In this document: positions 1-64,000 of the stretch, piece by piece | Numbering within the stretch: position 1 is the stretch's first letter | Layout of the letters: every line of letters starts with the position of its first letter | Assembly: GCF_003790525.1 (NCBI RefSeq) | Contig: NZ_CP033635.1 | Direction: 5' to 3' (one strand) | DNA: 64,000 bases | Source: Escherichia coli | GTDB lineage: Bacteria > Pseudomonadota > Gammaproteobacteria > Enterobacterales > Enterobacteriaceae | Position numbers and translations under genes: made by a program | The notes under the pieces: generated by a model | What the model saw: the letters and a program-made list of their open reading frames with translations, nothing else | Told to the model about the DNA's origin: nothing | The model's database searches: none

Positions 1-32
1 ATGGGGTCCATCACGATGCCGAGCTTGATCAT
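1..32 (-). CDS. gshB: glutathione synthetase, N-terminal fragment (gene continues beyond window start)
   Basis: Reverse complement of 1..32 reads ATGATCAAGCTCGGCATCGTGATGGACCCCAT = MIKLGIVMDP, the GshB N-terminus; lies just downstream of rsmE as in E. coli. Confidence 0.6.
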   Translation of the reverse strand, partial: MIKLGIVMDP

Positions 33-44
33 TATTCTTCTCCG

Positions 45-776
45 TTAGCCCAAATCGCCAAATCGTACTTGTAGCGCGGTAATGGCGGTGAGCGCAGTTG
101 TCTCTGTACGCAAAACGCGAGGTCCCAACAGGATATCAGTAAATTGATAGCGGGCAGTCATGGCAATTTCATCTGCCGATAAACCGCCTTCCGGGCCAAT
201 CAGCAGGCGGACGCGTTCGACCGGTAACGGCAACGTATTGATGCTGTTACTGGCGCGCGGGTGAAGATTCAGTTTCAGTCCTTCATCCTGCTCTGCACAC
301 CAGGCTTCCAGATCCATCGCTGGACGGATTTCCGGCACCCGGTTACGACCACACTGCTCACAGGCAGCAATTGCAATCTTCTGCCACTGCTGGAGCTTCT
401 TGTTCAGACGTTCACTATCCAGTTTAACGCCGCAGCGCTCAGAAAAAAGTGGCGTAATGAGGCTTACACCGAGTTCGATCGATTTCTGGATCGTAAATTC
501 CATTTTTTCGCCACGCGACATCACCTGACCGAGGTGAATATGCAGCGGAGATTCACGATCGTCGATCTGTCCTTCCAGCACCTTCACTTCCACGCTTTTT
601 TTGCTGGCGCTGGTAATTTCGGCGTCAAAGACCTGGTTGCTGCCGTCAAATAATTGCAACGCCTGCCCCGGCCCCATACGCAGTACGCGCCCGATATGGT
701 TGGCGGCATCTTCGCAAAGCGCGATGTGAGAATGGCTGGTCAGTGGTTCAGGATGATAAATGCGGGGGATACGCAT
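45..776 (-). CDS. rsmE: 16S rRNA (uracil1498-N3)-methyltransferase
   Basis: ORF 45..803; internal start [12 protein letters not shown] matches remembered RsmE N-terminus; ATG at 776. Confidence 0.9.
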
Positions 777-855
777 AGTTAAAAATCCGCGTCGTCTCCC
801 CACGCGGTTGTACGCGTGGGGTAGGGGTTAACAAAAAGAATCCCGCTAGTGTAGG

Positions 856-1563
856 TTAGCTCTTTCGCGCCTGGCAAGCGCGTTGCACATACGGGTTATG
901 ATTGCCCTGCACCTTCGCGATGCGTTCATCACGCTCGCACTCCCAGTCGGTAACCGGATACATCTTGTTCCATGCGTTGAACAGCTGCGTTTGCTGGCGG
1001 GAGAGTGTCAGGTTGTATTGGTCGCGCATATAGAAGTAGGTGCGCGCAATGGCACCGCGTGCACGCGCTGGTGGTTCGGCCGCTTTTTCTTTGAAATCGA
1101 CCTTCATGGCGCATTGACCGTACTGGCCTTCGCCGCCATTCCACTGGCTGTACATAAAGTTGCCGCGATCGCCATTCACCTCGCCGACTGACGGTTGCAG
1201 GTTATGCATATCGCTTTCCATCTTGCGATAGACCGGATCTTTGGCGCAATTTTTACGTCCACCGTCCTGCCAGCACTGGCGCTGGTGACCGAATTGCCAG
1301 GCGGGAACGACGTGTTCCCACTCTACGCGGCTGGCGCGGTTTTCATTTTTGCGCACCTGATAGCCGCACGATTGCAGATCAACAACGCCTTTTTTGCCCT
1401 GCCAGTTAATTTTACATCCGCAATAAAACGTACCGGGCGCATCAGCGTGGACTTTTACCGCCGCGGCTTTCGCCTGAGAAAAACTATTGATACCTTCGGC
1501 CAACGCCGGGCCGGAAAATGCTGCGCTCAGTACCACCGCAGCAATAGACAAATAACGGTACAT
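856..1563 (-). CDS. endA: periplasmic endonuclease I
   Basis: ORF translation [22 protein letters not shown]... (signal peptide) matches EndA; second Met taken as start. Confidence 0.9.
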
Positions 1564-1657
1564 CACTTACTCCGTGTTAAAACGAGCCAGCAACGTAGCG
1601 AAAGTTGTTTTAGTATGCAATCAGCCAGATCAGGAAAGTTCCTGATAGTTCAGGTGG

Positions 1658-2155
1658 TTACTTTGCAATCAGCTGTTCACCGCAGTGAACACAGCGATAG
1701 ACGGCCTCGCCACGAACTACGCGATTATGGCGGCGTACGGTAAGCTGATGCTCCTGGCACTTGCAGCGGTAGGGGAAGGTGTTGCGACGCACGGATTGCA
1801 GTTCGAACTGATGCGTACGACGGGCGGGAACGCCCAGCACGTTTTCCATCATCCACTTCCACTCTTTGCCATGTGGCGCTACGCGGCCGAAATGTTTCCA
1901 TACCAGCAAATGTGCCAGTTCGTGCGGCACCACTTCTTCAATAAAGGCTTCACTGTTTTCCAACAGCAAAACGGGATTGAGGCGAATTTCATAGCTTTCC
2001 AGCCAGGCTGTTCCGGCGGAGGTGCCGCGCTGGGTGTAAGAGAGTTTTGGCTCCGGGTAGTTACGTCCTAGCTTCAGGTTGGCCTGGGCGAGTTTTTCCC
2101 GCAGGCGACGCATAACGGCTTGTTGGATGGCGATAGGGAGACGGGATGTTTTCAT
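1658..2155 (-). CDS. sprT: SprT family zinc-metalloprotease-like protein
   Basis: 165-aa ORF with HELAH zinc motif and C-terminal CxxC pairs; position between endA and galP. Confidence 0.85.
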
Positions 2156-2174
2156 AGCGGCAGAGGATAGAGCG

Positions 2175-2223
2175 AAGAAAAGATGACTGCAAGAGGTGGC
2201 TTCCTCCGCGACGGGAGGAAGCC
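2175..2223 (-). terminator. putative intrinsic terminator downstream of galP
   Basis: GC-rich inverted repeat ggcttcctcc...ggaggaagcc followed on minus strand by U-rich tract. Confidence 0.4.
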
Positions 2224-2231
2224 TGAGGAGA

Positions 2232-3626
2232 TTAATCGTGAGCGCCGATTTCGCGCAGTTTACGACCTTTCATCAGATTACGTTCAATATGTTCCAGCGA
2301 AACGTGTTTGGTTTCCGGTACCAGCCACAATGTCAGCAAGATAAACAGTACGTTCAGAGCCGCATACACCCAGAAGGTGTTGGCGTTACCCAGCGTGTTG
2401 AGCATGGTCAGGAACGTTGCGCCAACGATCATGTTGGCAATCCAGTTGGTGGCGGTGGAGCAGGTGATGCCAAAATCGCGGCCTTTCAGCGGCTGAATTT
2501 CGGAGCACAGTACCCAAATCAGCGGACCGGCACTCATGGCAAAACCGACAATAAACATCAGCAGCATGGCGATAGCGAAATACTGCGCCGACGGAGAGTG
2601 GATACCGATATGCATCATTGTACCGAGTACGCCCATGCCAGCAGCCATCACCAGGAAGCCCAGCGTTAGCGTTGGTTTACGTCCCCAGCGGTCAACAAGG
2701 CCGATTGCGATAAAGGTGGCGAGTACGTTAGTCAGGCCGACGATCACCGTCCCCCACATTTGCTCGGTAGTGTTGGTATAACCCGCCAGTTCGAAGATTT
2801 TCGGCGCGTAATACATGATGACGTTCATCCCGGTGAATTGCTGCATTACCTGCAACAGTACGCCAAGGAACACCGCGCGGCGGAAGTTGCTGTTCTCTTT
2901 AAACAGCGCCCAGCCACTCTGTTTAACCTGCAAACTTTCACGGATTTCATCCAGTTCACGTTTCGCTTCCGCGCTGGTGTCACGCAGGCGCAGCAGCACG
3001 CGTTCGGCATCAACAAAACGGCGTTTGGCGGCAAACCAACGAGGGCTGTCTGGCAGGAAGAAGACACCAATCAGCAGCAAAATTGCCGGGATGATAATCA
3101 CACCCAGCATCCAGCGCCATGCACCGGTGTAGCTGAAGGCGGTATCAGAAAGATAAGCACCGAGGATCCCGATAGTGATCATCAACTGATACATCGAGAT
3201 CATACTGCCGCGAATTTTTTCCGGCGCAATTTCTGACAGGTACAGTGGTGCGGTATAAGAGGCCACACCCACCGCCAGCCCCAGCAGAACGCGGGAAAGA
3301 ATCAGTACTTCAACGTTTGGCGCAGCCGCAGAGAACAGTGAACCGGCAACAAACAGGATTGCGCCGATCATCAGGCTCTTTTTGCGCCCGAGTTTAAAGG
3401 AGAGCCAGCCGCTGCCCACCGCACCGACTGCCGCACCGAACATCATGGAGCTTACGACCCATTCTTGCGTGTGCGAAGTAATCTGGAATTCATCTGCAAT
3501 AAACGGCAGTGCGCCAGCAATTACACCGATATCCAGGCCAAAGAGTAATCCCGCCAGAGCAGCAAGGAAGCAGACGAAAAACGTCATTGCCTTGTTTGAC
3601 CGCCCCTGTTTTTTAGCGTCAGGCAT
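2232..3626 (-). CDS. galP: galactose:H+ symporter (MFS sugar porter)
   Basis: ORF 2232..3638; [38 protein letters not shown] matches GalP; start at internal Met. Confidence 0.92.
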
Positions 3627-3970
3627 GATGCCCTCCAATATGGTTATTTTTTATTGTGAATTAAGATAGGTGAGTACGACGTAAAAAGATGTGAAGCAAA
3701 TCACATCAGTGTAATCGCTTACACTAACATTTATCTTGGTTATGATTTAAGTGCATGAAAATAATTGAGTTATATCATCATAGATTAAACGCTGTTATCT
3801 GCAATTAAGACTTTACTGAAAAGAAATGTAACAACTGTGAAAACCGAATAATAATATGAAAATATTACAAATCTTTGGCTGGTGTGGTTGGTGTAATCGG
3901 TTTCAGTAGCGATGATAATTTGCGGTAAAACGTGTTCAGGAAGAATGATGTTATTGTGCGGGCAGCTTTT

Positions 3971-4003
3971 TGCCGGATGCCGCGTGAACGCCTATCCACC
4001 GCG
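3971..4003. repeat. REP-like palindromic element (degenerate)
   Basis: tgccggatgccgcgtgaacgcctatcc resembles E. coli REP consensus GCCGGATGCGGCGTGAACGCCTTATCCGGCC. Confidence 0.35.
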
Positions 4004-4011
4004 GTGAGGTA

Positions 4012-4042
4012 AAAGAAAAAGGCCAGCGCGAGGCTGGCCTTT
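4012..4042 (-). terminator. metK intrinsic terminator
   Basis: Minus-strand hairpin ggccagcctcgcgctggcc followed by UUUUUCUUUU immediately after metK stop. Confidence 0.6.
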
Positions 4043-4061
4043 GAAAGCAGGTGAAGAAAGA

Positions 4062-5216
4062 TTACTTCAGACCGGCAGCATCGCGCAGCAGCTGCGCTTT
4101 GTCGGTTTTTTCCCACGGGAAATGTTCGCGACCAAAGTGACCGTATGCTGCGGTTTCTTTGTAGATCGGGTGCAGCAGATCCAGCATCTGAATCAGACCG
4201 TATGGACGCAGGTCAAAGAACTCACGTACCAGCAGAGTCAGTTGTTCAGAAGGCACTTTCTCGGTACCGAAAGTTTCCACCATGATAGAGGTCGGTTCAG
4301 CCACGCCGATTGCGTAGGAAACCTGAATTTCACAACGATCGGCCAGGCCAGCAGCAACGATGTTTTTCGCGACATAACGTGCTGCGTACGCTGCGGAACG
4401 GTCCACTTTTGATGGATCTTTACCAGAGAATGCACCACCACCGTGACGTGCCATGCCGCCGTAGGTATCAACGATAATTTTACGACCAGTCAGACCGCAG
4501 TCACCCATCGGGCCACCGATAACAAAACGACCGGTCGGGTTGATGAAGAATTTGGTGGCAGAAGTCAGCCATTCAGCCGGCAGAATCGGCTTGATGATCT
4601 CTTCCATTACCGCTTCTTGCAGCGATTTCTGGTCGATTTCTTCAGAGTGCTGAGTGGAAAGCACGACAGCATCGATACCAACGATTTTGCCGTCGTCATA
4701 CTGGAAAGTCACCTGGCTTTTCGCGTCCGGGCGCAGCCACGGCAGAGTGCCGTTTTTACGCACTTCAGCCTGACGCTGTACCAGACGGTGTGCATAGGTG
4801 ATAGGCGCTGGCATCAGCACGTCGGTTTCATTGGTTGCGTAGCCAAACATCAGACCCTGGTCACCCGCGCCCTGTTCCAGCGGATCGGCACGGTCAACGC
4901 CCTGGTTGATGTCAGGAGACTGTTTACCGATGGCGCTCAGAACCGCACAGGAGTTAGCGTCAAAGCCCATGTCGGAATGCACATAGCCAATTTCGCGAAC
5001 GGTGTTACGGGTGATCTCTTCGATGTCTACCCAGGCGCTGGTGGTGATTTCGCCGCCAACTAAAACCATGCCGGTTTTTACGTAGGTTTCGCAAGCAACG
5101 CGTGCTTTCGGATCCTGTTCGAGGATCGCGTCTAAAACGGCATCAGAGATTTGGTCAGCAATTTTGTCAGGATGCCCTTCAGAGACGGACTCGGACGTAA
5201 AAAGGTGTTTTGCCAT
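4062..5216 (-). CDS. metK: S-adenosylmethionine synthetase
   Basis: ORF 4062..5228; [32 protein letters not shown] matches MetK; start at internal Met. Confidence 0.95.
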
Positions 5217-5256
5217 ATTTAATATCACCTAAAGAGAATTTGGTTAGCTCAAACTG

Positions 5257-5523
5257 TTGTGTGGATTTTCTGTGGTAGCGGATCCTACCACGACTCTGCA
5301 GGTTAAAAACACTGGCAGTCTGAGTGTTAATCGGTATGGATGGATTAACATCTGGATGGCTATTTTAGGTCAGTTCTTCACCCAATTTCCACTTTTTTTT
5401 GAATCGTGTCTCATTCTGTTAAAAACGTGGCTGGAAATTTTTCCTGACAATGCTGGCATTCTGCGTATTTATCTTTTGCAATTTTCTGCCATTGTGGGGT
5501 ATAAAACGCGGCGCGCGGCTTAA
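5257..5523 (+). CDS. small hypothetical ORF in metK-speA intergenic region (position of K-12 yqgD; identity unverified)
   Basis: 88-aa ORF only; no recognisable motifs. Confidence 0.2.
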
Positions 5524-5735
5524 ATAAAAAGCACACGACGTTTCTTTCGTGTTGCCACTTCCAGCCGGGTTGAAAACAGAGTTTTGGCTTGTGGGTTCGT
5601 CTTAACAGGCGGCCGTGGAGGTGATACGAAATAATGAACCGTTGTCTGCTGCTTAACCTGTCTCACCGTTCTGGTGAAGATTCGTTCCCCGCACTCTGCA
5701 TCTCTGCTTTGCATACCTGCCGATGTTATACCCAT
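5520..5735 (-). CDS. small hypothetical ORF (position and 71-aa length consistent with K-12 yqgC; unverified)
   Basis: 71-aa ORF only. Confidence 0.25.
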
Positions 5736-5870
5736 CTCGGCGCTTCTCAGGATTCAAGAGCTGGTTACAGCTACTGAGGACTGAACAAGGGCGCTCTTGT
5801 AAAAACAAGAGTTTTCTCGTGGTTTCGCCGAACTGTCACACTTACGTTCGGTTATGTGCTTAATAATGTT

Positions 5871-6002
5871 ATGAAAAAGAAACCGGTTGCGCAGTTGGAG
5901 CGTCAGCATTCACTGCTGGAAAATCCATGTGCTTATGGGTTGTTATCGCAGTTCCAGGCTGCGATAGTCGTTAACTGTTTTACACTTAATAAAATAATTT
6001 GA
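5871..6002 (+). CDS. yqgB: small protein YqgB (43 aa) in speA leader
   Basis: Hand translation from ATG 5871: [43 protein letters not shown], stop TGA 6000..6002; ends 8 nt before speA ATG. Confidence 0.7.
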
Positions 6003-6010
6003 GGTTCGCT

Positions 6011-7987
6011 ATGTCTGACGACATGTCTATGGGTTTGCCTTCGTCAGCGGGCGAACACGGTGTACTACGCTCCATGCAGGAGGTTGCAATGAGCTCCCAG
6101 GAAGCCAGCAAGATGCTGCGTACTTACAATATTGCCTGGTGGGGCAATAACTACTATGACGTTAACGAGCTGGGCCACATTAGCGTGTGCCCGGACCCGG
6201 ACGTCCCGGAAGCTCGCGTCGATCTCGCGCAGTTAGTGAAAACTCGCGAAGCACAGGGTCAGCGTCTGCCTGCACTGTTCTGTTTCCCACAGATCCTGCA
6301 GCACCGTTTGCGTTCCATTAACGCCGCGTTCAAACGTGCGCGGGAATCCTACGGCTATAACGGCGATTACTTCCTTGTTTATCCGATCAAAGTTAACCAG
6401 CACCGTCGCGTGATTGAGTCCCTGATTCATTCGGGCGAACCGCTGGGCCTGGAAGCCGGTTCCAAAGCGGAGTTGATGGCGGTGTTGGCACATGCTGGCA
6501 TGACCCGTAGCGTCATCGTCTGCAACGGTTATAAGGACCGCGAATATATCCGCCTGGCATTAATTGGCGAGAAGATGGGCCACAAGGTCTATCTGGTCAT
6601 TGAGAAGATGTCAGAAATTGCCATTGTGCTGGATGAAGCAGAACGTCTGAATGTCGTTCCTCGTCTGGGCGTGCGTGCACGTCTGGCTTCGCAGGGCTCG
6701 GGTAAATGGCAGTCCTCCGGCGGGGAAAAATCGAAGTTCGGCCTGGCGGCGACTCAGGTACTGCAACTGGTTGAAACGCTGCGTGAAGCCGGGCGTCTCG
6801 ACAGCCTGCAACTGCTGCACTTCCACCTCGGTTCGCAGATGGCGAATATTCGCGATATCGCGACAGGCGTTCGTGAATCCGCGCGTTTCTATGTGGAACT
6901 GCACAAGCTGGGCGTCAATATTCAGTGCTTCGACGTCGGCGGCGGTCTGGGCGTGGACTATGAAGGCACCCGTTCGCAGTCCGACTGTTCGGTGAACTAC
7001 GGCCTCAATGAATACGCCAACAACATCATCTGGGCGATTGGTGATGCGTGTGAAGAAAATGGTCTGCCACATCCGACAGTAATCACCGAGTCGGGTCGTG
7101 CGGTGACTGCGCATCACACCGTGCTGGTGTCAAATATCATCGGCGTGGAACGTAACGAATACACGGTGCCGACTGCGCCTGCAGAAGACGCACCGCGCGC
7201 ATTGCAAAGCATGTGGGAAACCTGGCAGGAGATGCACGAACCGGGAACTCGCCGTTCTCTGCGTGAATGGTTACACGACAGCCAGATGGATCTGCACGAT
7301 ATTCATATCGGCTACTCTTCCGGCACCTTTAGCCTGCAAGAACGCGCATGGGCTGAGCAGCTTTATTTGAGCATGTGCCATGAAGTGCAAAAGCAGCTGG
7401 ATCCGCAAAACCGTGCTCATCGTCCGATTATCGACGAGCTGCAGGAACGTATGGCGGACAAAATGTACGTCAACTTCTCGCTGTTCCAGTCGATGCCGGA
7501 TGCGTGGGGGATCGACCAGTTGTTCCCGGTTCTGCCGCTGGAAGGGTTGGATCAAGTGCCGGAACGCCGCGCTGTGCTGCTGGATATTACCTGTGACTCT
7601 GACGGTGCTATTGATCACTATATTGATGGTGATGGTATTGCCACGACAATGCCAATGCCGGAGTACGATCCAGAGAATCCGCCGATGCTCGGTTTCTTCA
7701 TGGTCGGCGCATATCAGGAGATCCTCGGCAACATGCACAACCTGTTCGGTGATACCGAAGCGGTTGACGTGTTCGTCTTCCCTGACGGCAGCGTAGAAGT
7801 AGAACTGTCTGACGAAGGCGATACCGTGGCGGATATGCTGCAATATGTACAGCTCGATCCGAAAACGTTGTTAACCCAGTTCCGTGATCAAGTGAAGAAA
7901 ACCGATCTTGATGCTGAACTGCAACAACAGTTCCTTGAAGAGTTCGAGGCAGGTTTGTACGGTTATACCTATCTTGAAGATGAATAA
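6011..7987 (+). CDS. speA: biosynthetic arginine decarboxylase
   Basis: ORF 5999..7987; [45 protein letters not shown] matches SpeA; ATG at 6011. Confidence 0.95.
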
Positions 7988-8004
7988 TTAAGATTATTCC
8001 GCTG

Positions 8005-8045
8005 GCGGGTCGATTTATTTACGTAAATCGGCCCGCTTTCTTTTT
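8005..8045 (+). terminator. speA intrinsic terminator
   Basis: Inverted repeat gcgggtcgattta/taaatcggcccgc followed by tttcttttt. Confidence 0.6.
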
Positions 8046-8132
8046 ATATATTCTTAAAAATAATTTAGCTGCTTTTCTTATTAAATAATCCCCCTACAAT
8101 CGCTGCATTAATTAAATGCAGAGGGAACGGTT

Positions 8133-8864
8133 ATGAAAAAATGGAAAGTACGTAGCGCGTTGATAGCATTAGCCGTGCTGCTGGCCGGTTGTTCCAGTAA
8201 TGCGCAGTATAATAGCAGTGCATCAGGCAATGTCGGCACCGCCTGGGGTGGGGATGTGCACTCATCGGTTCAGGGCGTATCTGCTGAACGAGTCTGGCGC
8301 GATCCGGCAGAGATGATCGTTATTAGTTATTCGACTACTGTTCCTTCGGGCTACGACCGCGTTTATAGCATTCGTATTAACGAACTTGAATATGCTATTC
8401 GCGATGGTAATTTTAATTCTCTACCTATTACGCGGGTTTATGATTCGTCAAATAATGAACCACGCTATATTGTCCATGCCAGAGTAGGAATGAATTATCA
8501 ATTATATGTCCGCAATTACAGTCGTAATACCAACTACGAGATCGTTGCTACGGTTGATGGCCTGGATGTGCTGAACGGCAAGCAAGGTTCGCTGAATAAC
8601 AACGGCTATATTGTGAATGCCGGAGATTCGTTAGCGATTAAAGGATTCCGCAAAGATAAACATACCGAAGCGGCTTTTCAGTTCGCCAACGTTGTTGATT
8701 CCTACGCAGCCAATTCGGCGCAAGGCGATGTGCGTAATACCGGTGTAATCGGCTTTGCCGCCTTTGAATTACAAGGCCCGGCGCAAAACGCGCTGCCGCC
8801 GTGCTCTGGACAAGCCTTTCCGGCGGACAACAATGGCTATGCGCCGCCACCGTGTCGGAAATAG
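8133..8864 (+). CDS. predicted lipoprotein of unknown function (243 aa); not recalled in K-12 between speA and speB
   Basis: Signal peptide MKKWKVRSALIALAVLLAGC with lipobox LAGC; SD gagggaa upstream; own terminator downstream; N/S/Y-rich mature region; lower GC than neighbours by eye. Confidence 0.75.
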   Translation: MKKWKVRSALIALAVLLAGCSSNAQYNSSASGNVGTAWGGDVHSSVQGVSAERVWRDPAEMIVISYSTTVPSGYDRVYSIRINELEYAIRDGNFNSLPITRVYDSSNNEPRYIVHARVGMNYQLYVRNYSRNTNYEIVATVDGLDVLNGKQGSLNNNGYIVNAGDSLAIKGFRKDKHTEAAFQFANVVDSYAANSAQGDVRNTGVIGFAAFELQGPAQNALPPCSGQAFPADNNGYAPPPCRK

Positions 8865-8930
8865 CAACCTCGCTTGATGCCTCGTCCATTTAAGGCGATA
8901 ATTAGCGCAAACTTGTGTTTCGCAAATCCA

Positions 8931-8972
8931 ACCCTTCCTCGTCGGGCCTAACGACGCGGAAGGGTTTTTTTA
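8931..8972 (+). terminator. intrinsic terminator after lipoprotein ORF
   Basis: Hairpin cccttcc...ggaaggg followed by ttttttt. Confidence 0.6.
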
Positions 8973-8999
8973 TATCGACTTTGTAATAGGAGTCCATCC

Positions 9000-9920
9000 A
9001 TGAGCACCTTAGGTCATCAATACGATAACTCACTGGTTTCCAACGCCTTTGGTTTTTTACGCCTGCCGATGAACTTCCAGCCATATGACAGCGATGCTGA
9101 CTGGGTGATTACTGGCGTGCCGTTCGATATGGCCACTTCTGGTCGTGCGGGTGGTCGCCACGGTCCGGCAGCGATCCGTCAGGTTTCGACGAATCTGGCC
9201 TGGGAACACAATCGCTTCCCGTGGAATTTCGACATGCGTGAGCGCCTGAACGTCGTGGACTGCGGCGATCTGGTATATGCCTTCGGAGATGCCCGTGAGA
9301 TGAGCGAGAAGCTGCAGGCGCACGCCGAGAAGCTGCTGGCTGCCGGTAAGCGTATGCTCTCCTTCGGTGGTGACCACTTTGTTACGCTGCCGCTGCTGCG
9401 TGCTCATGCGAAGCATTTCGGTAAAATGGCGCTGGTACACTTTGACGCCCATACCGATACCTACGCTAACGGTTGTGAATTTGACCACGGCACCATGTTC
9501 TATACCGCGCCGAAAGAAGGTCTGATCGACCCGAATCATTCCGTGCAGATTGGTATTCGTACCGAGTTTGATAAAGACAACGGCTTTACCGTGCTGGACG
9601 CCTGCCAGGTGAACGATCGCAGCGTGGATGACGTTATCGCTCAGGTGAAACAGATTGTAGGTGATATGCCGGTTTACCTGACCTTTGATATCGACTGCCT
9701 GGATCCTGCTTTCGCGCCGGGAACCGGTACGCCAGTAATTGGCGGCCTGACCTCCGATCGCGCTATTAAACTGGTACGCGGCCTGAAAGATCTCAACATT
9801 GTTGGGATGGACGTAGTGGAAGTGGCTCCGGCATACGATCAGTCGGAAATCACCGCTCTGGCTGCGGCGACGCTGGCGCTGGAAATGCTGTATATTCAGG
9901 CGGCGAAAAAGGGCGAGTAA
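9000..9920 (+). CDS. speB: agmatinase (agmatine ureohydrolase)
   Basis: 306-aa [38 protein letters not shown]... matches SpeB; arginase-family metal-binding motifs (DAHTD, DIDCLD). Confidence 0.95.
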
Positions 9921-10070
9921 GTCATCTGCCTGGTTGAATTTTTTACACAGTCCCTTGTCTGGCACAAGGGACTTATCATTTAAAACCTATCCTGTTAATT
10001 AAGTCATCTTTACCCTGACTGCTGTTTTTTTAATGGATTGTTATTATCACGTTTTTAATGGAATAAATAG

Positions 10071-11633
10071 ATGGAACGCACTCTTCCCTGGAAGCCCCTT
10101 CTTTGTTTGTTATTTCTTTTATCAACTGGCTGCGATAGAGCAGAAAAACAGAAAATTGCCGCACAGCTGCAACAAGACAAAGAAGCTATTTCCTCTGTCG
10201 TCAAAAAGAGTTATCGCGCATTATGTGGCCCTGAGTTTGTCACCAGCACAGATTCGCACGATCGCCTTGCGGAAATGCAGCAAGTATTTACACCTGCTTT
10301 AATGGAGCCTGTACTGAAATACTGGCAAGAGTCACCCAAAACGTGTAAACGACGTTTCCCCAGTTATAGCGATCCTTCAGCGACCTTCGTCGAAGGCGAC
10401 AAGGCGCAGATTGGTGCTTTTTTTGGTCACCAATCTTATATTGATATTCCAATGGAGTTAATCCGGCAAGGGGATGGTAAATGGAAGATTACTGCGATTG
10501 ATTTTGCATCGTTACACGAGTTTGAAAAAAACGGTCGGGTTACTGGTGAGGTGCAGAAGCAAATAGATTTGCTTAAAAAACGCTCATTCAAGCAACATAG
10601 GGATTCCCCTGTGCTGACGAGGACCGCGCCAGAGCGGGTCAGTAAGTCCCCTTTGACATCGATGGAGCAAACAGTTACGGAGCAAGACTCTTCCTGGCTG
10701 GATGTCTTACTGACAATAGGCAAATATGCCCTTTATCTGGTAGCGATAATACTTATTCTCGCCTTGGTGGCTGTTTTGTGGATTGGTTATGGCCTGGTGT
10801 TCGCCGGACATCGCCTTTTCAAAGCATCCTGTAGAGATCCCTCAATTCAAAAAATTCCTGTGGCTGAACGTTGGGCAATGGCAGTCGGCGCGCCTTATGC
10901 CATTGCGGGTAACAATCACTGGGCGCGACGAGTCGTTAATGATGATTCCGTGGAAGCAGAGAATGATTGCAAAAATGAAGTGGAGTCCCTTGCTGACATG
11001 TGGGGCGTCTTTGATCGGGATTCGTTACTTGAGCAACTCTTAGCTTTGTTTGTAGCAGGACATCGTCCAGTTTATGAAGAACAGATCAAAAACGATAGCG
11101 AAATGCCGGATGCTGAATATCGCGCGTTCGCTCAGCAATTAGCTCAGAACGCGAAATCAAGTAGCGAAGCGAAAGAGCGTTTGTGGCAGCTACAGATGGT
11201 CAGAAAAAATCGACGTAAAATATGCGATATAGATTTTTGTGCCTGGGATATGGTGCGTTTTGTCATGCTATGTAATAGCGGGGCGCAAGTGGGATACATT
11301 ACCCAGCGTGAAATGGTCGATTTTTCGATGCTGGCAGCCAGACGCGTACAGCAACATTACAGAAGCTGGCGCGAATTGGCCGGGCATTTTTTGCTGGCCC
11401 GTTGGTACTGGAAAGCAACGGATAAACGGCACCTGATTACCCATATTCTTTTTAAGAAAGCCATTACATCTTTATTAGAAGAGCAGGGGAGTCCGTGGCG
11501 TACTTTACCCTGGGATACTCCATTACCTGAAGGAACAGAGACGGCTTTTGCCTGGGCTTGTGGCGTAAGCACTGCCGATGTCGTAGAGGTGCGATCGGAT
11601 ACACCAGATAAAGCAATCTACGAAGCGAATTGA
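10071..11633 (+). CDS. hypothetical lipoprotein/membrane protein (520 aa): lipobox N-terminal domain, one TM helix, Trp-rich C-terminal domain (possibly DUF1266-like)
   Basis: N-terminus MERTLPWKPLLCLLFLLSTGC (lipobox LSTGC); hydrophobic helix YALYLVAIILILALVAVLWIGYGLVFAG mid-protein; AT-rich coding sequence; not recalled at this position in K-12. Confidence 0.7.
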   Translation: MERTLPWKPLLCLLFLLSTGCDRAEKQKIAAQLQQDKEAISSVVKKSYRALCGPEFVTSTDSHDRLAEMQQVFTPALMEPVLKYWQESPKTCKRRFPSYSDPSATFVEGDKAQIGAFFGHQSYIDIPMELIRQGDGKWKITAIDFASLHEFEKNGRVTGEVQKQIDLLKKRSFKQHRDSPVLTRTAPERVSKSPLTSMEQTVTEQDSSWLDVLLTIGKYALYLVAIILILALVAVLWIGYGLVFAGHRLFKASCRDPSIQKIPVAERWAMAVGAPYAIAGNNHWARRVVNDDSVEAENDCKNEVESLADMWGVFDRDSLLEQLLALFVAGHRPVYEEQIKNDSEMPDAEYRAFAQQLAQNAKSSSEAKERLWQLQMVRKNRRKICDIDFCAWDMVRFVMLCNSGAQVGYITQREMVDFSMLAARRVQQHYRSWRELAGHFLLARWYWKATDKRHLITHILFKKAITSLLEEQGSPWRTLPWDTPLPEGTETAFAWACGVSTADVVEVRSDTPDKAIYEAN

Positions 11634-11680
11634 TGCCCCAAATGATTGAGCTTGTTTAATGACTGTGACCGGCTCTGAAT

Positions 11681-11712
11681 GAAAATTTCTCCGACATTCC
11701 TGTCGGAGAAAT
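11681..11712. terminator. bidirectional hairpin between convergent 520-aa ORF and loiP
   Basis: Inverted repeat ttctccgaca/tgtcggagaa with U-rich flank on minus strand. Confidence 0.5.
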
Positions 11713-11718
11713 ATGAAA

Positions 11719-12477
11719 TCACTTTATCCCATCCGCGCTCATACGATCGCGAATATGCTGGGCGCGTTCGGCGGATGCTGGATGGTCGTCAAACATTGAG
11801 CTTTGACGGCCTTCTTCCAGTTTTGCCAGTTTTTCAAAGCTGGTGGCAAGACCTGCCGGGCTGATGCCGCGTTGGCGCAGAAGATCGTAAGAATAATCAT
11901 CGGCTTCTGCTTCCTGGCGCTGGGAGAATTGCGAATTAACTAATTTCTCGCCCAGATCACCGAGTTGTGATTGAGATAAACTGCCGACAATCCCGCCCGC
12001 AGAGGCCGCAGCTACTCGTACGGCATTTGTACCAAGTGCCACCTGCATCCCTTTCTTCACATGGCCTAACGCTACGTGCCCCATCTCGTGACCGATCACC
12101 GCTTCGACTTCGTTATCTGTCATCATATCCATCAGCCCGCTATAGACGCGGATACAGCCGTTAGCCATTGCAAAGGCGTTCACATCCTTCGCCATATACA
12201 CTTTGTAATTCACCGGCTGACCGTTGATATTGTTGCCTAGCGCATTGGCAATAGTTGTCAGACGTTTAGCGTATTCGCTATTGGTTGGCGCAATCGTCGC
12301 CTTGCTGTCCATCTCCTGACATGCCTGATCGCTCAGGGTTTTCACCTGCGCATCACTCAAACTGTAAGCCTGAAAAGCTTCCGCTCCTGATGAGAGCAGT
12401 CCGTTGGAGTCCATATTCTGGCAACCGGTCAGTACCGTTGCCACGCTCATTGCTACCAATAAGGCGCGAATTTTCAT
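11719..12477 (-). CDS. loiP: outer-membrane M48 metalloprotease lipoprotein LoiP (YggG)
   Basis: ORF 11719..12696; internal start MKIRALLVAMSVATVLTGCQN (lipobox) and HEMGH zinc motif; 252 aa. Confidence 0.9.
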   Translation of the reverse strand: MKIRALLVAMSVATVLTGCQNMDSNGLLSSGAEAFQAYSLSDAQVKTLSDQACQEMDSKATIAPTNSEYAKRLTTIANALGNNINGQPVNYKVYMAKDVNAFAMANGCIRVYSGLMDMMTDNEVEAVIGHEMGHVALGHVKKGMQVALGTNAVRVAAASAGGIVGSLSQSQLGDLGEKLVNSQFSQRQEAEADDYSYDLLRQRGISPAGLATSFEKLAKLEEGRQSSMFDDHPASAERAQHIRDRMSADGIK

Positions 12478-12754
12478 GTTTTCTCTTCCGCACAAGGTCA
12501 GGATTATTCTAAAAATGCGCCGTTTGCAGGTGAATCGACGCTCAGTCTCAGTATAAGGAAAAGCGCAGCGGACGGGCGAGCAGATTGCGCAACATGCGAG
12601 CATGATCCAGAGATTTCTGAAGCGGCAAAAGGATGTTCCATGTACATGACGCGCGGCTTGCGGTAAATTGTTGGCAAATTTTCCGGCGTAGCCCAAAACG
12701 CGCTGTCGTCAAGTCGTTAAGGGCGTGCCCTTCATCATCCGATCTGGAGTCAAA

Positions 12755-14746
12755 ATGTCCTCACGTAAAGAGCTTGCCAATGCTATTCGTGCGCTGAGCA
12801 TGGACGCAGTACAGAAAGCCAAATCCGGTCACCCGGGTGCCCCTATGGGTATGGCTGACATTGCCGAAGTCCTGTGGCGTGATTTCCTGAAACACAACCC
12901 GCAGAATCCGTCCTGGGCTGACCGTGACCGCTTCGTGCTGTCCAACGGCCACGGCTCCATGCTGATCTACAGCCTGCTGCACCTCACCGGTTACGATCTG
13001 CCGATGGAAGAACTGAAAAACTTCCGTCAACTGCATTCCAAAACGCCGGGCCACCCGGAAGTGGGCTACACCGCAGGTGTGGAAACCACTACTGGTCCGC
13101 TGGGTCAGGGTATTGCCAACGCAGTCGGTATGGCGATTGCAGAAAAAACGCTGGCGGCGCAGTTTAACCGTCCGGGCCACGACATTGTCGACCACTACAC
13201 CTACGCCTTCATGGGTGACGGCTGCATGATGGAAGGCATCTCCCACGAAGTTTGCTCTCTGGCGGGTACGCTGAAGCTGGGTAAACTGATTGCGTTCTAC
13301 GATGACAACGGTATCTCTATCGATGGTCACGTTGAAGGCTGGTTCACCGACGACACCGCAATGCGTTTCGAAGCTTACGGCTGGCACGTTATTCGCGGCA
13401 TCGACGGTCATGACGCGGCATCCATCAAACGCGCAGTAGAAGAAGCGCGCGCAGTGACTGACAAACCGTCCCTGCTGATGTGCAAAACCATCATCGGTTT
13501 CGGTTCACCGAACAAAGCCGGTACCCACGACTCCCACGGTGCGCCGCTGGGCGACGCTGAAATTGCCCTTACCCGCGAACAGCTGGGCTGGAAATATGCA
13601 CCGTTCGAAATCCCGTCTGAAATCTATGCTCAGTGGGATGCGAAAGAAGCAGGCCAGGCGAAAGAATCCGCATGGAACGAGAAATTCGCTGCTTACGCGA
13701 AAGCTTATCCGCAGGAAGCCGCTGAATTTACCCGCCGTATGAAAGGCGAAATGCCGTCTGACTTCGATGCCAAAGCGAAAGAATTCATCGCTAAACTGCA
13801 GGCTAATCCGGCGAAAATCGCCAGCCGTAAAGCGTCTCAGAATGCGATTGAAGCGTTCGGCCCGCTGTTGCCGGAATTCCTCGGCGGCTCTGCTGACCTG
13901 GCACCGTCTAACCTGACCCTGTGGTCTGGTTCTAAAGCAATCAACGAAGATGCTGCGGGTAACTACATCCACTACGGTGTTCGCGAGTTCGGTATGACCG
14001 CGATTGCTAACGGTATCTCCCTGCACGGTGGCTTCCTGCCGTACACCTCCACCTTCCTGATGTTCGTGGAATACGCACGTAACGCCGTACGTATGGCTGC
14101 GCTGATGAAACAGCGTCAGGTGATGGTTTACACCCACGACTCCATCGGTCTGGGCGAAGATGGCCCGACTCACCAGCCGGTTGAGCAGGTCGCTTCACTG
14201 CGCGTGACCCCGAACATGTCCACATGGCGTCCGTGTGACCAGGTTGAATCCGCGGTCGCGTGGAAATACGGCGTTGAGCGTCAGGACGGCCCGACTGCGC
14301 TTATCCTCTCCCGTCAGAACCTGGCGCAGCAGGAACGTACTGAAGAGCAGCTGGCAAACATCGCGCGCGGTGGTTATGTGCTGAAAGACTGTGCCGGTCA
14401 GCCGGAACTGATCTTCATCGCGACCGGTTCTGAAGTTGAACTGGCGGTTGCTGCCTACGAAAAACTGACTGCTGAAGGCGTGAAAGCGCGCGTGGTTTCC
14501 ATGCCGTCTACCGACGCGTTCGACAAGCAGGATGCGGCTTACCGTGAGTCTGTACTGCCGAAAGCGGTTACTGCACGCGTTGCGGTGGAAGCGGGTATTG
14601 CTGACTACTGGTACAAGTATGTTGGCCTGAACGGTGCTATCGTCGGCATGACCACCTTCGGTGAATCTGCTCCGGCAGAGCTGCTGTTTGAAGAGTTCGG
14701 CTTCACCGTTGACAACGTTGTTGCGAAAGCAAAAGAACTGCTGTAA
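12755..14746 (+). CDS. tktA: transketolase 1
   Basis: ORF 12725..14746; [41 protein letters not shown] matches TktA. Confidence 0.95.
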
Positions 14747-14767
14747 TCGGTAAGATACTTTGTGAGA

Positions 14768-14793
14768 AGGGCCGCGAAAGCGGCCCTTTTTTT
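14768..14793. terminator. tktA intrinsic terminator (bidirectional, abuts SPFH gene stop)
   Basis: gggccgc-gaaa-gcggccc followed by ttttttt. Confidence 0.7.
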
Positions 14794-15700
14794 ACTTAGT
14801 AGAGATAAACGGAACTGTGCTGCCGGGGATCATGGTATCGGGCAGTTTACCGTCCCAACGTTCGGCAGTGGTGAGGGCTACAAGTCCGGGATTATCCCGC
14901 AGAGCTTCACCGCGCAGGCGGATCGCTTCTGCTTCAGCCGCACTTTTTAAACGAATAGTTTCAGCCTCTGCCGCGCCTCTTACGCGAATAGTTTCCGCTT
15001 CTGCTTTAGCTGCCGCCAGTTTACTGTCTGCTTCTGCCTGGGCCTGAGTTACCGCTATTTGCGCCTGGATTTTCTCTGTTTCCAGATTTTGCTTACGCGT
15101 GGCAATGGCGACTTCTGCTTTCATTCGGTCTTCAATCGACTTTTCATAAGCGTCAGAAAAATCAATATTTTCAATCTGGACCCCGTCAATTACCACTGGC
15201 CCAACAACGGCTTTGCGCATGGCATTTTGCAGATCCTGAACCAGTTTTGTACGATCCTGTACAGCGCTGATGGCGGTATATTGGCCGAAAACGTTCTCCA
15301 GTTGAGTTGGCAACTGACGGACAATCAGACGATCTTTTAATGCTTCAATGGTGTTGTAGGTGGTATAAACCGCGCCTGCTTCTGAAGGTTTAATGTGGAA
15401 GCTGACTGATACTGTCATTTGTGCCGGTTGCTGGTCGCGGCTGTAGGCCTGTAATCCCTGATAGACCACAGCCTGATTACGCGTGGAAATTTTCTCCACG
15501 CTTTCCATAAACGGGATCTTAAAACCCAGACCCGGCTCGGCAACTTTTACGATTTTTCCGTAGCGCAGCAAAATGCCGCGTTCACCTTCATTAACGGTGT
15601 AATACGAGAGAAATGGCAGCACAACCACGGCAAGCACGCCAATGGCGATAGCAAGAGATTTTTGTGGGCGAAATGAGGTTAATGAAACAGGTGCTTTCAT
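14792..15700 (-). CDS. SPFH/band-7 (prohibitin/HflC-like) membrane protein with C-terminal coiled-coil repeats; not recalled in K-12 between tktA and cmtB
   Basis: N-terminal TM helix LAIAIGVLAVVVLPF, SPFH-like core, C-terminal AEAETIR(V/L)RG repeats and ERWDGKLP motif; SD aggaag upstream of ATG 15700. Confidence 0.7.
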   Translation of the reverse strand: MKAPVSLTSFRPQKSLAIAIGVLAVVVLPFLSYYTVNEGERGILLRYGKIVKVAEPGLGFKIPFMESVEKISTRNQAVVYQGLQAYSRDQQPAQMTVSVSFHIKPSEAGAVYTTYNTIEALKDRLIVRQLPTQLENVFGQYTAISAVQDRTKLVQDLQNAMRKAVVGPVVIDGVQIENIDFSDAYEKSIEDRMKAEVAIATRKQNLETEKIQAQIAVTQAQAEADSKLAAAKAEAETIRVRGAAEAETIRLKSAAEAEAIRLRGEALRDNPGLVALTTAERWDGKLPDTMIPGSTVPFISTK

Positions 15701-16077
15701 GACAATCTTCCTTGAGTAAAGTGTGGGAATATGTCACATGAGATGAGGAGAAAACAGCCGACAGGTGAGAATTCAGAATCTATAAAGGGGTATAGCGAAA
15801 AAACATTGCTTTAAAAAAGTATGTTTTCGGACATTCAATAAATAAATGGCGATATGCATCACAAATACAACAATAATCAAAATGTTGATTTTGTGATAAA
15901 CGTAACAAATACAAAGTTGACTTTAAAAATATCAACTTCATGTTGTTATTATTTAAGGTTTTATTATTTTTGTTCATGGGGTTTTTCTTCTCGCGTACCC
16001 AATTGCTTTCATTAAACCGCACGAGTATTTTATTTTTACCGCCGGACGGTACCCTAAAAATAAAATAAGGATAATTT

Positions 16078-16521
16078 ATGCGGCTTAGTGATTATTTTCC
16101 AGAATCATCAATCTCAGTTATACATTCAGCAAAAGATTGGCAGGAAGCTATCGATTTCTCGATGGTATCATTGCTGGATAAAAACTATATCAGCGAGAAT
16201 TACATTCAGGCAATTAAAGATTCCACCATTAACAATGGCCCTTATTATATTCTCGCACCAGGCGTGGCAATGCCTCATGCGCGACCGGAATGTGGGGCGC
16301 TTAATACCGGGATGTCTTTGACATTACTTGAACAAGGTGTTTATTTTCCGGGGAATGACGAACCTATTAAATTACTCATCGGACTCTCTGCTGCCGATGC
16401 CGATTCGCACATTGGCGCTATTCAGGCGTTAAGTGAATTACTGTGCGAAGAAGAAATACTCGAACAACTCTTAACAGCATCATCAGAAAAACAATTAGCG
16501 GACATTATCAGCCGCGGATAA
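16078..16521 (+). CDS. cmtB: PTS mannitol-type EIIA component (cryptic)
   Basis: 147-aa ORF with PTS EIIA-2 fold signature (GVAMPHA); followed by cmtA. Confidence 0.85.
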   Translation: MRLSDYFPESSISVIHSAKDWQEAIDFSMVSLLDKNYISENYIQAIKDSTINNGPYYILAPGVAMPHARPECGALNTGMSLTLLEQGVYFPGNDEPIKLLIGLSAADADSHIGAIQALSELLCEEEILEQLLTASSEKQLADIISRG

Positions 16522-16548
16522 TTACTCTCTCCTCTACAGGATAATATT

Positions 16549-17937
16549 ATGGAAAACAAGTCTGCTCGTGCAAAGGTCCAGGCTTTTGGGGGCTTTTTGA
16601 CTGCAATGGTCATCCCCAATATTGGTGCTTTTATTGCCTGGGGTTTTATTACTGCATTATTTATTCCTACTGGTTGGCTGCCTAACGAACATTTCGCCAA
16701 AATTGTCGGCCCGATGATTACCTATTTATTGCCCGTGATGATTGGTTCTACCGGTGGCCATTTAGTCGGCGGTAAACGCGGCGCGGTCATGGGCGGAATA
16801 GGTACTATTGGTGTGATCGTCGGCGCAGAGATCCCGATGTTCCTTGGCTCAATGATTATGGGGCCGCTCGGTGGGCTGGTCATAAAATATGTCGATAAGG
16901 CACTGGAAAAACGCATACCTGCTGGTTTTGAGATGGTTATCAATAACTTCTCATTAGGTATCGCGGGGATGCTCCTTTGTCTGCTGGGTTTTGAAGTGAT
17001 CGGCCCGGCGGTGTTAATTGCCAATACTTTCGTCAAAGAGTGTATTGAGGCGCTGGTACATGCGGGTTATCTGCCTCTGCTGTCAGTCATCAATGAACCG
17101 GCGAAAGTGCTTTTCCTTAATAATGCGATCGATCAGGGCGTCTATTATCCGCTGGGAATGCAACAGGCTTCGGTTAACGGTAAATCCATCTTCTTTATGG
17201 TGGCCTCTAACCCAGGTCCGGGCCTGGGGCTGCTGCTGGCGTTTACCTTGTTTGGTAAAGGGATGAGTAAACGTTCTGCGCCCGGGGCGATGATTATTCA
17301 CTTCCTCGGTGGGATCCACGAACTGTATTTCCCGTATGTGCTGATGAAGCCGCTGACCATTATTGCCATGATTGCAGGCGGTATGTCTGGCACCTGGATA
17401 TTTAACTTACTGGACGGTGGTCTGGTGGCTGGCCCAAGTCCGGGGTCTATCTTTGCGTACCTGGCACTGACGCCGAAAGGCTCGTTCCTGGCGACAATTG
17501 CTGGTGTTACGGTAGGTACCCTGGTGTCCTTTGCTATCACTTCGCTGATACTGAAGATGGAAAAAACGGTGGAAACGGAGAGCGAAGATGAGTTTGCTCA
17601 GTCAGCCAATGCGGTTAAGGCGATGAAACAAGAGGGTGCATTCTCGCTAAGCAGAGTTAAGCGTATCGCCTTTGTTTGCGATGCGGGGATGGGCTCCAGT
17701 GCGATGGGCGCGACGACCTTCCGTAAACGCCTGGAAAAAGCGGGGCTGCCAATTGAAGTAAAACATTACGCGATAGAAAACGTGCCTGCGGATGCGGATA
17801 TCGTCGTTACTCATGCCAGTCTGGAAGGGCGCGTGAAACGTGTGACGGATAAACCGCTGATATTGATTAATAACTATATTGGCGATCCAAAACTCGACAC
17901 TTTATTTAATCAATTAACCGCCGAACATAAACACTGA
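16549..17937 (+). CDS. cmtA: PTS mannitol-type EIICB component (cryptic)
   Basis: 462-aa polytopic membrane protein with C-terminal EIIB domain (CDAGMGSSAMG). Confidence 0.85.
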   Translation: MENKSARAKVQAFGGFLTAMVIPNIGAFIAWGFITALFIPTGWLPNEHFAKIVGPMITYLLPVMIGSTGGHLVGGKRGAVMGGIGTIGVIVGAEIPMFLGSMIMGPLGGLVIKYVDKALEKRIPAGFEMVINNFSLGIAGMLLCLLGFEVIGPAVLIANTFVKECIEALVHAGYLPLLSVINEPAKVLFLNNAIDQGVYYPLGMQQASVNGKSIFFMVASNPGPGLGLLLAFTLFGKGMSKRSAPGAMIIHFLGGIHELYFPYVLMKPLTIIAMIAGGMSGTWIFNLLDGGLVAGPSPGSIFAYLALTPKGSFLATIAGVTVGTLVSFAITSLILKMEKTVETESEDEFAQSANAVKAMKQEGAFSLSRVKRIAFVCDAGMGSSAMGATTFRKRLEKAGLPIEVKHYAIENVPADADIVVTHASLEGRVKRVTDKPLILINNYIGDPKLDTLFNQLTAEHKH

Positions 17938-17951
17938 TTACAGAGGTAAAA

Positions 17952-19229
17952 ATGAAAACCAAAGTTGCTGCTATTTATGGCAAGCGGGATGTCCGTCTGC
18001 GCGAATTTGAACTGCCAGAAATTACCGATAATGAACTGTTAGTGAGTGTAATTTCTGACAGCGTCTGTTTATCGACCTGGAAAGCGGCGTTGCTTGGTAG
18101 TGAACATAAACGCGTACCCGACGATTTAGAAAATCATCCGGTCATTACCGGGCATGAATGTGCCGGGGTTATTGTTGAAGTGGGTAAAAATCTCACCGAC
18201 AAATATAAAAAAGGCCAGCGTTTTGTATTGCAACCGGCGATGGGGTTACCAAGCGGATATTCAGCGGGCTACAGCTACGAATATTTTGGCGGTAACGCCA
18301 CCTATATGATTATTCCCGAGATCGCCATTAACCTGGGCTGCGTATTACCCTATCACGGCTCTTATTTTGCTGCGGCGTCGCTGGCAGAGCCTATGTGCTG
18401 CATTATTGGCGCTTATCATGCCAATTATCACACTACGCAATATGTTTATGAGCATCGCATGGGCGTCAAACCTGGCGGCAATATTGCGCTGCTGGCGTGT
18501 GCAGGTCCGATGGGCATTGGCGCTATCGATTACGCCATTAACGGCGGTATACAACCGTCGCGGGTGGTGGTGGTCGATATCGACGACAAACGGCTGGCGC
18601 AGGTAGAGAAGCTGCTGCCGGTGGAACTGGCGGCCAGTAAAGGCATTGAGCTGGTGTATGTGAATACCAAAGGGATGAGCGATCCGGTACAGATGCTGCG
18701 GGCGCTGACGGATGATGCCGGATTTGATGACGTATTTGTCTATGCAGCGGTGCCTTCAGTCGTCGAGATGGCTGATGAATTACTGGCGGAAGATGGCTGC
18801 ATGAACTTCTTTGCCGGGCCAACGGATAAAAACTTCAAAGTGCCGTTTAATTTCTACAACGTCCATTACAACAGCACGCACGTCGTCGGTACATCTGGCG
18901 GTTCAACGGACGACATGAAAGAGGCGATTACCCTTAGCGCCACGGGACAGTTACAGCCGTCGTTTATGGTGACCCATATTGGTGGCCTTGATGCGGTGCC
19001 AGAAACCGTGCTCAATCTGCCGGATATCCCAGGCGGTAAAAAACTCATTTATAACGGCGTGACCATGCCGCTCACTGCCATTGCCGATTTTGCCGAAAAA
19101 GGCAAAACCGATCCGCTGTTTAAAGAGTTGGCGCGGCTGGTTGAGGAAACGCACGGCATCTGGAATGAGCAGGCCGAGAAATATCTGCTGGCGCAATTTG
19201 GCGTTGATATCGGGGAGGCCGCGCAATGA
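17952..19229 (+). CDS. yggP: zinc-dependent alcohol/polyol dehydrogenase family protein
   Basis: 425-aa ORF MKTKVAAIYGKRDVRLREFELPEI...; MDR-family features (GHECAG). Confidence 0.8.
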   Translation: MKTKVAAIYGKRDVRLREFELPEITDNELLVSVISDSVCLSTWKAALLGSEHKRVPDDLENHPVITGHECAGVIVEVGKNLTDKYKKGQRFVLQPAMGLPSGYSAGYSYEYFGGNATYMIIPEIAINLGCVLPYHGSYFAAASLAEPMCCIIGAYHANYHTTQYVYEHRMGVKPGGNIALLACAGPMGIGAIDYAINGGIQPSRVVVVDIDDKRLAQVEKLLPVELAASKGIELVYVNTKGMSDPVQMLRALTDDAGFDDVFVYAAVPSVVEMADELLAEDGCMNFFAGPTDKNFKVPFNFYNVHYNSTHVVGTSGGSTDDMKEAITLSATGQLQPSFMVTHIGGLDAVPETVLNLPDIPGGKKLIYNGVTMPLTAIADFAEKGKTDPLFKELARLVEETHGIWNEQAEKYLLAQFGVDIGEAAQ

Positions 19230-20191
19230 TGTCCCTGGCGTGGCCATTATTTCGCGTTACGGAACAGGCAGCGTTGGCTGCCTGGCCGCAAATCGGATGT
19301 GGCGACAAAAATAAAATTGATGGCCTGGCGGTCACCGCGATGCGCCAGGCATTAAACGACGTCGCTTTTCGTGGGCGAGTGGTTATCGGCGAGGGAGAGA
19401 TTGACCATGCGCCGATGCTGTGGATTGGCGAAGAGGTGGGCAAAGGCGATGGGCCAGAAGTCGATATCGCGGTTGATCCGATTGAAGGCACCAGGATGGT
19501 GGCGATGGGGCAGAGCAATGCGCTGGCAGTCATGGCCTTCGCCCCACGAGGCAGCCTGCTACACGCTCCCGATATGTATATGAAAAAACTGGTTGTTAAT
19601 CGGCTGGCGGCGGGCGCGATTGATCTGTCTTTGCCACTGGTGGACAACCTGCGCAACGTGGCGAAAGCGTTAGGCAAACCGCTGGACAAGCTGCGCATGG
19701 TTACGCTGGATAAACCGCGCCTGAGTGCCGCGATTGAAGAAGCAACACAGCTGGGCGTGAAGGTTTTCGCTCTGCCGGATGGCGATGTCGCCGCCAGCGT
19801 GCTGACCTGCTGGCAGGATAATCCTTACGATGTGATGTACACCATCGGCGGTGCGCCAGAAGGCGTGATTTCTGCCTGTGCCGTTAAAGCATTAGGCGGG
19901 GATATGCAGGCCGAGCTGATTGACTTTTGTCAGGCTAAAGGGGATTACACGGAAAATCGGCAGATTGCAGAGCAGGAGCGCAAGCGTTGCAAGGCAATGG
20001 GCGTTGACGTTAACCGTGTGTACTCGCTCGATGAACTGGTGAGGGGGAACGATATCCTCTTTAGCGCTACGGGCGTGACGGGTGGCGAGTTGGTGAACGG
20101 TATCCAACAGACGGCGAATGGGGTGCGGACGCAGACATTACTGATCGGCGGCGCGGACCAAACGTGTAATATAATAGACTCCCTGCATTGA
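19226..20191 (+). CDS. yggF: class II fructose-1,6-bisphosphatase (GlpX-like)
   Basis: 321-aa ORF with GlpX-like motifs; start overlaps yggP stop. Confidence 0.85.
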   Translation: MMSLAWPLFRVTEQAALAAWPQIGCGDKNKIDGLAVTAMRQALNDVAFRGRVVIGEGEIDHAPMLWIGEEVGKGDGPEVDIAVDPIEGTRMVAMGQSNALAVMAFAPRGSLLHAPDMYMKKLVVNRLAAGAIDLSLPLVDNLRNVAKALGKPLDKLRMVTLDKPRLSAAIEEATQLGVKVFALPDGDVAASVLTCWQDNPYDVMYTIGGAPEGVISACAVKALGGDMQAELIDFCQAKGDYTENRQIAEQERKRCKAMGVDVNRVYSLDELVRGNDILFSATGVTGGELVNGIQQTANGVRTQTLLIGGADQTCNIIDSLH

Positions 20192-20212
20192 TGGTGATCT
20201 ATCGGAAGACGA

Positions 20213-20722
20213 ATGGCGACGCTGACAGAAGATGATGTGCTTGAGCAACTGGATGCACAGGACAATTTATTTTCATTTATGAAAACTGCGCATTCTATTT
20301 TGCTCCAGGGGATACGCCAGTTTCTGCCGTCGCTGTTTGTCGATAACGATGAAGAGATCGTCGAATATGCAGTGAAGCCGTTACTCGCCCAAAGCGGCCC
20401 GCTTGACGATATTGATGTTGCGCTGCGTTTGATTTATGCGCTGGGGAAAATGGATAAATGGCTGTACGCCGATATCACGCATTTTTCCCAGTTCTGGCAT
20501 TACCTGAACGAACAGGATGAAATGCCCGGATTTGCCGATGACATGACCTGGGATTTTATCAGCAACGTCAATAGTATAACCCGCAATGCGACGCTCTATG
20601 ACGCATTGAAAGCGATGAAGTTCGCCGATTTCGCCGTCTGGTCAGAGGCGCGTTTTAGCGGGATGGTCAAAACGGCGCTGACGCTGGCAGTAACGACCAC
20701 CTTAAAGGAATTAACGCCGTGA
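20213..20722 (+). CDS. yggD: MtlR-like regulator/fumarase E family protein
   Basis: 169-aa ORF MATLTEDDVLEQLDAQDNLFSFMKTAHSILLQG... matches YggD. Confidence 0.8.
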   Translation: MATLTEDDVLEQLDAQDNLFSFMKTAHSILLQGIRQFLPSLFVDNDEEIVEYAVKPLLAQSGPLDDIDVALRLIYALGKMDKWLYADITHFSQFWHYLNEQDEMPGFADDMTWDFISNVNSITRNATLYDALKAMKFADFAVWSEARFSGMVKTALTLAVTTTLKELTP

Positions 20723-21432
20723 AAATTGAATTAACGGTGAATGGGCTGAAGATACAGGCACAGTACCAGAACGAAGAGATTGAAAATGTACATAAACCGT
20801 TGCTGCACATGTTGGCGGCCTTACAGACGGTAAATCCGCAGCGGCGTACGGTGGTTTTTCTTTGCGCTCCGCCGGGGACGGGTAAATCTACCCTAACCAC
20901 CTTCTGGGAATATATCGCGCAACAAGACCCGGAACTGCCCGCTATTCAGACGCTACCGATGGATGGTTTTCATCATTACAATAGCTGGCTGGATGCGCAT
21001 CAATTGCGCCCCTTCAAAGGCGCACCAGAGACATTTGACGTTGCGAAACTGGCGGAAAATCTGCGCCAGGTCGTGGAAGGGGATTGTACGTGGCCGCAGT
21101 ACGATCGACAAAAGCATGATCCTGTTGAAGATGCGTTGCACGTTACCGCACCACTCGTCATCGTCGAAGGAAACTGGTTGTTGCTGGACGACGAGAAGTG
21201 GCGCCAGCTTGCGCAATTTTGTGATTTCTCGATCTTTATCAAAGCTCCCGCATCTGCGTTGCGGGAGCGTCTGGTGGGGCGCAAGCTGGCGGGAGGGTTA
21301 TCGCTGGCAGACGCAGAAGCCTTTTATGACCGTACCGACGGGCCGAATGTTCGCCGGGTGCTGGAAGAGAGTCTGCCTGCAAATTTGACCTTAATGATGA
21401 CCGCTACGGGTGAATATCGTCTGATGGATTAA
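20719..21432 (+). CDS. yggC: P-loop kinase (uridine kinase/PRK-like)
   Basis: 237-aa ORF, GTG start overlapping yggD stop; Walker A APPGTGKST. Confidence 0.8.
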   Translation: MKIELTVNGLKIQAQYQNEEIENVHKPLLHMLAALQTVNPQRRTVVFLCAPPGTGKSTLTTFWEYIAQQDPELPAIQTLPMDGFHHYNSWLDAHQLRPFKGAPETFDVAKLAENLRQVVEGDCTWPQYDRQKHDPVEDALHVTAPLVIVEGNWLLLDDEKWRQLAQFCDFSIFIKAPASALRERLVGRKLAGGLSLADAEAFYDRTDGPNVRRVLEESLPANLTLMMTATGEYRLMD

Positions 21433-22081
21433 CGTTCCTGATTACACCATCTTCCAGTCGCACCACACGAGAGAAATGACGCCGGGTAAATGCGGCGTCA
21501 TGACTGATTGCTACGACGCTCGTGCCTCGCTGGCGGCACTTTTCCAGCCAACTTTCAAACACGCTCATCCAATTTTCGTCAAAATCCCGACTCGGCTCGT
21601 CCAGCAGCAATAGCGGCGGAGAGAGTGCTTCCAGGCAGGCGACGGCGACCATCCGTCGCTGCGCACTATGCAGATCCAGCGGATGCGCGCTGGCAGTGTC
21701 TGCTAACTGACAGCATTGCAGGGCAGCATTGGTACGTTGAGTGATTTCATCCGCCGGGCATTTTTGCAGTTTCAAACCAAATGCGATCTCGTCAGCGACG
21801 GTGCTGTGAAAAAGCTGGTTTTCCGCTTCCTGAAACAGTACGCCAATCTTTGCCGCGCGCTGGCGGTTTTTCAGGTTTTTCATCGCCTGTTGTTGCAGCA
21901 TAACCGTACCGGCTGTGGGCGTAAGAAGACCTGCCATTACTCGTAACAGCGTCGATTTTCCCGCGCCATTGTCGCCGGTCAGCGCCAACCATTCACCTTG
22001 TTTGAGTTGCAGAGAAATGTCGCAAAGACAATCCGTTGCCGCGTCAGGCCAGCGATAAGTTATCTGATTTAACGTTAACAT
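21404..22081 (-). CDS. ABC-type ATPase, ECF-transporter energizing subunit with degenerate signature motif (EcfA'-like)
   Basis: Walker A GDNGAGKST, Walker B LLLLDEPSRDFD, H-loop ISHD, but signature region reads LHSAQRR instead of LSGGQ; ATG 22081 overlaps upstream ATPase stop (ATGTTAA). Confidence 0.75.
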   Translation of the reverse strand: MLTLNQITYRWPDAATDCLCDISLQLKQGEWLALTGDNGAGKSTLLRVMAGLLTPTAGTVMLQQQAMKNLKNRQRAAKIGVLFQEAENQLFHSTVADEIAFGLKLQKCPADEITQRTNAALQCCQLADTASAHPLDLHSAQRRMVAVACLEALSPPLLLLDEPSRDFDENWMSVFESWLEKCRQRGTSVVAISHDAAFTRRHFSRVVRLEDGVIRNVNPSDDIHP

Positions 22082-22752
22082 AGTGGCTGGAGCGCTCCGT
22101 TTTGCAATTGCCACGCTTGCTGGCAGTAGTTCAGGAAAGGTGTACGATGACGTTCAAAAAGAATAATCAGCGAACCACGTTCAAGCGCCCAGTGTTGTAA
22201 GCGCTGCAACAGCATTTCGCAGGCCTGCGGCGTCAGGCGGCTAAAGGCTTCATCAAGAATTAAGAGCTTTGGCTGCATCGCGATGGCGCAGGCGATGACC
22301 ACACGCTGTGTCTCTCCACCGGAGAGTGTTGCCGGGTGACGATGGCGCAACGGCTGGCACTCGGTCAGAGTCAGGGCGGCATCAATCCGCGCCATAATCT
22401 CCTCTTCAGCAAGACACAGATTTTCTGGCCCAAAGGCAACTTTTTCTTCCACGCTAAAGGTACAGCCGGAGAGCTGCAAATAGGGCGATTGCTGAACGAG
22501 CTGGATGGTGGCGGATTGTTCATTAAGCGGGATATGCCCAATGGGCGTACCGAGAAGCGTCCCCGTGCCGGTTATCTCTCCTGGCAGAAAGTCCGGATAC
22601 CAGCCCGCCATCAGCTGTGCCAGCGTACTTTTGCCACTGCCGTTGTCACCAAAGATGGCGACCATCCCCGGTTTGACATAGTGAAAGTCATAACAGAACG
22701 GAGGATGCGTTGAGTGTGTCGGGCAATAGCGAAACTGTTCTAACGTAACCAT
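22075..22752 (-). CDS. ABC-type ATPase, ECF-transporter energizing subunit (EcfA-like)
   Basis: Walker A GDNGSGKST, canonical signature LSGGETQR, Walker B LLILDEA; start could be 22758 or 22752. Confidence 0.75.
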   Translation of the reverse strand: MVTLEQFRYCPTHSTHPPFCYDFHYVKPGMVAIFGDNGSGKSTLAQLMAGWYPDFLPGEITGTGTLLGTPIGHIPLNEQSATIQLVQQSPYLQLSGCTFSVEEKVAFGPENLCLAEEEIMARIDAALTLTECQPLRHRHPATLSGGETQRVVIACAIAMQPKLLILDEAFSRLTPQACEMLLQRLQHWALERGSLIILFERHRTPFLNYCQQAWQLQNGALQPLC

Positions 22753-23447
22753 ATCCACGCTCCGAATTCAGCCAGCATTAGCAAGATCATGGCGTAACGT
22801 GCTACGCGTTGTAGGGTGCTATCGGCTGGTGCCCATAACGTAGTGCGCCTATTGTTGATTCGAAATGCCCGCATATCCAGCGCCGCACCACGGACAGCCA
22901 GATCGTTAAGCGCATTGTGTGTTAGCGGAATAATTAGCGCGGGCATCGCGCGTAAACGCTGATACCAGCCTTCATCAAGCGGCACGCCGCGGGCGCGCTG
23001 CGCTTCATGAATAATCGCTAATTGCCGTTTTAACTGCTCAACGACCAACAACGGCCCGGCGAACAGATAAGCGACGCCCGGCGGCAGGCGAGAAGCAAAC
23101 AAAGCGCGGATAAAACGTTGCACTGGGACGTACTGCATCCACAACTGCGAGGTTGAAACAATCGCCAGAATCCGCAACCAGAGCGTAATAGCATGCGTCC
23201 ACCGTTCTGGCGAGCGTGGCGTGCCGCTTAGCCATTCTATCAGCCAGCCACCGTGTACCAGCCACAGTCCAGCCCCCAGCGAGAACATCAGCCAGACGAC
23301 ATATTTTGCCCGCCGCCGCGTGGCCTTTAGCGCAATAAGGCAGAAAAAGGTCGCCGCGCTATAGACTGGCAATATTGTCTGTGTGGGCAGGATAAGCGTG
23401 GTGTAGGCCGCCAGCGCCCACAGCGTTAATGAGGTAAACGGATGCAT
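22740..23447 (-). CDS. ECF transporter transmembrane T component (CbiQ/EcfT-like)
   Basis: Polytopic 235-aa protein with Ala-Arg-Gly-type coupling motifs (EAQRARGV; LAVRGAALD); ATG directly follows stop of upstream gene. Confidence 0.65.
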   Translation of the reverse strand: MHPFTSLTLWALAAYTTLILPTQTILPVYSAATFFCLIALKATRRRAKYVVWLMFSLGAGLWLVHGGWLIEWLSGTPRSPERWTHAITLWLRILAIVSTSQLWMQYVPVQRFIRALFASRLPPGVAYLFAGPLLVVEQLKRQLAIIHEAQRARGVPLDEGWYQRLRAMPALIIPLTHNALNDLAVRGAALDMRAFRINNRRTTLWAPADSTLQRVARYAMILLMLAEFGAWIWLR

Positions 23448-24026
23448 TTAGCGCACGGCTGCCATTGCCGGAAAATGGCGCGTGGTGCGAATCGGCAGCT
23501 GACGCAGTAAAAGCCAGACAATCACCGCTGTAAGAATTTTATCGACCAGGTTTGCGCCTATCACCGTAATCGCCACCGACTCCACCAGGTTTTGCCCCAT
23601 AGAGTGCATCCAGGCAACGAACAAATCGGCTCCGCTACCGGTGACACCGCCGAACAGCGCAGTACGCAGCGGTACAGCGACGACCGTTACCGCAAGCGTA
23701 ATAATCACGCCGCTGACAACGACTTTTGGCAGGGTGCGGAACCAACCCGCTCGCGCCAGCCAACCGGCGACCAGGCCGATGACCATCGCCACGGGCGCAA
23801 ATGCGGCGGCGATCGGGTCGGTCAGCAATCCCCAGAGTAAATTGGTCAGTAAGCCGGTCAGCATCCCGATCACCGGACCAAGCAGTACCGCGCTAATAAG
23901 TGTGCCGACGGAGTCGAGAAATATAGGTAATTTGACCATGCTGGCCAGTTGCCCGCCGATCATATTGATGGCGATAGATATAACGATCAACACCAGCGCC
24001 TGACTGGAAAAGTGGCGACGCGCCAT
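23448..24026 (-). CDS. small integral membrane protein, putative ECF substrate-capture S component
   Basis: About 190 aa, 5-6 predicted TM helices, sits first in transporter gene order; start chosen at MARRHFSSQ (ORF extends to 24125). Confidence 0.55.
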   Translation of the reverse strand: MARRHFSSQALVLIVISIAINMIGGQLASMVKLPIFLDSVGTLISAVLLGPVIGMLTGLLTNLLWGLLTDPIAAAFAPVAMVIGLVAGWLARAGWFRTLPKVVVSGVIITLAVTVVAVPLRTALFGGVTGSGADLFVAWMHSMGQNLVESVAITVIGANLVDKILTAVIVWLLLRQLPIRTTRHFPAMAAVR

Positions 24027-24048
24027 AAGAAAACCTCTCTGAAAATAG

Positions 24049-24480
24049 TTAGTTAACGGGGGAAATATGCAACTCGTCGTAACCAGAAAGCGCGCAAGGC
24101 TGGCGGCTAAACGCCAGTTCCTCAAGGCAGCCGATCACCAGTTCAAGCGTGGTCCGCACGGTACAGCCGGGCATCATATGACCGCCAAGCATCGTGCCGT
24201 GTGGATCGGAAACGCAGAGATGAAGATGTTCACCACTCTGTTCCAGCGTGCCGTTCAATGCGATGACTTCGAACTTACCGCTTAGTAGGGCAGTGTTTTC
24301 TTGCCCGGCATAGCGTAAGGCGACGTCAGTCAGACTGCCGGTACAACCTGCAATCCACGCGGCGTGAAGTTGTTGTTGCTGCGCGAAGGCGCGTAATTGG
24401 GAGAGAACTTCCTGCCCGGGGAGCAGGCGCAGCGCGTAAAAACGTGCGGAGGAAGAATATGGGTAGGGCAATGTCATCAT
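24049..24480 (-). CDS. DUF296/PPC-domain-like protein (143 aa) of unknown function, first gene of the cluster
   Basis: 143-aa ORF; family assignment from recollection of PPC-domain proteins, not verified. Confidence 0.5.
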   Translation of the reverse strand: MMTLPYPYSSSARFYALRLLPGQEVLSQLRAFAQQQQLHAAWIAGCTGSLTDVALRYAGQENTALLSGKFEVIALNGTLEQSGEHLHLCVSDPHGTMLGGHMMPGCTVRTTLELVIGCLEELAFSRQPCALSGYDELHISPVN

Positions 24481-24608
24481 TGGAGTACTCCGAAACTCGG
24501 ACGTATTGCGGATAATATCGACGCTGCATCAGTCATATTCTGATATAAGTCAGGGTTTGTGACGGCACAACGAAAAGATTTTGCTACGCTTATTCGTGAT
24601 TCTGCAAA

Positions 24609-24624
24609 GTGGAATAAATTCCAC
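24609..24624. promoter_or_regulatory. inverted repeat GTGGAA-N4-TTCCAC in divergent intergenic region, with a further copy of the motif at 24690..24699
   Basis: gtggaataaattccac at 24609..24624; ttttattccac at 24689..24699 is the same motif inverted; lies between the DUF296/ECF cluster and epd. Confidence 0.3.
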
Positions 24625-24851
24625 AGGGGCGGGGCTGAAAACGTGACGTAAGTCAGATAATTGTCTTCTTTGACTGGACAATCATTCCTTTTATTCCACG
24701 TTTCGCTTATCCTAGCTGAAGCGTTTCAGTCGATTAAATGTTCGACAATTAACCAATCAGTCGCAGTTTGCGACAGGTAAGGTTTCCCCGGACGATTTGC
24801 TGGATTACTCTGTCTGGCAAATTTGCTCAGGGAAAACCTTGCAGGAGATCT

Positions 24852-25871
24852 ATGACCGTACGCGTAGCGATAAATGGCTTCGGTCGCATCGGGCGTAATG
24901 TGGTTCGTGCTTTGTATGAATCCGGACGCCGGGCGGAAATTACCGTGGTGGCAATCAACGAACTGGCGGATGCTGCGGGCATGGCGCATTTGTTGAAATA
25001 TGACACCAGCCATGGCCGTTTTGCATGGGAAGTACGACAGGAACGCGATCAACTTTTTGTTGGTGATGACGCCATCCGCGTATTGCATGAACGTTCACTG
25101 CAATCGCTCCCCTGGCGTGAACTTGGCGTTGATGTAGTCCTCGACTGCACCGGCGTATATGGCTCCCGTGAGCATGGCGAAGCGCATATTGCCGCCGGGG
25201 CCAAAAAAGTGCTCTTTTCACATCCTGGCAGTAACGATCTCGACGCGACCGTTGTTTACGGCGTCAATCAGGATCAACTTCGTGCGGAACACCGCATCGT
25301 TTCTAACGCTTCCTGTACCACGAATTGCATAATTCCCGTCATCAAATTGTTAGATGATGCGTACGGTATTGAGTCCGGCACTGTGACCACAATTCACTCC
25401 GCCATGCACGATCAACAGGTTATTGATGCATACCATCCTGACCTGCGTCGCACTCGGGCAGCCAGCCAGTCGATCATTCCGGTCGATACTAAACTGGCCG
25501 CCGGTATCACACGATTTTTTCCGCAATTTAACGATCGCTTTGAAGCGATTGCGGTACGTGTGCCAACCATAAATGTGACGGCAATCGATTTAAGCGTGAC
25601 GGTGAAGAAACCTGTAAAAGCCAATGAAGTCAACCTGTTGCTGCAAAAAGCAGCACAAGGTGCATTTCATGGTATAGTTGACTATACGGAATTGCCGTTG
25701 GTCTCTGTAGATTTTAACCACGATCCGCACAGTGCCATTGTCGATGGCACCCAAACCCGGGTCAGTGGCGCACACCTGATCAAAACGTTGGTCTGGTGCG
25801 ATAACGAATGGGGCTTTGCTAACCGAATGCTCGACACGACGTTAGCTATGGCTACTGTTGCTTTCAGGTAA
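24852..25871 (+). CDS. epd: D-erythrose-4-phosphate dehydrogenase
   Basis: ORF 24768..25871; [37 protein letters not shown] matches Epd (GapB). Confidence 0.95.
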
Positions 25872-25920
25872 GACGCAAGCAGCGTCTGCAAAACTTTTAG
25901 AATCAACGAGAGGATTCACC

Positions 25921-27084
25921 ATGTCTGTAATTAAGATGACCGATCTGGATCTTGCTGGGAAACGTGTATTTATCCGTGCGGATCTGAACGTACCAGTAAA
26001 AGACGGGAAAGTAACCAGCGATGCGCGTATCCGTGCTTCTCTGCCGACCATCGAACTGGCCCTGAAACAAGGCGCAAAAGTGATGGTAACTTCCCACCTG
26101 GGTCGTCCTACCGAAGGCGAGTACAACGAAGAATTCTCTCTGCTGCCGGTTGTTAACTACCTGAAAGACAAACTGTCTAACCCGGTTCGTCTGGTTAAAG
26201 ATTACCTCGACGGCGTTGACGTTGCTGAAGGTGAACTGGTTGTTCTGGAAAACGTTCGCTTCAACAAAGGCGAGAAGAAAGACGACGAAACCCTGTCCAA
26301 AAAATACGCTGCACTGTGTGACGTGTTCGTAATGGACGCATTCGGTACTGCTCACCGCGCGCAGGCTTCTACTCACGGTATCGGTAAATTCGCTGACGTT
26401 GCGTGCGCAGGCCCGCTGCTGGCAGCTGAACTGGACGCGCTGGGTAAAGCACTGAAAGAACCTGCTCGCCCGATGGTGGCTATCGTTGGTGGTTCTAAAG
26501 TATCTACCAAACTGACCGTTCTGGACTCCCTGTCTAAAATCGCTGACCAGCTGATTGTTGGTGGTGGTATCGCTAACACCTTTATTGCGGCACAAGGCCA
26601 CGATGTGGGTAAATCCCTGTACGAAGCTGATCTGGTTGACGAAGCAAAACGTCTGCTGACCACCTGCAACATCCCGGTTCCGTCTGATGTTCGTGTAGCA
26701 ACTGAGTTCTCTGAAACTGCACCGGCTACCCTGAAATCTGTTAACGATGTGAAAGCTGACGAGCAGATCCTGGATATCGGTGATGCTTCCGCTCAGGAAC
26801 TGGCTGAAATCCTGAAGAATGCGAAAACCATTTTGTGGAACGGTCCGGTTGGCGTGTTCGAATTCCCGAACTTCCGCAAAGGTACTGAAATCGTGGCTAA
26901 CGCTATCGCAGACAGCGAAGCGTTCTCCATCGCTGGCGGCGGCGACACTCTGGCAGCAATCGACCTGTTCGGCATTGCTGACAAAATCTCCTACATCTCC
27001 ACTGGCGGCGGCGCATTCCTCGAATTCGTGGAAGGTAAAGTACTGCCTGCAGTAGCGATGCTCGAAGAGCGCGCTAAGAAGTAA
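25921..27084 (+). CDS. pgk: phosphoglycerate kinase
   Basis: ORF 25858..27084; [25 protein letters not shown] matches Pgk. Confidence 0.95.
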
Positions 27085-27297
27085 AAAATCACAGGGCAGG
27101 GAAACCTGCCCTTGTTGCAGCGCGCTTTTAAAGCACGCACTTTTTCATACTCTAAATAATTCGAGTTGCAGGAAGGCGACAAGAGAGTGAATCCCATGAG
27201 CTTACATAAGTAAGTGACTGGGGTGAGCGAACGCAGACGCAGCACATGCAACTTGAAGTATGACGAGTATAAGGCCCGACGATACAGGACAAGAGAC

Positions 27298-28377
27298 ATG
27301 TCTAAGATTTTTGATTTCGTAAAACCTGGCGTAATCACTGGTGATGACGTACAGAAAGTTTTCCAGGTAGCAAAAGAAAACAACTTCGCACTGCCAGCAG
27401 TAAACTGCGTCGGTACTGACTCCATCAACGCCGTGCTGGAAACCGCTGCTAAAGTTAAAGCGCCGGTTATCGTTCAGTTCTCCAACGGTGGTGCTTCCTT
27501 TATCGCTGGTAAAGGCGTGAAATCTGACGTTCCGCAGGGTGCTGCTATCCTGGGCGCGATCTCTGGTGCGCATCACGTTCACCAGATGGCTGAACATTAT
27601 GGTGTTCCGGTTATCCTGCACACCGACCACTGCGCGAAGAAACTGCTGCCGTGGATCGACGGTCTGCTGGACGCGGGTGAAAAACACTTCGCAGCTACCG
27701 GCAAGCCGCTGTTCTCTTCTCACATGATCGACCTGTCTGAAGAATCTCTGCAAGAGAACATCGAAATCTGCTCTAAATACCTGGAGCGCATGTCCAAAAT
27801 CGGCATGACTCTGGAAATCGAACTGGGTTGCACCGGTGGTGAAGAAGACGGCGTGGACAACAGCCACATGGACGCTTCTGCACTGTACACCCAGCCGGAA
27901 GACGTTGATTATGCGTATACCGAGCTGAGCAAAATCAGCCCGCGTTTCACCATCGCAGCGTCCTTCGGTAACGTACACGGTGTTTACAAGCCGGGTAACG
28001 TGGTTCTGACTCCGACCATCCTGCGCGACTCTCAGGAATATGTTTCTAAGAAACACAACCTGCCGCACAACAGCCTGAACTTCGTATTCCACGGTGGTTC
28101 CGGTTCTACTGCTCAGGAAATCAAAGACTCCGTAAGCTACGGCGTAGTGAAAATGAACATCGATACCGATACCCAATGGGCAACCTGGGAAGGCGTTCTG
28201 AACTACTACAAAGCGAACGAAGCTTACCTGCAGGGTCAGCTGGGTAACCCGAAAGGCGAAGATCAGCCGAACAAGAAATACTACGATCCGCGCGTATGGC
28301 TGCGTGCCGGTCAGACTTCGATGATCGCTCGTCTGGAAAAAGCATTCCAGGAACTGAACGCGATCGACGTTCTGTAA
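27298..28377 (+). CDS. fbaA: fructose-bisphosphate aldolase class II
   Basis: ORF 27214..28377; MSKIFDFVKPGVITGDDVQKVFQVAKENNFALPAVN matches FbaA. Confidence 0.95.
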   Translation: MSKIFDFVKPGVITGDDVQKVFQVAKENNFALPAVNCVGTDSINAVLETAAKVKAPVIVQFSNGGASFIAGKGVKSDVPQGAAILGAISGAHHVHQMAEHYGVPVILHTDHCAKKLLPWIDGLLDAGEKHFAATGKPLFSSHMIDLSEESLQENIEICSKYLERMSKIGMTLEIELGCTGGEEDGVDNSHMDASALYTQPEDVDYAYTELSKISPRFTIAASFGNVHGVYKPGNVVLTPTILRDSQEYVSKKHNLPHNSLNFVFHGGSGSTAQEIKDSVSYGVVKMNIDTDTQWATWEGVLNYYKANEAYLQGQLGNPKGEDQPNKKYYDPRVWLRAGQTSMIARLEKAFQELNAIDVL

Positions 28378-28401
28378 GTCATTCCTTTCTGCTTATCTCA
28401 A

Positions 28402-28426
28402 GGCCCGCTCTGCGGGTCTTTTTTTC
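28402..28426 (+). terminator. fbaA intrinsic terminator
   Basis: gcccgctctgcgggtc followed by ttttttt. Confidence 0.6.
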
Positions 28427-28567
28427 GCCAAAAGCAAGGTGATACAGATGAGAAATCTGTGATCTATTTGGCAAAATTATGCTTTATTGTTTACCCTTGT
28501 CAGACTGCCCGTCATAAGGCGGCGGAGTGTATTTCTCCATTTTGAGTCAGTTGAAAAGGAATATTGA

Positions 28568-29428
<861 letters not shown>

Positions 29429-29436
29429 TCAACGCT

Positions 29437-29476
29437 GAGGCCAGATAATACTCTCTGGCCTCTCTCTTATTAGTTT
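29437..29476 (+). terminator. mscS intrinsic terminator
   Basis: gaggccaga...tctggcctc hairpin followed by T-rich tract. Confidence 0.5.
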
Positions 29477-29566
29477 TTCTGATTGCCAATTAATATTATC
29501 AATTTCCGCTAATAACAATCCCGCGATATAGTCTCTGCATCAGATACTTAATTCGGAATATCCAAC

Positions 29567-30202
29567 GTGTTTTCTTATTACTTTCAAGGTCTTGCGCTTG
29601 GCGCAGCTATGATCCTACCGCTCGGTCCACAAAATGCTTTTGTGATGAATCAGGGCATTCGTCGTCAGTACCACATTATGATTGCCTTACTTTGCGCTAT
29701 CAGCGATTTGGTCCTGATTTGCGCCGGGATTTTTGGTGGCAGCGCGTTATTGATGCAGTCGCCGTGGTTGCTGGCGCTGGTCACCTGGGGCGGCGTAGCC
29801 TTCTTGCTGTGGTATGGTTTTGGCGCTTTTAAAACAGCGATGAGCAGCAATATTGAGTTAGCCAGTGCCGAAGTCCTGAAGCAAGGCAGATGGAAAATTA
29901 TCGCCACCATGCTGGCAGTGACCTGGCTGAATCCGCATGTTTACCTGGATACTTTTGTTGTACTGGGCAGCCTTGGCGGGCAACTTGATGTGGAACCAAA
30001 ACGTTGGTTTGCGCTCGGGACAATTAGCGCCTCTTTCCTGTGGTTCTTTGGTCTGGCTCTTCTCGCAGCCTGGCTGGCACCGCGCCTGCGCACGGCAAAA
30101 TCACAACGCATTATCAATCTGGTAGTGGGATGTGTTATGTGGTTTATTGCCTTGCAGCTGGCGAGAGACGGTATTGCTCATGCACAAGCCTTGTTCAGTT
30201 AG
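29567..30202 (+). CDS. argO: arginine exporter (LysE family)
   Basis: 211-aa ORF, GTG start, [30 protein letters not shown] matches ArgO. Confidence 0.9.
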
Positions 30203-30294
30203 GCGCTATCTGATGGAAAAATAAAACAGAGGCGCTAAGCTTGCCTCCAGAGGTCCTGAATTTTAGGCAAGTCAATTAACACGGAGAGACTAAC

Positions 30295-31035
30295 GTGAAG
30301 TTCAAAGTTATCGCCCTGGCGGCATTAATGGGTATTAGCGGGATGGCAGCGCAGGCTAACGAATTGCCGGATGGACCGCATATTGTCACCTCCGGTACGG
30401 CAAGCGTGGATGCGGTGCCAGACATTGCCACTCTTGCGATTGAAGTCAACGTGGCCGCGAAGGATGCCGCTACTGCCAAGAAACAGGCGGATGAGCGCGT
30501 CGCACAATACATTTCCTTCCTTGAACTCAATCAGATCGCGAAAAAAGATATCAGCTCAGCGAACTTACGCACCCAGCCAGATTATGATTATCAGGATGGT
30601 AAAAGTATCCTGAAAGGCTACCGTGCTGTGAGAACGGTGGAAGTCACGCTCCGTCAGTTAGACAAACTGAATTCCTTGCTGGATGGCGCGCTGAAGGCGG
30701 GTCTTAACGAAATTCGTTCTGTGTCGCTGGGCGTGGCGCAGCCGGATGCCTATAAAGACAAAGCGCGTAAGGCAGCGATTGATAACGCGATTCATCAGGC
30801 GCAGGAACTGGCGAACGGCTTTCATCGTAAACTGGGGCCGGTATATAGCGTGCGCTACCATGTTTCCAACTATCAGCCCAGCCCAATGGTGCGGATGATG
30901 AAAGCCGATGCCGCGCCGGTGTCCGCCCAGGAAACTTACGAGCAGGCCGCTATTCAGTTTGATGATCAGGTCGATGTGGTCTTCCAGTTAGAACCTGTGG
31001 ATCAACAACCCGCTAAAACACCTGCAGCACAATAA
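30295..31035 (+). CDS. yggE: periplasmic oxidative-stress defense protein (DUF541/SIMPL)
   Basis: 246-aa ORF with signal peptide MKFKVIALAALMGISGMAAQA; matches YggE. Confidence 0.85.
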   Translation: MKFKVIALAALMGISGMAAQANELPDGPHIVTSGTASVDAVPDIATLAIEVNVAAKDAATAKKQADERVAQYISFLELNQIAKKDISSANLRTQPDYDYQDGKSILKGYRAVRTVEVTLRQLDKLNSLLDGALKAGLNEIRSVSLGVAQPDAYKDKARKAAIDNAIHQAQELANGFHRKLGPVYSVRYHVSNYQPSPMVRMMKADAAPVSAQETYEQAAIQFDDQVDVVFQLEPVDQQPAKTPAAQ

Positions 31036-31202
31036 TATTTGTAGCCCGACGTATTCGTCGGGCTAATGCCTTTACCCGATATTGCCTCCTTTTTCTGTAA
31101 TTTTCTGTAAAACCATGACGTAATCACCTATCTTTGCTCGCGGTTTCATCAAGGATAGGCTGACTGAAACGGTTAAGCGGACAAGGATGCGGGGGAGGGG
31201 GT

Positions 31203-32099
31203 ATGGACATTTTTATTTCGAAAAAGATGCGCAATTTCATTTTATTAGCGCAAACCAATAATATTGCCCGGGCGGCAGAAAAAATCCATATGACGGCTTC
31301 GCCATTTGGTAAAAGCATTGCCGCGCTGGAAGAACAAATTGGCTATACGCTATTTACCCGCAAAGATAATAATATCAGCCTCAATAAAGCCGGACAGGAA
31401 CTGTATCAAAAACTGTTCCCGGTTTATCAACGACTTTCTGCGATTGATAATGAAATCCATAACTCAGGGCGTCGTTCACGAGAAATTGTGATTGGCATAG
31501 ATAATACTTATCCGACAATTATTTTCGATCAGTTGATTAGTCTCGGAGATAAGTATGAAGGCGTGACCGCCCAGCCAGTTGAGTTCAGCGAAAACGGCGT
31601 TATCGATAATCTTTTTGACCGTCAGTTAGATTTTATAATCTCCCCACAGCATGTGTCTGCACGAGTTCAGGAACTGGAAAACCTGACTATCAGTGAACTA
31701 CCGCCGCTGCGATTGGGCTTTCTCGTTTCTCGTCGTTATGAAGAGCGACAAGAGCAAGAGCTGCTTCAGGAGCTACCCTGGCTACAAATGCGCTTTCAGA
31801 ACCGGGCTAACTTCGAAGCAATGATTGATGCGAATATGCGTCCTTGTGGGATCAATCCCACCATTATTTATCGTCCCTACAGTTTTATGGCCAAAATCAG
31901 CGCCGTGGAGCGCGGACATTTTCTGACGGTGATCCCGCATTTTGCCTGGCGACTGGTGAATCCGGCAACGCTGAAATATTTTGATGCGCCGCACAGGCCG
32001 ATGTATATGCAGGAATATCTTTATTCAATCAGAAATCATCGTTATACCGCCACGATGCTTCAGCATATTGCTGAAGATCGTGACGGGACGAGTCATTAA
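31203..32099 (+). CDS. ygfI: LysR-family transcriptional regulator
   Basis: 298-aa ORF with N-terminal HTH; stop shares 4 nt with convergent scpC. Confidence 0.8.
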   Translation: MDIFISKKMRNFILLAQTNNIARAAEKIHMTASPFGKSIAALEEQIGYTLFTRKDNNISLNKAGQELYQKLFPVYQRLSAIDNEIHNSGRRSREIVIGIDNTYPTIIFDQLISLGDKYEGVTAQPVEFSENGVIDNLFDRQLDFIISPQHVSARVQELENLTISELPPLRLGFLVSRRYEERQEQELLQELPWLQMRFQNRANFEAMIDANMRPCGINPTIIYRPYSFMAKISAVERGHFLTVIPHFAWRLVNPATLKYFDAPHRPMYMQEYLYSIRNHRYTATMLQHIAEDRDGTSH

Positions 32100-33574
32100 C
32101 CCAGCATCGAGCCGGTTGCAATTAAATTACGGTGTAAATCAAAGACGTGGCTAAGATCGTGGTGAATATGTCCGCCGGGCGCATTTTCCAGATAGCGATG
32201 CAGATAATCCCGATACATAGGATGTGCACAATTATCAATGATGGTGCGGGCGCGTTGAAGCGGGGAAAGACCACGCAGATCGGCGATCCCTTGTTCGGTG
32301 ATGATCACTTTGACGCTGTGTTCGCTGTGATCAACATGGCTGCACATTGGCACGACGGTTGAGATCTTGCCTTCTTTAGCAATCGACGGGGCCATAAAGA
32401 TCGACAGATACGCGTTGCGTTCAAAATCACCGCTGCCACCGATGCCGTTCATCAGATCGACCCCGGCTACGTGCGTTGAGTTGGCATGCCCGTAAATATC
32501 AAACTCCAGGCCGACGTTCAGAGCGATGACGCCCAGACGACGGATGATTTCCGGGTTATTGGAAATTTCCTGCGGACGCAACACAATGCGGCTGGCAAAG
32601 TAATCCATATTGTCGTAAATCTTGCGCAGGGAATCGGCCGAGATAGTCAGGCTGGAGGCGCTGGCCCCGCTGATTTTGCCCGTTTCCAGTAAATGCACCA
32701 CCGATTCCTGTAGCACTTCCGAATACATCATGAACGGAGGAATTTCCGGGTTTTCCCCTAGTCGCGCCATGACTGCATTATTGATATTGCCCACGCCACT
32801 TTGCAGCGGCAGAAATTCCGGCGGAATACGCCCATGCGCCATTTCCTGCAACAAGAACGTGACCACGTTATCGGCAATCTGCTGGCACATGGGATTTTGC
32901 TTATCCAGCATATTACCGGCGTCAGGCAAGTTGGTTTCCACGACGGCGACAATCTTTTTCGGATCGATTTGCACATAGCGGGTACCGACGCGATCCATTG
33001 CATGGAAGATCGACACGCTATTGCGCCGCGGTGGCGCGCCAGGAATCACAATATCTGCCAGTTCTGCAACGCGCGGATCGTGATAGTGATTAAGTTCAAT
33101 GATCACTTTCTTCGCTCGCAGCAGCCAGGTCGGCGCATTACCGTTCCCGCTGGTTAACCAGACTCGACCATCCGGTGCCAGTGCCGATGCTTCAATGACG
33201 GCAACATCAATGTCGCCGAAGAAACCGTAATTGACCATTTGCGCCACTTCGCTCAAATGCAGGTCAACGAAACTCACCGCGCCCTGATTGATCTTTTTAC
33301 GTAAACCGGACGATGTTTGATATGGCGCACGCCAGGAAACAGCATCGGCGTCAGAAAGTACATCGTCAGCGGCGGCGCTGATTGACGCCCCCGTCAGCAG
33401 GCGAATTTGATACGGCTTTTTGGCCTCATGCTGTTCGTTAGCTCTGCGGGCAATCGCGGTGGGTAAGGCTTTCGGCGAACCCGCTGGGGTAAAGCCGCTA
33501 AATGCCACCATGTCGTTATGCTGGATAATTTCTGCCGCTTCATCGGCGGTCATCCTTGTCCACTGAGTTTCCAT
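32096..33574 (-). CDS. scpC: propionyl-CoA:succinate CoA transferase
   Basis: 492-aa ORF METQWTRMTADEAAEIIQHNDMVAFSGFT... matches ScpC (YgfH). Confidence 0.9.
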   Translation of the reverse strand: METQWTRMTADEAAEIIQHNDMVAFSGFTPAGSPKALPTAIARRANEQHEAKKPYQIRLLTGASISAAADDVLSDADAVSWRAPYQTSSGLRKKINQGAVSFVDLHLSEVAQMVNYGFFGDIDVAVIEASALAPDGRVWLTSGNGNAPTWLLRAKKVIIELNHYHDPRVAELADIVIPGAPPRRNSVSIFHAMDRVGTRYVQIDPKKIVAVVETNLPDAGNMLDKQNPMCQQIADNVVTFLLQEMAHGRIPPEFLPLQSGVGNINNAVMARLGENPEIPPFMMYSEVLQESVVHLLETGKISGASASSLTISADSLRKIYDNMDYFASRIVLRPQEISNNPEIIRRLGVIALNVGLEFDIYGHANSTHVAGVDLMNGIGGSGDFERNAYLSIFMAPSIAKEGKISTVVPMCSHVDHSEHSVKVIITEQGIADLRGLSPLQRARTIIDNCAHPMYRDYLHRYLENAPGGHIHHDLSHVFDLHRNLIATGSMLG

Positions 33575-33597
33575 TTTAACTCCTTCGTTCGCAGGGA

Positions 33598-34383
33598 TTA
33601 ATGACCAACGAAATTAGGTTTACGTTTTTCGAGGAAAGCGTTCATCCCTTCCTGGTAATCTTCACTGTCATAAACCGCGCGGCGCATCCCCTGAATACGT
33701 TCAAATTCATCGGAGTTCATGGTGTGCGCTTCGCCCAGTACACGCAGCTCTTCTTTGATAACGGCAATGGCTAACGGTGCTTTCTCAGAGATGTGGTGCG
33801 CCATTTGTAAGGTGAAATCTTCCAGTTCTTCCACTTCCACAACATGGTTGAGGATGCCGACAGCCAGCGCGCGCTGGGCGGTGATTGGCGAAGCGGTAAA
33901 AATCAGCTCTTTGACAATGTGGAAGCCCGCGTCGCGGGTCAGATTGTGAATGCCGACCAGGTTATACGGGACACCGAGGTTTACAGGTGTCATTGAGAAG
34001 GTTGAGGTACTGGCGGCGATAATCAGATCGGAACTCATGATCATTTCAAATGCGCCACCCCAAACACTACCTTCCACCATCGAAATGATCGGTTTCGGGA
34101 ATTTTTGGATCATGCGGGTGATTTGACGCAACGGATCATCATAGGAGAGCGGATCGCGACCGCCAGACGGCAGTTCGTGAATATCGTGACCTGCGGAGAA
34201 GACTTTGGATCCACTCGGCGCGCGCAAAATGATACAGCGAATTTCCGGCCGGTTGAGATCGCTTAATGCCTGCATAAGATCATCAATAAAGACTTTACTT
34301 AAGGCATTAAGTTTGCGGCCATAGTTAAACTCAATGACCGCCACTTTGTTGATAGTGACAACGTTCACATACTGATAAGACAT
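33598..34383 (-). CDS. scpB: methylmalonyl-CoA decarboxylase (crotonase fold)
   Basis: ORF 33598..34425; MSYQYVNVVTINKVAVIEFNYGRKLNAL matches ScpB (YgfG). Confidence 0.9.
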   Translation of the reverse strand: MSYQYVNVVTINKVAVIEFNYGRKLNALSKVFIDDLMQALSDLNRPEIRCIILRAPSGSKVFSAGHDIHELPSGGRDPLSYDDPLRQITRMIQKFPKPIISMVEGSVWGGAFEMIMSSDLIIAASTSTFSMTPVNLGVPYNLVGIHNLTRDAGFHIVKELIFTASPITAQRALAVGILNHVVEVEELEDFTLQMAHHISEKAPLAIAVIKEELRVLGEAHTMNSDEFERIQGMRRAVYDSEDYQEGMNAFLEKRKPNFVGH

Positions 34384-34393
34384 AAAAATTCCT

Positions 34394-35389
34394 TTAATCA
34401 AAATATTGCGTCTGGATAAATTCACTGAGCTGTCGCAGGCCGGTGCGCGGTGAGAGCGTATTGTTTTTGACCGCTAAAAGCGTCTGGCGGTAATAGCGAT
34501 CGAAATCTTCATTCGCGAACAGGTGATTCAGTACTTCTTCTTCGGTTTGTTTACGCAGCCATTCCACCGATTGTTGTTGCCGCACTTGTTGTAATCGACC
34601 ACTGGCAGTTAGCGCGGTTTTGAAGTCGATGATGGCGTGCCAGATCTCATCGATTCCACGTTTTTCCAGTGCGCTACAAGTCAGAACCCGTGGCTGCCAT
34701 TCGTCGTATTTACGTCGCAGAATATGCAGGGCACTCTCGTACATATGCTGGGCAATGGCGACATTGGTATGGTTATCGCCATCGTCTTTGTTGATAACGA
34801 TCAGATCTGCCACTTCCATCAGCCCCTTTTTAATGCCCTGCAGATCATCGCCGCCACCGGCAATTTGCAACGAGATAAAACAGTCCACCATGCGGGCGAC
34901 TTCCGTTTCCGACTGTCCGACGCCAACCGTTTCGACAATCACTACGTCATAACCCGCCGCTTCGCATAACAGCATTAATTCCCGCGCTCGCTGACTGGCA
35001 CCGCCCAGATGGCCGGAGGAGGGTACCGGGCGAATAAACGCCGCCTCGGCACGCGCAAGGTCATTCATGCGGGTTTTATCCCCGAGAATGCTACCGCCAG
35101 TGACCGGGCTGCTGGGATCGACCGCAATAACCGCAACCTTTAATCCCTCACGAATCAACAACATGCCAAAGGCTTCAAGAAAGGTACTTTTCCCCGCGCC
35201 GGGTGTGCCGGTAACACCCAGTCGCAGGGCGTTACCACAGAACGGCATAATGGCATCAAGCAGTTGCGTACTTAGCGCCTGATGACGCGGGTGACGGCTT
35301 TCCACCAGCGTCATGGCCTGGGCGAGCGTGGCACGCTCACCCTGACGTAAGCGGCGAATACTTTCTGCCAGCGTGGCTTCATTAATCAT
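34394..35389 (-). CDS. argK: MeaB-like GTPase/methylmalonyl-CoA mutase accessory protein
   Basis: 331-aa ORF with P-loop GTPGAGKST; matches ArgK (YgfD). Confidence 0.9.
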
Positions 35390-37526
35390 GATGCTGGCTT
35401 ATCAGATTCAGTACGTCGCGCACGCTGTCGAGCATAGGCGTACCTGGACCATAAATCGCCGCCACGCCGCGCTCCTGCAGGAAGGCGTAATCCTGCGGCG
35501 GAATGACGCCACCCGCGACCACGCAGATATCTTCGCGTCCCCATTTTTTCAGCGCTTCGACCAGTTCCGGGATCAGCGTTTTATGACCGGCAGCCAGTGA
35601 AGATGCGCCCACTACGTGAACGTCGTTTTCTACTGCCAGGCGGGCGATCTCTTCAGGTGTAGAGAACATCGGGCTTAAATCTACGTCGAAACCGAGATCG
35701 GAATAGGCGCTGGCGATCACTTTCGCGCCGCGATCGTGCCCATCCTGGCCCATTTTGGCGATCAGAATGCGCGGACGACGACCATTGTCGGCAAGGAACT
35801 GCTCCGTTTGCGCAACAATGGCATCGAACTCGGTGGCCGATTTCTCAGACTGATGATAGCTTTGCGCAATCACGCCGGTAACACACTGGCTTGGCACCAG
35901 ATAACGGTCGAAAGCGGCTTCCAGCGCATCGGAAATTTCACCCAGGGTGGCGCGAACGCGAGCGGCATTAACAGCGGCAGCCAGCAGGTTTTCGTTATGC
36001 TGTGCGGCGTGAGTCAGGGCGTTCAACGTGGCGGTTACGGCAGCATCATCACGGGTGGCGCGAATGCGTTCCAGTGAAGCAATCTGCTCGTTACGCACCA
36101 TCACGTTGTCGATCTCAAGTACATCGGTTTCGTCTTCGTGATCCAGTTTGTACTTGTTGACACCAACGATGACACGCTTGCCCTGGTCGATCAGCGACTG
36201 TTCGCGCGCGGAGGCCTCTTCGATCATTCGTTTTGGCAGACCTGCTTCGATCGCTTTCGCCATGCCACCGGCTTCGTCGATCTGTTGGATAATGGCTCTG
36301 GCTTGTTTGACGATTTGATCGGTCAGCGATTCAACGTAATAGGATCCGGCCAGTGGATCGACGGTGCGGCAGAGTTCTGATTCTTCCTGAATGATGATCT
36401 GGGTATTGCGGGCAATGCGTGCTGAGAAATCGGTAGGCAAACCAAGCGCTTCATCAAAGGCGTTGGTATGCAGTGACTGAGTACCGCCCAGCGTTGCAGC
36501 CAGTGCTTCAATGGTGGTGCGGATAACGTTGTTATATGGATCCTGTTCAGTCAGGCTCCAGCCTGAGGTCTGGCAGTGGGTACGCAGCGCCAGTGATTTC
36601 GGATCCTGTGCGCCAAATCCACTGACCGCTTCGCTCCATAAATAACGTGCCGCACGCAACATGGCGACGTTCATAAACAGATCCATGCCAATGCCGAAGA
36701 AGAACGACAGGCGAGGAGCGAAGTCATCAATTTTCAGCCCGGCGGAGATTGCTGCTTTGATGTACTCAATCCCATCAGCGAGCGTAAATGCTACCTGTTG
36801 CACGCAGTTGGCACCCGCTTCACCCATATGGTAACCGCTGATACTGATGGTATTAAATCGCGGCATGTTGCCGGAACACCAGGCGATGATGTCTGCGATA
36901 ATACGCATTGACGGTTTTGGCGGGTAAATATAGGTGTTGCGGCAAAGATACTCTTTGAGGATATCGTTTTGAATGGTGCCGGTCAGTTTATCGGGTGTAA
37001 CACCTTGCTCTTCTGCGGCGACAATATAAAACGCCAGTACTGGTAGTACTGCGCCATTCATGGTCATCGAAACCGACATTTTATCCAGCGGGATCTGGTC
37101 GAACAGGACTTTCATATCTTCCACGGTGTCGATAGCAACGCCCGCTTTGCCGACGTCGCCCGCCACGCGCGGGTTATCGGAGTCGTAGCCTCGGTGGGTG
37201 GCAAGGTCAAACGCAACGGAAAGACCTTTTTGCCCGGCGGCCAGGTTACGGCGATAAAAAGCGTTGGACTCTTTTGCTGTTGAAAAACCAGCATACTGAC
37301 GGATGGTCCACGGTTGGGCGGTATACATAGTGGCACGCGGGCCACGAACGTAGGGGGGCAAACCAGGAAGGGTACCTGTCACCTCCAGATTATCGAGATC
37401 GGCTTCGGTATACAGCGGCTTGATGGCGATCCCTTCCGCGGTTTGCTGAACCAGCGAGTCGACAGTTTTCTCCCGACGGCTCAATTCCTTGTTGGCAAGC
37501 TGTTGCCACTCCTGCACGTTAGACAT
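35382..37526 (-). CDS. scpA: methylmalonyl-CoA mutase (B12-dependent)
   Basis: ORF 35382..37547; [39 protein letters not shown] matches Sbm/ScpA. Confidence 0.92.
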
Positions 37527-37729
37527 TATTTGCTCCGTAAAACGCAATCAAAATGAGGGTATTTGCGCTTACGGTGAGCTTTTTACGTGGGTTTGTCGCC
37601 AGCAAAAAAAATGCATTCAGACGTCGTTTTTTGCCGCCTGAGATTTGTCTATTTTGTGATGTGATTCAAGGAATACAAAAAGAAGTGAGGATAACGCCTG
37701 ATATGTGCTATCAGGCATTATTTGATGGA

Positions 37730-38623
37730 TTAATCCTGACGAAGGACTTTGTGACCATAATCGAGCAACGCATCAGTGACTTTACGCATCATGCGGCTTT
37801 CAGGAGCAAAGCGGTGCCAGTAGAGCATCCGGCGTTGAAATAGCCCCGGCGTTAAGTCAATCAGTTCACCGCTGGCCAGTTCTTTCTCGATTTGCAGGTG
37901 CGGGATCATACAGCAGGTGGTGCCCTGGCGAGCAAGTTGTACGAACGCTTCTGAAGAATTAACGATATGGCACGGTACGCTGCCTGGGGGCAGATCGAAG
38001 TTTTGCTGCAAAAAGGCCTGGTGCATATCGTCAAGATGGTCAAAGGCGACCACAGGTGCTTTCAATAATGCCGAACGCGTTACGCCGTTAGGGAAATATT
38101 TTTCGGCAAACGGTTTTGAGCTGACGAACAGATAGTCAAGCGCACCGAGCTTATCGACAAGGCAACTCGGCAGCGCCTGATGTTGAATACTCACCGCGCC
38201 GACCACTTCGCCGCGGCGCAGACGTTCCTGAGTGCGGGTTTCATCTTCTACCTGCAAGTTGAGGCGGATAGGCGAATCAGCCAACACAGGAGCCAGCGCC
38301 GGAAGCAACCACGTCGCCAGACTGTCGGCGTTGACCGCCAGTGAAAGCAGCAGCGGAGTCGAACCGGTTTGTTCATCGCCCAGCCACTCTTCTTCCAGCA
38401 ACTCCACCTGGCGTAGCAGTGCCAGCAGTTTTTGCCCTTGTTCTGTCGGGCGCGGCGGTACGGTACGCACCAACAGCGGCTGCCCGAACATATTTTCCAG
38501 TTGCTTAATGCGCTGTGAGACGGCTGATTGTGTAATGCACAGCTTTTGTGCCGCGCGCTCAAATCCTCGTTCACGTATCACCGCATCCAGTGCCTGTAAT
38601 GTTCTGTAGTCCGGGCGTTTCAT
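37730..38623 (-). CDS. argP: LysR-family regulator ArgP (IciA)
   Basis: ORF 37730..38689; [43 protein letters not shown] matches ArgP. Confidence 0.92.
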
Positions 38624-39005
38624 TGCTGTTGTCTGCTCCTGGTAAATGCTTTTTCCTGCACTATGACACAATTTTGTGTCAGGTTGCATATACCGAAGCC
38701 GTCGGCGGGTAACATTTGTATCAATGGTTAAACGCGCAGCTTAAAAGATCAGGGATTTGCGCTATTGCATTTCGCTTAGCGACTTCGCGCCCTGGTTATG
38801 TTGAATGGCGTGGCGTTATTGCCTCTGTTCGCACCGTGGAGCGGCATACCCAGACCGTTGTATGCTTTATTTGCCGGGCGAAAGGGGATGCCCGCCATTG
38901 CGCGATATTTTATGGATGAGTTAACCACGCGGCTTGCCAACGGGGTCTGAATCGCTTTTTTTGTATATAATGCGTGTGAAATTTCATACCACAGGCGAAA
39001 CGATC

Positions 39006-39665
39006 ATGACCCAGGATGAATTGAAAAAAGCAGTAGGATGGGCGGCACTTCAGTATGTTCAGCCCGGCACCATTGTTGGTGTAGGTACAGGTTCCACCGC
39101 CGCACACTTTATTGACGCGCTCGGTACAATGAAAGGCCAGATTGAAGGGGCCGTTTCCAGTTCAGATGCTTCCACTGAAAAACTGAAAAGCCTCGGCATT
39201 CACGTTTTTGATCTCAACGAAGTCGACAGCCTTGGCATCTACGTTGATGGCGCAGATGAAATCAACGGCCACATGCAAATGATCAAAGGCGGCGGTGCGG
39301 CGCTGACCCGTGAAAAAATCATTGCTTCGGTTGCGGAAAAATTTATCTGTATTGCAGACGCTTCTAAGCAGGTTGATATTCTGGGCAAATTCCCGCTGCC
39401 AGTAGAAGTTATCCCGATGGCACGTAGTGCAGTGGCGCGCCAGCTGGTGAAACTGGGCGGTCGTCCGGAATACCGTCAGGGCGTGGTGACCGATAACGGC
39501 AACGTGATCCTCGACGTCCACGGCATGGAAATCCTTGACCCGATAGCGATGGAAAACGCCATAAATGCGATTCCTGGCGTGGTGACTGTTGGCTTGTTTG
39601 CTAACCGTGGCGCGGACGTTGCGCTGATTGGCACACCTGACGGTGTCAAAACCATTGTGAAATGA
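39006..39665 (+). CDS. rpiA: ribose-5-phosphate isomerase A
   Basis: ORF 38934..39665; [39 protein letters not shown] matches RpiA. Confidence 0.95.
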
Positions 39666-39920
39666 TCTGACGGGGGAACCTCCCCCGTTAAAAAAATTCT
39701 CTTCATTAAATTTGGTGACATGTGTCACGTTTTTACCTGGCTATTGTCGATTGCTCTAAATAAACCCTCTAAACCAGCATATTCATCCAAGAAATACCTT
39801 TGCGTGATATTTCCTCAACATCGCGACGCAAACGTTCATATTGCCGCAATATTATTTTTTGATATGTTGAAAGGCGGATGCAAATCCGCACACAACATTT
39901 CAAAAGACAGGATTGGGTAA

Positions 39921-41153
39921 ATGGCAAAGGTATCGCTGGAGAAAGACAAGATTAAGTTTCTGCTGGTAGAAGGCGTGCACCAAAAGGCGCTTGAAAGCCT
40001 TCGTGCAGCGGGTTACACCAACATCGAATTTCACAAAGGCGCGCTGGATGATGAACAATTAAAAGAATCCATCCGCGATGCCCACTTCATCGGCCTGCGA
40101 TCCCGTACCCATCTGACTGAAGACGTGATCAACGCCGCAGAAAAACTGGTCGCTATTGGCTGTTTCTGTATCGGAACAAACCAGGTTGATCTGGATGCGG
40201 CGGCAAAACGCGGTATCCCGGTATTTAACGCACCGTTCTCAAATACGCGCTCTGTTGCGGAGCTGGTGATTGGCGAACTGCTGCTGCTATTGCGCGGCGT
40301 GCCGGAAGCCAATGCTAAAGCGCACCGTGGCGTGTGGAACAAACTGGCGGCGGGTTCTTTTGAAGCGCGCGGCAAAAAGCTGGGTATCATCGGCTATGGT
40401 CATATTGGTACTCAATTGGGCATTCTGGCTGAATCGCTGGGAATGTATGTTTACTTTTATGATATTGAAAACAAACTGCCGCTGGGCAACGCCACTCAGG
40501 TACAGCATCTTTCTGACCTGCTGAATATGAGCGATGTGGTGAGTCTGCATGTACCAGAGAATCCGTCCACCAAAAATATGATGAGTGCGAAAGAGATTTC
40601 ACTGATGAAGCCCGGCTCGCTGCTGATTAATGCTTCGCGCGGTACTGTGGTGGATATTCCGGCGCTGTGTGACGCGCTGGCGAGCAAACATCTGGCGGGG
40701 GCGGCAATCGACGTATTCCCGACGGAACCGGCAACCAATAGCGATCCATTTACCTCTCCGCTGTGTGAATTCGACAACGTCCTTCTGACGCCACACATTG
40801 GCGGTTCGACTCAGGAAGCGCAGGAGAATATCGGCCTGGAAGTTGCGGGTAAATTGATCAAGTATTCTGACAATGGCTCAACGCTCTCTGCGGTGAACTT
40901 CCCGGAAGTCTCGCTGCCACTGCACGGTGGGCGTCGTCTGATGCACATCCACGAAAACCGTCCGGGCGTGCTAACTGCGCTCAACAAAATTTTTGCCGAG
41001 CAGGGCGTCAACATCGCCGCGCAATATCTGCAAACTTCCGCCCAGATGGGTTATGTAGTTATTGATATTGAAGCCGACGAAGACGTTGCCGAAAAAGCTC
41101 TGCAGGCAATGAAAGCTATTCCGGGTACCATTCGCGCCCGTCTGCTGTACTAA
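39921..41153 (+). CDS. serA: D-3-phosphoglycerate dehydrogenase
   Basis: 410-aa ORF MAKVSLEKDKIKFLLVEGVHQKALESLRAAGYTNIEFH matches SerA. Confidence 0.95.
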   Translation: MAKVSLEKDKIKFLLVEGVHQKALESLRAAGYTNIEFHKGALDDEQLKESIRDAHFIGLRSRTHLTEDVINAAEKLVAIGCFCIGTNQVDLDAAAKRGIPVFNAPFSNTRSVAELVIGELLLLLRGVPEANAKAHRGVWNKLAAGSFEARGKKLGIIGYGHIGTQLGILAESLGMYVYFYDIENKLPLGNATQVQHLSDLLNMSDVVSLHVPENPSTKNMMSAKEISLMKPGSLLINASRGTVVDIPALCDALASKHLAGAAIDVFPTEPATNSDPFTSPLCEFDNVLLTPHIGGSTQEAQENIGLEVAGKLIKYSDNGSTLSAVNFPEVSLPLHGGRRLMHIHENRPGVLTALNKIFAEQGVNIAAQYLQTSAQMGYVVIDIEADEDVAEKALQAMKAIPGTIRARLLY

Positions 41154-41172
41154 TTCCCCTTCTCTGAAAATT

Positions 41173-41204
41173 AACGGGCAGGTCACTGACTTGCCCGTTT
41201 TTTT
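41173..41204. terminator. serA intrinsic terminator (possibly bidirectional)
   Basis: aacgggcaggtcactgacttgcccgtt followed by ttttttt. Confidence 0.7.
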
Positions 41205-41334
41205 ATCCCTTCTCCACACCGTTGCCGCATTGCGCATTCTACTTTGCGAGTCTGCTCCAGAAAATAAATCAAAGTCAGATCAATGCGTTGTGTTTATTTA
41301 ATGGGGATTTACGATGGCAGGGCAGCATGGGGCT

Positions 41335-41480
41335 GTAACGGTAAAGCCCTCACCGAAGCGAGGGCTTGAAGGAGAAGGGTTATGATGCGACTTGTCATCA
41401 TACTGATTGTACTGTTACTCATAAGTTTCCCAGCTTATTAACAGTCAGTCTCAGGGGAGGAGTCATCCTCCCTTACCCTT
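41335..41480 (-). ncRNA. sibC: SibC (RygC) antisense sRNA, antitoxin to ibsC; ends approximate
   Basis: Antisense to ibsC; candidate minus-strand promoter TTGACA-N17-TAATTT around 41488..41516; 3' end not resolved. Confidence 0.4.
41382..41441 (+). CDS. ibsC: type I toxin, Ibs family small hydrophobic peptide (19 aa)
   Basis: Hand translation: MMRLVIILIVLLLISFPAY, stop TAA; SD ggagaagggtt upstream; in serA-fau intergenic region where K-12 carries ibsC/sibC. Confidence 0.7.
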   Translation: MMRLVIILIVLLLISFPAY

Positions 41481-41541
41481 ACTCACTAAATTAGGTTAAA
41501 GAATCAACGATGTCAATCAGGGCGATGCAGGTGTGTCGCCC

Positions 41542-42144
41542 TTACCACTCCCAGACTTTCGACGGTGTAACCACCGCAGGAAGTGGGATATCCCACTCTT
41601 CAACGGGAAGTTTTTCCACCAACTGACAATCATGCGCATAACCCACCGGTTGCATTTTATAGTGCTGCCAGTTTTGTAAGGTCCGATCATAAAAACCACC
41701 GCCCATTCCCAGGCGCTGGCCGTACTCATCAAAGGCGACCAGCGGTGTGATCAACACGTCTAATCGGGAAAGGGGTAGCACGTCACGCACATCCAGTTTT
41801 GGCTCATGGATCTTCAACCTGTTCATCACCAGTTCGCTTTGCGGATGGTAATTCAGGAACAGCAAGTTACCGGCACTAAAGGGATGCAAAACTGGAAGAT
41901 ATACGCGCTTACCGGCGCGCCAGAGTTGTTCTATGAGTGGCTGGGTGTCGAGTTCGCCATCAAAAGAGAGGAATACAGCGACCGTATGTGCCATCACCAC
42001 CGGGGGATAAGTCATCATCCGGGTAGCGGCTTGTTGACCCATTTCCTGCTGTTGTTCCGGCGTTAACGCACGACGACGTTGCCGAATCATTTTGCGGATT
42101 TCTTGTCGGGATAATGTCAGTGGAAGTTCTGGTAGTTGCGTCAT
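41542..42144 (-). CDS. fau: 5-formyltetrahydrofolate cyclo-ligase
   Basis: ORF 41542..42288 contains MIRQRRRALTPEQQQEMGQQAATRMMTYPPVVMAHTVAVFLSFDGELDTQ (YgfA); start ambiguous: Met at 42144 (200 aa) or 42090 (182 aa); upstream part of ORF overlaps 6S RNA. Confidence 0.8.
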   Translation of the reverse strand: MTQLPELPLTLSRQEIRKMIRQRRRALTPEQQQEMGQQAATRMMTYPPVVMAHTVAVFLSFDGELDTQPLIEQLWRAGKRVYLPVLHPFSAGNLLFLNYHPQSELVMNRLKIHEPKLDVRDVLPLSRLDVLITPLVAFDEYGQRLGMGGGFYDRTLQNWQHYKMQPVGYAHDCQLVEKLPVEEWDIPLPAVVTPSKVWEW

Positions 42145-42162
42145 GGCTGGTGCCAGATAAGA

Positions 42163-42348
42163 AGGGAATCTCCGAGATGCCGCCGCAGGCTGTAACCCTT
42201 GAACCCTTGGTTCAAGGTGAATGTGTCGTCGCAGTTTTAAGGCTTCTCGGACGGACCGAGCATGCTCACCAACCGCGGAGCGCCACATTCTTGTGGTATG
42301 AAATATCGGCTCAGGGGACTGGCCCGCTTGCGAACATCTCAGAGAAAT
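42163..42348 (-). ncRNA. ssrS: 6S RNA
   Basis: Minus strand reads AUUUCUCUGAGAUGUUCGCAAGCGGGCCAGUCCCCUGAGCCGAUAUUUCAUACCACAAGAAUGUGGCGCUCCGCGG...GGAGAUUCCCU, matching remembered 6S RNA; directly upstream of fau. Confidence 0.9.
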
Positions 42349-42389
42349 TTTGTCTTCACGGTTACTCTACCACAGTAAACCGAAAAGTG

Positions 42390-42785
<396 letters not shown>

Positions 42786-42886
42786 CTATAGCTACCCTGA
42801 TGAGAAGAGACAAGCCCTTTTCTGGTCCACCAGGGCCCAAAGTGGTAGCATATCATGAATATTCCTCCCTTTGACGACGAATGCTT

Positions 42887-43465
42887 ATGTCTATACAGAA
42901 CGAAATGCCTGGTTACAACGAAATGAACCAGTATCTGAACCAACAAGGGACGGGTCTGACCCCTGCTGAGATGCATGGTTTAATCAGTGGGATGATATGT
43001 GGCGGTAACGATGACAGCTCATGGCTGCCGCTACTTCACGACCTGACGAACGAAGGCATGGCTTTCGGTCATGAGCTGGCACAGGCACTGCGTAAAATGC
43101 ACTCTGCCACCAGCGATGCCCTGCAGGATGACGGCTTCCTTTTTCAGCTTTATCTGCCTGATGGCGATGATGTCAGCGTTTTCGATCGGGCTGATGCGCT
43201 GGCAGGTTGGGTCAATCACTTCCTGCTTGGTCTTGGCGTTACGCAACCGAAGCTGGACAAAGTGACCGGAGAAACCGGTGAAGCCATCGACGATCTGCGT
43301 AACATCGCGCAGCTGGGCTACGACGAAGACGAAGATCAGGAAGAGCTTGAAATGTCGCTTGAAGAGATCATCGAATACGTTCGTGTTGCCGCGTTGTTAT
43401 GCCACGACACCTTTACTCATCCGCAACCGACCGCGCCAGAAGTACAAAAACCGACTCTACACTAA
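42887..43465 (+). CDS. ygfB: UPF0149 family protein YgfB
   Basis: ORF 42881..43465; [40 protein letters not shown] matches YgfB. Confidence 0.85.
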
Positions 43466-43490
43466 AAACAAAAAACGTAAGGAGAGTGTT

Positions 43491-44816
43491 ATGAGTGAGA
43501 TATCCCGGCAAGAGTTTCAGCGTCGCCGTCAGGCCCTGGTGGAGCAAATGCAACCCGGCAGCGCCGCGCTGATTTTTGCTGCACCAGAAGTAACACGTAG
43601 CGCCGACAGCGAATACCCCTATCGTCAGAACAGTGACTTCTGGTACTTCACCGGCTTTAACGAACCGGAAGCGGTGCTGGTGCTGATTAAAAGCGACGAC
43701 ACTCATAACCACAGCGTTTTGTTTAACCGCGTTCGCGACCTGACGGCAGAGATCTGGTTTGGTCGTCGCTTAGGCCAGGATGCCGCGCCAGAGAAACTGG
43801 GCGTTGACCGCGCACTGGCATTCAGTGAAATCAATCAGCAACTTTATCAACTACTTAACGGCCTGGATGTGGTTTACCATGCTCAGGGCGAATATGCATA
43901 TGCTGATGAAATCGTGAACAGCGCGCTGGAAAAGTTGCGTAAAGGCTCGCGACAGAATCTCACTGCCCCGGCTACGATGATCGACTGGCGTCCCATTGTT
44001 CATGAAATGCGCCTGTTCAAATCCCCAGAAGAGATTGCCGTACTTCGCCGCGCGGGGGAAATTACCGCCCTGGCGCATACCCGGGCGATGGAAAAATGCC
44101 GTCCGGGAATGTTCGAGTACCATCTGGAAGGCGAAATTCACCACGAATTTAACCGCCACGGTGCGCGCTATCCGTCCTATAACACCATTGTCGGCAGCGG
44201 TGAAAACGGCTGCATTCTGCACTACACCGAAAACGAGTGTGAAATGCGCGACGGTGACCTGGTGTTGATTGACGCGGGTTGTGAATACAAAGGTTACGCG
44301 GGCGATATTACCCGCACCTTCCCGGTCAACGGCAAATTCACCCAAGCCCAGCGTGAAATCTACGACATTGTGCTGGAGTCTCTTGAAACCAGCCTGCGGC
44401 TGTATCGTCCGGGAACTTCCATTCAGGAAGTCACTGGTGAAGTGGTGCGCATCATGGTTAGCGGCCTGGTAAAACTCGGCATCCTGAAAGGTGATGTTGA
44501 TGAACTGATCGCTCAGAACGCCCATCGTCCTTTCTTTATGCATGGCCTTAGCCACTGGTTAGGACTGGATGTCCATGACGTTGGCGTTTATGGCCAGGAT
44601 CGCTCGCGCATTCTGGAACCGGGCATGGTACTGACCGTAGAGCCGGGGCTGTATATTGCGCCGGATGCAGAAGTGCCAGAACAATATCGCGGTATCGGCA
44701 TTCGTATTGAAGACGACATTGTGATTACCGAAACCGGCAACGAAAACCTCACCGCCAGCGTGGTGAAAAAGCCGGAAGAAATCGAAGCGTTGATGGCTGC
44801 TGCGAGAAAGCAATGA
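43491..44816 (+). CDS. pepP: Xaa-Pro aminopeptidase (aminopeptidase P II)
   Basis: ORF 43278..44816; MSEISRQEFQRRRQALVEQMQPGSAALIFAAPEV matches PepP; SD aaggagag upstream of ATG 43491. Confidence 0.95.
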   Translation: MSEISRQEFQRRRQALVEQMQPGSAALIFAAPEVTRSADSEYPYRQNSDFWYFTGFNEPEAVLVLIKSDDTHNHSVLFNRVRDLTAEIWFGRRLGQDAAPEKLGVDRALAFSEINQQLYQLLNGLDVVYHAQGEYAYADEIVNSALEKLRKGSRQNLTAPATMIDWRPIVHEMRLFKSPEEIAVLRRAGEITALAHTRAMEKCRPGMFEYHLEGEIHHEFNRHGARYPSYNTIVGSGENGCILHYTENECEMRDGDLVLIDAGCEYKGYAGDITRTFPVNGKFTQAQREIYDIVLESLETSLRLYRPGTSIQEVTGEVVRIMVSGLVKLGILKGDVDELIAQNAHRPFFMHGLSHWLGLDVHDVGVYGQDRSRILEPGMVLTVEPGLYIAPDAEVPEQYRGIGIRIEDDIVITETGNENLTASVVKKPEEIEALMAAARKQ

Positions 44817-45991
44817 GCGTAATCATCGTCGGTGGCGGCATGGCGGGCGCGACGCTGGCGCTGGCTATTTCCCGGTTAAGTCACGGGGCGCTGCCGGTAC
44901 ATTTGATTGAAGCGACTGCGCCAGAGTCACATGCTCATCCGGGCTTTGATGGACGGGCTATTGCGCTGGCGGCGGGCACTTGTCAGCAACTGGCGCGCAT
45001 CGGCGTCTGGCAATCTCTGGCTGATTGCGCAACCGCCATCACCAGCGTGCATGTCAGCGATCGTGGTCATGCCGGATTCGTCACCCTCGCCGCAGAAGAT
45101 TACCAACTGGCGGCGCTGGGACAGGTTGTCGAATTACACAATGTCGGGCAACGGCTGTTTGCATTGCTGCGCAAAGCACCTGGTGTAACGCTGCATTGCC
45201 CTGATCGCGTGGCTAACGTTGCCCGTGCTCAGAGTCACGTTGAAGTGACGCTGGAGAGTGGCGAGACGCTGACGGGCTGCGTGCTGGTAGCCGCTGATGG
45301 CACCCATTCAGCGTTAGCCACTGTGTGCGGCGTTGACTGGCAGCAGGAGCCTTACGAACAACTGGCCGTGATTGCCAACGTTGCGACTTCCGTTGCGCAC
45401 GAAGGCCGCGCTTTTGAACGCTTCACGAAACATGGCCCGCTGGCGATGTTGCCGATGTCTGACGGACGCTGTTCGCTGGTCTGGTGTCATCCACTGGAAC
45501 GGCGCGAAGAGGTGCTGTCGTGGAGCGACGAGAAGTTTTGCCGTGAACTCCAGTCTGCCTTTGGCTGGCGACTGGGGCAAATTACCCACGCCGGTAAACG
45601 CAGTGCTTATCCGCTGGCATTAACCCGCGCCGCCAGACCGATTACCCATCGCACTGTGCTGGTGGGCAATGCGGCGCAAACTCTGCACCCCATCGCCGGG
45701 CAAGGGTTCAACCTCGGTATGCGTGATGTGATGAGCCTTGCAGAAACCCTGACTCAGGCGCAGGAGCGCGGAGAAGACATGGGTGATTACGGCGTATTGT
45801 GCCGTTATCAGCAGCGTCGACAGAGCGATCGCGAAGTAACCATCGGCGTCACGGACAGCCTTGTACATCTTTTTGCCAACCGTTGGACCCCGCTGGTTGT
45901 CGGGCGCAACATCGGGCTGATGACGATGGAATTATTTACCCCGGCACGCGATGTGCTGGCGCAGCGCACCCTCGGTTGGGTGGCGCGTTGA
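44813..45991 (+). CDS. ubiH: 2-octaprenyl-6-methoxyphenol hydroxylase (FAD monooxygenase)
   Basis: 392-aa ORF MSVIIVGGGMAGATLALAIS...; start overlaps pepP stop. Confidence 0.92.
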   Translation: MSVIIVGGGMAGATLALAISRLSHGALPVHLIEATAPESHAHPGFDGRAIALAAGTCQQLARIGVWQSLADCATAITSVHVSDRGHAGFVTLAAEDYQLAALGQVVELHNVGQRLFALLRKAPGVTLHCPDRVANVARAQSHVEVTLESGETLTGCVLVAADGTHSALATVCGVDWQQEPYEQLAVIANVATSVAHEGRAFERFTKHGPLAMLPMSDGRCSLVWCHPLERREEVLSWSDEKFCRELQSAFGWRLGQITHAGKRSAYPLALTRAARPITHRTVLVGNAAQTLHPIAGQGFNLGMRDVMSLAETLTQAQERGEDMGDYGVLCRYQQRRQSDREVTIGVTDSLVHLFANRWTPLVVGRNIGLMTMELFTPARDVLAQRTLGWVAR

Positions 45992-46013
45992 AGGCGGTTT
46001 TAAGGAATAAACA

Positions 46014-47216
46014 ATGCAAAGTGTTGATGTAGCCATTGTTGGTGGCGGCATGGTGGGGCTGGCGGTTGCCTGCGGCTTACAGGGGAGCGGCTTACGCGTT
46101 GCTGTACTGGAGCAGCGCGTACCGGAACCTCTGGCGGCGGATGCACCACCACAACTGCGCGTTTCGGCTATCAATGCCGCCAGCGAAAAATTACTCACCC
46201 GTCTTGGCGTCTGGCAGGACATTCTCTCTCGTAGGGCCAGCTGTTATCACGGTATGGAAGTGTGGGACAAAGACAGTTTTGGTCACATCTCGTTTGACGA
46301 TCAAAGCATGGGCTATAGCCATCTTGGGCATATCGTTGAAAACTCAGTGATTCACTACGCGCTGTGGAACAAAGCGCAGCAGTCGTCAGATATCACTCTG
46401 TTGGCCCCCGCAGAATTACAGCAGGTCGCCTGGGGAGAAAATGAAACCTTCCTGACGTTGAAAGATGGCAGTATGTTAACGGCGCGTCTGGTGATTGGCG
46501 CGGACGGCGCTAATTCCTGGTTGCGCAACAAAGCAGATATTCCGCTGACTTTCTGGGATTATCAGCATCACGCGCTGGTAGCGACCATTCGCACGGAAGA
46601 ACCGCATGATGCGGTGGCGCGGCAGGTTTTCCATGGCGAAGGCATTCTGGCCTTTTTACCGCTTAGCGATCCGCATCTTTGCTCGATTGTCTGGTCACTG
46701 TCGTCAGAGGAAGCGCAGCGGATGCAGCAGGCAAGTGAAGACGAATTTAATCGCGCGTTAAATATCGCTTTTGATAATCGCCTGGGCTTATGCAAGGTTG
46801 AGAGCGCGCGTCAGGTGTTCCCACTGACGGGGCGTTATGCGCGCCAGTTTGCCGCGCACCGTCTGGCGCTGGTGGGCGACGCCGCGCATACCATTCACCC
46901 GCTGGCGGGGCAGGGGGTAAATCTTGGCTTTATGGATGCTGCAGAGCTGATTGCTGAACTGAAACGGTTGCATCGTCAGGGTAAAGACATCGGGCAGTAC
47001 ATTTATCTGCGTCGCTATGAGAGTAGCCGCAAGCACAGTTCGGCGCTGATGCTGGCTGGTATGCAGGGATTCCGTGATCTGTTTTCCGGTACCAATCCGG
47101 CGAAAAAACTGCTGCGTGATATTGGTTTGAAACTGGCCGACACGCTTCCTGGCGTTAAACCACAACTCATCCGCCAGGCAATGGGATTAAACGATTTGCC
47201 TGAATGGCTGCGTTAA
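46014..47216 (+). CDS. ubiI: 2-octaprenylphenol hydroxylase (FAD monooxygenase)
   Basis: 400-aa ORF MQSVDVAIVGGGMVGLAVACGLQGSGLRVAVLEQ matches UbiI (VisC). Confidence 0.92.
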   Translation: MQSVDVAIVGGGMVGLAVACGLQGSGLRVAVLEQRVPEPLAADAPPQLRVSAINAASEKLLTRLGVWQDILSRRASCYHGMEVWDKDSFGHISFDDQSMGYSHLGHIVENSVIHYALWNKAQQSSDITLLAPAELQQVAWGENETFLTLKDGSMLTARLVIGADGANSWLRNKADIPLTFWDYQHHALVATIRTEEPHDAVARQVFHGEGILAFLPLSDPHLCSIVWSLSSEEAQRMQQASEDEFNRALNIAFDNRLGLCKVESARQVFPLTGRYARQFAAHRLALVGDAAHTIHPLAGQGVNLGFMDAAELIAELKRLHRQGKDIGQYIYLRRYESSRKHSSALMLAGMQGFRDLFSGTNPAKKLLRDIGLKLADTLPGVKPQLIRQAMGLNDLPEWLR

Positions 47217-47662
47217 AAATTTCTCTTCTGTTGTTTATTTGATACCCATCACACTTTCATCTCCCGGTTTTTTCGCCGGGAGATTTTCCTCATTTGAAAT
47301 AAACTAATTTCACCTCCGTTTTCGCATTATATTTTCTAATGCTATGATTTTTTGATTTAGTGTTTTTTGACATTTTTTTAGTTCTTAATATTGCCTTATT
47401 CAAATTAACTTTCTAATGGCATCATCTTTATATAGAAACTAGAGTGTTTTTTGGTTTTTTATTCTGTCGCGATTTTGGCGTTTTTTAACCATAAGCTAAT
47501 GTGATGATCAATTTTACCTTATGGTTAACAGTCTGTTTCGGTGGTAAGTTCAGGCAAAAGAGAACGATTGCGTTGGGGACCGGGAGTGGCTCCGATGCTG
47601 GGTTTCGTGGTGATAATTTCACCATGAAAAGTTGTCAGCCCCGCTTATTCAATGAGGACAAG

Positions 47663-48757
47663 ATGGCACAACAGACTCCTTTGTACGAACAACACACGCT
47701 TTGCGGCGCTCGCATGGTGGATTTCCACGGCTGGATGATGCCGCTGCATTACGGTTCGCAAATCGACGAACATCATGCGGTACGTACCGATGCCGGAATG
47801 TTTGATGTGTCACATATGACCATCGTCGATCTCCGCGGCAGCCGCACCCGGGAGTTTCTGCGTTATCTGCTGGCGAACGATGTGGCGAAGCTCACCAAAA
47901 GCGGCAAAGCCCTTTACTCGGGGATGTTGAATGCCTCTGGCGGTGTGATAGATGACCTCATCGTCTACTACTTTACTGAAGATTTCTTCCGCCTCGTTGT
48001 TAACTCCGCCACCCGCGAAAAAGACCTCTCCTGGATTACCCAACACGCTGAACCTTTCGGCATCGAAATTACCGTTCGTGATGACCTTTCCATGATCGCC
48101 GTACAAGGGCCGAATGCGCAGGCAAAAGCTGCCACACTGTTTAATGATGCTCAGCGTCAGGCGGTGGAAGGGATGAAACCGTTCTTTGGCGTGCAGGCGG
48201 GCGATCTGTTTATTGCCACCACTGGTTATACCGGTGAAGCGGGCTATGAAATTGCGCTGCCCAATGAAAAAGCGGCCGATTTCTGGCGTGCGCTGGTGGA
48301 AGCGGGTGTTAAGCCATGTGGCTTGGGCGCGCGTGACACGCTGCGTCTGGAAGCGGGCATGAATCTTTATGGTCAGGAGATGGACGAAACTATTTCTCCT
48401 TTAGCCGCCAACATGGGCTGGACTATCGCCTGGGAACCGGCAGATCGTGACTTTATCGGTCGTGAAGCCCTGGAAGTGCAGCGTGAGCATGGTACAGAAA
48501 AACTGGTTGGTCTGGTGATGACCGAAAAAGGCGTGCTGCGTAATGAACTGCCGGTACGCTTTACCGATGCGCAGGGCAACCAGCATGAAGGCATTATCAC
48601 CAGCGGTACTTTCTCCCCGACGCTGGGTTACAGCATTGCGCTGGCGCGCGTGCCGGAAGGTATTGGCGAAACGGCGATTGTGCAAATTCGCAACCGTGAA
48701 ATGCCGGTTAAAGTGACAAAACCTGTTTTTGTGCGTAACGGCAAAGCCGTCGCGTGA
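47663..48757 (+). CDS. gcvT: glycine cleavage system T protein (aminomethyltransferase)
   Basis: ORF 47501..48757; [41 protein letters not shown] matches GcvT. Confidence 0.95.
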
Positions 48758-48780
48758 TTTACTTTTTTGGAGATTGATTG

Positions 48781-49170
48781 ATGAGCAACGTACCAGCAGA
48801 ACTGAAATACAGCAAAGAACACGAATGGCTGCGTAAAGAAGCCGACGGCACTTACACCGTTGGTATTACCGAACATGCTCAGGAGCTGTTAGGCGATATG
48901 GTGTTTGTTGACCTGCCGGAAGTGGGCGCAACGGTTAGCGCGGGCGATGACTGCGCGGTTGCCGAATCAGTAAAAGCGGCGTCAGACATTTATGCGCCAG
49001 TAAGCGGTGAAATCGTGGCGGTAAACGACGCACTGAGCGATTCCCCGGAACTGGTGAACAGCGAACCGTATGCAGGTGGCTGGATCTTTAAAATCAAAGC
49101 CAGCGATGAAAGCGAACTGGAATCACTGCTGGATGCGACCGCATACGAAGCATTGTTAGAAGACGAGTAA
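48781..49170 (+). CDS. gcvH: glycine cleavage system H protein (lipoyl carrier)
   Basis: [34 protein letters not shown] matches GcvH. Confidence 0.95.
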
Positions 49171-49287
49171 CGGCTTTATTCCTCTTCTGCGGGAGAGGAT
49201 CAGGGTGAGGAAATTTACACCTCACCCTCACTCTCTTCGCAAGGAGAGAGGTTCACAATTCACTGCACGTTTCAGGAACCATCGCTC

Positions 49288-52161
49288 ATGACACAGACGT
49301 TAAGCCAGCTTGAAAATAGCGGCGCTTTTATTGAACGCCATATCGGACCGGACGCCGCGCAACAGCAAGAAATGCTGAATGCCGTTGGCGCACAATCGTT
49401 AAACGCGCTGACCGGCCAGATTGTACCGAAAGATATTCAGCTTGCGACCCCGCCGCAGGTTGGCGCACCGGCGACCGAATACGCCGCGCTGGCGGAACTC
49501 AAGGCTATTGCCAGTCGCAATAAACGCTTCACGTCTTACATCGGCATGGGTTACACCGCCGTGCAGTTACCGCCGGTTATCCTGCGTAACATGCTGGAAA
49601 ATCCGGGCTGGTATACCGCGTATACTCCGTATCAACCTGAAGTCTCGCAGGGCCGCCTTGAGGCACTGCTCAATTTCCAGCAGGTAACGCTGGATTTAAC
49701 CGGGCTGGATATGGCCTCTGCTTCTCTTCTTGACGAAGCCACCGCTGCCGCCGAAGCAATGGCGATGGCGAAACGCGTCAGCAAACTGAAAAATGCCAAC
49801 CGCTTCTTCGTGGCTTCCGATGTGCATCCGCAAACGCTGGATGTGGTCCGTACTCGTGCCGAAACCTTTGGTTTTGAAGTGATTGTCGATGATGCGCAAA
49901 AAGTGCTCGACCACCAGGACGTCTTCGGCGTGCTGTTACAGCAGGTTGGCACTACCGGTGAAATTCATGACTACACTGCGCTTATCAGCGAACTGAAATC
50001 ACGCAAAATTGTGGTCAGCGTCGCCGCCGATATTATGGCGCTGGTGCTGTTAACTGCGCCGGGTAAACAGGGCGCAGATATTGTCTTTGGTTCGGCGCAA
50101 CGCTTCGGCGTGCCGATGGGCTACGGTGGCCCACACGCGGCATTCTTTGCGGCGAAAGATGAATACAAACGCTCAATGCCGGGCCGTATTATCGGTGTAT
50201 CGAAAGATGCAGCTGGCAATACCGCGCTGCGCATGGCAATGCAGACTCGCGAGCAACATATTCGCCGTGAGAAAGCGAACTCCAACATTTGTACTTCCCA
50301 GGTACTGCTGGCAAACATCGCCAGCCTGTATGCCGTTTATCACGGTCCGGTTGGCCTGAAACGTATCGCTAACCGCATTCACCGTCTGACCGATATCCTG
50401 GCGGCAGGCCTGCAACAAAAAGGTCTGAAGCTGCGCCATGCGCACTATTTCGACACTCTGTGTGTGGAAGTGGCCGACAAGGCGGGCGTACTGGCGCGTG
50501 CCGAAGCGGCTGAAATCAACCTGCGTAGCGATATCCTGAACGCGGTGGGGATCACCCTTGATGAAACCACCACGCATGAAAACGTAATGCAGCTTTTCAG
50601 CGTACTACTGGGGGATAACCACGGGCTGGACATCGACACGCTGGACAAAGACGTGGCTCACGACAGCCGCTCTATCCAGCCTGCGATGCTGCGCGACGAT
50701 GAAATCCTCACCCATCCGGTGTTTAATCGCTACCACAGCGAAACCGAAATGATGCGCTATATGCACTCGCTGGAGCGTAAAGATCTGGCGCTGAATCAGG
50801 CGATGATCCCGCTGGGTTCCTGCACCATGAAACTGAACGCCGCCGCCGAGATGATCCCAATCACCTGGCCGGAATTTGCTGAACTGCACCCGTTTTGCCC
50901 GCCAGAACAGGCCGAAGGTTATCAGCAGATGATCGCGCAGCTGGCTGACTGGCTGGTGAAACTGACCGGTTACGACGCCGTTTGTATGCAGCCGAACTCC
51001 GGCGCACAGGGCGAATACGCGGGCCTGCTGGCGATTCGTCATTATCATGAAAGCCGCAACGAAGGGCATCGCGATATCTGCCTGATCCCGGCTTCTGCGC
51101 ACGGAACTAACCCCGCTTCTGCACATATGGCAGGAATGCAGGTGGTGGTTGTGGCGTGTGATAAAAATGGCAACATCGATCTGGCTGATCTGCGCGCGAA
51201 AGCGGAACAAGCGGGCGATAACCTCTCCTGTATCATGGTGACCTATCCTTCCACCCACGGCGTGTATGAAGAAACGATCCGTGAAGTGTGTGAAGTCGTG
51301 CATCAGTTCGGCGGTCAGGTTTACCTTGATGGCGCGAACATGAACGCCCAGGTCGGCATCACCTCACCGGGCTTTATTGGCGCGGACGTCTCGCACCTTA
51401 ACCTGCATAAAACTTTCTGCATTCCGCACGGTGGCGGCGGCCCTGGTATGGGACCGATCGGCGTGAAAGCGCATCTGGCACCGTTTGTGCCAGGTCATAG
51501 CGTGGTACAAATTGAAGGCATGTTAACCCGTCAGGGCGCGGTTTCTGCGGCACCGTTCGGTAGCGCATCCATTCTGCCAATCAGCTGGATGTACATCCGT
51601 ATGATGGGCGCAGAAGGGCTGAAAAAAGCAAGCCAGGTGGCAATTCTTAACGCCAACTATATTGCCAGCCGCCTGCAGGATGCTTTCCCGGTGCTGTATA
51701 CCGGTCGCGACGGTCGCGTGGCGCACGAATGTATTCTTGATATTCGTCCGCTGAAAGAAGAAACCGGCATCAGCGAACTGGATATTGCCAAGCGTCTGAT
51801 CGACTACGGTTTCCACGCGCCGACCATGTCATTCCCGGTGGCGGGTACGCTGATGGTTGAACCGACTGAATCTGAAAGCAAAGTGGAACTGGATCGCTTT
51901 ATCGACGCGATGCTGGCTATCCGCGCAGAAATTGACCAGGTGAAAGCCGGTGTCTGGCCGCTGGAAGATAACCCGCTGGTGAACGCGCCGCACATTCAGA
52001 GCGAACTGGTCGCCGAGTGGGCGCATCCGTACAGCCGTGAAGTTGCAGTATTCCCGGCAGGCGTGGCAGACAAATACTGGCCGACAGTGAAACGTCTGGA
52101 TGATGTTTACGGCGACCGTAACCTGTTCTGCTCCTGCGTACCGATTAGCGAATACCAGTAA
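49288..52161 (+). CDS. gcvP: glycine dehydrogenase (decarboxylating), P protein
   Basis: 957-aa [41 protein letters not shown] matches GcvP. Confidence 0.95.
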
Positions 52162-52184
52162 TTTACTGATTCGACTATCTTCTA

Positions 52185-52206
52185 AAGGCGCTTCGGCGCC
52201 TTTTTC
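52185..52206 (+). terminator. gcvP intrinsic terminator
   Basis: ggcgc-ttcg-gcgcc (UUCG tetraloop) followed by ttttt. Confidence 0.65.
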
Positions 52207-52326
52207 GCTTGTTAATAAAGTGCGCTTTGTGTGTTTCGGCTGAGGCGTAATATAAAATATTGCGAGCTCAATATATTAAAAGAGTGCCAGGCCTGATGAG
52301 CGGAGCACATCAGGCACATCGGCTAA

Positions 52327-53787
<1,461 letters not shown>

Positions 53788-53804
53788 TTACAGGAAATAG
53801 TACC

Positions 53805-54116
53805 ATGCAGCCAAACGACATCACTTTTTTTCAACGTTTCCAGGATGACATTCTGGCTGGGCGTAAAACCATCACCATCCGCGACGAGTCTGAATCGCAC
53901 TTCAAAACGGGTGATGTGCTTCGTGTCGGACGGTTTGAAGATGACGGTTATTTTTGCACGATTGAAGTTACCGCAACCTCAACCGTAACGCTGGATACGC
54001 TGACGGAAAAACATGCAGAGCAGGAAAATATGACCCTGACTGAACTGAAAAAGGTCATTGCCGACATCTATCCCGACCAGACACAGTTTTATGTGATTGA
54101 ATTTAAATGCCTTTAA
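53805..54116 (+). CDS. yqfB: ASCH-domain protein YqfB
   Basis: 103-aa [37 protein letters not shown] matches YqfB. Confidence 0.85.
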
Positions 54117-54204
54117 ATTGAACTCACGCCTGTTAGTTGAAATTTCGCATTTAATTTCATGATTTTTCAGAGATTAATCTCAAATCTGAATTTATTTTAG
54201 CTAA

Positions 54205-54939
<735 letters not shown>

Positions 54940-54952
54940 TTGGTGTTCCTTT

Positions 54953-55009
54953 GTAGGCATGATAAGACGCGTCAGCGTCGCATCAGGCGATAAATGCCTG
55001 ATGCGATAC
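54953..55009. repeat. REP element (one full copy plus partial second copy)
   Basis: gtaggcatgataagacgcgtcagcgtcgcatcaggc followed by gataaatgcctgatgcgatac; matches E. coli REP consensus. Confidence 0.7.
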
Positions 55010-55015
55010 AGAGAT

Positions 55016-55996
55016 TTACTCTTCGAGCGAATACGGCAGTGGCTCGATACGCAATGTATTCGCATCGTCACGCACGCGGAAGATGCTGTCCGGTTCCATA
55101 TCGTTATTCATGACGACCTGTACCACGACCTGACCATCTTCCAGTTTTACCGCAGCCAGCACCGTACCGGTACGACGCCAGTTCTCGCCCATTTTCAGCT
55201 CTAAATCTTCACCAGCTTCCGGCAGTCGGCTGGCACTACCTGCCAGCAACCAGAGCGCGCGTTTGTTGGCACCGCGGAATTTGGCCCGCGCCACCATCTC
55301 TTGTCCGGTATAGCATCCTTTCTTAAAGCTGATGCCGCCCAGCGCCTGGAGGTTGGTCGCCTGTGGGATAAACTGCCCGCTGTTGGCGGCATCAATCACC
55401 GGGAAACCCGCTTCAATGTTTAATGCCAGCCACTGTTGGCTATTGTTCAGTTCCGCTTCACCGCGCAGTTTATCGGTCAGCATATTGGCAGTGGCTTCAT
55501 CGGTTACGATCAGGAAACGTTCTGCCGGGTGTTCAAACCATAGCAAAGTGGTCGCGCCTTCTTTAACTACCTGTTTTTCTTTCGAAGGCAGTTCACTAAA
55601 GATATTTGCCAGCGCGGCGCGCGCCTGAAAACCGGCAACACCAAGCAGCACACGCTCGTCGTCTGGCGCGATGGTCACTTTAGAGAATACCGCATATTTT
55701 TTCAGTTCAGTCAGCTGCGATTCACGCACGCTGCGCCGTTCAATCCATGCAAAGCCATCGCCGTCGCGGAACAGACGTAAATTGCTCCACATTTTACCTT
55801 TGGCGTCGCAATGGGCGGCGAGCAGGTGCTGATCTTCTGTCATCTGGCTGACATCTGCTGTCACCTGACCCTGCATATATTTTTCGCTGTCCGCGCCAGT
55901 AATGGCGGCAAGCGCCCAGTCATCAAGCGTCATCAGCGTCAGTGGCAAACGGGCAGAAGCCGTAGGCTGACGGGGAGGAAAAGGTGTAAAAGCCAT
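55016..55996 (-). CDS. ygfZ: folate-binding Fe-S cluster repair protein YgfZ
   Basis: 326-aa [49 protein letters not shown] matches YgfZ. Confidence 0.9.
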
Positions 55997-56226
55997 AATA
56001 GAGTCCTGAGTTGCTTAACGGCGTATTAATGACTAATGGTAAAAGAGCTATGAGGCAATGCAAGTGCTTTCACTACGCGATCTGTGCCTTCTGCGAGGCG
56101 ACTTCCAAAAAAATGAAGCCCTTGAATTGTTGTGAATTAATTTCGCGATCGCGATTGTGTTTACTGATATTCCCGTAAAAGAAGTCGAAAAACACGTTAC
56201 AATAGCGGGGTACTGGATTTTCGTGA

Positions 56227-56893
<667 letters not shown>

Positions 56894-56932
56894 AGATGAC
56901 GGCAAAGCATATGTGCTAAGCCGTCAGTGACA

Positions 56933-57454
56933 TCAGGCGTAATGCTCTGCCATTTCGTTGAGGATTTGCTCGCACCAGCTCTGAATACGCTCGTCGCTAA
57001 GGTCATACTGGTTAGTTTCATCCAGCGCCAGACCCACGAACAGTTGCCCGTCAGCAATCACCGGTTTCGGACTGGTAAATTCATATCCTTCCGTTGGCCA
57101 GTAGCCGACGAACTTCACGCCTTTGGTCGAGAGTTTGTCATGCAGCATACCGAGCGCATCGAGGAACCACTCGCCGTATCCCAGTTGATCGCCAAGCCCA
57201 TACAGCGCAACAATTTTACCTTCGAGGTTCAGGTCGTCGAGCTGATCCCAGACGGCTTCCCAGTCTTCCTGGATTTCACCAAAATCCCAGGTCGGGATAC
57301 CCAGAATGAGCACATCGTACTGCTCCATTAATTTCGGGGAGTCGTCCTTGAGGTTATGTAAGGTCACCAGTTCTGGGCCGATAATATCGCGGATTTTTTC
57401 TGCCGCCATTTCGGTGTAACAGGTGCTGGAACCGTAAAAAAGACCCATATTCAT
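56933..57454 (-). CDS. fldB: flavodoxin 2
   Basis: 173-aa [38 protein letters not shown] matches FldB. Confidence 0.92.
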
Positions 57455-57565
57455 AACGTAAGCTTCTCGATTCTGCTGTGGCTTTTGCGGCTAGTGTATC
57501 AGAATCGCTTTAGTCACGGCACAATAAGGCATAATGGATCAAATGAGTGACCATAAGGGGCGCAA

Positions 57566-58462
57566 GTGAAACAGGATCTGTCACGCATCGAGCAGTTTCT
57601 TGATGCTCTGTGGCTGGAAAAAAATCTGGCTGAAAATACGTTGAACGCTTACCGTCGCGATCTGTCAATGATGGTGGAGTGGTTGCATCACCGCGGGTTG
57701 ACGCTGGCGACGGCGCAAAGTGACGATTTGCAGGCATTACTGGCAGAACGGCTGGAGGGCGGGTATAAAGCCACCAGCTCAGCGCGTTTGCTGAGTGCAG
57801 TGCGCCGATTGTTCCAGTATCTTTATCGCGAAAAGTTTCGTGAAGACGATCCCAGTGCGCATCTCGCTTCACCGAAATTGCCCCAGCGTTTGCCAAAAGA
57901 TTTAAGCGAAGCGCAGGTCGAACGTTTATTACAGGCACCATTAATTGATCAGCCACTGGAGCTACGCGATAAAGCCATGCTTGAAGTGTTGTATGCTACC
58001 GGGCTGCGTGTCTCTGAACTGGTCGGGCTGACAATGAGTGATATCAGCCTGCGTCAGGGCGTAGTGCGGGTCATTGGTAAAGGCAACAAAGAGCGCCTGG
58101 TGCCGTTAGGTGAAGAGGCGGTTTACTGGCTGGAAACGTATCTCGAGCATGGGCGACCGTGGCTGCTGAATGGTGTGTCAATTGACGTGTTGTTCCCCAG
58201 TCAGCGTGCGCAGCAGATGACGCGACAGACCTTCTGGCACCGCATTAAACATTATGCCGTGCTGGCGGGGATCGACAGCGAAAAGCTGTCACCGCATGTG
58301 TTGCGTCACGCTTTTGCCACTCACTTATTAAATCATGGTGCGGATTTACGCGTGGTGCAGATGCTACTGGGCCACAGCGATCTCTCCACCACGCAAATTT
58401 ATACGCATGTCGCTACCGAGCGTCTGCGGCAACTTCATCAACAGCATCACCCGCGGGCGTGA
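57566..58462 (+). CDS. xerD: site-specific tyrosine recombinase XerD (chromosome dimer resolution)
   Basis: 298-aa ORF, GTG start; C-terminal catalytic motifs HxxR...LLGHSDLSTTQIYTH. Confidence 0.92.
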   Translation: MKQDLSRIEQFLDALWLEKNLAENTLNAYRRDLSMMVEWLHHRGLTLATAQSDDLQALLAERLEGGYKATSSARLLSAVRRLFQYLYREKFREDDPSAHLASPKLPQRLPKDLSEAQVERLLQAPLIDQPLELRDKAMLEVLYATGLRVSELVGLTMSDISLRQGVVRVIGKGNKERLVPLGEEAVYWLETYLEHGRPWLLNGVSIDVLFPSQRAQQMTRQTFWHRIKHYAVLAGIDSEKLSPHVLRHAFATHLLNHGADLRVVQMLLGHSDLSTTQIYTHVATERLRQLHQQHHPRA

Positions 58463-58486
58463 TGTCTGAAAAGAACGGGAAGATTT

Positions 58487-59197
58487 ATGAAGAAAGGTTT
58501 TATGTTGTTTACTTTGTTAGCGGCGTTTTCAGGCTTTGCTCAGGCTGATGACGCGGCAATTCAACAAACGTTAGCCAAAATGGGCATCAAAAGCAGCGAT
58601 ATTCAGCCCGCGCCCGTAGCTGGCATGAAGACAGTTCTGACTAACAGCGGCGTGTTGTACATCACCGATGATGGTAAACATATCATTCAGGGGCCAATGT
58701 ATGACGTTAGCGGCACGGCTCCGGTCAATGTCACCAATAAGATGCTGTTAAAGCAGTTGAATGCGCTTGAAAAAGAGATGATCGTTTATAAAGCGCCGCA
58801 GGAAAAACACGTCATCACCGTGTTTACTGATATTACCTGTGGTTACTGCCACAAACTGCATGAGCAAATGGCAGACTACAACGCGCTGGGGATCACCGTG
58901 CGTTATCTTGCTTTCCCGCGCCAGGGGCTGGAGAGCCAGGCTGAGCAACAAATGAAAGCCATCTGGTGTGCGAAAGATAAAAAGAAAGCGTTTGATGATG
59001 TGATGGCGGGTAAAGCTGCCACTCCGGCAAGTTGCGATATCGATATTGCCGATCATTACGCACTTGGCGTCCAGCTTGGCGTTAGCGGCACTCCGGCAAT
59101 TGTGCTGAGCAATGGCACACTTGTTCCGGGTTACCAGCCACCGAAAGACATGAAAGAATTCCTCGACGAACACCAAAAAATGACCAGCGGTAAATAA
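58487..59197 (+). CDS. dsbC: periplasmic disulfide isomerase DsbC
   Basis: 236-aa ORF with signal peptide and CGYC active site. Confidence 0.95.
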   Translation: MKKGFMLFTLLAAFSGFAQADDAAIQQTLAKMGIKSSDIQPAPVAGMKTVLTNSGVLYITDDGKHIIQGPMYDVSGTAPVNVTNKMLLKQLNALEKEMIVYKAPQEKHVITVFTDITCGYCHKLHEQMADYNALGITVRYLAFPRQGLESQAEQQMKAIWCAKDKKKAFDDVMAGKAATPASCDIDIADHYALGVQLGVSGTPAIVLSNGTLVPGYQPPKDMKEFLDEHQKMTSGK

Positions 59198-59202
59198 TTC
59201 GC

Positions 59203-60936
59203 GTGAAACAACAGATACAACTTCGTCGCCGTGAAGTCGATGAAACGGCAGACTTGCCCGCTGAATTGCCTCCCTTGCTGCGCCGTTTATACGCCAGCCG
59301 GGGCGTGCGCAGTGCGCAAGAACTGGAACGCAGTGTTAAAGGGTTGCTGCCCTGGCAGCAACTGAGCGGCGTCGAAAAGGCCGTTGAGATCCTTTACAAC
59401 GCTTTTCGCGAAGGAACGCGGATTATTGTGGTCGGTGATTTCGACGCCGACGGGGCCACCAGCACGGCTCTAAGCGTGCTGGCGATGCGCTCGCTTGGTT
59501 GCAGCAATATCGACTACCTGGTTCCAAACCGTTTCGAAGACGGTTACGGCTTAAGCCCGGAAGTAGTCGATCAGGCTCATGCCCGTGGCGCGCAGTTAAT
59601 TGTCACGGTGGATAACGGTATTTCCTCCCATGCGGGGGTTGAACACGCTCGTTCGTTGGGCATTCCGGTTATTGTTACCGATCACCATTTGCCAGGCGAC
59701 ACATTACCCGCAGCGGAAGCGATCATTAACCCTAACTTGCGCGACTGTAATTTCCCGTCGAAATCACTGGCAGGCGTGGGTGTGGCGTTTTATCTGATGC
59801 TGGCTCTGCGCACCTTTTTGCGCGATCAGGGCTGGTTTGATGAGCGCGGCATCGCAATTCCTAATCTGGCAGAACTGCTGGATCTGGTCGCGCTGGGGAC
59901 AGTGGCGGACGTCGTACCGCTGGACGCTAATAATCGCATTCTGACCTGGCAGGGGATGAGTCGCATCCGTGCCGGTAAGTGCCGTCCGGGGATTAAAGCG
60001 CTGCTGGAAGTGGCAAATCGCGATGCGCAAAAACTCGCCGCCAGCGATTTAGGTTTTGCGCTGGGGCCACGTCTCAATGCTGCCGGGCGACTGGACGATA
60101 TGTCCGTTGGCGTGGCGCTGTTGCTGTGCGACAACATCGGCGAAGCGCGCGTGCTGGCAAATGAACTCGATGCGCTAAACCAGACGCGAAAAGAGATCGA
60201 ACAGGGAATGCAAGTTGAGGCCCTGACCTTGTGCGAGAAACTGGAGCGCAGCCGCGACACACTACCCGGCGGGCTGGCAATGTATCACCCCGAATGGCAT
60301 CAGGGCGTTGTCGGTATTCTGGCTTCGCGCATCAAAGAGCGTTTTCACCGTCCGGTTATCGCCTTTGCGCCAGCAGGTGATGGTACGCTGAAAGGTTCCG
60401 GTCGCTCCATTCAGGGGCTACATATGCGTGATGCGCTGGAGCGGTTAGACACACTCTACCCCGGCATGATGCTGAAGTTTGGCGGTCATGCGATGGCGGC
60501 AGGCCTGTCGCTGGAAGAGGATAAATTCGAACTCTTTCAGCAACGGTTTGGCGAACTGGTTACTGAGTGGCTGGACCCTTCGCTATTGCAGGGCGAAGTG
60601 GTGTCAGATGGTCCGCTAAGCCCAGCCGAAATGACCATGGAAGTGGCGCAGCTGTTGCGCGATGCTGGCCCGTGGGGGCAGATGTTCCCGGAGCCGCTGT
60701 TTGATGGTCATTTCCGTCTGCTGCAACAGCGGCTGGTGGGCGAGCGTCATTTGAAAGTCATGGTCGAGCCGGTCGGCGGCGGTCCACTGCTGGACGGGAT
60801 TGCTTTTAATGTCGATACCGCCCTCTGGCCGGATAACGGTGTGCGCGAAGTGCAACTGGCTTACAAGCTCGATATCAACGAGTTTCGCGGCAACCGCAGC
60901 CTGCAAATTATCATCGACAATATCTGGCCAATTTAG
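59203..60936 (+). CDS. recJ: single-stranded-DNA-specific 5'-3' exonuclease RecJ
   Basis: 577-aa ORF, GTG start; DHH motifs (VVGDFDADG, DHH). Confidence 0.92.
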   Translation: MKQQIQLRRREVDETADLPAELPPLLRRLYASRGVRSAQELERSVKGLLPWQQLSGVEKAVEILYNAFREGTRIIVVGDFDADGATSTALSVLAMRSLGCSNIDYLVPNRFEDGYGLSPEVVDQAHARGAQLIVTVDNGISSHAGVEHARSLGIPVIVTDHHLPGDTLPAAEAIINPNLRDCNFPSKSLAGVGVAFYLMLALRTFLRDQGWFDERGIAIPNLAELLDLVALGTVADVVPLDANNRILTWQGMSRIRAGKCRPGIKALLEVANRDAQKLAASDLGFALGPRLNAAGRLDDMSVGVALLLCDNIGEARVLANELDALNQTRKEIEQGMQVEALTLCEKLERSRDTLPGGLAMYHPEWHQGVVGILASRIKERFHRPVIAFAPAGDGTLKGSGRSIQGLHMRDALERLDTLYPGMMLKFGGHAMAAGLSLEEDKFELFQQRFGELVTEWLDPSLLQGEVVSDGPLSPAEMTMEVAQLLRDAGPWGQMFPEPLFDGHFRLLQQRLVGERHLKVMVEPVGGGPLLDGIAFNVDTALWPDNGVREVQLAYKLDINEFRGNRSLQIIIDNIWPI

Positions 60937-61026
60937 CGTCATCTTCTCTATAAAAAAGAGCGTGGATTGGGTACAATCCCGCTCTTATCACCGCATTTTG
61001 ACTAGCTCAATAAAAGAAATCAGACC

Positions 61027-62125
61027 ATGTTTGAAATTAATCCGGTAAATAATCGCATTCAGGACCTCACGGAACGCTCCGACGTTCTTAGGGGGTATCT
61101 TTGACTATGACGCCAAGAAAGAGCGTCTGGAAGAAGTAAACGCCGAGCTGGAACAGCCGGATGTCTGGAACGAACCCGAACGCGCACAGGCGCTGGGTAA
61201 AGAGCGTTCCTCCCTCGAAGCCGTTGTCGACACCCTCGACCAAATGAAACAGGGGCTGGAAGATGTTTCTGGTCTGCTGGAACTGGCTGTAGAAGCTGAC
61301 GACGAAGAAACCTTTAACGAAGCCGTTGCTGAACTCGACGCCCTGGAAGAAAAACTGGCGCAGCTTGAGTTCCGCCGTATGTTCTCTGGCGAATATGACA
61401 GCGCCGACTGCTACCTCGATATTCAGGCGGGGTCTGGCGGTACGGAAGCACAGGACTGGGCGAGCATGCTTGAGCGTATGTATCTGCGCTGGGCTGAATC
61501 GCGTGGTTTCAAAACTGAAATCATTGAAGAGTCGGAAGGTGAAGTGGCGGGTATTAAATCCGTGACGATCAAAATCTCCGGCGATTACGCTTATGGCTGG
61601 CTGCGTACAGAAACCGGCGTTCACCGCCTGGTGCGTAAGAGCCCGTTTGACTCCGGCGGTCGTCGCCACACGTCGTTCAGCTCCGCGTTTGTTTACCCGG
61701 AAGTTGATGATGATATCGATATCGAAATCAATCCGGCGGATCTGCGCATCGACGTTTATCGCGCATCCGGCGCGGGCGGTCAGCACGTTAACCGTACCGA
61801 ATCTGCGGTGCGTATTACTCACATCCCAACCGGGATCGTGACTCAGTGCCAGAACGACCGTTCCCAGCACAAGAACAAAGACCAGGCCATGAAGCAGATG
61901 AAAGCGAAGCTTTATGAACTGGAGATGCAGAAGAAAAATGCCGAGAAACAGGCGATGGAAGATAACAAATCCGACATCGGCTGGGGCAGCCAGATTCGTT
62001 CTTATGTCCTTGATGACTCCCGCATTAAAGATCTGCGCACCGGGGTAGAAACCCGCAACACGCAGGCCGTGCTGGACGGCAGCCTGGATCAATTTATCGA
62101 AGCAAGTTTGAAAGCAGGGTTATGA
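61027..62125 (+). CDS. prfB: peptide chain release factor 2; requires programmed +1 frameshift (join 61027..61101, 61103..62125)
   Basis: ATG 61027 encodes [25 protein letters not shown] then in-frame TGA at 61102; +1 frame continues [25 protein letters not shown]... to stop 62125; GGQ motif present (SGAGGQHVN). Confidence 0.92.
61090..61105 (+). other. prfB +1 frameshift site with upstream SD-like stimulator (AGGGGG UAU CUU UGA C)
   Basis: agggggtatctttgac read directly from sequence. Confidence 0.9.
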
Positions 62126-62134
62126 GGAACCAAC

Positions 62135-63652
62135 ATGTCTGAACAAAACGCACAGGGCGCTGACGCGGTAGTCGATCTTAACAATGAACTGAAAACGCGT
62201 CGTGAGAAGCTGGCGAACCTGCGCGAGCAGGGGATTGCCTTCCCGAACGATTTCCGTCGCGATCATACCTCTGACCAATTGCACGCAGAATTCGACGGCA
62301 AAGAGAACGAAGAACTGGAAGCGCTGAACATCGAAGTCGCCGTTGCTGGCCGCATGATGACCCGTCGTATTATGGGTAAAGCGTCTTTCGTTACCCTGCA
62401 GGACGTTGGCGGTCGCATTCAGCTGTACGTTGCCCGTGACGATCTGCCGGAAGGCGTTTATAACGATCAATTCAAAAAATGGGACCTTGGTGACATCCTC
62501 GGCGCGAAAGGTAAACTGTTCAAAACCAAAACCGGCGAACTGTCTATCCACTGTACCGAGCTGCGTCTGCTGACCAAAGCACTGCGTCCGCTGCCGGATA
62601 AATTCCACGGCTTGCAGGATCAGGAAGCGCGCTATCGTCAGCGTTATCTGGATCTCATCTCTAACGATGAATCCCGCAACACCTTTAAAGTGCGCTCGCA
62701 GATCCTCTCTGGTATTCGCCAGTTCATGGTGAACCGCGGCTTTATGGAAGTTGAAACGCCGATGATGCAGGTGATCCCTGGCGGTGCCGCTGCGCGTCCG
62801 TTTATCACTCACCATAACGCGCTGGATCTCGACATGTACCTGCGTATCGCGCCGGAACTGTACCTCAAGCGTCTGGTGGTCGGTGGCTTCGAGCGTGTAT
62901 TCGAAATCAACCGTAACTTCCGTAACGAAGGTATTTCCGTACGTCATAACCCAGAGTTCACCATGATGGAACTCTATATGGCTTACGCAGATTACAAAGA
63001 TCTGATCGAGCTGACCGAATCGCTGTTCCGTACTCTGGCACAGGATATTCTCGGTAAGACGGAAGTGACCTACGGCGACGTAACGCTGGACTTCGGTAAA
63101 CCGTTCGAAAAACTGACCATGCGTGAAGCGATCAAGAAATATCGCCCGGAAACCGACATGGCGGATCTGGACAACTTCGACTCTGCGAAAGCGATTGCTG
63201 AATCTATCGGCATCCACGTTGAGAAGAGCTGGGGTCTGGGCCGTATCGTTACCGAGATCTTCGAAGAAGTGGCAGAAGCACATCTGATTCAGCCGACCTT
63301 CATTACTGAATATCCGGCAGAAGTTTCTCCGCTGGCGCGTCGTAACGACGTTAACCCGGAAATCACAGACCGCTTTGAGTTCTTTATCGGTGGTCGTGAA
63401 ATCGGTAACGGCTTTAGCGAACTGAATGACGCGGAAGATCAGGCGCAGCGCTTCCTGGATCAGGTTGCCGCGAAAGATGCAGGTGACGACGAAGCGATGT
63501 TCTACGATGAAGATTACGTCACCGCACTGGAACATGGCTTACCGCCGACAGCAGGTCTGGGAATTGGTATCGACCGTATGGTAATGCTGTTCACCAACAG
63601 CCATACCATCCGCGACGTTATTCTGTTCCCGGCGATGCGTCCGGTAAAATAA
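62135..63652 (+). CDS. lysS: lysyl-tRNA synthetase (constitutive)
   Basis: 505-aa [36 protein letters not shown] matches LysS. Confidence 0.95.
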
Positions 63653-63672
63653 GCATTACGTTATGCTCACAA

Positions 63673-63696
63673 CCCCGGCAAATGTCGGGGTTTTTT
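63673..63696. terminator. lysS intrinsic terminator (shared with convergent idi)
   Basis: ccccggcaaatgtcgggg followed by tttttt. Confidence 0.65.
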
Positions 63697-64000
63697 AATT
63701 GTGCTGCGCGAAAGCAGACAACAATTTTCTTGCTTCACTATTGGCTGCCTGCATCACCATCCACGGACTGAACGCCCACGGCGTGGCATCAATACCGTGT
63801 AATACATCTGCTAAATCACACCATTGATAATCCATCACTTCATCATCGTTGATCTGTAACGCACTGGTGGTGCGTGCGGCAAATACCGGACACACTTCAT
63901 TTTCCACAATGCCATTCGGATCGGTGGCGCGATAGTAGAAGTCAGGATAGATAGATTCAGGAGGCGTAATTTCCACGCCAAGCTCATAACGGCAACGGCG
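63695..64000 (-). CDS. idi: isopentenyl-diphosphate delta-isomerase, C-terminal part (gene continues beyond window end)
   Basis: Translation ...[76 protein letters not shown] resembles Idi C-terminus; adjacent to lysS as in E. coli. Confidence 0.8.

Follow-up and report, generated by a model that had tools for sequence, protein, structure and literature searches.

The stretch of Escherichia coli DNA between argP and srsR raises two questions: whether it holds an intact methylmalonyl-CoA operon, and whether intact genes here amount to a complete route from succinate to propionate. In the window, i.e. the whole stretch of 64,000 nucleotides that was analyzed (contig NZ_CP033635.1 of assembly GCF_003790525.1), the ORF listing gave four consecutive minus-strand ORFs at this site (35382–37547, 34394–35389, 33598–34425, and 32096–33574), corresponding to the following genes:

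scpA (sbm), 35382..37526, minus strand: adenosylcobalamin-dependent methylmalonyl-CoA mutase, 714 aa

argK (ygfD/meaB), 34394..35389, minus strand: G3E-family GTPase chaperone of the mutase, 331 aa

scpB (ygfG), 33598..34383, minus strand: biotin-independent methylmalonyl-CoA decarboxylase with a crotonase fold, 261 aa

scpC (ygfH), 32096..33574, minus strand: propionyl-CoA:succinate CoA-transferase, 492 aa

The sequence-only reading had placed four intact sbm genes at 32096–37526, and these positions match the scpC stop and the scpA start exactly, giving an operon of 5431 nt from the stop codon of scpC to the ATG of scpA, on the minus strand, which that reading had left unstated. The scpA ORF itself extends to 37547, and the annotated ATG at 37526 yields the 714-residue protein. 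For scpB, a longer ORF with a GTG start (34425) would run 32 nt into argK. It was rejected because the NF008506 profile begins only at its residue 15, and the K-12 and CM2 annotations take the ATG at 34383. The junctions had all been described as overlapping. This holds for scpA/argK, where the overlap is 8 nt (ATGATTAA), but not for argK/scpB and scpB/scpC, which are separated by spacers of 10 and 23 nt, respectively, each with a Shine-Dalgarno-like AGGA or AAGGAG. The 8-nt overlap suggests that the mutase and its chaperone may be translationally coupled.

Global alignment of window positions 32096–37800 (reverse complement) with K-12 MG1655 gave 5592 identities, 113 mismatches, and no gaps (98%), so that frameshifts, which would have refuted the earlier reading, could be ruled out. 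The results showed that the four genes have the same lengths as in K-12 (714, 331, 261, and 492 aa), with ATG starts, TAA stops, and no internal stops, and that the two operons differ by 11 amino acid substitutions in total (five in ScpA, three in ArgK, none in ScpB, and three in ScpC). The co-oriented gene order is collinear with b2917–b2920 of K-12 (NC_000913.3); junction geometry and flanks (argP upstream and convergent srsR downstream) are also shared, and the synteny serA-rpiA-argP-(operon)-srsR-yggE-argO-mscS-fbaA is conserved. The stop of scpC overlaps that of srsR (31203–32099, plus strand) by 3 nt (32097–32099). All four proteins scored above the curated cut-off of their own specific NCBIfam model. 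From these sequence comparisons, we conclude that the locus is almost certainly the chromosomal sbm operon of E. coli (scpA-argK-scpB-scpC, K-12 b2917–b2920), intact and at its usual site between argP and srsR (ygfI). No evidence contradicts this identification, and the operon is already known and well described; the K-12 sbm operon is reportedly the ‘sleeping beauty mutase’ operon that Haller et al. are said to have described in 2000.

By megablast, the operon DNA was 100% identical over 5431 nt in several complete E. coli chromosomes, and the full-length matches listed carry the RefSeq labels scpA, meaB, scpB, and scpC. The operon of strain CM2 (NZ_CP158308.1) was likewise 100% identical over 5431 nt, and six other complete genomes share this match. 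CM2 matched window positions 11729–64000 at 99.93% with no gaps, whereas its identity to positions 1–9921 was only 98.5%, and it lacks approximately 1.75 kb between speB and loiP, having 56 bases where the window has 1807 (9922–11728). This extra piece of the window encodes a DUF1266 protein.

ScpA scored 1251.6 bits against NCBIfam NF006944 (cut-off 876), and the profile search showed a substrate barrel at the N-terminus followed by a B12 domain at the C-terminus, with TIGR00641 covering residues 28–547 and TIGR00640 residues 583–713. The B12-binding DxHxxG motif reads DGHDRG (residues 595–600) and lies within the C-terminal B12 domain; the histidine of this motif is the lower axial ligand of cobalamin. 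Compared with K-12 b2917, scpA displayed 97.95% nucleotide identity, five amino acid differences, no indels, and a dN/dS of 0.039. Given the literature and the five residues that separate it from the characterized K-12 enzyme, ScpA is predicted to interconvert succinyl-CoA and (R)-methylmalonyl-CoA using adenosylcobalamin.

ArgK scored 495 bits against NF006958 (cut-off 329) and carries a P-loop (Walker A) GTPGAGKS at residues 61–68 and an NKxD motif, NKDD, at residues 200–203. It differs from K-12 ArgK by three amino acids, with a dN/dS of 0.040. Its full-length match was PDB 2p67 (E=9.5e-218), deposited as ‘LAO/AO transport system kinase’, and the MeaB and MMAA structures came next. The old name, which survives in PMC3850637, implies an arginine/LAO transport kinase; this role was dropped because the NCBIfam equivalog and the structures of MeaB and MMAA point to a MeaB-type GTPase.

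ScpB is identical to the K-12 protein (no amino acid differences, dN/dS 0); it scored 486.9 bits against the equivalog NF008506 (cut-off 257) and matched PDB 1ef8, a methylmalonyl CoA decarboxylase, over residues 1–261 (E=1.4e-172). ScpC scored 751.7 bits against TIGR03458 (cut-off 658.7), with a dN/dS of 0.036 relative to K-12. In the alignment with AarC (structure 4eu3), its catalytic Glu286 (YSEV) falls on the YSEV glutamate, and its GxGGxxD motif reads GIGGSGD (residues 377–383).

The solved structures nearest to ScpA are methylmalonyl-CoA mutases from human and Propionibacterium (E about 1e-270 or better), and ArgK is homologous to MeaB/MMAA (E about 1e-78 to 1e-90); ScpA and ArgK also share the cofactor and nucleotide motifs of these counterparts. 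The E. coli locus encodes the mutase as a single polypeptide, without a small-subunit (mutA-type) gene, whereas the Propionibacterium shermanii and Mycobacterium mutase structures consist of separate alpha and beta chains. Moreover, in E. coli the partners of the mutase are a decarboxylase and a CoA-transferase, not a transcarboxylase and an epimerase (PMC5512728).

The mechanism has been established for the K-12 proteins, and we infer it here because of the near-identity of the two sets. Adenosylcobalamin-loaded ScpA would convert succinyl-CoA to methylmalonyl-CoA, while the ArgK/MeaB GTPase would bind the mutase and, by homology to MeaB and MMAA, either protect it or gate cofactor loading. 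ScpB would then decarboxylate methylmalonyl-CoA to propionyl-CoA, and ScpC would pass the CoA of propionyl-CoA on to another succinate, releasing propionate and regenerating succinyl-CoA, so that the net reaction would be succinate to propionate and CO2. The earlier description of the pathway as cryptic and in need of exogenous B12 agrees with PMC3850637 and PMC5391575, the B12 dependence being a matter of literature and not readable from the window. According to these studies, the operon is hardly expressed and added cyanocobalamin is required for product; external cobalamin is needed because E. coli has no de novo B12 synthesis.

The region upstream of the operon and its plus strand contained the following features:

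argP-scpA intergenic region, 37527..37729, minus strand: 203 nt, sequence read directly

Shadow ORFs, 32622-32978, 32801-33157, 34620-34952, 34637-34969, 35736-36077, and 37553-37843, plus strand: no Pfam family

The intergenic region contains the Shine-Dalgarno sequence of scpA (GGAG), and folding revealed a stable hairpin directly after the argP stop (about 37691–37721; −17.5 kcal/mol, z = −6.3). A sigma-70 consensus scan of 31900–38000 found no promoter-like site on the minus strand, including upstream of scpA, in agreement with PMC3850637, where the promoter is said to be weak or inactive. An Rfam search of the window matched only 6S RNA and SibC, several kb away; neither a cobalamin riboswitch nor any other Rfam family was found close to the operon. 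SrsR (YgfI) was considered as a regulator of the adjacent operon and set aside, as the SrsR paper makes no mention of scpA, scpC, sbm, or methylmalonyl. The plus-strand ORFs (96–118 aa) in or just upstream of the operon, having no Pfam family, were rejected as antisense shadow ORFs.

The locus had also been read as the succinate-to-propionate pathway. All four genes are present, but the completeness of the pathway is disputed in the literature, as a gene for methylmalonyl-CoA epimerase is missing. In PMC5512728, Gonzalez-Garcia et al. (2017) regarded the native operon as an incomplete pathway, and they reported that in minimal medium the operon alone yielded propionate from glucose only after addition of the epimerase. 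The closed succinate-to-propionate cycle may be incomplete in vivo. It is conceivable, though we lean against it, that the real role of the operon is not this cycle but the handling of propionyl-CoA/methylmalonyl-CoA from amino-acid or odd-chain catabolism, or a flow towards succinyl-CoA. Such a role is proposed because no epimerase joins the (R) product of ScpA to a presumed (S)-specific ScpB, and none is annotated among the CM2 genes corresponding to the window. Consistent with it, expressing the operon increased the breakdown of amino acids to propionate and made isoleucine degradation possible (PMC5512728), and its metabolic context has been called ambiguous (PMC3850637). However, in the part of Haller et al. 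2000 that is reported in PMC5512728, ScpA and ScpB were coupled in vitro from succinyl-CoA to propionyl-CoA, and several engineering studies (including PMC3850637 and PMC5391575) obtained propionate or 1-propanol from the operon with B12.

A further alternative concerns the last step of the proposed cycle. Three amino acids distinguish ScpC from its K-12 counterpart (residues 11, 144, and 277); D11 and E277 are the same in six other E. coli strains compared, with K-12 as the outlier. The substitution I144N is rare and private to this sub-lineage, at a position that is conserved as hydrophobic. It could destabilize or inactivate the CoA-transferase, so that the last step would be impaired despite the open frames, but we regard this as quite unlikely. 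Residue 144 is Ile in K-12, ST648, EC0026B, GN04592, APEC O78, ATCC 8739, and O157:H7, Asn being found only in the window among the strains compared, and it is Val in the PDB homologues 2nvv, 2g39, and 4eu3; a hydrophobic-to-polar change at a conserved position would be a classic destabilizing change. On the other hand, residue 144 lies outside the catalytic motifs examined (Glu286 and GxGGxxD), and in the seven complete genomes that match best, which originate from chicken, pig, dog, and human, the N144-encoding DNA was identical or one base off, so that the allele is being maintained in a lineage in circulation. I144N could mark the beginning of a change in function, and an intact scpC frame that carries it does not guarantee full activity.

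We also asked how the intact sbm operon identified here compares with its state in the species. Relative to K-12, dS of the four genes was about 0.07–0.10, and their dN/dS of 0–0.04 resembles that of the neighbors argP and srsR; as judged from these ratios, the operon genes are under purifying selection. Of 5426 complete E. coli genomes, 5425 gave a megablast match to the operon, and in 1152 of the 5425 (about 21%) less than 80% of it was covered. Nissle and ST131 were among the sampled genomes below 80%, and the sampled rows keep 11–22%. Nissle has an internal deletion of approximately 4.3 kb that left pseudogene remnants of scpA and scpC. These sampled genomes may point to phylogroup B2.

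That the operon is an evolutionary relic being lost, intact here by chance and without fitness contribution, is very improbable: it is silent in laboratory conditions (PMC3850637, PMC5391575) and is incompletely covered in about a fifth of the genomes, but its low dN/dS (0.039, 0.040, 0, and 0.036) is in the same regime as that of argP and srsR, all eight E. coli strains compared have full-length frames without stops, and 79% of complete genomes keep at least 80% of it. Another reading of the intact sbm operon, which we consider rather unlikely, is that it forms a presence/absence polymorphism: about 79% of complete genomes would carry it intact and under purifying selection, and the remaining fifth only as remnants. 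No paper on such a polymorphism was found in the literature searched, but a pan-genome table would probably show it.

This is a textbook operon, annotated in thousands of genomes and employed by metabolic engineers to produce propionate, 1-propanol, and PHBV, and its intactness here mainly serves annotation: the window holds the intact form, not the deleted form of Nissle and ST131. Only three points are mildly useful, (i) the strong purifying selection on a ‘silent’ operon, (ii) the common deletion allele, and (iii) the private ScpC I144N. If the polymorphism is true, it would mean that selection favors the ‘cryptic’ pathway in certain niches, for example a B12- and succinate-rich gut, and that it is dispensable in others.

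We listed the ORFs of window positions 29000–41000 and found four consecutive minus-strand ORFs in the operon region, an orientation absent from the sequence-only reading. The boundaries of the region 32096–37526 coincide precisely with the final base of the scpC stop codon and the initial base of the scpA start codon.

35382–37547, minus strand: scpA ORF, annotated ATG at 37526, 714 aa
34394–35389, minus strand: argK (meaB, ygfD), 331 aa
33598–34425, minus strand: scpB (ygfG) ORF, annotated ATG at 34383, 261 aa
32096–33574, minus strand: scpC (ygfH), 492 aa

When window positions 32096–37800 (reverse complement) were globally aligned with K-12, the result was 5592 identities, 113 mismatches, and 0 gaps, with a per-gene nucleotide identity of 97.5–98.4%. 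K-12 MG1655 displays the same arrangement, with b2917–b2920 located between argP and srsR (ygfI). The lengths, ATG starts, and TAA stops of the four genes were identical to those of K-12, and no internal stops were found in any of them in the gene-by-gene comparison; the products differ from those of K-12 by five (ScpA), three (ArgK), zero (ScpB), and three (ScpC) residues. Since the alignment is gapless, the lengths, starts, and stops agree, and internal stops are missing, no frameshift interrupts the operon, and the claim that all four sbm genes are intact is confirmed. A megablast search of all complete RefSeq E. coli assemblies matched the 5431-nt stretch in 5425 of 5426 genomes. The best matches, strain CM2 (NZ_CP158308.1) and others, were 100% identical over its full length and are labeled scpA, meaB, scpB, and scpC in RefSeq, with srsR overlapping the end. 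The first reading of the operon is thereby supported, and the sbm operon is here an already known, ordinary feature.

Direct reading of the sequence showed an 8-nt overlap between scpA and argK (ATGATTAA), whereas a 10-nt spacer containing AGGA lies between argK and scpB, and a 23-nt spacer containing AAGGAG between scpB and scpC. Thus, of the three internal junctions, just one overlaps as described in the sequence-only reading. The scpC stop codon and that of the convergent srsR overlap inside a common TTAA. A longer GTG-started scpB ORF, which would overlap argK, was rejected, as the family profile starts only at residue 15 of this ORF and the ATG at 34383 is the start used in the annotations of both references (K-12 and CM2). 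In E. coli O157:H7 PV15-279, the annotation gives the neighboring regulator gene srsR as a pseudogene interrupted by an internal stop, and the scp operon is intact.

The spacer between argP and scpA is 203 nt long and carries a GGAG Shine–Dalgarno sequence before the scpA ATG. Directly after the argP stop there is a 13-bp hairpin (approximately 37691–37721, minus strand; −17.5 kcal/mol, z = −6.3) without a clear U-tract, which plausibly represents the 3′ end of the argP transcript or an insulator ahead of scpA. A sigma-70 consensus scan found no minus-strand promoter-like site in 31900–38000, no Rfam families, including cobalamin riboswitches, were found near the operon, and the plus-strand ORFs within or just upstream of it had no Pfam match. 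In the whole window, only two Rfam matches exceeded the gathering score:

42165–42348, minus strand: 6S RNA (ssrS), 139.8 bits
41366–41516, minus strand: SibC antitoxin RNA, over the ibsC toxin gene, 136.5 bits

All four proteins scored above the curated cut-offs of the NCBIfam models specific to them.

Family assignment of the operon proteins (score; cut-off, in bits)
ScpA: NF006944, methylmalonyl-CoA mutase (1251.6; 876)
ArgK: NF006958, MeaB GTPase (495; 329)
ScpB: NF008506, methylmalonyl-CoA decarboxylase (486.9; 257)
ScpC: TIGR03458, succinate CoA-transferase YgfH subfamily (751.7; 658.7)

All expected motifs checked in ScpA, ArgK, and ScpC were found: the cobalamin-binding DxHxxG of ScpA as DGHDRG (residues 595–600), the P-loop GTPGAGKS (61–68) and NKDD (200–203) of ArgK, and GIGGSGD (377–383) of ScpC, whose Glu286 (in YSEV) aligned to the glutamate of the YSEV in AarC (structure 4eu3). 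Among solved structures, ScpA matched the human and Propionibacterium methylmalonyl-CoA mutases (E ~1e-270 or better), and ArgK aligned along its entire length with PDB 2p67, with MeaB and MMAA as the next matches. ScpB, which has the same sequence as its K-12 counterpart, matched 1ef8 across residues 1–261.

ScpC alleles were compared in eight strains, including the window. At D11 and E277, the window agrees with the other six E. coli strains, K-12 being the outlier at both. Codon 144 (33143–33145, minus strand) encodes Asn in the window alone and Ile in the other seven strains; the residue is Val in three solved homologues. The seven complete genomes that match best, isolated from several hosts, show at most a one-base difference in the stretch of DNA that includes this codon. 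On this comparison, N144 is a non-conservative substitution private to the sub-lineage of the window.

The pathway is established for the K-12 proteins and, given their near-identity, very probably also applies to those of the window. ScpA with adenosylcobalamin would convert succinyl-CoA to methylmalonyl-CoA, ScpB would decarboxylate this to propionyl-CoA, and ScpC would move the CoA to a new succinate, releasing propionate. For ArgK/YgfD, an association with the mutase has been described (PMC5391575 and papers cited there). The proposed need for exogenous B12 finds support in the literature, as product forms only with added cyanocobalamin, since E. coli does not synthesize this compound and has no requirement for it (PMC3850637). 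The succinate-to-propionate assignment is likewise supported but lacked a caveat: Gonzalez-Garcia et al. found that the operon alone yielded propionate from glucose in minimal medium only when a methylmalonyl-CoA epimerase was supplied, and concluded that the pathway encoded by the native operon is incomplete (PMC5512728). Among the CM2 genes corresponding to the window, none is annotated as an epimerase.

Outside the operon, window 11729–64000 is collinear with CM2 (99.93% identity, gapless), and 1–9921 is only 98.5% identical. Between speB and loiP, the window contains approximately 1.75 kb (9922–11728) that CM2 does not have, with one RefSeq-annotated ORF:

10071–11633, plus strand: DUF1266 domain-containing protein, 520 aa

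Because the switch in identity to CM2 falls at this insertion, a recombination boundary is suggested there. Of the 5425 complete E. coli genomes, only 210 covered at least 80% of a query spanning the insertion. Mapping from the CM2 annotation placed a PPC-domain DNA-binding protein and a four-gene ECF-type transporter cluster next to epd (~21404–24480, minus strand), and a prohibitin-family gene between cmtB and tkt (~14792–15700, minus strand); neither locus is known from K-12. Mapped in the same way, the annotation of prfB (~61027–62125, plus strand) includes the well-known programmed +1 frameshift of this gene.

Only 4273 of the 5425 complete genomes covered at least 80% of the operon stretch. 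In rows sampled from the remaining 1152 (~21%), which include Nissle (NZ_CP148105.1) and O25b:H4-ST131, 11–22% of the stretch was left. Unlike the window, which carries the intact form, Nissle has an internal deletion of approximately 4.3 kb in the compared region (window ~32250–36600), with window ~32250–36507 missing. What is left of scpA there, about 0.9 kb of its 5′ part that has lost a further small piece, is fused near the final ~150 nt of scpC, and the annotation lists the two remnants as pseudogenes. Our literature search found no paper on this deletion allele. Relative to K-12, the dN/dS values were 0.039 (scpA), 0.040 (argK), 0 (scpB), and 0.036 (scpC), at a dS of approximately 0.07–0.10, and were indistinguishable from those of the neighbors argP and srsR. 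Therefore, the ‘cryptic’ operon is kept by purifying selection in the lineages that retain it.

What the first reader, a model, noticed from the sequence alone, without database searches (positions are those of the whole stretch)
41335..41480. Type I toxin-antitoxin pair ibsC/sibC between serA and fau
A 19-codon ORF (MMRLVIILIVLLLISFPAY) with a good SD lies in the convergent serA-fau intergenic region, matching the Ibs toxin family. A minus-strand promoter-like element (TTGACA-N17-TAATTT) would drive a fully complementary antisense RNA (SibC). I could not locate a canonical terminator for the antisense RNA, so its 3' end is uncertain.
Basis: partly seen in the sequence, partly recalled or inferred. 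Interest (0 to 1): 0.4.

Follow-up and report, generated by a model that had tools for sequence, protein, structure and literature searches.

The report
Known E. coli sibC/ibsC toxin-antitoxin
This is the well-known E. coli ibsC/sibC locus, a 19-residue membrane toxin gene silenced by a fully overlapping antisense RNA, present here intact in the most common natural allele, so the finding is correct but ordinary.

Summary
The observation and the interpretation both hold. A 19-codon ORF (41382-41441, +; MMRLVIILIVLLLISFPAY) lies between serA and fau. Rfam SIB_RNA matches the opposite strand end to end (136.5 bits, cutoff 56). Ungapped alignment to E. coli K-12 MG1655 transfers the annotated 141-nt sibC (b4446) to window 41480->41340 (-), 136/141 identical. 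A 100%-identical genome annotates the ORF as ibsC, and the locus is in 5,425 of 5,426 complete E. coli genomes.

It fails a canonical scan because the U-tract is short, but the K-12 3' end falls 4 nt after it.

The only coding difference from K-12 is codon 17 (CCA Pro vs AGC Ser). This is SibC +49..+51 (UGG vs GCU), the same TRD1 triplet that Han et al. 2010 mutated to switch target specificity. It is a common dimorphism: 2,790 genomes carry this allele and 2,165 the K-12 one.

The mechanism (antisense pairing through TRD1 and TRD2, mRNA decay, membrane depolarisation by IbsC) is inferred from K-12 experiments, not tested here. Already known; low interest.

The parts
41511..41516 (-). sibC promoter -35 hexamer TTGACA (6/6 consensus)
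   Evidence: Sequence. TTGAC is invariant in all six Sib promoters aligned. The full motif is unique in the window, 0.02 expected.
41488..41493 (-). sibC promoter -10 hexamer TAATTT (3/6 consensus; 17-nt spacer; 7 nt before the +1 A)
   Evidence: Sequence. Below the generic scan threshold. The position fits the K-12 annotated sibC 5' end transferred by alignment. One spacer SNP relative to K-12, at 41497 (A vs G).
41340..41480 (-). SibC antitoxin RNA, 141 nt, starting with A at 41480
   Evidence: K-12 sibC b4446 (3056851..3056991) mapped through the ungapped alignment A1. Rfam SIB_RNA 136.5 bits. MFE -55.3 kcal/mol, z = -4.9, same fold as K-12 SibC. The consensus fold of six Sib RNAs has 9 pairs with compensatory changes.
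41413..41435 (-). TRD1 (SibC +46..+68, P5 stem-loop), complementary to ibsC codons 11-18. Contains the variable triplet +49..+51 (UGG here, GCU in K-12) at 41430-41432.
   Evidence: TRD1 limits are from Han et al. 2010 (PMC2943612), applied to the coordinates. The triplet lies in the predicted 8-nt loop.
41366..41382 (-). TRD2 (SibC +99..+115, P1 3' half plus single-stranded J1/7), complementary to the ibsC Shine-Dalgarno / translation initiation region. Identical to K-12.
   Evidence: Han et al. 2010. Their pairs C107/C109/C110 with G53/G51/G50 fall on window 41374/41372/41371. No difference from K-12 in this region.
41344..41367 (-). SibC P7 terminator hairpin AAGCCCUCGC-UUCG-GUGAGGGCUU, followed by UACC-3' (41343-41340)
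   Evidence: Predicted 10-bp stem with a UUCG loop. The K-12 annotated 3' end is 4 nt after the stem. Han et al. call it the terminator stem. It is conserved with compensatory pairs in all paralogs. It is not called by the canonical terminator scan.
41382..41441 (+). ibsC ORF, 19 codons plus stop: MMRLVIILIVLLLISFPAY
   Evidence: Translation. Pfam Ibs_toxin 47.3 bits, profile 1-19/19. Annotated ibsC (WP_071525914.1) in the identical sequence of strain 203740. One substitution relative to K-12 IbsC, S17P.
41370..41374 (+). ibsC Shine-Dalgarno AGGAG, 7 nt upstream of the ATG
   Evidence: Sequence. It lies in the unpaired J2/3 segment of the predicted ibsC mRNA fold and is the TRD2 target.
41322..41480 (+). 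ibsC mRNA, about 159 nt (inferred extent)
   Evidence: Han et al. report a 159-nt ibsC mRNA with an 18-nt 5' overhang beyond the SibC 3' end: 41340-18 = 41322. Their G50/G51/G53 numbering fits only this start. The 3' end was predicted by length in that paper, not mapped. MFE -63.1 kcal/mol, z = -5.0.
41288..41315 (+). Putative ibsC promoter: TTGTGT (41288-41293), 16-nt spacer, TACGAT (41310-41315), 6 nt before the inferred start
   Evidence: My reading of the sequence. The region is identical to K-12, and ibsD/ibsE have similarly placed hexamers (TTGCGT ... AACAAT). It is weak (7/12) and not called by the scan. Han et al. state that conserved promoter elements precede the mapped starts, but their figure could not be read.
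41173..41199 (+). serA intrinsic terminator (boundary of the locus, not part of the TA pair)
   Evidence: 12-bp stem followed by TTTTTAT, 20 nt after the serA stop.

Best explanation
This is the chromosomal type I toxin-antitoxin pair ibsC/sibC of Escherichia coli, intact and in its usual place between serA and fau. The minus strand makes SibC, a 141-nt structured RNA (41480->41340), from a promoter with a perfect -35 and a weak -10. It ends at the P7 hairpin. The plus strand makes a roughly 159-nt ibsC mRNA (about 41322-41480) from a weak promoter. SibC is complementary to this mRNA over its whole length, covering the Shine-Dalgarno and all 19 codons. By analogy with K-12, SibC first contacts the mRNA through two independent single-stranded elements. 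TRD1, the P5 loop, pairs with codons 11-18. TRD2, the J1/7 segment, pairs with the ribosome-binding site. Pairing then spreads, translation is blocked, and the duplex is cut by RNase III and degraded. If SibC falls short, the hydrophobic peptide IbsC inserts in the inner membrane, collapses membrane potential and ATP, and stops growth.

Shown here: sequence identity, family membership, synteny, the predicted fold, the position of the ends by homology, and population frequency. Inferred from published K-12 and Salmonella experiments: transcription, repression, toxicity and the peptide's target.

The copy in this window carries the Pro17/UGG allele rather than the K-12 Ser17/GCU allele. The change sits in the TRD1 loop. 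It is matched on both strands by construction, so cognate pairing is unaffected.
For: Rfam SIB_RNA, full model, 136.5 bits vs 56. Pfam Ibs_toxin, full profile, 47.3 bits vs 27. K-12 annotation of sibC b4446 and ibsC b4665 between fau and serA. Ungapped alignment with 136/141 identity in SibC and an identical ibsC upstream region. RefSeq ibsC annotation on a 100%-identical sequence. The locus is present in 5,425 of 5,426 complete E. coli genomes. The MFE fold is identical to K-12 SibC and all five differences lie in hairpin loops. 9 base pairs show compensatory changes across six Sib RNAs. The published numbering of TRD2/SD contacts and the 18-nt overhang fit the window coordinates exactly. Arg3 and Leu11, the positions required in Salmonella IbsA, are present. 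Pro at residue 17 is the native residue of K-12 IbsB and IbsE. K-12 evidence for SibC transcripts: PMC4447067 and PMC12956327. Repression via TRD1/TRD2: PMC2943612. Depolarisation and loss of viability on IbsC overexpression: review PMC8309996.
Against: Nothing in the sequence argues against it. Caveats follow. No expression data exist for this strain. The -10 hexamer is weak and the promoter scan did not call either promoter. The terminator lacks a canonical U-tract. The Pro17 variant of IbsC itself has not, in any paper I could read, been tested for toxicity. The primary papers (Fozo 2008; Mok 2010) were not available. NCBIfam returned no hit for the peptide. The Pfam test needed one extra N-terminal residue to reach the tool's 20-aa minimum.
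Confidence: 0.96

Rival explanations
1. The locus is a decayed or silenced copy. The S17P change, or the promoter spacer SNP at 41497, would have inactivated the toxin or the antitoxin, leaving a non-functional remnant that still scores against family models.
For: There is one amino-acid change in the C-terminal part, which the review of Mok et al. says is needed for toxicity (residues 6-19). There is one SNP in the sibC promoter spacer. Proline can break helices.
Against: The ORF, SD, both promoters' hexamers and every base-paired position of SibC are intact. This allele is the majority form, found in 2,790 of 5,426 genomes, which is not expected for a recent inactivating lesion. Pro17 is native in K-12 IbsE, annotated 'toxic peptide IbsE', and in IbsB. 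Alanine scanning of Salmonella IbsA found only residues 3 and 11 essential.
Confidence: 0.03
2. The main biological role of the minus-strand RNA is not antitoxin action. SibC would act chiefly in trans on other mRNAs or as a protein-binding or NAD-capped RNA, and the small ORF would be incidental.
For: In K-12, SibC is abundant, regulated by sigma-S, ppGpp and DksA, and largely NAD-capped in stationary phase. A ProQ study mentions Sib RNAs many times (not read). No physiological trigger for ibsC is established in the papers read.
Against: Complementarity is complete over SD and ORF. The peptide is conserved as a Pfam family and kept in frame in all five K-12 paralogs despite 66-83% RNA identity. 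Han et al. show direct, cognate-specific repression of ibsC by SibC. The two roles are not mutually exclusive.
Confidence: 0.04
3. Chance: a short hydrophobic ORF and a promoter-like motif happen to occur in an intergenic region.
For: 19-codon ORFs are frequent. 92 ORFs of 20 aa or more were listed in 5 kb around the site.
Against: Rfam E = 5e-28. Pfam E = 1.8e-12. 0.02 motif matches expected by chance. Fold z-scores are -4.9 and -5.0. The locus is conserved in 5,425 genomes.
Confidence: 0

Closest known systems
E. coli K-12 MG1655 sibC (b4446) / ibsC (b4665)
   Same: Same position between fau and serA, same orientation of both genes, same length (141 nt and 19 codons), 136/141 identical RNA, identical predicted fold, and identical TRD2, SD, P7 terminator and ibsC upstream region.
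   Different: There are five substitutions inside the RNA, all in loops: +17/+18 in the P2 loop, and +49..+51 in the P5/TRD1 loop (UGG vs GCU), which makes IbsC residue 17 Pro instead of Ser. There is also one SNP in the sibC promoter spacer.
E. coli K-12 sibD/ibsD and sibE/ibsE (yqiK-hldE intergenic region)
   Same: Same family and architecture, and the same +1 A. 81-83% RNA identity. IbsE also has Pro17.
   Different: A different locus. TRD1 differs from the window's SibC at 2 positions (SibD) or 4 positions (SibE). TRD2 also differs (Han et al. give C107UCCUUC113 in SibC vs UCCUUCUGU in SibD). The window allele is 2 mismatches closer to ibsD in TRD1 than K-12 SibC is.
Salmonella Typhimurium IbsA/SibA
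   Same: A 19-aa Ibs peptide with a basic residue at 3 and Leu at 11, reported to lower ATP and membrane potential.
   Different: A different species and paralog. Binding to Fo subunits a and b was shown only for Salmonella IbsA, in a preprint. Nothing here tests whether IbsC shares that target.
Other E. coli type I systems (hok/sok, ldr/rdl, tisB/istR-1, shoB/ohsC)
   Same: A small hydrophobic membrane toxin repressed post-transcriptionally by an antisense RNA.
   Different: In ibs/sib the antitoxin spans the entire functional mRNA, both TIR and ORF, and uses two independent recognition domains. IstR-1 and OhsC are not cis-encoded.

Membership tests
Rfam RF00113 SIB_RNA | Covariance-model score at or above the curated gathering score, over the full model | tested here: met
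   136.5 bits vs 56, model positions 1-147/147, not truncated.
Rfam RF00113 SIB_RNA | Conserved multi-stem fold (P1 closing stem, internal hairpins, 3' terminator hairpin) | tested here: met
   The MFE has a P1 closing stem, P2, P5 and P6 hairpins nested inside it, and the 3' P7 hairpin. It is identical to K-12 SibC, z = -4.9. 43 consensus pairs, 9 with compensatory changes across six Sib RNAs.
Pfam PF13956 Ibs_toxin | Profile score at or above the gathering score over the 19-residue profile | tested here: met
   47.3 bits vs 27, profile 1-19/19, E = 1.8e-12. The query carried one extra upstream residue (V, from GTT 41379-41381) only to satisfy the 20-aa input minimum. NCBIfam gave no hit.
Pfam PF13956 Ibs_toxin | 18-19 residue, highly hydrophobic peptide with a basic residue at position 3 and Leu at position 11 | tested here: met
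   MMRLVIILIVLLLISFPAY has R3 and L11. The criteria come from PMC2943612 and the Salmonella IbsA preprint.
sibC/ibsC orthologue (as opposed to sibA, B, D or E) | Synteny between serA and fau (ygfA), next to ssrS | tested here: met
   The order rpiA-serA-ibsC-fau-ssrS-zapA is the same in the window, in strain 203740 and in K-12. The window is collinear with K-12 across the block 38825-52205.
sibC/ibsC orthologue (as opposed to sibA, B, D or E) | Highest identity to K-12 SibC among the five paralogs | tested here: met
   0.96 identity to SibC, against 0.83 (D), 0.81 (E), 0.73 (A) and 0.66 (B).
Type I toxin-antitoxin system | Antitoxin is an RNA that base-pairs with the toxin mRNA; here it is cis-encoded and overlaps SD and ORF | tested here: met
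   SibC at 41340-41480 (-) covers the SD at 41370-41374 and the ORF at 41382-41441 (+).
Type I toxin-antitoxin system | Overexpression of the peptide is toxic | not testable with these tools
   Reported for K-12 IbsC (Ser17) via the review PMC8309996. The Pro17 form was not found tested in any paper I could read.
Type I toxin-antitoxin system | The RNA represses toxin expression and rescues cells | not testable with these tools
   Shown for K-12 SibC/ibsC by co-transformation and gel shift (PMC2943612). Here it is inferred from complete complementarity and the identical fold.
Canonical intrinsic (Rho-independent) terminator | G+C-rich hairpin followed by a U-rich tract (at least 5 U in 8) | tested here: not met
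   The hairpin is present (10 bp, UUCG loop), but the tail is UUUACCGUU and the scan did not call it. It works like a terminator, since the K-12 3' end falls 4 nt after the stem, but it is not a canonical one.
Sigma-70 consensus promoter (sibC) | At least 4/6 match in each hexamer with a 16-18 nt spacer | tested here: not met
   -35 is 6/6, -10 is 3/6, spacer 17. It is still the likely promoter: the motif is unique in the window, the -35 is invariant in six paralogs, and the annotated +1 lies 7 nt downstream. K-12 ChIP-seq puts a sigma-S polymerase peak at sibC.

The most novel reading that the evidence does not exclude
The GCU/UGG dimorphism at SibC +49..+51 (IbsC Ser17/Pro17) may be a functionally meaningful natural variant of the TRD1 specificity determinant rather than neutral drift. 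Three adjacent bases differ at exactly the triplet whose engineered change to the SibD sequence (UGC) allowed SibC to pair with ibsD through TRD1. Both alleles are held at high frequency (51% and 40% of complete genomes). The allele in this window leaves only 2 TRD1 mismatches to ibsD instead of 4. It could therefore permit partial SibC-ibsD cross-repression, or alter IbsC potency, in about half of E. coli strains. In that case K-12 would not represent the species for Sib/Ibs cross-talk.
Probability: 0.12. Interest if true: 0.3.

Novelty: already known. Interest (0 to 1): 0.08.

Why it matters
For a genome scan this is a positive control. A reader working from raw sequence alone correctly recognised a 19-codon toxin gene and its antisense RNA, and placed the RNA's 5' end on the annotated base. 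Biologically nothing new is added to the sibC/ibsC system. The small additions are practical. They are exact coordinates for every functional element in this allele and identification of the non-canonical terminator. There is also the observation that the laboratory K-12 allele of the TRD1 discriminator triplet is the minority form among sequenced E. coli. That last point may be worth remembering when K-12 results on Sib specificity or IbsC toxicity are generalised.

Tried and rejected
(1) The first translation, at 41383, was out of frame. The ATG is at 41382.

(2) The generic promoter/terminator scan found neither promoter nor the SibC terminator. I did not take this as absence, because homology-transferred ends and family conservation place them.

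(3) I asked whether the 3-nt change arose by gene conversion from a paralog. No K-12 paralog has the window's AAGCTGGGAAAC context: SibD has CTGCG, SibE TCGGG, SibA CCTGG and SibB CGGGG. A simple conversion from a K-12-like paralog is therefore not supported. The Rfam consensus reads GCuGgGaAaC like the window, which hints that UGG is the family-typical state. I did not fetch outgroup species.

(4) I asked whether a genome with this sibC allele has co-varying sibD/sibE. In strain 203740 both are identical to K-12, so there is no co-variation.

(5) The primary papers, Fozo 2008 (PMC2597788) and Mok 2010 (PMC3009890), are not held. Their content is cited only through Han 2010 and the 2021 review.

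(6) NCBIfam returned no model for the peptide.

The identification was already decisive, and a 19-aa peptide is unsuited to them.

(8) The first fetch for the sibD/E region of strain 203740 (365-415 kb) missed it. The second fetch found it.

Full report
**Observation.** The window between serA (39921-41153, +) and fau (from 41542, -) contains the ORF ATGATGCGACTT...GCTTATTAA at 41382-41441 (+). It translates to MMRLVIILIVLLLISFPAY. An AGGAG Shine-Dalgarno lies at 41370-41374. This exact pattern occurs once in the 64-kb window, against 0.02 expected. A generic sigma-70 scan does not call it, because the -10 matches consensus at only 3 of 6 positions.

**Identity.** A scan of the whole window against Rfam gave two hits: 6S RNA at 42165-42348 (-) and SIB_RNA (RF00113, type antitoxin) at 41516-41366 (-). 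The SIB_RNA hit covers the full model at 136.5 bits against a gathering score of 56, E = 5e-28. The Rfam model includes the promoter. The peptide matches Pfam Ibs_toxin PF13956 over the whole 19-position profile (47.3 bits, cutoff 27). One upstream residue was added only to reach the tool's 20-aa minimum. NCBIfam gave nothing.

The 388-bp intergenic region is found in 5,425 of 5,426 complete E. coli genomes. In a 100%-identical genome (strain 203740) RefSeq annotates the ORF as ibsC, WP_071525914.1, flanked by serA and fau-ssrS-zapA. K-12 MG1655 annotates sibC (b4446, 3056851..3056991) and ibsC (b4665) in the same place.

**Boundaries.** The window and K-12 intergenic regions align without gaps. 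This places SibC at window 41480 (5' A) to 41340, 141 nt, 136/141 identical. The TAATTT hexamer ends 7 nt upstream of that +1.

Han et al. 2010 (PMC2943612) report a 159-nt ibsC mRNA whose 5' end overhangs the SibC 3' end by 18 nt. That gives 41322-41480. Their statement that G50, G51 and G53 of ibsC mRNA pair with C110, C109 and C107 of SibC fits window positions 41371, 41372 and 41374 only with this start. That is an independent check on both coordinate transfers.

Upstream I read a weak promoter: TTGTGT (41288-41293), 16 nt, TACGAT (41310-41315). It is identical in K-12 and paralleled by TTGCGT...AACAAT before ibsD and ibsE. The hexamer assignment is my inference.

SibC +114..+137 (window 41367-41344) folds as AAGCCCUCGC-UUCG-GUGAGGGCUU, a 10-bp stem with a UUCG tetraloop, followed by UACC-3'. 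Han et al. name this the P7 transcription terminator stem. It is conserved with compensatory pairs in all five K-12 paralogs. The K-12 3' end lies 4 nt after it. The U-tract is only UUU, two of which are in the stem, so it fails the canonical scan.

**Structure.** SibC from the window folds to -55.3 kcal/mol (z = -4.9 against shuffles). It has a P1 closing stem (+1..+6 with +101..+106), the P2, P5 and P6 hairpins, a single-stranded J1/7 and then P7. The dot-bracket string is identical to that of K-12 SibC. The consensus fold of six Sib RNAs has 43 pairs, 9 with compensatory double changes. The ibsC mRNA folds to -63.1 kcal/mol (z = -5.0). The AGGAG is unpaired and the AUGAUG is sequestered in the hairpin formed with GUCAUCAU of codons 5-7.

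**Mechanism.** Everything below is inferred from published experiments in K-12 and Salmonella. Only the sequence prerequisites were checked here.
- SibC is made from its own promoter. In K-12 it is seen on northern blots, bound by sigma-S polymerase, stimulated by ppGpp/DksA, and largely NAD-capped in stationary phase because it starts with A. The +1 A is conserved here.
- SibC recognises ibsC mRNA through two independent domains. TRD1 is +46..+68 (the P5 loop, window 41413-41435, opposite codons 11-18). TRD2 is +99..+115 (J1/7, window 41366-41382, opposite the ribosome-binding site).
- Pairing then spreads, and RNase III cuts the duplex in vitro and the mRNA is degraded.
- Unrepressed IbsC depolarises the membrane within minutes and reduces viability (review PMC8309996).
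- A preprint reports that Salmonella IbsA binds Fo subunits a and b and needs residues 3 and 11. The window's peptide has Arg3 and Leu11.

**What differs from K-12.** Five bases differ inside SibC, all in predicted loops: +17/+18 in the P2 loop, and +49..+51 in the P5/TRD1 loop. The latter is ibsC codon 17, CCA (Pro) here and AGC (Ser) in K-12. Codon 17 is the most variable position among the K-12 paralogs: Ser, Ala, Pro, Gln and Pro. Han et al. changed exactly G49-C50-U51 to the SibD sequence UGC, so that the mutated TRD1 could base-pair with ibsD, when they tested target specificity.

To count alleles I used 40-nt megablast queries centred on the codon, so that every 28-nt seed must span it. 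The window allele occurs in 2,790 of 5,426 genomes and the K-12 allele in 2,165. The window therefore carries the majority form of a common dimorphism.

Against non-cognate targets, the window's TRD1 has 2 mismatches to ibsD (4 for K-12 SibC) and 4 to ibsE (6 for K-12). TRD2 is unchanged from K-12. In strain 203740, which shares this sibC allele, SibD and SibE are identical to K-12. Discrimination is thus probably retained with a narrower margin. Whether that matters is untested.

**Context.** The window is E. coli chromosome, collinear with K-12 3,091,909->3,033,308 at 97-99% identity, with a few accessory insertions and one deletion. A 24-kb stretch around the locus is 100% identical to strains PEC403, e1-39 and several CUVET isolates. 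The sibC/ibsC region lies inside an uninterrupted block.

**Verdict.** This is the already-described sibC/ibsC type I toxin-antitoxin pair: intact, in its canonical location and in its commonest allele. Interest is low. The only mildly non-trivial point is the population dimorphism at the TRD1 discriminator triplet.

Noticed in passing
window 41430-41432 (ibsC codon 17; SibC +49..+51): Three adjacent bases differ from K-12 (CCA vs AGC; Pro vs Ser) at the TRD1 triplet that Han et al. mutated to swap SibC specificity. The exact 40-mer of this allele is in 2,790 of 5,426 complete genomes and the K-12 allele in 2,165. About 470 genomes match neither.
   Followed up: partly
window 42165-42348 (-): 6S RNA (ssrS), Rfam RF00013, 139.8 bits, full length, immediately upstream of fau as in K-12. 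The longest ORF reading through fau (41542-42288, 248 aa) overlaps it, so that ORF start is not credible. RefSeq annotates fau as 603 nt in strain 203740 and 549 nt in K-12.
   Followed up: partly
window 41520-41541 (-): The hairpin GGGCGAcacacctgcaTCGCCC lies directly after the fau stop codon and abuts the sibC -35 (TTGACA starts 3 nt later). It has no U-tract. If fau transcripts read through it they would extend into sibC, which might relate to the second, longer SibC band reported in K-12 northern blots (PMC4447067).
   Followed up: no
window 21364-24642: A segment of about 3.3 kb, absent from K-12, between yggC and epd. It encodes two ABC ATPases, a CbiQ-like and an ECF substrate-specific component (an ECF-type transporter), plus a PCC-domain protein, all on the minus strand.
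   Followed up: partly
window 14748-15999: A segment of about 1.25 kb, absent from K-12, between tktA and cmtB. It carries a 302-aa SPFH/Band-7 family ORF (14792-15700, -).
   Followed up: partly
window 9922-11720: A segment of about 1.8 kb, absent from K-12, between speB and loiP. It carries a 520-aa ORF (10071-11633, +) whose C-terminal half is a DUF1266 domain.
   Followed up: partly
window 7988-8922: A segment of about 0.9 kb between speA and speB, where K-12 has about 60 bp. It contains a 243-aa ORF (8133-8864, +) with no Pfam match at E <= 0.001.
   Followed up: no
window 52206-52326: About 1 kb of K-12 that carries ygfF (3045101-3046124) is replaced here by about 120 bp, so ygfF appears to be absent from this strain.
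   Followed up: no
hit H30, NZ_CP033605.1 (E. coli O157:H7 strain TR01): In this genome only 45% of the serA-fau intergenic query aligns and no ibsC is annotated under the match. One of the 5,426 genomes has no match at all. These are rare cases where the locus seems disrupted or lost.
   Followed up: no

What the first reader, a model, noticed from the sequence alone, without database searches (positions are those of the whole stretch)
41542..42348. 6S RNA (ssrS) fused upstream of fau, with ambiguous fau start
The 6S RNA 3' end (about 42163) lies 19 nt from one candidate fau start (42144) and 73 nt from another (42090). Neither has a convincing SD. This is consistent with the dicistronic ssrS-fau transcript, but leaves the true translation start unresolved from sequence alone.
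Basis: partly seen in the sequence, partly recalled or inferred. Interest (0 to 1): 0.2.

Follow-up and report, generated by a model that had tools for sequence, protein, structure and literature searches.

The report
6S RNA–fau operon; fau start resolved
This is the well-known E. coli arrangement in which the 6S regulatory RNA gene sits just upstream of the folate-repair gene fau, and comparison with relatives plus published start-site profiling shows fau begins at the ATG 20 bases after 6S, not at the later ATG used in the K-12 reference annotation.

Summary
On the minus strand, ssrS (6S RNA) occupies 42348..42165 (Rfam 139.8 bits). The fau/ygfA frame ends at 41542 and has two in-frame ATGs, at 42144 (20 nt after 6S) and 42090 (74 nt after). 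Neither has a Shine-Dalgarno sequence (-1.5 and -0.7 kcal/mol, against a median of -5.4 for long ORFs in the window). The ambiguity is real in public annotation: RefSeq/PGAP aa, K-12 MG1655 aa.

It can, however, be resolved from sequence.
- In 78 Enterobacterales loci plus the window, the first ATG is conserved in 75 of 79. The second is ATG in only 10 of 79.
- Codons 12-18, between the two ATGs, show the same third-position-biased variation as the enzyme core. Arg13 and Arg17 are invariant through five synonymous codons each.
- Arg17 is invariant in 129 distant homologues. It lies in helix 1 (residues 13-25) of a confident model.
- Pfam PF01812 and TIGR02727 both begin at residue 13.
- Published tetracycline ribosome profiling (PMC4909307) places the ygfA start at -54, which is this ATG.

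So fau starts at 42144. The missing SD and the C-rich, G-poor leader are conserved, and they fit the published Rho-dependent termination within ygfA. This is known biology with low novelty. The practical result is that the K-12 fau annotation is probably 18 codons short.

The parts
42364..42393 (-). Promoter-like site upstream of ssrS: ATGACA, 18-nt spacer with TG, TAGAGT. Its -10 element ends 16 nt upstream of the mature 6S 5' end. The position fits the proximal ssrS promoter P1.
   Evidence: Consensus scan, (2 sites found against 1.6 expected, so weak on its own). Assignment to P1 rests on my own knowledge of the literature (Kim & Lee 2004), not on a test here.
42165..42348 (-). ssrS, 6S RNA, 184 nt.
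   Evidence: Rfam RF00013, 139.8 bits, full model 1-187. Annotated ssrS in identical RefSeq strains. Found upstream of fau in 81 of 83 sequences searched (80 fetched species loci, two annotated E. coli regions and the window).
42145..42164 (-). 20-nt spacer CTTCTTATCTGGCACCAGCC between the 6S 3' end and the fau start. It is 70% pyrimidine and has no Shine-Dalgarno sequence.
   Evidence: Orthologous spacers are CU-rich and SD-less in 75 of 76 loci, and 15-29 nt long in 62 of 76.
41542..42144 (-). fau (ygfA), 5-formyltetrahydrofolate cyclo-ligase, 200 codons plus stop. This is the long form, favoured here.
   Evidence: NCBIfam NF007661 447.7 bits and TIGR02727 179.7 bits. Pfam PF01812 positions 1-186. 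PGAP annotation. AlphaFold model pLDDT 95.9, matching solved MTHFS structures at TM 0.85.
42091..42143 (-). Codons 1-18 of the long form, absent from the K-12 182-aa annotation. They comprise a variable tail (residues 2-11) and the conserved first half of helix 1 (residues 12-18, SRQEIRK).
   Evidence: Codon-position diversity for residues 12-18 is 0.289/0.144/0.606, against 0.244/0.192/0.591 for the core. Helix H13-25 with pLDDT 97. In-frame 6-nt indels only.
42106..42108 (-). Arg13 codon (CGA).
   Evidence: Arg in 78 of 78 Enterobacterales sequences through codons CGA/CGC/CGG/CGT/AGA. Arg or Lys in 107 of 131 distant representatives. Aligns to Lys10 of human MTHFS.
42094..42096 (-). Arg17 codon (CGC), invariant across the family.
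   Evidence: Arg in 78 of 78 sequences through five synonymous codons. Arg in 129 of 129 distant representatives. One of 13 invariant columns in an 80-sequence alignment at 36-87% identity. Aligns to Arg14 of human MTHFS.
42088..42090 (-). Internal ATG (Met19). This is the start used by the K-12 MG1655 annotation (b2912, 182 aa).
   Evidence: The aligned codon is ATG in only 10 of 79 sequences. The rest are CTN/CAN/ACN/GAA and similar, never GTG or TTG. TetRP signal at this site was 0/1.75/0.33, against 150.5/4.68/0.62 at -54 (with column headers).
42390..42719 (-). zapA, the upstream neighbour. It carries the distal ssrS promoter according to the literature.
   Evidence: NCBIfam NF008209 221.8 bits. 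Annotation. The promoter statement comes from my own knowledge and was not tested.

Best explanation
This is the canonical enterobacterial ssrS-fau transcription unit. The 184-nt 6S RNA gene (42348..42165, minus strand) is followed by a 20-nt pyrimidine-rich leader without a Shine-Dalgarno sequence. The fau (ygfA) gene for 5-formyltetrahydrofolate cyclo-ligase then follows.

Translation of fau starts at the ATG at 42144 and gives a 200-residue enzyme. The ATG at 42090 used in the K-12 reference annotation is an internal Met19 codon peculiar to a few lineages. A protein started there would lack the first half of helix 1 and the invariant Arg17.

The rest is inferred from the conserved anatomy plus published work. 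Because the start has no SD and the first ~95 nt after 6S are C-rich and G-poor, ribosomes load poorly. Rho can then engage the nascent RNA and terminate most transcripts within the 5' part of fau. Those transcripts are trimmed back to the 6S closing stem. Only read-through transcripts make Fau, so the cell produces much 6S RNA and little enzyme from one promoter set.

What is shown here: gene identities, spacing, absence of an SD, conservation of the first ATG, and coding constraint upstream of Met19. What is taken from the literature: co-transcription, Rho termination within ygfA, and the initiation-profiling signal at -54. What is inferred: the causal link between weak initiation and Rho termination.
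For: Identity and spacing
- 6S RNA at 139.8 bits.
- Fau equivalog models above their cut-offs.
- Model-to-structure TM score 0.85 against B. anthracis 5-FCL.

Start at 42144
- In 78 Enterobacterales loci plus the window, the codon aligned to Met1 is ATG in 75 and GTG in 1. The other 3 have an ATG a few codons away. The codon aligned to Met19 is ATG in 10 and a non-start codon in 69.
- Nucleotide diversity by codon position for residues 12-18 is 0.289/0.144/0.606, matching the core (0.244/0.192/0.591). Arg13 and Arg17 are each 78 of 78 through five synonymous codons.
- Indels between the two ATGs are 6 or 18 nt, whereas spacer lengths vary freely between 15 and 29 nt.
- Window against K-12: the only difference in the extension is synonymous, CTT/CTC at codon 7.
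- TIGR02727 and Pfam PF01812 position 1 both fall at residue 13. The 182-aa form matches Pfam only from profile position 8.
- Solved homologues align from residues 12-14, and B. subtilis YqgN begins there.
- Arg17 is invariant in 129 of 129 distant representatives and is one of 13 invariant columns in alignment A2.
- The predicted helix 1 spans residues 13-25 at pLDDT 97.
- TetRP (PMC4909307) Table S2 lists ygfA with a new start at -54 ATG, category '1. new site'. The same site was picked independently as an intergenic start giving a 200-aa product.
- PGAP annotates the 200-aa form.

Weak initiation and Rho
- SD pairing is -1.5 kcal/mol.
- 75 of 76 orthologous starts are SD-less, and the C/G ratio is 2.1 over the first 95 nt after 6S.
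- In the window the C-minus-G excess of +14 is in the top 2.6% of 95-nt windows.
- Co-transcription is stated in PMC2848244.
Against: - No N-terminal peptide for YgfA was found in the TetRP study's proteomics (Table S2 row).
- The TetRP signal is strong in only one of three libraries (150.5, 4.68, 0.62). The site lies 20 nt from the end of a very abundant stable RNA, so contamination by 6S-precursor fragments cannot be excluded.
- The curated K-12 record still uses the 182-aa form, and I could not see the curators' reason.
- Predicted RNA folding does not favour the long start. The AUG at 42144 has unpaired probability 0.15-0.28, against 0.27-0.95 for the AUG at 42090.
- Minor initiation at Met19 in E. 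coli itself is not excluded.
- The link between weak initiation and Rho termination is an inference. I could not read Chae et al. 2011.
Confidence: 0.9

Rival explanations
1. fau starts at the ATG at 42090, as in the K-12 MG1655 annotation, giving a 182-aa protein. On this view the 74 nt after 6S are an untranslated leader.
For: The curated K-12 record annotates b2912 as 549 nt. 182-aa versions exist in databases (P0002 and others). The AUG at 42090 is predicted to be more accessible. The 182-aa form still passes the Pfam threshold (154.7 bits).
Against: - The Met19 codon is ATG in only 10 of 79 Enterobacterales sequences and is never GTG or TTG otherwise.
- The supposed leader evolves like coding sequence, with invariant Arg13 and Arg17.
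- Arg17 is invariant across the family.
- The short form truncates helix 1 and loses Pfam profile positions 1-7.
- TetRP signal at this site is near zero.
- Its SD pairing is even weaker, at -0.7 kcal/mol.
Confidence: 0.03
2. Both ATGs are used in E. coli. The main product is the 200-aa enzyme. A minor 182-aa isoform arises from the lineage-specific Met19 codon and is probably inactive or without a separate role.
For: E. coli, E. albertii, Salmonella arizonae and a few others do carry ATG at codon 19. TetRP gave small non-zero values at the old site in two libraries (1.75 and 0.33). The same study found dual sites for 22 other genes.
Against: There is no SD at this site. The signal is at background level. 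The internal ATG is not conserved, so no selected function is indicated. The isoform would lack an invariant Arg.
Confidence: 0.07
3. Translation starts further upstream inside ssrS, at the ATG at 42288, giving the 248-aa ORF found by mechanical ORF calling.
For: The frame is open from 42366. A 248-aa protein is called in public assemblies (P0001, 2588 member sequences).
Against: - The extra 48 codons lie within a full-length, highly structured 6S RNA.
- In other genera the frame is closed by stops within or just after 6S. For example, the upstream frame opens only about 45 nt before the 6S end in Citrobacter, and an in-frame stop lies just upstream of the start in Salmonella arizonae L071.
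- There is no SD (+0.3 kcal/mol).
- No family profile covers that part.
Confidence: 0.005

Closest known systems
E. coli K-12 ssrS-ygfA (fau) dual-function transcription unit (Hsu et al. 1985; Chae et al. 2011, as cited in PMC2848244 and PMC3299989)
   Same: The gene order zapA-ssrS-fau-sibC/ibsC-serA is identical. The 807-nt ssrS-fau stretch differs from MG1655 at 8 positions, 7 of them synonymous. The 6S RNA sequence is identical. The 20-nt spacer is the same.
   Different: Nothing biological differs. Only the annotated fau start differs: 182 aa in MG1655, 200 aa in PGAP-annotated strains and favoured here. This strain also has Met164 where K-12 has Thr.
5-formyltetrahydrofolate cyclo-ligase / MTHFS family (Pfam PF01812; TIGR02727; solved structures 2jcb, 1ydm, 1sou, 3hy3)
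   Same: Full-length profile matches and the same fold at TM 0.85. The GxRLGxGxGxYD motif and the N-terminal helix Arg are invariant.
   Different: Enterobacterial proteins carry a variable, low-confidence N-terminal tail of about 10-12 residues ahead of helix 1 (pLDDT 74 for residues 1-10). B. subtilis YqgN and the Aquifex enzyme lack it.
SD-less translation initiation, and Rho-dependent (polarity-type) termination in poorly translated leaders
   Same: There is no anti-SD pairing, the leader is CU-rich, and C exceeds G over about 95 nt. Termination within ygfA is reported to be Rho-dependent.
   Different: The upstream 'cistron' is a stable non-coding RNA whose 3' maturation depends on this termination, rather than a translated gene. 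Whether ribosome loading at 42144 actually competes with Rho was not tested.

Membership tests
6S RNA (Rfam RF00013) | Covariance-model score above the curated gathering threshold over the full model | tested here: met
   139.8 bits against 46.4, model positions 1-187 of 187, E = 2.2e-28
6S RNA (Rfam RF00013) | Closing stem, central bubble and terminal stem architecture | tested here: met
   The cmscan alignment shows the paired closing stem and internal helices with only two non-canonical positions. The MFE fold of the transcript reproduces the long closing stem.
6S RNA (Rfam RF00013) | Binds sigma-70 RNA polymerase holoenzyme and templates pRNA synthesis | not testable with these tools
   The sequence is identical to the experimentally studied K-12 6S RNA, so the function is inherited by identity.
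6S RNA (Rfam RF00013) | Gammaproteobacterial synteny with ygfA/fau immediately downstream | tested here: met
   6S found upstream of fau in 81 of 83 sequences searched: 80 fetched species loci, two annotated E. coli regions and the window. Literature.
5-formyltetrahydrofolate cyclo-ligase (NF007661 / TIGR02727 / PF01812) | Equivalog HMM scores above the curated cut-offs | tested here: met
   NF007661 447.7 against 343. TIGR02727 179.7 against 84.9. PF01812 163 against 27.
5-formyltetrahydrofolate cyclo-ligase (NF007661 / TIGR02727 / PF01812) | Complete domain including the N-terminal helix with the invariant Arg | tested here: met
   Met by the 200-aa form (Pfam 1-186 of 186, Arg17 present). 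Not met by the 182-aa form (Pfam 8-186, Arg17 absent)..
5-formyltetrahydrofolate cyclo-ligase (NF007661 / TIGR02727 / PF01812) | MTHFS fold | tested here: met
   Model pLDDT 95.9. Foldseek: 2jcb at E = 8.5e-18 and TM 0.85; human MTHFS 3hy6 at TM 0.81.
5-formyltetrahydrofolate cyclo-ligase (NF007661 / TIGR02727 / PF01812) | ATP-dependent conversion of 5-formyl-THF to 5,10-methenyl-THF | not testable with these tools
Shine-Dalgarno-led initiation | Anti-SD complementarity 4-15 nt upstream of the start codon | tested here: not met
   -1.5 kcal/mol (42144) and -0.7 kcal/mol (42090), against a median of -5.4 for long ORFs. 75 of 76 orthologues are also SD-less.
Rho-dependent terminator / rut region | C-rich, G-poor, weakly structured RNA of roughly 80 nt or more | tested here: met
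   C 30 and G 16 in the 95 nt after 6S, in the top 2.6% of windows. Orthologue means are C 32.3 and G 15.3. Composition alone is only suggestive.
Rho-dependent terminator / rut region | Bicyclomycin- or Rho-dependent 3' ends in vivo and in vitro | not testable with these tools
   Reported by Chae et al. 2011 as cited in PMC3299989. The primary paper is not held.

The most novel reading that the evidence does not exclude
The conserved absence of an SD, together with the CU-rich, C>G leader directly after 6S, may be a selected device in which ribosome loading at the fau AUG competes with Rho. Any change in initiation efficiency, for instance with growth phase or with processing of the 6S 3' end that leaves a leader of about 20 nt, would then set the ratio of mature 6S RNA to Fau enzyme. 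One natural case fits this idea. In Superficieibacter electus, fau has lost the upstream 6S gene, and there its start overlaps the stop codon of the preceding ORF and is preceded by an SD-like GGAAGAG. This is only a modest extension of the published Rho-termination model, not a new kind of system.
Probability: 0.35. Interest if true: 0.3.

Novelty: already known. Interest (0 to 1): 0.12.

Why it matters
Biologically this is a textbook locus. The practical value lies in annotation. The E. coli K-12 MG1655 reference record, and anything derived from it, lists Fau as 182 aa. That form lacks 18 N-terminal codons, including an Arg that is invariant across the whole 5-FCL/MTHFS family. Anyone cloning 'ygfA' from that annotation for enzymology, complementation or persister studies could be expressing a truncated and possibly crippled enzyme. 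PGAP-annotated genomes already carry the 200-aa form. The conserved SD-less, C-rich leader also gives a clean sequence-level rationale for the reported Rho-dependent termination that shapes 6S RNA 3' maturation.

Tried and rejected
- **Primary papers not held.** I tried to read Chae et al. 2011 (JBC, Rho-dependent termination of ssrS) and it is not held. I therefore rely on how PMC3299989 summarises it. I also tried Wu et al. 2009 (human MTHFS structure) and Meier et al. 2007 (B. anthracis 5-FCL) for the role of the N-terminal Lys/Arg. Neither is held. Two full-text searches for those residues returned only unrelated papers. The statement that human Lys10 and Arg14 contact the ATP phosphates is therefore from memory only.
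- **Retapamulin Ribo-seq.** The preprint has no held supplements.
- **RNA accessibility.** Folding around the two AUGs did not discriminate in favour of the long start and if anything favours 42090. I give it little weight because co-transcriptional folding and 6S processing are not modelled.
- **The 248-aa ORF.** The ORF through ssrS (ATG 42288) is rejected as a gene-calling artefact.
- **Terminator-like hairpin.** The hairpin at 41715..41700 inside fau is rejected as chance: 1 found against 1.9 expected.
- **First anchor regex.** My first regex for locating the conserved RQRRR motif failed on about a third of loci. I replaced it with a MAFFT-based column mapping.
- **N-terminus positions.** A first count of N-terminus positions in distant homologues was distorted by terminal-gap placement. 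I replaced it with a count of residues upstream of the Arg17 column.

Full report
**What is there.** The window is E. coli chromosome. The 1.4 kb around the finding is 100% identical to several RefSeq strains and is present in 5425 of 5426 complete genomes. The genes on the minus strand run in this order:
- zapA at 42719..42390 (NF008209, 221.8 bits).
- ssrS at 42348..42165 (Rfam RF00013, 139.8 bits against a gathering score of 46.4, full-length model).
- A 20-nt spacer.
- The fau/ygfA frame, ending at 41542 (NF007661 447.7 bits, TIGR02727 179.7 bits).
- The sibC/ibsC type I toxin-antitoxin pair (Rfam SIB, 136.5 bits, 41516..41366).

serA follows on the plus strand. A promoter-like extended -10 site at 42393..42364 sits where the proximal ssrS promoter is expected.

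**Checking the observation.** The two in-frame ATGs are at 42144 and 42090. The 6S 3' end is 42165 by Rfam and PGAP, or 42166 by the 183-nt K-12 annotation.

The absence of an SD is real. The best anti-SD duplex is -1.5 kcal/mol for 42144 and -0.7 for 42090. That is weaker than for about two thirds of all 2127 ATG triplets in the window. The first ATGs of 33 long ORFs have a median of -5.4, zapA has -7.8 and serA has -5.4.

The ambiguity also exists in public annotation. PGAP calls a 603-nt fau starting 20 nt after ssrS. K-12 MG1655 b2912 is 549 nt and starts at the second ATG.

**Resolving the start with related sequences.** I fetched 80 fau loci from different Enterobacterales species. I located 6S with nhmmer and fau with tblastn, extended each fau frame upstream to the nearest stop, and aligned the translations.
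- *Start-codon conservation.* The codon aligned with E. coli Met1 is ATG in 75 of 79 sequences and GTG in one (Shimwellia). The three apparent exceptions have an ATG two codons upstream, three codons downstream or about ten codons upstream. The codon aligned with Met19 is ATG in only 10 of 79: Escherichia, Pseudocitrobacter, the Citrobacter amalonaticus group, Salmonella arizonae and two unnamed Enterobacteriaceae. Elsewhere it is CTN, CAN, ACN, GAA, ATH, TTY, GTT, GAY or GCT, and never GTG or TTG. The K-12 start therefore does not exist in most relatives.
- *Coding signature.* The stretch between the two ATGs evolves as coding sequence. Nucleotide diversity at codon positions 1/2/3 is 0.289/0.144/0.606 for residues 12-18, against 0.244/0.192/0.591 for residues 19-70. 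Arg13 is Arg in 78 of 78 sequences through CGA/CGC/CGG/CGT/AGA. Arg17 is Arg in 78 of 78 through five codons. Gln14 and Ile16 are each 74 of 78.
- *Indels.* Length changes between the ATGs are in frame: +6 nt in Escherichia, +18 nt in some Cedecea, and a 6-nt deletion in E. coli Z1323HEC0477. The non-coding spacer takes every length from 15 to 29 nt.
- *Within E. coli.* The only difference from K-12 in the extension is synonymous (codon 7, CTT/CTC), and 7 of the 8 differences across the 807-nt ssrS-fau stretch are synonymous.
- *No other candidate.* No canonical start codon other than the ATG at 42144 lies between the 6S end and codon 13. There are CTGs in the spacer (42156) and at codon 9.

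**Evidence from the protein family.** TIGR02727 and Pfam PF01812 both place profile position 1 at residue 13 of the long form. The 182-aa form matches Pfam only from profile position 8. Solved homologues align from residues 12-14, and B. subtilis YqgN (1ydm) and the Aquifex enzyme (1sou) begin exactly there.

An exhaustive HMMER search over 50%-identity representatives gave 33,998 relatives, and the best hits align from query residues 7-16. Among 131 full-length representatives, the Arg17 column is Arg in 129 of the 129 that have a residue there. The Arg13 column is Arg or Lys in 107. Every protein has at least 4 residues upstream of that Arg.

In an 80-sequence alignment at 36-87% identity, Arg17 is one of only 13 invariant columns, alongside Arg144, Gly146, Gly148, Gly150, Tyr152 and Asp153 of the signature motif. 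An AlphaFold model built on that alignment has mean pLDDT 95.9. It places helix 1 at residues 13-25 (pLDDT 97), preceded by a less confident tail (pLDDT 74 for residues 1-10). It matches B. anthracis 5-FCL at TM 0.85 and human MTHFS at TM 0.81.

Starting at Met19 would remove half of helix 1 and an invariant Arg. From the PDB alignment, Arg13 and Arg17 correspond to human Lys10 and Arg14. My recollection that these contact the ATP phosphates could not be checked against a held paper.

**Published experiment.** Nakahigashi et al. [quoted passage not shown]
- Their Table S2 row 100 lists ygfA with a new start at -54 (ATG), confirmation class '1. new site'.
- TetRP values at the new site were 150.5, 4.68 and 0.62. 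At the annotated site they were 0, 1.75 and 0.33.
- Their Table S5 independently lists the same ATG among intergenic start sites, giving a 200-aa 'alt-N' product whose sequence matches the window apart from one synonymous base.
- No N-terminal peptide was recorded for it.
- The signal is uneven across libraries, and the site lies next to a very abundant RNA. I count this as supportive rather than conclusive.

**How it most likely works.** Co-transcription of ssrS and ygfA, and its conservation in gammaproteobacteria, are established (PMC2848244; PMC4064990). [quoted passage not shown] 2011). ΔssrS alters fau expression (PMC5982834). The sequence fits this picture and adds two points.
- *SD-less by design.* The lack of an SD is not an accident of E. 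coli. 75 of 76 orthologous starts pair with the anti-SD more weakly than -4 kcal/mol (median -1.5), and the spacers are CU-rich.
- *Rut-like composition.* The first 95 nt after 6S have about twice as many C as G in all lineages (means 32.3 and 15.3). In the window the excess of +14 is in the top 2.6% of 95-nt windows. This is the composition expected of a Rho utilisation region.

The inferred mechanism runs as follows. Weak ribosome loading at 42144 leaves this RNA naked. Rho terminates most transcripts within the first ~90 nt of fau. Exonucleases trim back to the 6S closing stem. Only read-through transcripts are translated into a small amount of Fau. The causal coupling is inference and was not tested.

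One anecdotal natural control exists. In Superficieibacter electus BP-1 (L049) no 6S gene lies upstream of fau. There the fau ATG overlaps the stop of a preceding ORF and is preceded by an SD-like GGAAGAG (-4.1 kcal/mol).

**Comparison with what is known, and verdict.** Everything here belongs to known families, and the locus is the type example of the ssrS-fau unit. Its conclusion that the start cannot be resolved is not, since comparative sequence and existing initiation profiling both point to 42144. The one useful product is a correction: the K-12 MG1655 fau annotation (182 aa) is very probably 18 codons too short, as TetRP suggested in 2016 and as PGAP already annotates. Novelty is 'already known' and interest is low.

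Noticed in passing
window 41366..41516 (-) and 41382..41441 (+): The sibC antitoxin RNA (Rfam SIB_RNA, 136.5 bits) and, antisense to it, the 19-codon ibsC toxin ORF (MMRLVIILIVLLLISFPAY) lie directly downstream of fau. This is a known type I toxin-antitoxin pair. The Rfam model's first positions look like the sibC promoter -35 box (TTGACAT).
   Followed up: partly
window 41542..42288 (-): A mechanical 248-aa ORF extends the fau frame through the 3' two thirds of the 6S RNA gene. Exactly this over-extended protein is present in public predicted-protein sets (P0001, 248 aa, cluster of 2588 member sequences). It is a gene-caller artefact that swallows a non-coding RNA gene.
   Followed up: partly
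window 42115..42126 (-); L083:747-1343: Escherichia coli and E. albertii carry a 6-nt (Leu-Pro) insertion in the variable N-terminal tail of Fau relative to other genera, which looks like a small tandem duplication (LPE-LP-L). One complete E. coli genome, strain Z1323HEC0477, lacks it (fau 597 nt). It is only 91.6% identical over the 131-nt segment, which suggests a divergent or recombinant allele.
   Followed up: partly
L027, L030, L053 (Klebsiella, Enterobacter sp. 10-1, Raoultella); L066, L068 (Yersinia); L073, L075 (Serratia): The 6S-to-fau spacer is 15-29 nt in most Enterobacteriaceae but 52-125 nt in these genera. The longer spacers can form moderate hairpins and end in a weak AGG-containing SD-like motif. 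What the extra sequence does is unknown.
   Followed up: partly
L049:1040-1160 (Superficieibacter electus BP-1): No 6S RNA gene is detectable within 1.2 kb upstream of fau, by nhmmer or by Rfam. Instead the fau ATG overlaps the stop codon of another ORF (ATGA) and has an SD-like GGAAGAG. A sister species (L035) keeps 6S. This is a rare break of the ssrS-fau linkage.
   Followed up: partly
L074:1222-1224 (Shimwellia pseudoproteus): The codon at the conserved fau start column is GTG rather than ATG. It is the only non-ATG start among 79 sequences.
   Followed up: no
window 42881..42887 (+): The longest ygfB ORF starts at ATG 42881 (194 aa) with no SD (+0.4 kcal/mol). RefSeq annotates ygfB as 579 nt (192 aa), which implies a start two codons downstream. 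This is another small start-site ambiguity in the same neighbourhood.
   Followed up: no
summary (E. coli genomes): Of 6058 matching places for the zapA-ssrS-fau-ibsC segment, one lies on a record labelled as a plasmid, and some genomes have two places. These could be a misassigned replicon or a partial duplication, for example of sib repeats. I did not inspect them.
   Followed up: no
L066:1889-1995 (-) (Yersinia pestis): Downstream of fau, where E. coli has sibC/ibsC, Yersinia has the sRNA Ysr224 (Rfam RF02770, 128.5 bits).
   Followed up: no

Follow-up and report, generated by a model that had tools for sequence, protein, structure and literature searches.

The long AT-rich gap before gcvT in Escherichia coli very probably corresponds to the known transcription-factor control region of the gcvTHP operon and has two conserved hairpins in its leader

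For the gcvTHP operon of Escherichia coli, GcvA reportedly occupies three sites (-271/-242, -242/-214 and -69/-34), the PurR footprint is said to extend from -3 to +17, and a CRP site is reported to lie far upstream of gcvT. These GcvA spans are equal in length to the footprints described in PMC5002191, in which GcvA protects a 57-bp and a 35-bp region upstream of gcvTHP, with CTAAT and ATTA-N7-TAAT motifs. A model in which GcvA, GcvR and Lrp together form a DNA loop at this operon came from Stauffer laboratory work and is summarised in PMC13104608.

The locus studied here is the 446-bp gap (47217-47662) that separates the end of ubiI (47216) from the gcvT ATG (47663) in the window, a 64,000-nucleotide stretch of an E. 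coli genome (contig NZ_CP033635.1) that runs in the reverse orientation of MG1655 and to which the features annotated by RefSeq on an identical genome transfer position for position; gcvH and gcvP follow downstream of gcvT. A first-pass annotation, made from the sequence alone, had described an AT-rich, non-coding leader of about 450 bp at this place. The length and composition are as it described (GC content is 0.357 overall and 0.26-0.32 within 47200-47500, compared with 0.518 for the window), and the run that it quoted is present as T6 at 47363-68, GACA and T7 at 47373-79. The word "leader", in contrast, fits only the last 104 nt (47559-47662), which would be the part transcribed with gcvT given a start at 47559; these have a GC content of 0.51 and are not AT-rich, the AT-rich part lying upstream of the promoter. 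Among the 45 intergenic gaps annotated in positions 1-52161 of the window (median 92 bp), this one is the longest, and no other gap of 100 bp or more has so low a GC content (the mean of that group is 0.46). We therefore take the observation as real and do not regard it as a chance fluctuation. The segment is found once each in 5425 of 5426 complete E. coli genomes.

Over its 446 bp, the gap is 96.4% identical to the ubiI-gcvT spacer of E. coli K-12. Of the 5425 genome matches, one falls on a record whose label is that of a plasmid; a single genome is without the region. In strain YZ22PE165 (NZ_CP139130.1) the match is limited to query positions 52-446 and is found twice, so that the sequence around the CRP site and the terminator may have been rearranged or interrupted by an insertion. 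Elsewhere in the window, the only two Rfam matches at the gathering threshold are a Sib antitoxin RNA (41366-41516, minus strand), opposite ibsC (41382-41441), and 6S RNA (ssrS; 42165-42348, minus strand).

We are confident in identifying this gap with the region through which transcription factors control the gcvTHP (glycine cleavage) operon, which is already known. Table 1 lists the features that lead us to this reading, together with those that bear on its alternatives.

Table 1. Features of the ubiI-gcvT gap in window coordinates; positions relative to +1 assume a gcvT start at 47559, and protein-binding sites are predictions.
Feature	Position	Strand	Description
CRP-like site TTTGATACCCATCACA	47238..47253		9/10 core positions of TGTGA-N6-TCACA; centre at -313.5 from the inferred start
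Candidate ubiI transcription terminator	47259..47296	+	10-bp GC-rich hairpin (47259-47284), then UUUCCUCAUUUG
Predicted upstream GcvA region, sites 3 and 2	47288..47345		inferred -271 to -214
yqfI, 27 aa, MSKNTKSKNHSIRKYNAKTEVKLVYFK	47290..47373	-	RefSeq CDS, 84 nt; b4754 in K-12
Candidate Lrp tract	47346..47482		AT-rich, T-tract-rich spacer; GC 0.263
Predicted GcvA site 1	47485..47528		inferred -69 to -34; CTAAT at 47496-47500
Predicted core promoter	47542..47559	+	extended -10 TGgTAAGTT (47542-50); inferred start 47559
PurR operator-like box AAGAGAACGATTGCGT	47558..47573		11/16 positions of ACGCAAACGTTTGCGT; overlaps +1
Leader hairpin HP1	47570..47598	+	+12 to +40; GGAG in apical loop
Leader hairpin HP2	47603..47629	+	+45 to +71; 11-bp stem burying an upstream AUG (47624)
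gcvT Shine-Dalgarno and start codon	47654..47665	+	GAGGA at 47654-58, start codon at 47663-65; block invariant across species

We infer the gcvT start site by fitting the positions of the CRP, GcvA and PurR motifs together. With the start at 47559, the CRP centre, the three GcvA CTAAT motifs and the PurR box all agree with the positions given for these proteins, and we favour this start because four independent footprints are satisfied together. The promoter that would serve it has no good -35 element (TGGTTA at 17-bp spacing); a poor -35 combined with an extended -10 is what one expects of an activator-dependent promoter. A consensus promoter scan called no gcvT promoter at 47542-47559. Its lone match, TTCGCA-16-TATGAT with a TG (47321-48, plus strand), points toward gcvT from within GcvA site 2, and was rejected as a real promoter, being within chance expectation. 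The core of the PurR box, AACG(A/T)TTGCG, occurs in 71 of 77 loci, always equally far from the ATG. We count the agreement of this box with the consensus at only 11 of 16 positions, the poor -35 and the blank promoter scan against the control-region reading.

At the far end of the gap, the position of the CRP-like site (47238-53) agrees with that of the mapped gcvT CRP site, which we take to be centred at -313, and the score of 9/10 is also that of the Escherichia and Citrobacter loci, whereas Enterobacter and Lelliottia have 8/10. Between this site and GcvA site 3 sits the hairpin of the candidate ubiI terminator (fold energy -17.6 kcal/mol, z -5.6). Its tail, UUUCCUCA, contains 4 U in 8, and we attribute the fact that a consensus terminator scan did not call it to this weak U-tract.

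The distal GcvA region contains CTAAT at 47304-08 and at 47336-40, the latter within an ATTA-N7-TAAT motif (47326-40) in site 2. An inverted repeat of 15 nt, TTAACCATAAGCTAA / TTACCTTATGGTTAA (47485-99 / 47514-28), encloses site 1, which hardly varies among 61 species or among 11 Escherichia alleles. A motif search found four CTAAT in the gap, of which one, at 47413, is particular to the haplotype of the window strain. That motif, which reads CTCAT in K-12, is located in the second copy of a 20-nt direct repeat (TTTCTAATG..., at 47333-47352 and 47410-47429, 77 bp apart). The first-pass annotation had expected a GcvA/Lrp/CRP/PurR control region here; the matches for GcvA, CRP and PurR, together with an Lrp-like tract, are consistent with that expectation and have a self-consistent geometry, and we presume from these sequence matches that the proteins bind the predicted sites in the window strain.

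For Lrp, the candidate tract at 47346-47482 shows an AT-rich, T-tract-rich composition and a conserved length, the Lrp motif being too degenerate to score. The tract overlaps the Lrp-binding, DNA-bending region, which is presumably -229 to -92 (47330-47467 in the window).

Comparison between species gives the predicted sites a background against which to be judged. We fetched 80 gcvT loci from different Enterobacterales species; in nearly all of them ubiI and gcvT are neighbours, and the gap is typically 400-450 bp. An alignment of 61 species contains conserved blocks at 47247-58 (the right half of the CRP site), 47289-47315 and 47320-41 (GcvA sites 3 and 2), 47483-47528 (site 1), 47537-75 (the -10 element, +1 and the PurR box) and 47653-62 (the Shine-Dalgarno sequence). 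These blocks coincide exactly with the predicted sites, and those of GcvA sites 3 and 2 are nearly invariant. In the same alignment, the tract from 47346 to 47482 is poorly conserved between genera. Its length is nevertheless fixed: over dozens of genera, the distance from the CTAAT of site 3 to that of site 1 is 192-193 bp in nearly every Enterobacteriaceae locus, and the DNA between them diverges. This is the pattern predicted by a loop that depends on helical phase and passes over Lrp-bent DNA, and the fixed GcvA spacing therefore provides independent comparative support for the loop model. In Erwinia typographi and Pantoea coffeiphila the ubiI-gcvT gap measures 1.1-1.7 kb, probably as the result of an insertion. 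The Serratia, Rahnella, Rouxiella and Hafnia loci are without the PurR box and the leader element.

The same tract is also hypervariable within E. coli: among 9 genomes, 30 of its 137 sites vary, in a few distinct haplotypes, as against about 2% of sites in the leader and promoter. Its divergence between the window strain and K-12 is 8.8%, compared with 2.6% at four-fold degenerate sites of gcvT and 5.1% at those of ubiI. Recombination, relaxed constraint or a mutational bias of T-tracts may account for this hypervariability.

The predicted order of elements on the plus strand (CRP site, ubiI terminator, GcvA sites 3 and 2, an Lrp tract of about 140 bp, GcvA site 1, promoter, PurR box, leader) suits the established mechanism, which comes from the Stauffer laboratory and is summarised in PMC13104608. 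When glycine is lacking, GcvA and GcvR at the distal and proximal sites close a repression loop, for which Lrp must bend the DNA. Glycine frees GcvR, and GcvA then activates RNA polymerase. PurR adds a mild repression by purines and CRP an input from the carbon source. Glycine is thus sensed by proteins on the DNA and not by a riboswitch.

The alternative that fares best holds that the functional core of the gap is a cis-regulatory RNA in the gcvT leader (a riboswitch, an attenuator or a protein-binding element), with the upstream DNA secondary. We consider it unlikely. A scan of the whole window against Rfam at the gathering threshold returned neither a glycine riboswitch nor any other family in the gcvT gap; at E values up to 10, a search of 47100-47800 gave nothing relevant (matches to Yfr1, RsaE and HOTAIRM1, at E>0.3, were rejected as chance), and 14 orthologous loci yielded no family and no glycine riboswitch (RF00504). 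The first-pass annotation had seen no glycine riboswitch-like structure and had named an Rfam scan as the check; the first statement holds, RF00504 being absent at all thresholds used, and the scan gave no structured-RNA match.

The leader is, all the same, structured. It contains two hairpins, HP1 and HP2, that are kept by compensatory changes in about 65 Enterobacteriaceae species, and orthologous leaders of quite different sequence fold alike. Both hairpins are more stable than shuffled controls. HP1 has a fold energy of -16.8 kcal/mol (z -2.9) on the sense strand and of only -6.2 kcal/mol (z -0.5) on the antisense strand; its reliance on G-U pairs confines the fold to the sense strand. For HP2 the fold energy is -14.9 kcal/mol (z -5.2). 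In a sequence-only MAFFT alignment of 53 distinct leaders from 53 species, 91.8% of cells are paired in HP1, as compared with 18-65% when the partner columns are slid; 5 of its 9 pairs have changed on both sides, and none of 500 shuffles reaches the observed covariation. In HP2, 65 sequences show changes on both sides at 6 of the 7 modelled pairs, and 83.7% of cells are paired. When 22 seeds were used to build a covariance model, it recovered the element from 67 of 81 sources, with one match in each locus; its own alignment shows 88.6% pairing over both hairpins, a figure inflated by the fitting of the alignment to the model.

These hairpins are the sole element of the gap for which we found no earlier description in the literature or in Rfam, and the DNA-level model leaves them unexplained, which we count against the control-region reading. 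Neither the loops nor the linker between the helices is conserved, and the leader lacks a junction of several helices in which a ligand might be held; we therefore read the element as one acting on stability, on translation or through protein binding rather than as a ligand sensor. The hairpins probably tune mRNA stability or translation. A GGA in a hairpin loop together with a GGA in the Shine-Dalgarno sequence is the usual layout of CsrA sites, and hints at CsrA here: GGA lies in or beside the apical loop of HP1 in 37 of 71 species, and the Shine-Dalgarno sequence contains a further one. However, GGA is absent in Klebsiella and others, and a literature search found no support for gcvT as a target of CsrA or GcvB in E. 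coli; a preprint on 3′-end mapping does not mention gcvT. In favour of an RNA element, HP1 is followed by a U-rich stretch in most species; against it, this U-tract is short and displaced. The strongest conservation, moreover, is in the upstream DNA sites, which argues against giving the RNA the leading part. We tentatively propose, as a possibility to which we attach limited belief, that the gcvT leader of Enterobacteriaceae contains an uncatalogued, covariation-supported two-hairpin element that adds a post-transcriptional layer to the control of gcvTHP; the mechanism may be CsrA acting on the loop GGA and the Shine-Dalgarno sequence, pausing or attenuation, or control of mRNA decay. If this is true, an operon thought to be controlled solely by DNA-binding proteins gains an extra layer.

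Two small ORFs overlap the hairpins. One begins with the upstream AUG at 47624, which the 3′ arm of HP2 contains. In the window strain this AUG shares the gcvT frame and would lengthen the protein by 13 residues; K-12 has one more A (A5, as against A4 in the run at 47627-30), which turns it into a 10-codon uORF. Both A-run alleles are common, with 1527 and 1954 exact matches among 5425 E. coli genomes. We rejected this AUG as a uORF or alternative start, as its frame varies between common alleles, some strains have lost it and HP2 buries it; it is unlikely to matter. A 10-codon ORF at 47595-47627 (plus strand) has its AUG in the 3′ arm of HP1 and a GGAG 8 nt upstream in the HP1 loop; it was rejected as a leader peptide, its start codon being ACG or GUG outside Escherichia.

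The upstream part of the gap is where the description of the stretch as non-coding has to be amended: it fails for 47290-47373, the minus-strand CDS yqfI, and the stretch is thus not wholly non-coding. The "cat" in the run that the first-pass annotation quoted, tttttgacattttttta, is the yqfI ATG. The gene is annotated in RefSeq, and in K-12, where it is collinear (b4754, between gcvT and ubiI on the opposite strand), the SPA-tagged protein was detected from a chromosomal tag and a ribosome-profiling signal was noted (VanOrsdel et al., PMC6001520). YqfI is therefore translated in K-12; the predicted product of the window allele is identical to the K-12 protein at 25 of 27 residues.

One could accordingly suppose that the AT-rich part is mainly a protein-coding locus, made up of yqfI and its promoter, and the 27-codon length is indeed intact in the window, in K-12 and in two other Escherichia lineages. 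We judge this very unlikely. In Citrobacter and most other genera the frame has stops or no start, while the DNA of its C-terminal half, which overlaps GcvA sites 3 and 2 (the frame also reaches the edge of the Lrp tract), stays conserved; the conservation of the C-terminal codons is thus explained by the GcvA sites beneath them and not by the protein. The codons that vary do so almost entirely in a nonsynonymous manner (about 11 nonsynonymous and 2 synonymous variants in ten intact alleles; codons 9-11 read NHS, NNG, IRG, NHD, IRD or NHG), and one complete genome, NZ_CP073988.1, has a frameshifted copy. On the minus strand we found neither a Shine-Dalgarno sequence nor a convincing -35/-10 pair for yqfI, whose promoter must be placed in the AT-rich spacer (47346-47482), and NCBIfam has no family for YqfI. 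Judging from these alleles, yqfI looks young and weakly constrained. As a translated ORF found only in Escherichia and lying atop transcription-factor sites, it offers a clear case for considering how genes arise de novo and how regulatory DNA comes to be annotated as "non-coding".

That the gap is a foreign or H-NS-silenced AT-rich insert without specific function is hardly credible: its low GC content (0.26-0.31, against 0.52 for the window) and its high polymorphism within E. coli would suit such an origin, but the idea is contradicted by synteny and a gap of about 400-450 bp kept across about 70 species and by conserved motif blocks at fixed spacing, and no mobile-element ends or repeats were found in the gap.

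We therefore return to the control region as the preferred reading, under which a textbook regulatory region accounts for this gap, the longest and richest in AT, and leaves it, as an unknown, a clean negative. Its closest known counterparts include the gcvTHP region of K-12, in which all recognisable motifs and their spacing are identical to those of the window; no difference between the two strains falls in the promoter, the PurR box, GcvA site 1 or the leader hairpins. The 17 substitutions that distinguish them are clustered in the Lrp tract and in yqfI (with 2 amino-acid changes); the window also has the A-run at 47627-30 shorter by 1 nt and the extra CTAAT at 47413. The arrangement is also that of LysR-type loops, in which a pair of upstream sites and a proximal T-N11-A/CTAAT-type motif are held at a fixed distance, as they are here across species, and an architectural protein bridges the distant and proximal sites. 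Among these, a separation of about 190 bp is unusually long, and the gcv loop depends on Lrp and not on tetramer bending alone.

With respect to its small protein, the locus belongs with the Escherichia-restricted tagged small proteins of VanOrsdel et al. (2018), of which yqfI is one, with the same length; unlike the others, it lies inside an array of transcription-factor binding sites. Finally, the glycine riboswitch (RF00504) of Bacillus, Vibrio, Neisseria and others has in common with this locus the downstream gene, gcvT, and the signal, glycine, whereas the gcvT leader here consists of 104 nt with two simple hairpins, and E. coli senses glycine via GcvR and GcvA (PMC13104608).

Follow-up and report, generated by a model that had tools for sequence, protein, structure and literature searches.

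A probable decayed BoxC repeat pair between gcvH and gcvP of Escherichia coli, with an abundant RNA 3' end at its central hairpin

REP (BIME) sequences reportedly act as intercistronic mRNA stabilisers, for example at malE-malF, a role that Newbury, Higgins and colleagues are said to have described in 1987. ERIC (IRU) elements have been reported to modulate mRNA stability in Yersinia. Another repeat, BoxC, is said to have been first described near envM. BoxC, PIT (potential intrastrand triplex) and TMECO are successive names for this one repeat, whose consensus is CCCTCNCCC-N3-6-GGGNGAGGG-N3-GGGNGAGGG (Holder et al. 2015, PMC4666352). Strain MG1655 carries 23 intact TMECO copies, five sites being occupied by inverted pairs, which always join a type-A unit (TTA loop) to a type-B unit (CCG loop), and Holder et al. 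also mention "mutated" or degenerated TMECOs at variable loci (PMC4666352). Petrillo et al. 2008 catalogued 22 BoxC copies (PMC2267715). TMECO loci have been tied to greater local variability, with no expression-linked placement bias (Holder et al., PMC4666352), and PIT elements, according to the summary of work from the Maher laboratory given by Holder et al., lack promoter and terminator activity and have no effect on RNA polymerase. The further BoxC/PIT literature, as cited in the same paper, comprises Bergler 1992, Bachellier in the 1990s, and Hoyne & Maher 2000. RNA 3' ends have been described separately by Dar & Sorek 2018 (PMC6061677), who showed that, in E. coli, stable stem-loops that lack a U-tract both mark the precise 3' ends seen at steady state and shield them from PNPase and RNase II.

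The DNA analysed here is a 64,000-nucleotide stretch of an O157-like E. coli strain (contig NZ_CP033635.1), referred to below as the window, which carries gcvT-gcvH-gcvP. The gcvH stop codon (49168-49170) and the gcvP ATG at 49288 enclose a spacer of 117 nt (49171-49287). An initial annotation of this spacer had described three inverted repeats, the outer two being near-direct repeats of one another. All three proved to be present at the positions it gave, and folding of the spacer RNA extended each of them to a hairpin of 8-9 bp (Table 1) whose energy none of 200 shuffled sequences matched. The resemblance of hairpins 1 and 3 was likewise borne out, at 75% identity over 16 nt and 90% over 10 nt. 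The entire spacer folds on its plus strand to -44.2 kcal/mol (z = -4.7, with none of 200 shuffles as good), and the minus strand folds nearly as well (z = -4.3). Comparable folding on both strands is the mark of a palindromic repeat in DNA, and is unexpected for a strand-specific RNA. Jointly, the three hairpins form a larger imperfect palindrome with 29-nt arms of 72% complementarity around a 9-nt centre. RNAalifold, applied to ten BoxC-bearing spacers, returned an alternative single long hairpin in place of three, with little covariation and with one arm out of register; since a palindrome of palindromes permits both folds and the alignment is misregistered, we did not use this result as evidence on function. 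A search of positions 47000-52500 against Rfam in E-value mode gave chance-level matches only, the best over the spacer being MIR5516 with 21.7 bits (gathering threshold 93) and whalefall-1 with 19.8 (gathering threshold 37).

Table 1. Features of the gcvH-gcvP spacer, in window coordinates
Feature	Position	Strand	Structure or sequence	Assignment	Energy (kcal/mol)
Hairpin 1	49180..49199	+	8 bp including one G-U; loop UGCG	Probable S1/S2 of left BoxC unit	-12.6
Hairpin 2 (central, most stable)	49202..49228	+	9 bp; 9-nt A/U-rich loop	Probable S3 segments of both units of the convergent pair, paired	-15.6
Hairpin 3	49231..49250	+	8 bp including one G-U; GNRA-type loop, GCAA in the window and GUAA in K-12	Probable S2'/S1' of right BoxC unit	-12.2
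Left unit	49180..49211	+	S1 TCCTCTTCT (49180-88); S2 GGGAGAGGA (49191-99); loop 2 TCA; S3 GGGTGAGGA (49203-11)	Putative degenerate BoxC/TMECO; top match in the window for both HMMs	
Right unit	49220..49252	-	Inverted, convergent with left unit	Putative BoxC/TMECO, more decayed; second-best match for both HMMs	
Term-seq 3' end equivalent	49232	+	4 nt past the 9-bp central stem	Mapped from K-12	
gcvP leader	49258..49287	+	ATTCACTGCACGTTTCAGGAACCATCGCTC; Shine-Dalgarno AGGA at 49274-49277	Outside the repeat	

Two profile HMMs, one built from 20 MG1655 TMECOs and the other from 22 BoxC copies, were run over both strands of the window (128 kb). With each model the two best matches in the 64 kb were the two halves of the spacer block: 49188-49210 (+; E 0.006) and 49251-49220 (-; E 2.4) with the TMECO model, and 49210-49191 (-; E 0.006) and 49216-49251 (+; E 0.05) with the BoxC model. 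Either half is weak alone; what makes the case at the level of sequence is that the two best matches lie side by side and point towards one another. The S2-N3-S3 part of the left unit, at 49191-49211, fits the consensus with two mismatches and S1 has three C-to-T changes. The left unit as a whole departs from the consensus at about 5 of the 24 positions that it specifies, and its first loop is shortened. The right unit has decayed further; it pairs with the left half as a 29-nt inverted repeat, and aligns to the intact type-A units found in Enterobacter spacers. A scan of the 64-kb window with the strict TMECO motif gave no match to its S1-loop-S2 part, and the gcvH-gcvP copy is missing from both published MG1655 lists (Holder et al.; Petrillo et al.).

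Profile similarity, together with the positional homology described below, identifies 49180-49252 as, in all probability, a decayed convergent BoxC pair. It is of a known kind, and the gcvH-gcvP copy is a previously uncatalogued, degenerate member. We have filed it as an apparent derivative rather than as an intact, triplex-competent TMECO, and the mismatches make an intrastrand purine-motif DNA triplex improbable at this copy. A convergent BoxC pair explains the three-stem-loop shape. The pyrimidine and purine arms of the units would give the outer hairpins, and the terminal G-rich segments, which lie on opposite strands and face each other, would give the central one. Hairpins 1 and 3 resemble direct repeats because a self-complementary hairpin, when inverted, reads as a direct repeat.

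With the E. coli copy as query, BLAST against 5,426 E. coli genomes returned no match but the locus itself, the copy being too short and too decayed. The family came to light only when an intact Enterobacter homologue was used: across 5,426 complete E. coli genomes, the number of places matched by the E. asburiae spacer had a median of 18 per genome and a maximum of 32. The E. coli matches inspected were canonical BoxC pairs in intergenic positions (yhjG/yhjE and phnK/phnL), and the gcvH-gcvP copy is likewise intergenic. A BoxC copy sought downstream of fabI was not found there; in the table of Holder et al. the fabI-side copy sits between fabI and ycjD (PMC4666352).

We then compared the gcvH-gcvP spacers of 79 species, located through GcvH. 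Conservation in related species, the check that the initial annotation had set for its own reading, went against a dedicated gcv element: the stem-loops are not conserved across Enterobacteriaceae, where conservation is limited to the final ~30-45 nt ahead of the gcvP ATG. A cleaner version of the E. coli structure is present in Enterobacter cloacae, E. asburiae, Pseudocitrobacter, Buttiauxella, Siccibacter and several other Enterobacteriaceae, with the layout CCCTCTCCC-loop-GGGAGAGGG-CAG-GGGTGAGGG ... CCCTCACCC-TAA-CCCTCTCCC-loop-GGGAGAGGG, and in the spacer alignment the pair lies between the same flanks in all five of those named. The BoxC HMM matches these positional homologues with E values of 1e-9 to 7e-14, apart from Siccibacter, which is weak (E about 1). 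The intact pairs, in Enterobacter, Pseudocitrobacter and Buttiauxella, have a B-type unit on the left and an A-type unit on the right, as in the published pairing rule; the loops are CCG/CAG on the left and TTA on the right in the homologues, and in E. coli both have drifted, to TCA and TGA.

Elsewhere the same spacer holds something else. REP-type repeats occupy it in Citrobacter werkmanii and relatives, Lelliottia, Trabulsiella and Pseudescherichia; ERIC/IRU elements do so in C. youngae CCUG 30791, C. koseri and Kluyvera; and in Erwinia and Rosenbergiella it is nearly empty (8-23 nt). From this comparison, the gcvH-gcvP spacer appears to be a slot that is filled in related genera by other small palindromic repeats. 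Some spacers were unusually long, at 319 nt in Serratia marcescens (L073) and 445 nt in a Providencia metagenome-assembled genome (L077), the latter with an ERIC-like sequence in three tandem copies. A terminator-like G+C hairpin followed by a T-run lies directly after gcvH in Photorhabdus, Providencia, Serratia, Yersinia, Pectobacterium, Dickeya, Shewanella and Idiomarina, which suggests that attenuation between gcvH and gcvP is widespread outside Enterobacteriaceae.

The block is single-copy in E. coli and fixed there, being found at 95% identity or more in 5425 of 5426 genomes. The remaining complete genome had no match to the spacer, and in one E. coli record the replicon that carries the gcvH-gcvP locus bears the label of a plasmid. 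A closer comparison took in six E. coli strains together with a divergent Escherichia. Among the six, the stems are invariant and substitutions are confined to the central loop or the loop of hairpin 3. The central loop (49211-49219) is a hot spot for mutation in the species, with five variants in the six strains, including a 1-nt indel. Next to it, the tandem CCTCAC-CCTCAC at 49220-49231 has a third copy in strain TW10590, a 6-nt slippage duplication. Template-switch correction of quasi-palindromes can yield loop-only variation without selection. The pattern seen here is compatible with selection on the stems and with quasi-palindrome mutation equally, and does not prove function.

The region just downstream of the operon also differs between strains. 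Immediately after the gcvP terminator, K-12 carries ygfF and a convergent BoxC/TMECO pair that is intact (Holder numbers 10 and 11); both are missing from the window. Similarity to K-12 ends at 52205, just past the gcvP terminator, and a GH1 (BglA-like) gene follows at 52327-53784 on the minus strand. The strain-variable segment starts exactly at the site of the K-12 BoxC pair, which agrees with the reported TMECO-linked variability.

An RNA 3' end at this spacer was found in published Term-seq data for K-12 MG1655 (Adams et al. 2021, eLife, PMC7815308, supplementary file 1). It lies at 3,049,097 (-), is classed as "orphan", and has 412,219 reads under one growth condition and 171,112 under a second (PMC7815308); we infer that the former was LB at OD 0.4, since the gcvT-internal count equals the LB 0.4 rows of file 3. 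The larger count exceeds that at the gcvP terminator end (3,046,123; 36,065 reads; PMC7815308) about 11-fold and is by far the highest among the RNA ends listed for the operon, with the proviso that Term-seq counts are not transcript abundances and that a decay fragment, if very stable, could produce a high peak without physiological effect. Checked on the K-12 sequence, the RNA ends in ...GGGUGAGG-loop-CCUCACCCU-CACU, which is the central stem plus 4 nt; the position is transferred from K-12 to the window strain by homology, the stems being identical in both. The same register recurs in the family. At four other BoxC loci, all of them intact, the Term-seq end falls exactly at stem + 4 nt (847200-, 3781065+, 3959467- and 4231270-); at a fifth intact locus it falls at +11 (632098+). 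Around a nearby gcvP-internal 3' end, DirectRNA-seq coverage falls only from 220 to 159 between flanking 800-nt windows (-BCM), and read-through into gcvP is therefore substantial. The main text of Adams et al. does not mention gcv (PMC7815308), and our search of the literature on the gcvH/gcvP intergenic region, Term-seq and ribosome profiling found nothing specific to the spacer.

The same Term-seq data list strong 3' ends at the start of the operon. One, an orphan ~56 nt upstream of the gcvT ATG, has 80,101 reads in one condition, and another, 65 nt inside gcvT, has 105,625 and 81,687 reads (PMC7815308). These ends, at K-12 3,050,723 and 3,050,602 (-), correspond to about 47607 and 47728 in the window if collinearity is assumed. 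They raise the possibility that transcription stops early, or that the RNA is processed, in the gcvT leader; the main text of Adams et al. is silent on these ends.

We consider it probable that the block is a decayed BoxC pair whose transcribed hairpins act as a 3'-end barrier for the gcvTH mRNA. The RNA forms the hairpins because the spacer is transcribed within gcvTHP, and, as expected of a REP-like 3'-end protector, a stable hairpin lies in this transcribed spacer with a steady-state 3' end at its 3' base. After cleavage or termination downstream, the hairpins would block 3'-to-5' exonucleases and so leave a stable gcvT-gcvH 3' end, with some transcripts continuing into gcvP; weak terminator action of the hairpins is a less likely alternative to such a barrier. 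The gcvTH message could thus exceed the gcvP message, and we infer from this mechanism that the GcvH:GcvP ratio might also be affected. The proposal in the initial annotation of an intra-operon processing or stability element accordingly survives in one part, the abundant 3' end in K-12, and fails in the other, a dedicated and conserved gcv element. For a role as a modulator of translational coupling to gcvP, which it had also raised, no support was found, the hairpins ending 37 nt upstream of the gcvP ATG.

The strongest competitor confines the block to the DNA level, as a repeat relic that does nothing as RNA and is either neutral or, as proposed for TMECO, a cause of local genetic instability, with the Term-seq peak being a stable decay fragment. 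Holder et al. link TMECO to variability and to no expression role (PMC4666352); the five central-loop variants in six strains, the 6-nt slippage polymorphism and the absence from the window of the K-12 BoxC pair and ygfF all fit such a reading, and genera such as Erwinia and Rosenbergiella have no structure in the spacer at all. We nevertheless think this reading unlikely, because the RNA 3' end is very abundant in at least two growth conditions and other BoxC copies show equal stem + 4 ends. A hairpin-protected end upstream of gcvP should in itself prolong the upstream message, and in a degenerate copy so far off the triplex consensus a triplex-based effect on DNA is the less likely. A partial terminator or attenuator between gcvH and gcvP, intrinsic or Rho-dependent, would also place a 3' end at stem + 4 nt of the central hairpin, and has a parallel in the terminator-like hairpin and T-run that follow gcvH in many Enterobacterales outside Enterobacteriaceae and in Shewanella and Idiomarina. 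This is quite improbable, however. The tail beyond the central stem is CACUCUCUU, and the U-tract that goes with a G+C hairpin in an intrinsic terminator is not there; a consensus scan of the plus strand of the spacer gave no terminator-like site; and PIT elements, as summarised in PMC4666352, are reported to be without terminator activity. As to Rho, the supplements of Adams et al. hold no Rho termination region with a coordinate starting 30487-30492, and their Rho score for the neighbouring gcvP-internal 3' end is 1.31, called "No" (PMC7815308).

That the block is instead a dedicated, selected cis-regulatory RNA, evolved for the gcv operon to govern processing, stability or gcvP translation, is very unlikely. 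The fold is strong, the stems are invariant while the loops alone vary in the sampled E. coli, the block has reached fixation (5425 of 5426 genomes), and an abundant RNA 3' end sits at the central hairpin. Against these points stand the membership of the sequence in the dispersed BoxC family and its replacement by REP or ERIC in Citrobacter, Lelliottia and Kluyvera, or its absence in Erwinia and Rosenbergiella, a cross-genus comparison by which this reading is already largely refuted. The minus strand folds equally well, Rfam gave no match, the hairpins lie 37 nt from the gcvP ATG and clear of the Shine-Dalgarno sequence, and template switching at quasi-palindromes can itself give loop-only variation.

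A small open reading frame in the spacer was also considered and rejected. It has 28 codons, running from a GTG at 49205 to a TGA at 49291, so that its stop would overlap the gcvP start as ATGA and could couple translation of the two. The frame is present in the window, and the purine-rich, Shine-Dalgarno-like GGGAGAGGA precedes its GTG. A 1-nt insertion in the central loop breaks it in K-12 and others, however, with K-12 reaching a stop after 12 codons; L003 carries further indels, K-12 has no annotation there, and the frame lies inside the repeat. The chance that it is a coupling peptide is negligible, as the frame is not conserved within E. coli.

Downstream of the repeat, the gcvP leader is nearly invariant across Enterobacteriaceae genera and is the sole conserved part of the spacer, the sequence upstream of it being replaced. 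It may serve gcvP as a signal for translation or for processing. A small hairpin that takes up the Shine-Dalgarno region by pairing (UUCACUG...CAGGAA) is predicted, but the T-to-C change that is the sole common variant has no compensating change.

A broader reading can be offered only tentatively, and we would not expect it to hold as a whole: that BoxC/TMECO copies in general are 3'-end-defining, exonuclease-blocking hairpins equal to REP, and that the gcvH/gcvP junction is a selected punctuation slot. Such a slot would be filled convergently by BoxC, REP, ERIC or a terminator across Gammaproteobacteria, in each case giving more gcvT/gcvH than gcvP message.

What had looked like a bespoke regulatory structure becomes the relic of a known dispersed repeat, which explains its shape. 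The analysis joins two fields that had been unconnected, the study of BoxC/PIT/TMECO as a DNA-structure element and genome-wide mapping of RNA 3' ends; the 3' end was already in a published table, where it was left uninterpreted. The additions are small and testable, namely that BoxC hairpins coincide with stem + 4 ends and that the slot is variously filled, and they will hold little surprise for specialists. If the barrier is real, it would provide a simple mechanism for unequal expression within gcvTHP, of the H and T proteins relative to the P protein, and would give the BoxC family its first plausible consequence at the RNA level. The practical gain is modest, as any stable hairpin would be expected to act likewise.

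Set beside the known systems, the gcvH-gcvP copy most closely resembles BoxC/PIT/TMECO. It shares with that family the order of pyrimidine arm, loop, purine arm, 3-nt loop and second purine segment, and the intergenic, convergent two-unit arrangement with a short central spacer, and intact copies stand at the same position in other genera. It departs from the BoxC norm in being degenerate and in lying within an operon, between two cistrons; its centre is 9 nt, compared with 16-27 nt in the four convergent pairs of K-12 (computed from Table 1 of PMC4666352). The family has been described without a function in expression, unlike the role read here.

The likeness to REP/BIME is one of situation: each is a palindromic repeat of a dispersed family that sits in a transcribed spacer between cistrons, with hairpins that oppose 3' exonucleases and so let the message of the upstream cistron outlive that of the downstream one, presumptively so in the BoxC copy, and REP occupies the very same slot in Citrobacter, Lelliottia, Trabulsiella and others. 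The two differ in sequence family, and stabilisation by the gcvH-gcvP copy is conjectural. We know of no link between BoxC and RayT/TnpA(REP). ERIC/IRU is a further enterobacterial palindromic repeat found in this spacer (C. youngae, C. koseri, Kluyvera and others), but is unrelated in sequence and far longer, at about 127 bp. Finally, the protective 3' stem-loops that Dar & Sorek 2018 (PMC6061677) described for Rho-dependent transcripts resemble the central hairpin in having no U-tract and a precise steady-state 3' end immediately downstream, and differ in that the gcvH-gcvP copy is intra-operonic, away from the operon's end, and gives no indication of Rho dependence.

Follow-up and report, generated by a model that had tools for sequence, protein, structure and literature searches.

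The prfB gene in a 64,000-nucleotide stretch of Escherichia coli DNA (the window) carries an in-frame stop that we read, with a probability of about 98%, as part of the programmed +1 ribosomal frameshift site by which release factor 2 (RF2), the prfB product, autoregulates its synthesis in E. coli. The site is already known and ordinary: it is a textbook E. coli recoding site found in a non-K-12 strain. Papers that treat it (PMC12421855 and PMC5373646) credit its first description, in the 1980s, to Craigen and Caskey. Recoding in prfB has been characterized in E. coli over decades, and a recent survey covered more than 12,000 genomes (PMC12421855); nothing here extends that work. Among examples of translational autoregulation through recoding, prfB is the textbook one, and the value of recognizing the site lies in correct annotation. 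If the shift were not modeled, annotation would break this essential RF2 gene into a 25-amino-acid open reading frame (ORF) and a truncated 293-amino-acid ORF or would call it a pseudogene.

The frameshift site and the joined product

The initial annotation had frame 0 of prfB ending at a UGA after 25 codons and placed an AGGGGG motif three nucleotides upstream of CUU UGA C. A scripted coordinate check bore this out: the in-frame TGA is codon 26 of the ORF that begins with the ATG at 61027, and each element lies where it had been placed (Table 1). Within 61027-62125, the DNA near the site reads CTT AGG GGG TAT CTT TGA C TAT GAC. All four cis elements listed as defining for such sites are present, namely, the purine-rich Shine-Dalgarno (SD)-like element, the 3-nucleotide spacing to CUU that puts this element 6 nucleotides ahead of the stop, the slippery sequence CUU U, and the leaky stop context UGA-C (PMC12421855). 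The stop in such sites is RF2 specific and lies near codon 26; it is UGA, rarely UAA, and never UAG (PMC12421855).

The 16-mer AGGGGGNNNCTTTGAC occurs a single time in the 64-kb window even when one mismatch is allowed, compared with 0.06 occurrences expected from shuffled sequence (100 shuffles, 6 of which had one match). The cassette sits at codon 26 of an RF2 gene and is conserved in distantly related bacteria, which puts it well beyond chance.

When the shift is not modeled, prfB is listed as two ORFs, as the initial annotation had predicted: 61027..61104 (25 amino acids) and 61244..62125 (293 amino acids, starting at the earliest +1-frame ATG). A scripted check showed that the +1 frame, in phase with 61103, stays open from 61049 through 62125, and no ATG, GTG, or TTG was found in this frame from 61049 until 61244. 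Joining 61027..61101 to 61103..62125 gives 1,098 nucleotides, or 365 codons plus a stop. The claim that the +1 frame runs into the full RF2 body therefore stands, as the joined product is full-length RF2 of 365 amino acids, and the proposed join matches the joined prfB coding sequence (CDS) that RefSeq gives for 100%-identical DNA.

Table 1. Positions of the elements of the prfB frameshift site, the neighboring genes, and the structured RNAs in the window
Feature	Position	Strand	Remark
prfB frame-0 segment	61027..61101	+	ATG plus 24 more sense codons, the last being Leu25 (CTT)
Internal Shine-Dalgarno-like element AGGGGG(U)	61090..61096 (AGGGGG, 61090-61095)	+	Pairing with the anti-SD predicted
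3-nt spacer TAT (Tyr24) between SD-like element and slippery codon	61096..61098	+	
Slippery CUU U: Leu25 codon CTT (61099-61101) and first base of the stop	61099..61102	+	61102 is the skipped base in the proposed shift
In-frame RF2-specific stop UGA (61102-61104) followed by C (61105)	61102..61105	+	Weak context UGAC
prfB +1-frame segment, Asp26 to Leu365	61103..62125	+	Stop TGA at 62123-62125
Second frame-0 TGA, two codons past the first	61108..61110	+	Arises from Tyr27 TAT
recJ, upstream neighbor	59203..60936	+	90-nt intergenic region to prfB
lysS (lysine--tRNA ligase)	62135..63652	+	9 nt past the prfB stop
6S RNA (ssrS)	42165..42348	-	Rfam, 139.8 bits
SIB antitoxin RNA	41366..41516	-	Rfam, 136.5 bits

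The joined protein has the properties of RF2. It scored 525.9 bits against TIGR00020, the NCBIfam prfB model (cutoff, 370), while the RF1 models gave 304 to 306 bits, under their own cutoffs of 400 to 423. The Pfam domains PCRF (PF03462) and RF-1 (PF00472) cover residues 31 to 219 and 228 to 337, respectively, and SPF and GGQ are found at residues 205 and 250. These are the defining RF2 motifs, SPF being the stop codon recognition tripeptide and GGQ the catalytic motif. The protein aligns from residue 1 to 365 with residues 1 to 365 of crystallized E. coli RF2 (PDB 1gqe; E = 8e-241), with L298V as the sole difference. The 25-residue leader peptide is identical to residues 1 to 25 of the crystallized protein, and the alignment passes straight through the junction between RGYL and DYDAKK. 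The exact protein sequence is recorded as "peptide chain release factor 2" (NCBI; UniRef RF2_ECO27) for at least 500 contigs, although most PDB and database proteins go back to one and the same gene model and so cannot count as fully independent evidence for the junction. Independent support for the junction is, from comparison of sequences, the evolutionary signal, that is, the conservation of the cassette and the phase of substitutions.

Conservation in E. coli and in distant bacteria

The segment 60900-62200 (1,301 bases) matches many complete E. coli chromosomes at 100% identity and was found once in 5,425 of 5,426 complete genomes of the species, the median being a single place in each. 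In NZ_CP066806.1, the equivalent span lies between recJ and lysS and is annotated with a two-piece joined prfB CDS that is named "peptide chain release factor 2" and noted as a "programmed frameshift," and prfB of K-12 MG1655 is likewise annotated as a joined CDS with a programmed frameshift.

We compared the gene with that of K-12. The two share the 16-nucleotide cassette AGGGGGTATCTTTGAC, the 42 nucleotides upstream of the stop, all 25 leader residues, the join of 75 to 1,023 nucleotides, the recJ-prfB-lysS context, and the "programmed frameshift" annotation in RefSeq. They differ at 15 nucleotides over the 1,099-nucleotide gene. One difference is nonsynonymous: codon 246 (61762..61764) encodes Ala here, in contrast to the K-12-specific Thr246, and this is the only amino acid difference from K-12 RF2. 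Ala246 is the canonical, more active form of RF2 and is the E. coli B-type allele (PMC5373646). Thus, the presence of Ala246 rather than Thr246 places the window in a non-K-12 E. coli lineage.

Within the 70 nucleotides around the site, the lone difference from K-12 is a synonymous T/C at 61108, where Tyr27 is TAT in the window and TAC in K-12. The TAT codon creates a second frame-0 stop, CTA TGA (61105..61110); Salmonella, like K-12, has TAC. The second frame-0 UGA is also found in Proteus and Aeromonas, and Legionella has CTT TGA at this place. This second stop would cap any product of read-through at the first UGA. Together, Ala246 and the second UGA might conceivably give a slightly different autoregulatory set-point, or a read-through fail-safe, relative to the K-12 allele, although we consider this unlikely. 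If true, the effect would add only a small quantitative refinement to a known mechanism and would not be a new mechanism. The K-12 allele is the basis of nearly all prfB experiments.

To look beyond E. coli, we used a sample of 14 phylogenetically spread prfB loci obtained by tblastn of a plasmid and chromid collection. The sample covers Gamma-, Beta-, and Alphaproteobacteria and Bacillota and includes Neisseria gonorrhoeae and Sulfurovum mangrovi. Several of the "plasmid" records with prfB matches are 2 to 5 Mb long and appear to be mislabeled chromosomes. The pattern RGGRGG-N3-CTT-TGA-C is present at the same place in 12 of the 14 loci (Salmonella, Proteus, Aeromonas, Legionella, Acinetobacter, Ralstonia, Tistrella, Methylobacterium, Sinorhizobium, Listeria, Priestia, and Latilactobacillus). 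All 12 have a leader ORF of approximately 23 to 27 codons up to that stop with the RF2 body in the +1 frame, and the 3-nucleotide spacing from the SD-like element to CTT is identical in every one. In a stop-anchored alignment of 13 sequences, CTTTGAC and GG.GG were invariant. Mean identity to the majority base was 0.93 in the cassette compared with 0.63 in the flanks, and third codon positions were 85 to 100% conserved inside the cassette compared with 31 to 77% outside it. The conservation of third positions within the cassette therefore demonstrates selection on the nucleotide sequence and not merely on the encoded Arg-Gly-Tyr-Leu-Asp.

The site in the window matches the prfB cassette consensus AGGGGG-N3-CTTTGA-C, with the stop, the 3-nucleotide spacing, and the following C all canonical. 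The alphaproteobacterial and Ralstonia copies differ in having AGGAGG or CGGAGG as the SD-like element instead of AGGGGG, and the Firmicutes leader has 24 codons rather than 25. In Neisseria and Sulfurovum, an orthologous RF2 that includes the N-terminal segment is encoded by one uninterrupted ORF, and at the homologous place in these two genes we found neither an SD-like element nor CTTT nor a stop within the gene. Judged from these genes, the two are example lineages without the autoregulatory prfB frameshift. In a survey of 12,753 genomes, the cassette was present in 64%, and Actinomycetota prfB is also unshifted (PMC12421855).

The pattern of substitutions also changes at the site. In comparisons with Salmonella, Proteus, Aeromonas, and Legionella, 42 of 82 substitutions upstream of the site fell on third positions of frame 0, and directly downstream, 82 of 126 fell on third positions of the +1 frame; chi-square values for this comparison of phase are illustrative only, because the four comparisons share the window sequence. 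The switch in substitution phase from frame 0 to +1 shows that the translated frame changes there.

Mechanism and alternative explanations

The SD-like element and the 3' tail of 16S rRNA are predicted to form a 7-bp duplex of -10.7 kcal/mol; the regions ahead of the prfB start and of lysS give far weaker values of -1.3 and -6.3 kcal/mol, respectively. The anti-SD sequence used for these energies is textbook knowledge. A downstream hairpin or pseudoknot was considered as a stimulatory element and rejected, since the fold of 61060-61180 had a z score of -0.97 and 37 of 200 shuffled sequences folded as well. The absence of a predicted stimulatory structure is in keeping with a mechanism that would need none. 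An Rfam scan of the whole window at gathering thresholds found no family at the frameshift site and no SECIS match.

Because the cassette is identical to that of K-12, we infer that the K-12 mechanism applies here. By this analogy the strain would be expected to shift, and the view of the site as the classic autoregulatory frameshift is supported. Translation would begin at the ATG at 61027 and proceed through 25 codons of frame 0. Once CUU (Leu25) occupied the P site, UGA in its weak UGA-C context would be in the A site, and AGGGGGU, three nucleotides upstream of CUU, could pair with the 16S anti-SD. From the K-12 literature (PMC12421855), abundant RF2 would recognize the UGA and release a 25-residue peptide. 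If RF2 were scarce, the ribosome would pause at the UGA, and the SD:anti-SD duplex, lying close to the P site, would destabilize or displace the E-site tRNA (PMC12421855). The peptidyl-tRNA-Leu would then re-pair from CUU to UUU, so that U61102 would be skipped and GAC (Asp26) would be read next (PMC12421855). Translation would go on to 62125 and yield the 365-amino-acid RF2, and RF2 would thereby limit its own synthesis. Ribosome profiling of MG1655 put frameshifting at approximately 28% for the native locus and approximately 21% for the Ala246 allele, the type found in the window (PMC5373646).

We considered whether the stop might not be programmed at all. prfB would be a pseudogene if the interruption came from a true frameshift mutation or from an error in sequencing or assembly; an indel error could produce one extra base in a run such as CTTT, and the unmodeled gene does show as two ORFs. 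However, the 70 bases around the site are present at at least 95% identity, in one copy each, in 5,422 of 5,426 independently assembled complete E. coli genomes, and the same interruption with its flanking motif recurs in 12 of the 14 distant bacteria. The sequencing error that the initial annotation had named as the finding that would overturn it is thereby excluded. RF2 is needed to read UGA, and the E. coli genomes hold no second prfB copy (median, one place each), so that we regard a pseudogene or an error as extremely improbable. The same low standing applies to two independent cistrons, a 25-amino-acid leader and a shorter RF2 initiated at the ATG at 61244. These are exactly the two ORFs in the list, but the +1 frame holds none of the three start codons between 61049 and 61244, and the segment 61103-61243 evolves as +1-frame coding sequence, with the third-position excess given above and with its amino acids kept from Salmonella to Legionella. 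Moreover, the crystallized RF2 includes residues 1 to 72 and hence 26 to 72, and residues 1 to 25 are also conserved at the protein level; in Neisseria and Sulfurovum, whose prfB is unshifted, they run directly into the body of the protein.

Two further alternatives concern how the stop is passed. A transcriptional slippage that deleted one U or G would restore the frame in the RNA and not on the ribosome, and short homopolymer runs (GGGGG and TTT) are present. Such slippage normally needs runs of about seven or more A or T, and a conserved SD-like element at a fixed 3-nucleotide spacing, an RF2-specific stop, and the following C fit only a ribosomal mechanism that senses RF2. In addition, profiling density in K-12 is lower past the site, in line with termination competing with the shift (PMC5373646). 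We therefore think slippage in the transcript exceedingly unlikely. The chance that the UGA is decoded in frame, whether by read-through or as Trp, Cys, or selenocysteine with no frameshift to bypass it, is close to nil. UGA-C is a leaky context (PMC12421855), but frame 0 past the UGA encodes one Leu before it meets the UGA at 61108-61110 and does not encode RF2; there is also no structured element after the site (the z score of -0.97 above) and no Rfam SECIS match. The programmed +1 ribosomal frameshift thus remains our reading of the site, and no feature of the sequence speaks against it.

Gene neighborhood and other features of the window

The gene order recJ-prfB-lysS is that of E. coli. 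The stop of prfB itself is the RF2-specific TGA and is followed by G. The lysS SD sequence GAGGAA overlaps this stop, with the lysS ATG 9 nucleotides downstream (62123..62137). This arrangement suggests a tight translational linkage of the prfB-lysS pair.

We found no strong sigma-70 promoter match in the recJ-prfB spacer and almost no SD complementarity upstream of the prfB start. A promoter and terminator scan of 60700-62300 gave one promoter-like site, which lies inside the coding region and is at or below the number expected from shuffles. The spacer also holds a 6-bp hairpin, GGATTG-ggta-CAATCC, at 60964..60979. It is terminator-like on the minus strand only, where it has a short T-rich tail, and is no commoner than in shuffles.

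The window as a whole is the speA-to-idi region of E. coli. A tRNA scan of the window found no tRNA genes, and the only Rfam matches in the whole window at gathering thresholds were the 6S RNA and the SIB RNA (Table 1). The SIB RNA lies opposite a short ORF for the type I toxin ibsC, which is annotated at the same coordinates in a genome with identical context.

A 520-amino-acid ORF (10071..11633, plus strand) lies within 9921..11720, between speB (9000..9920) and loiP, and is annotated as "DUF1266 domain-containing protein" in identical E. coli genomes. The full 9800-11800 segment is present in just 210 of the 5,426 complete E. coli genomes. Collinearity of the whole window with strain TCM3e1 was rejected after 31,220 apparent mismatches were obtained; BLAST traced these to a different speB-loiP insert, far from prfB. 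At this spot, TCM3e1 has a block of approximately 7.6 kb containing dagR, PTS, and dgaE-dagF genes. Since the DUF1266 ORF stands in the window where TCM3e1 has the dagR/PTS/dgaE-dagF block, the speB-loiP interval is a variable insertion point.
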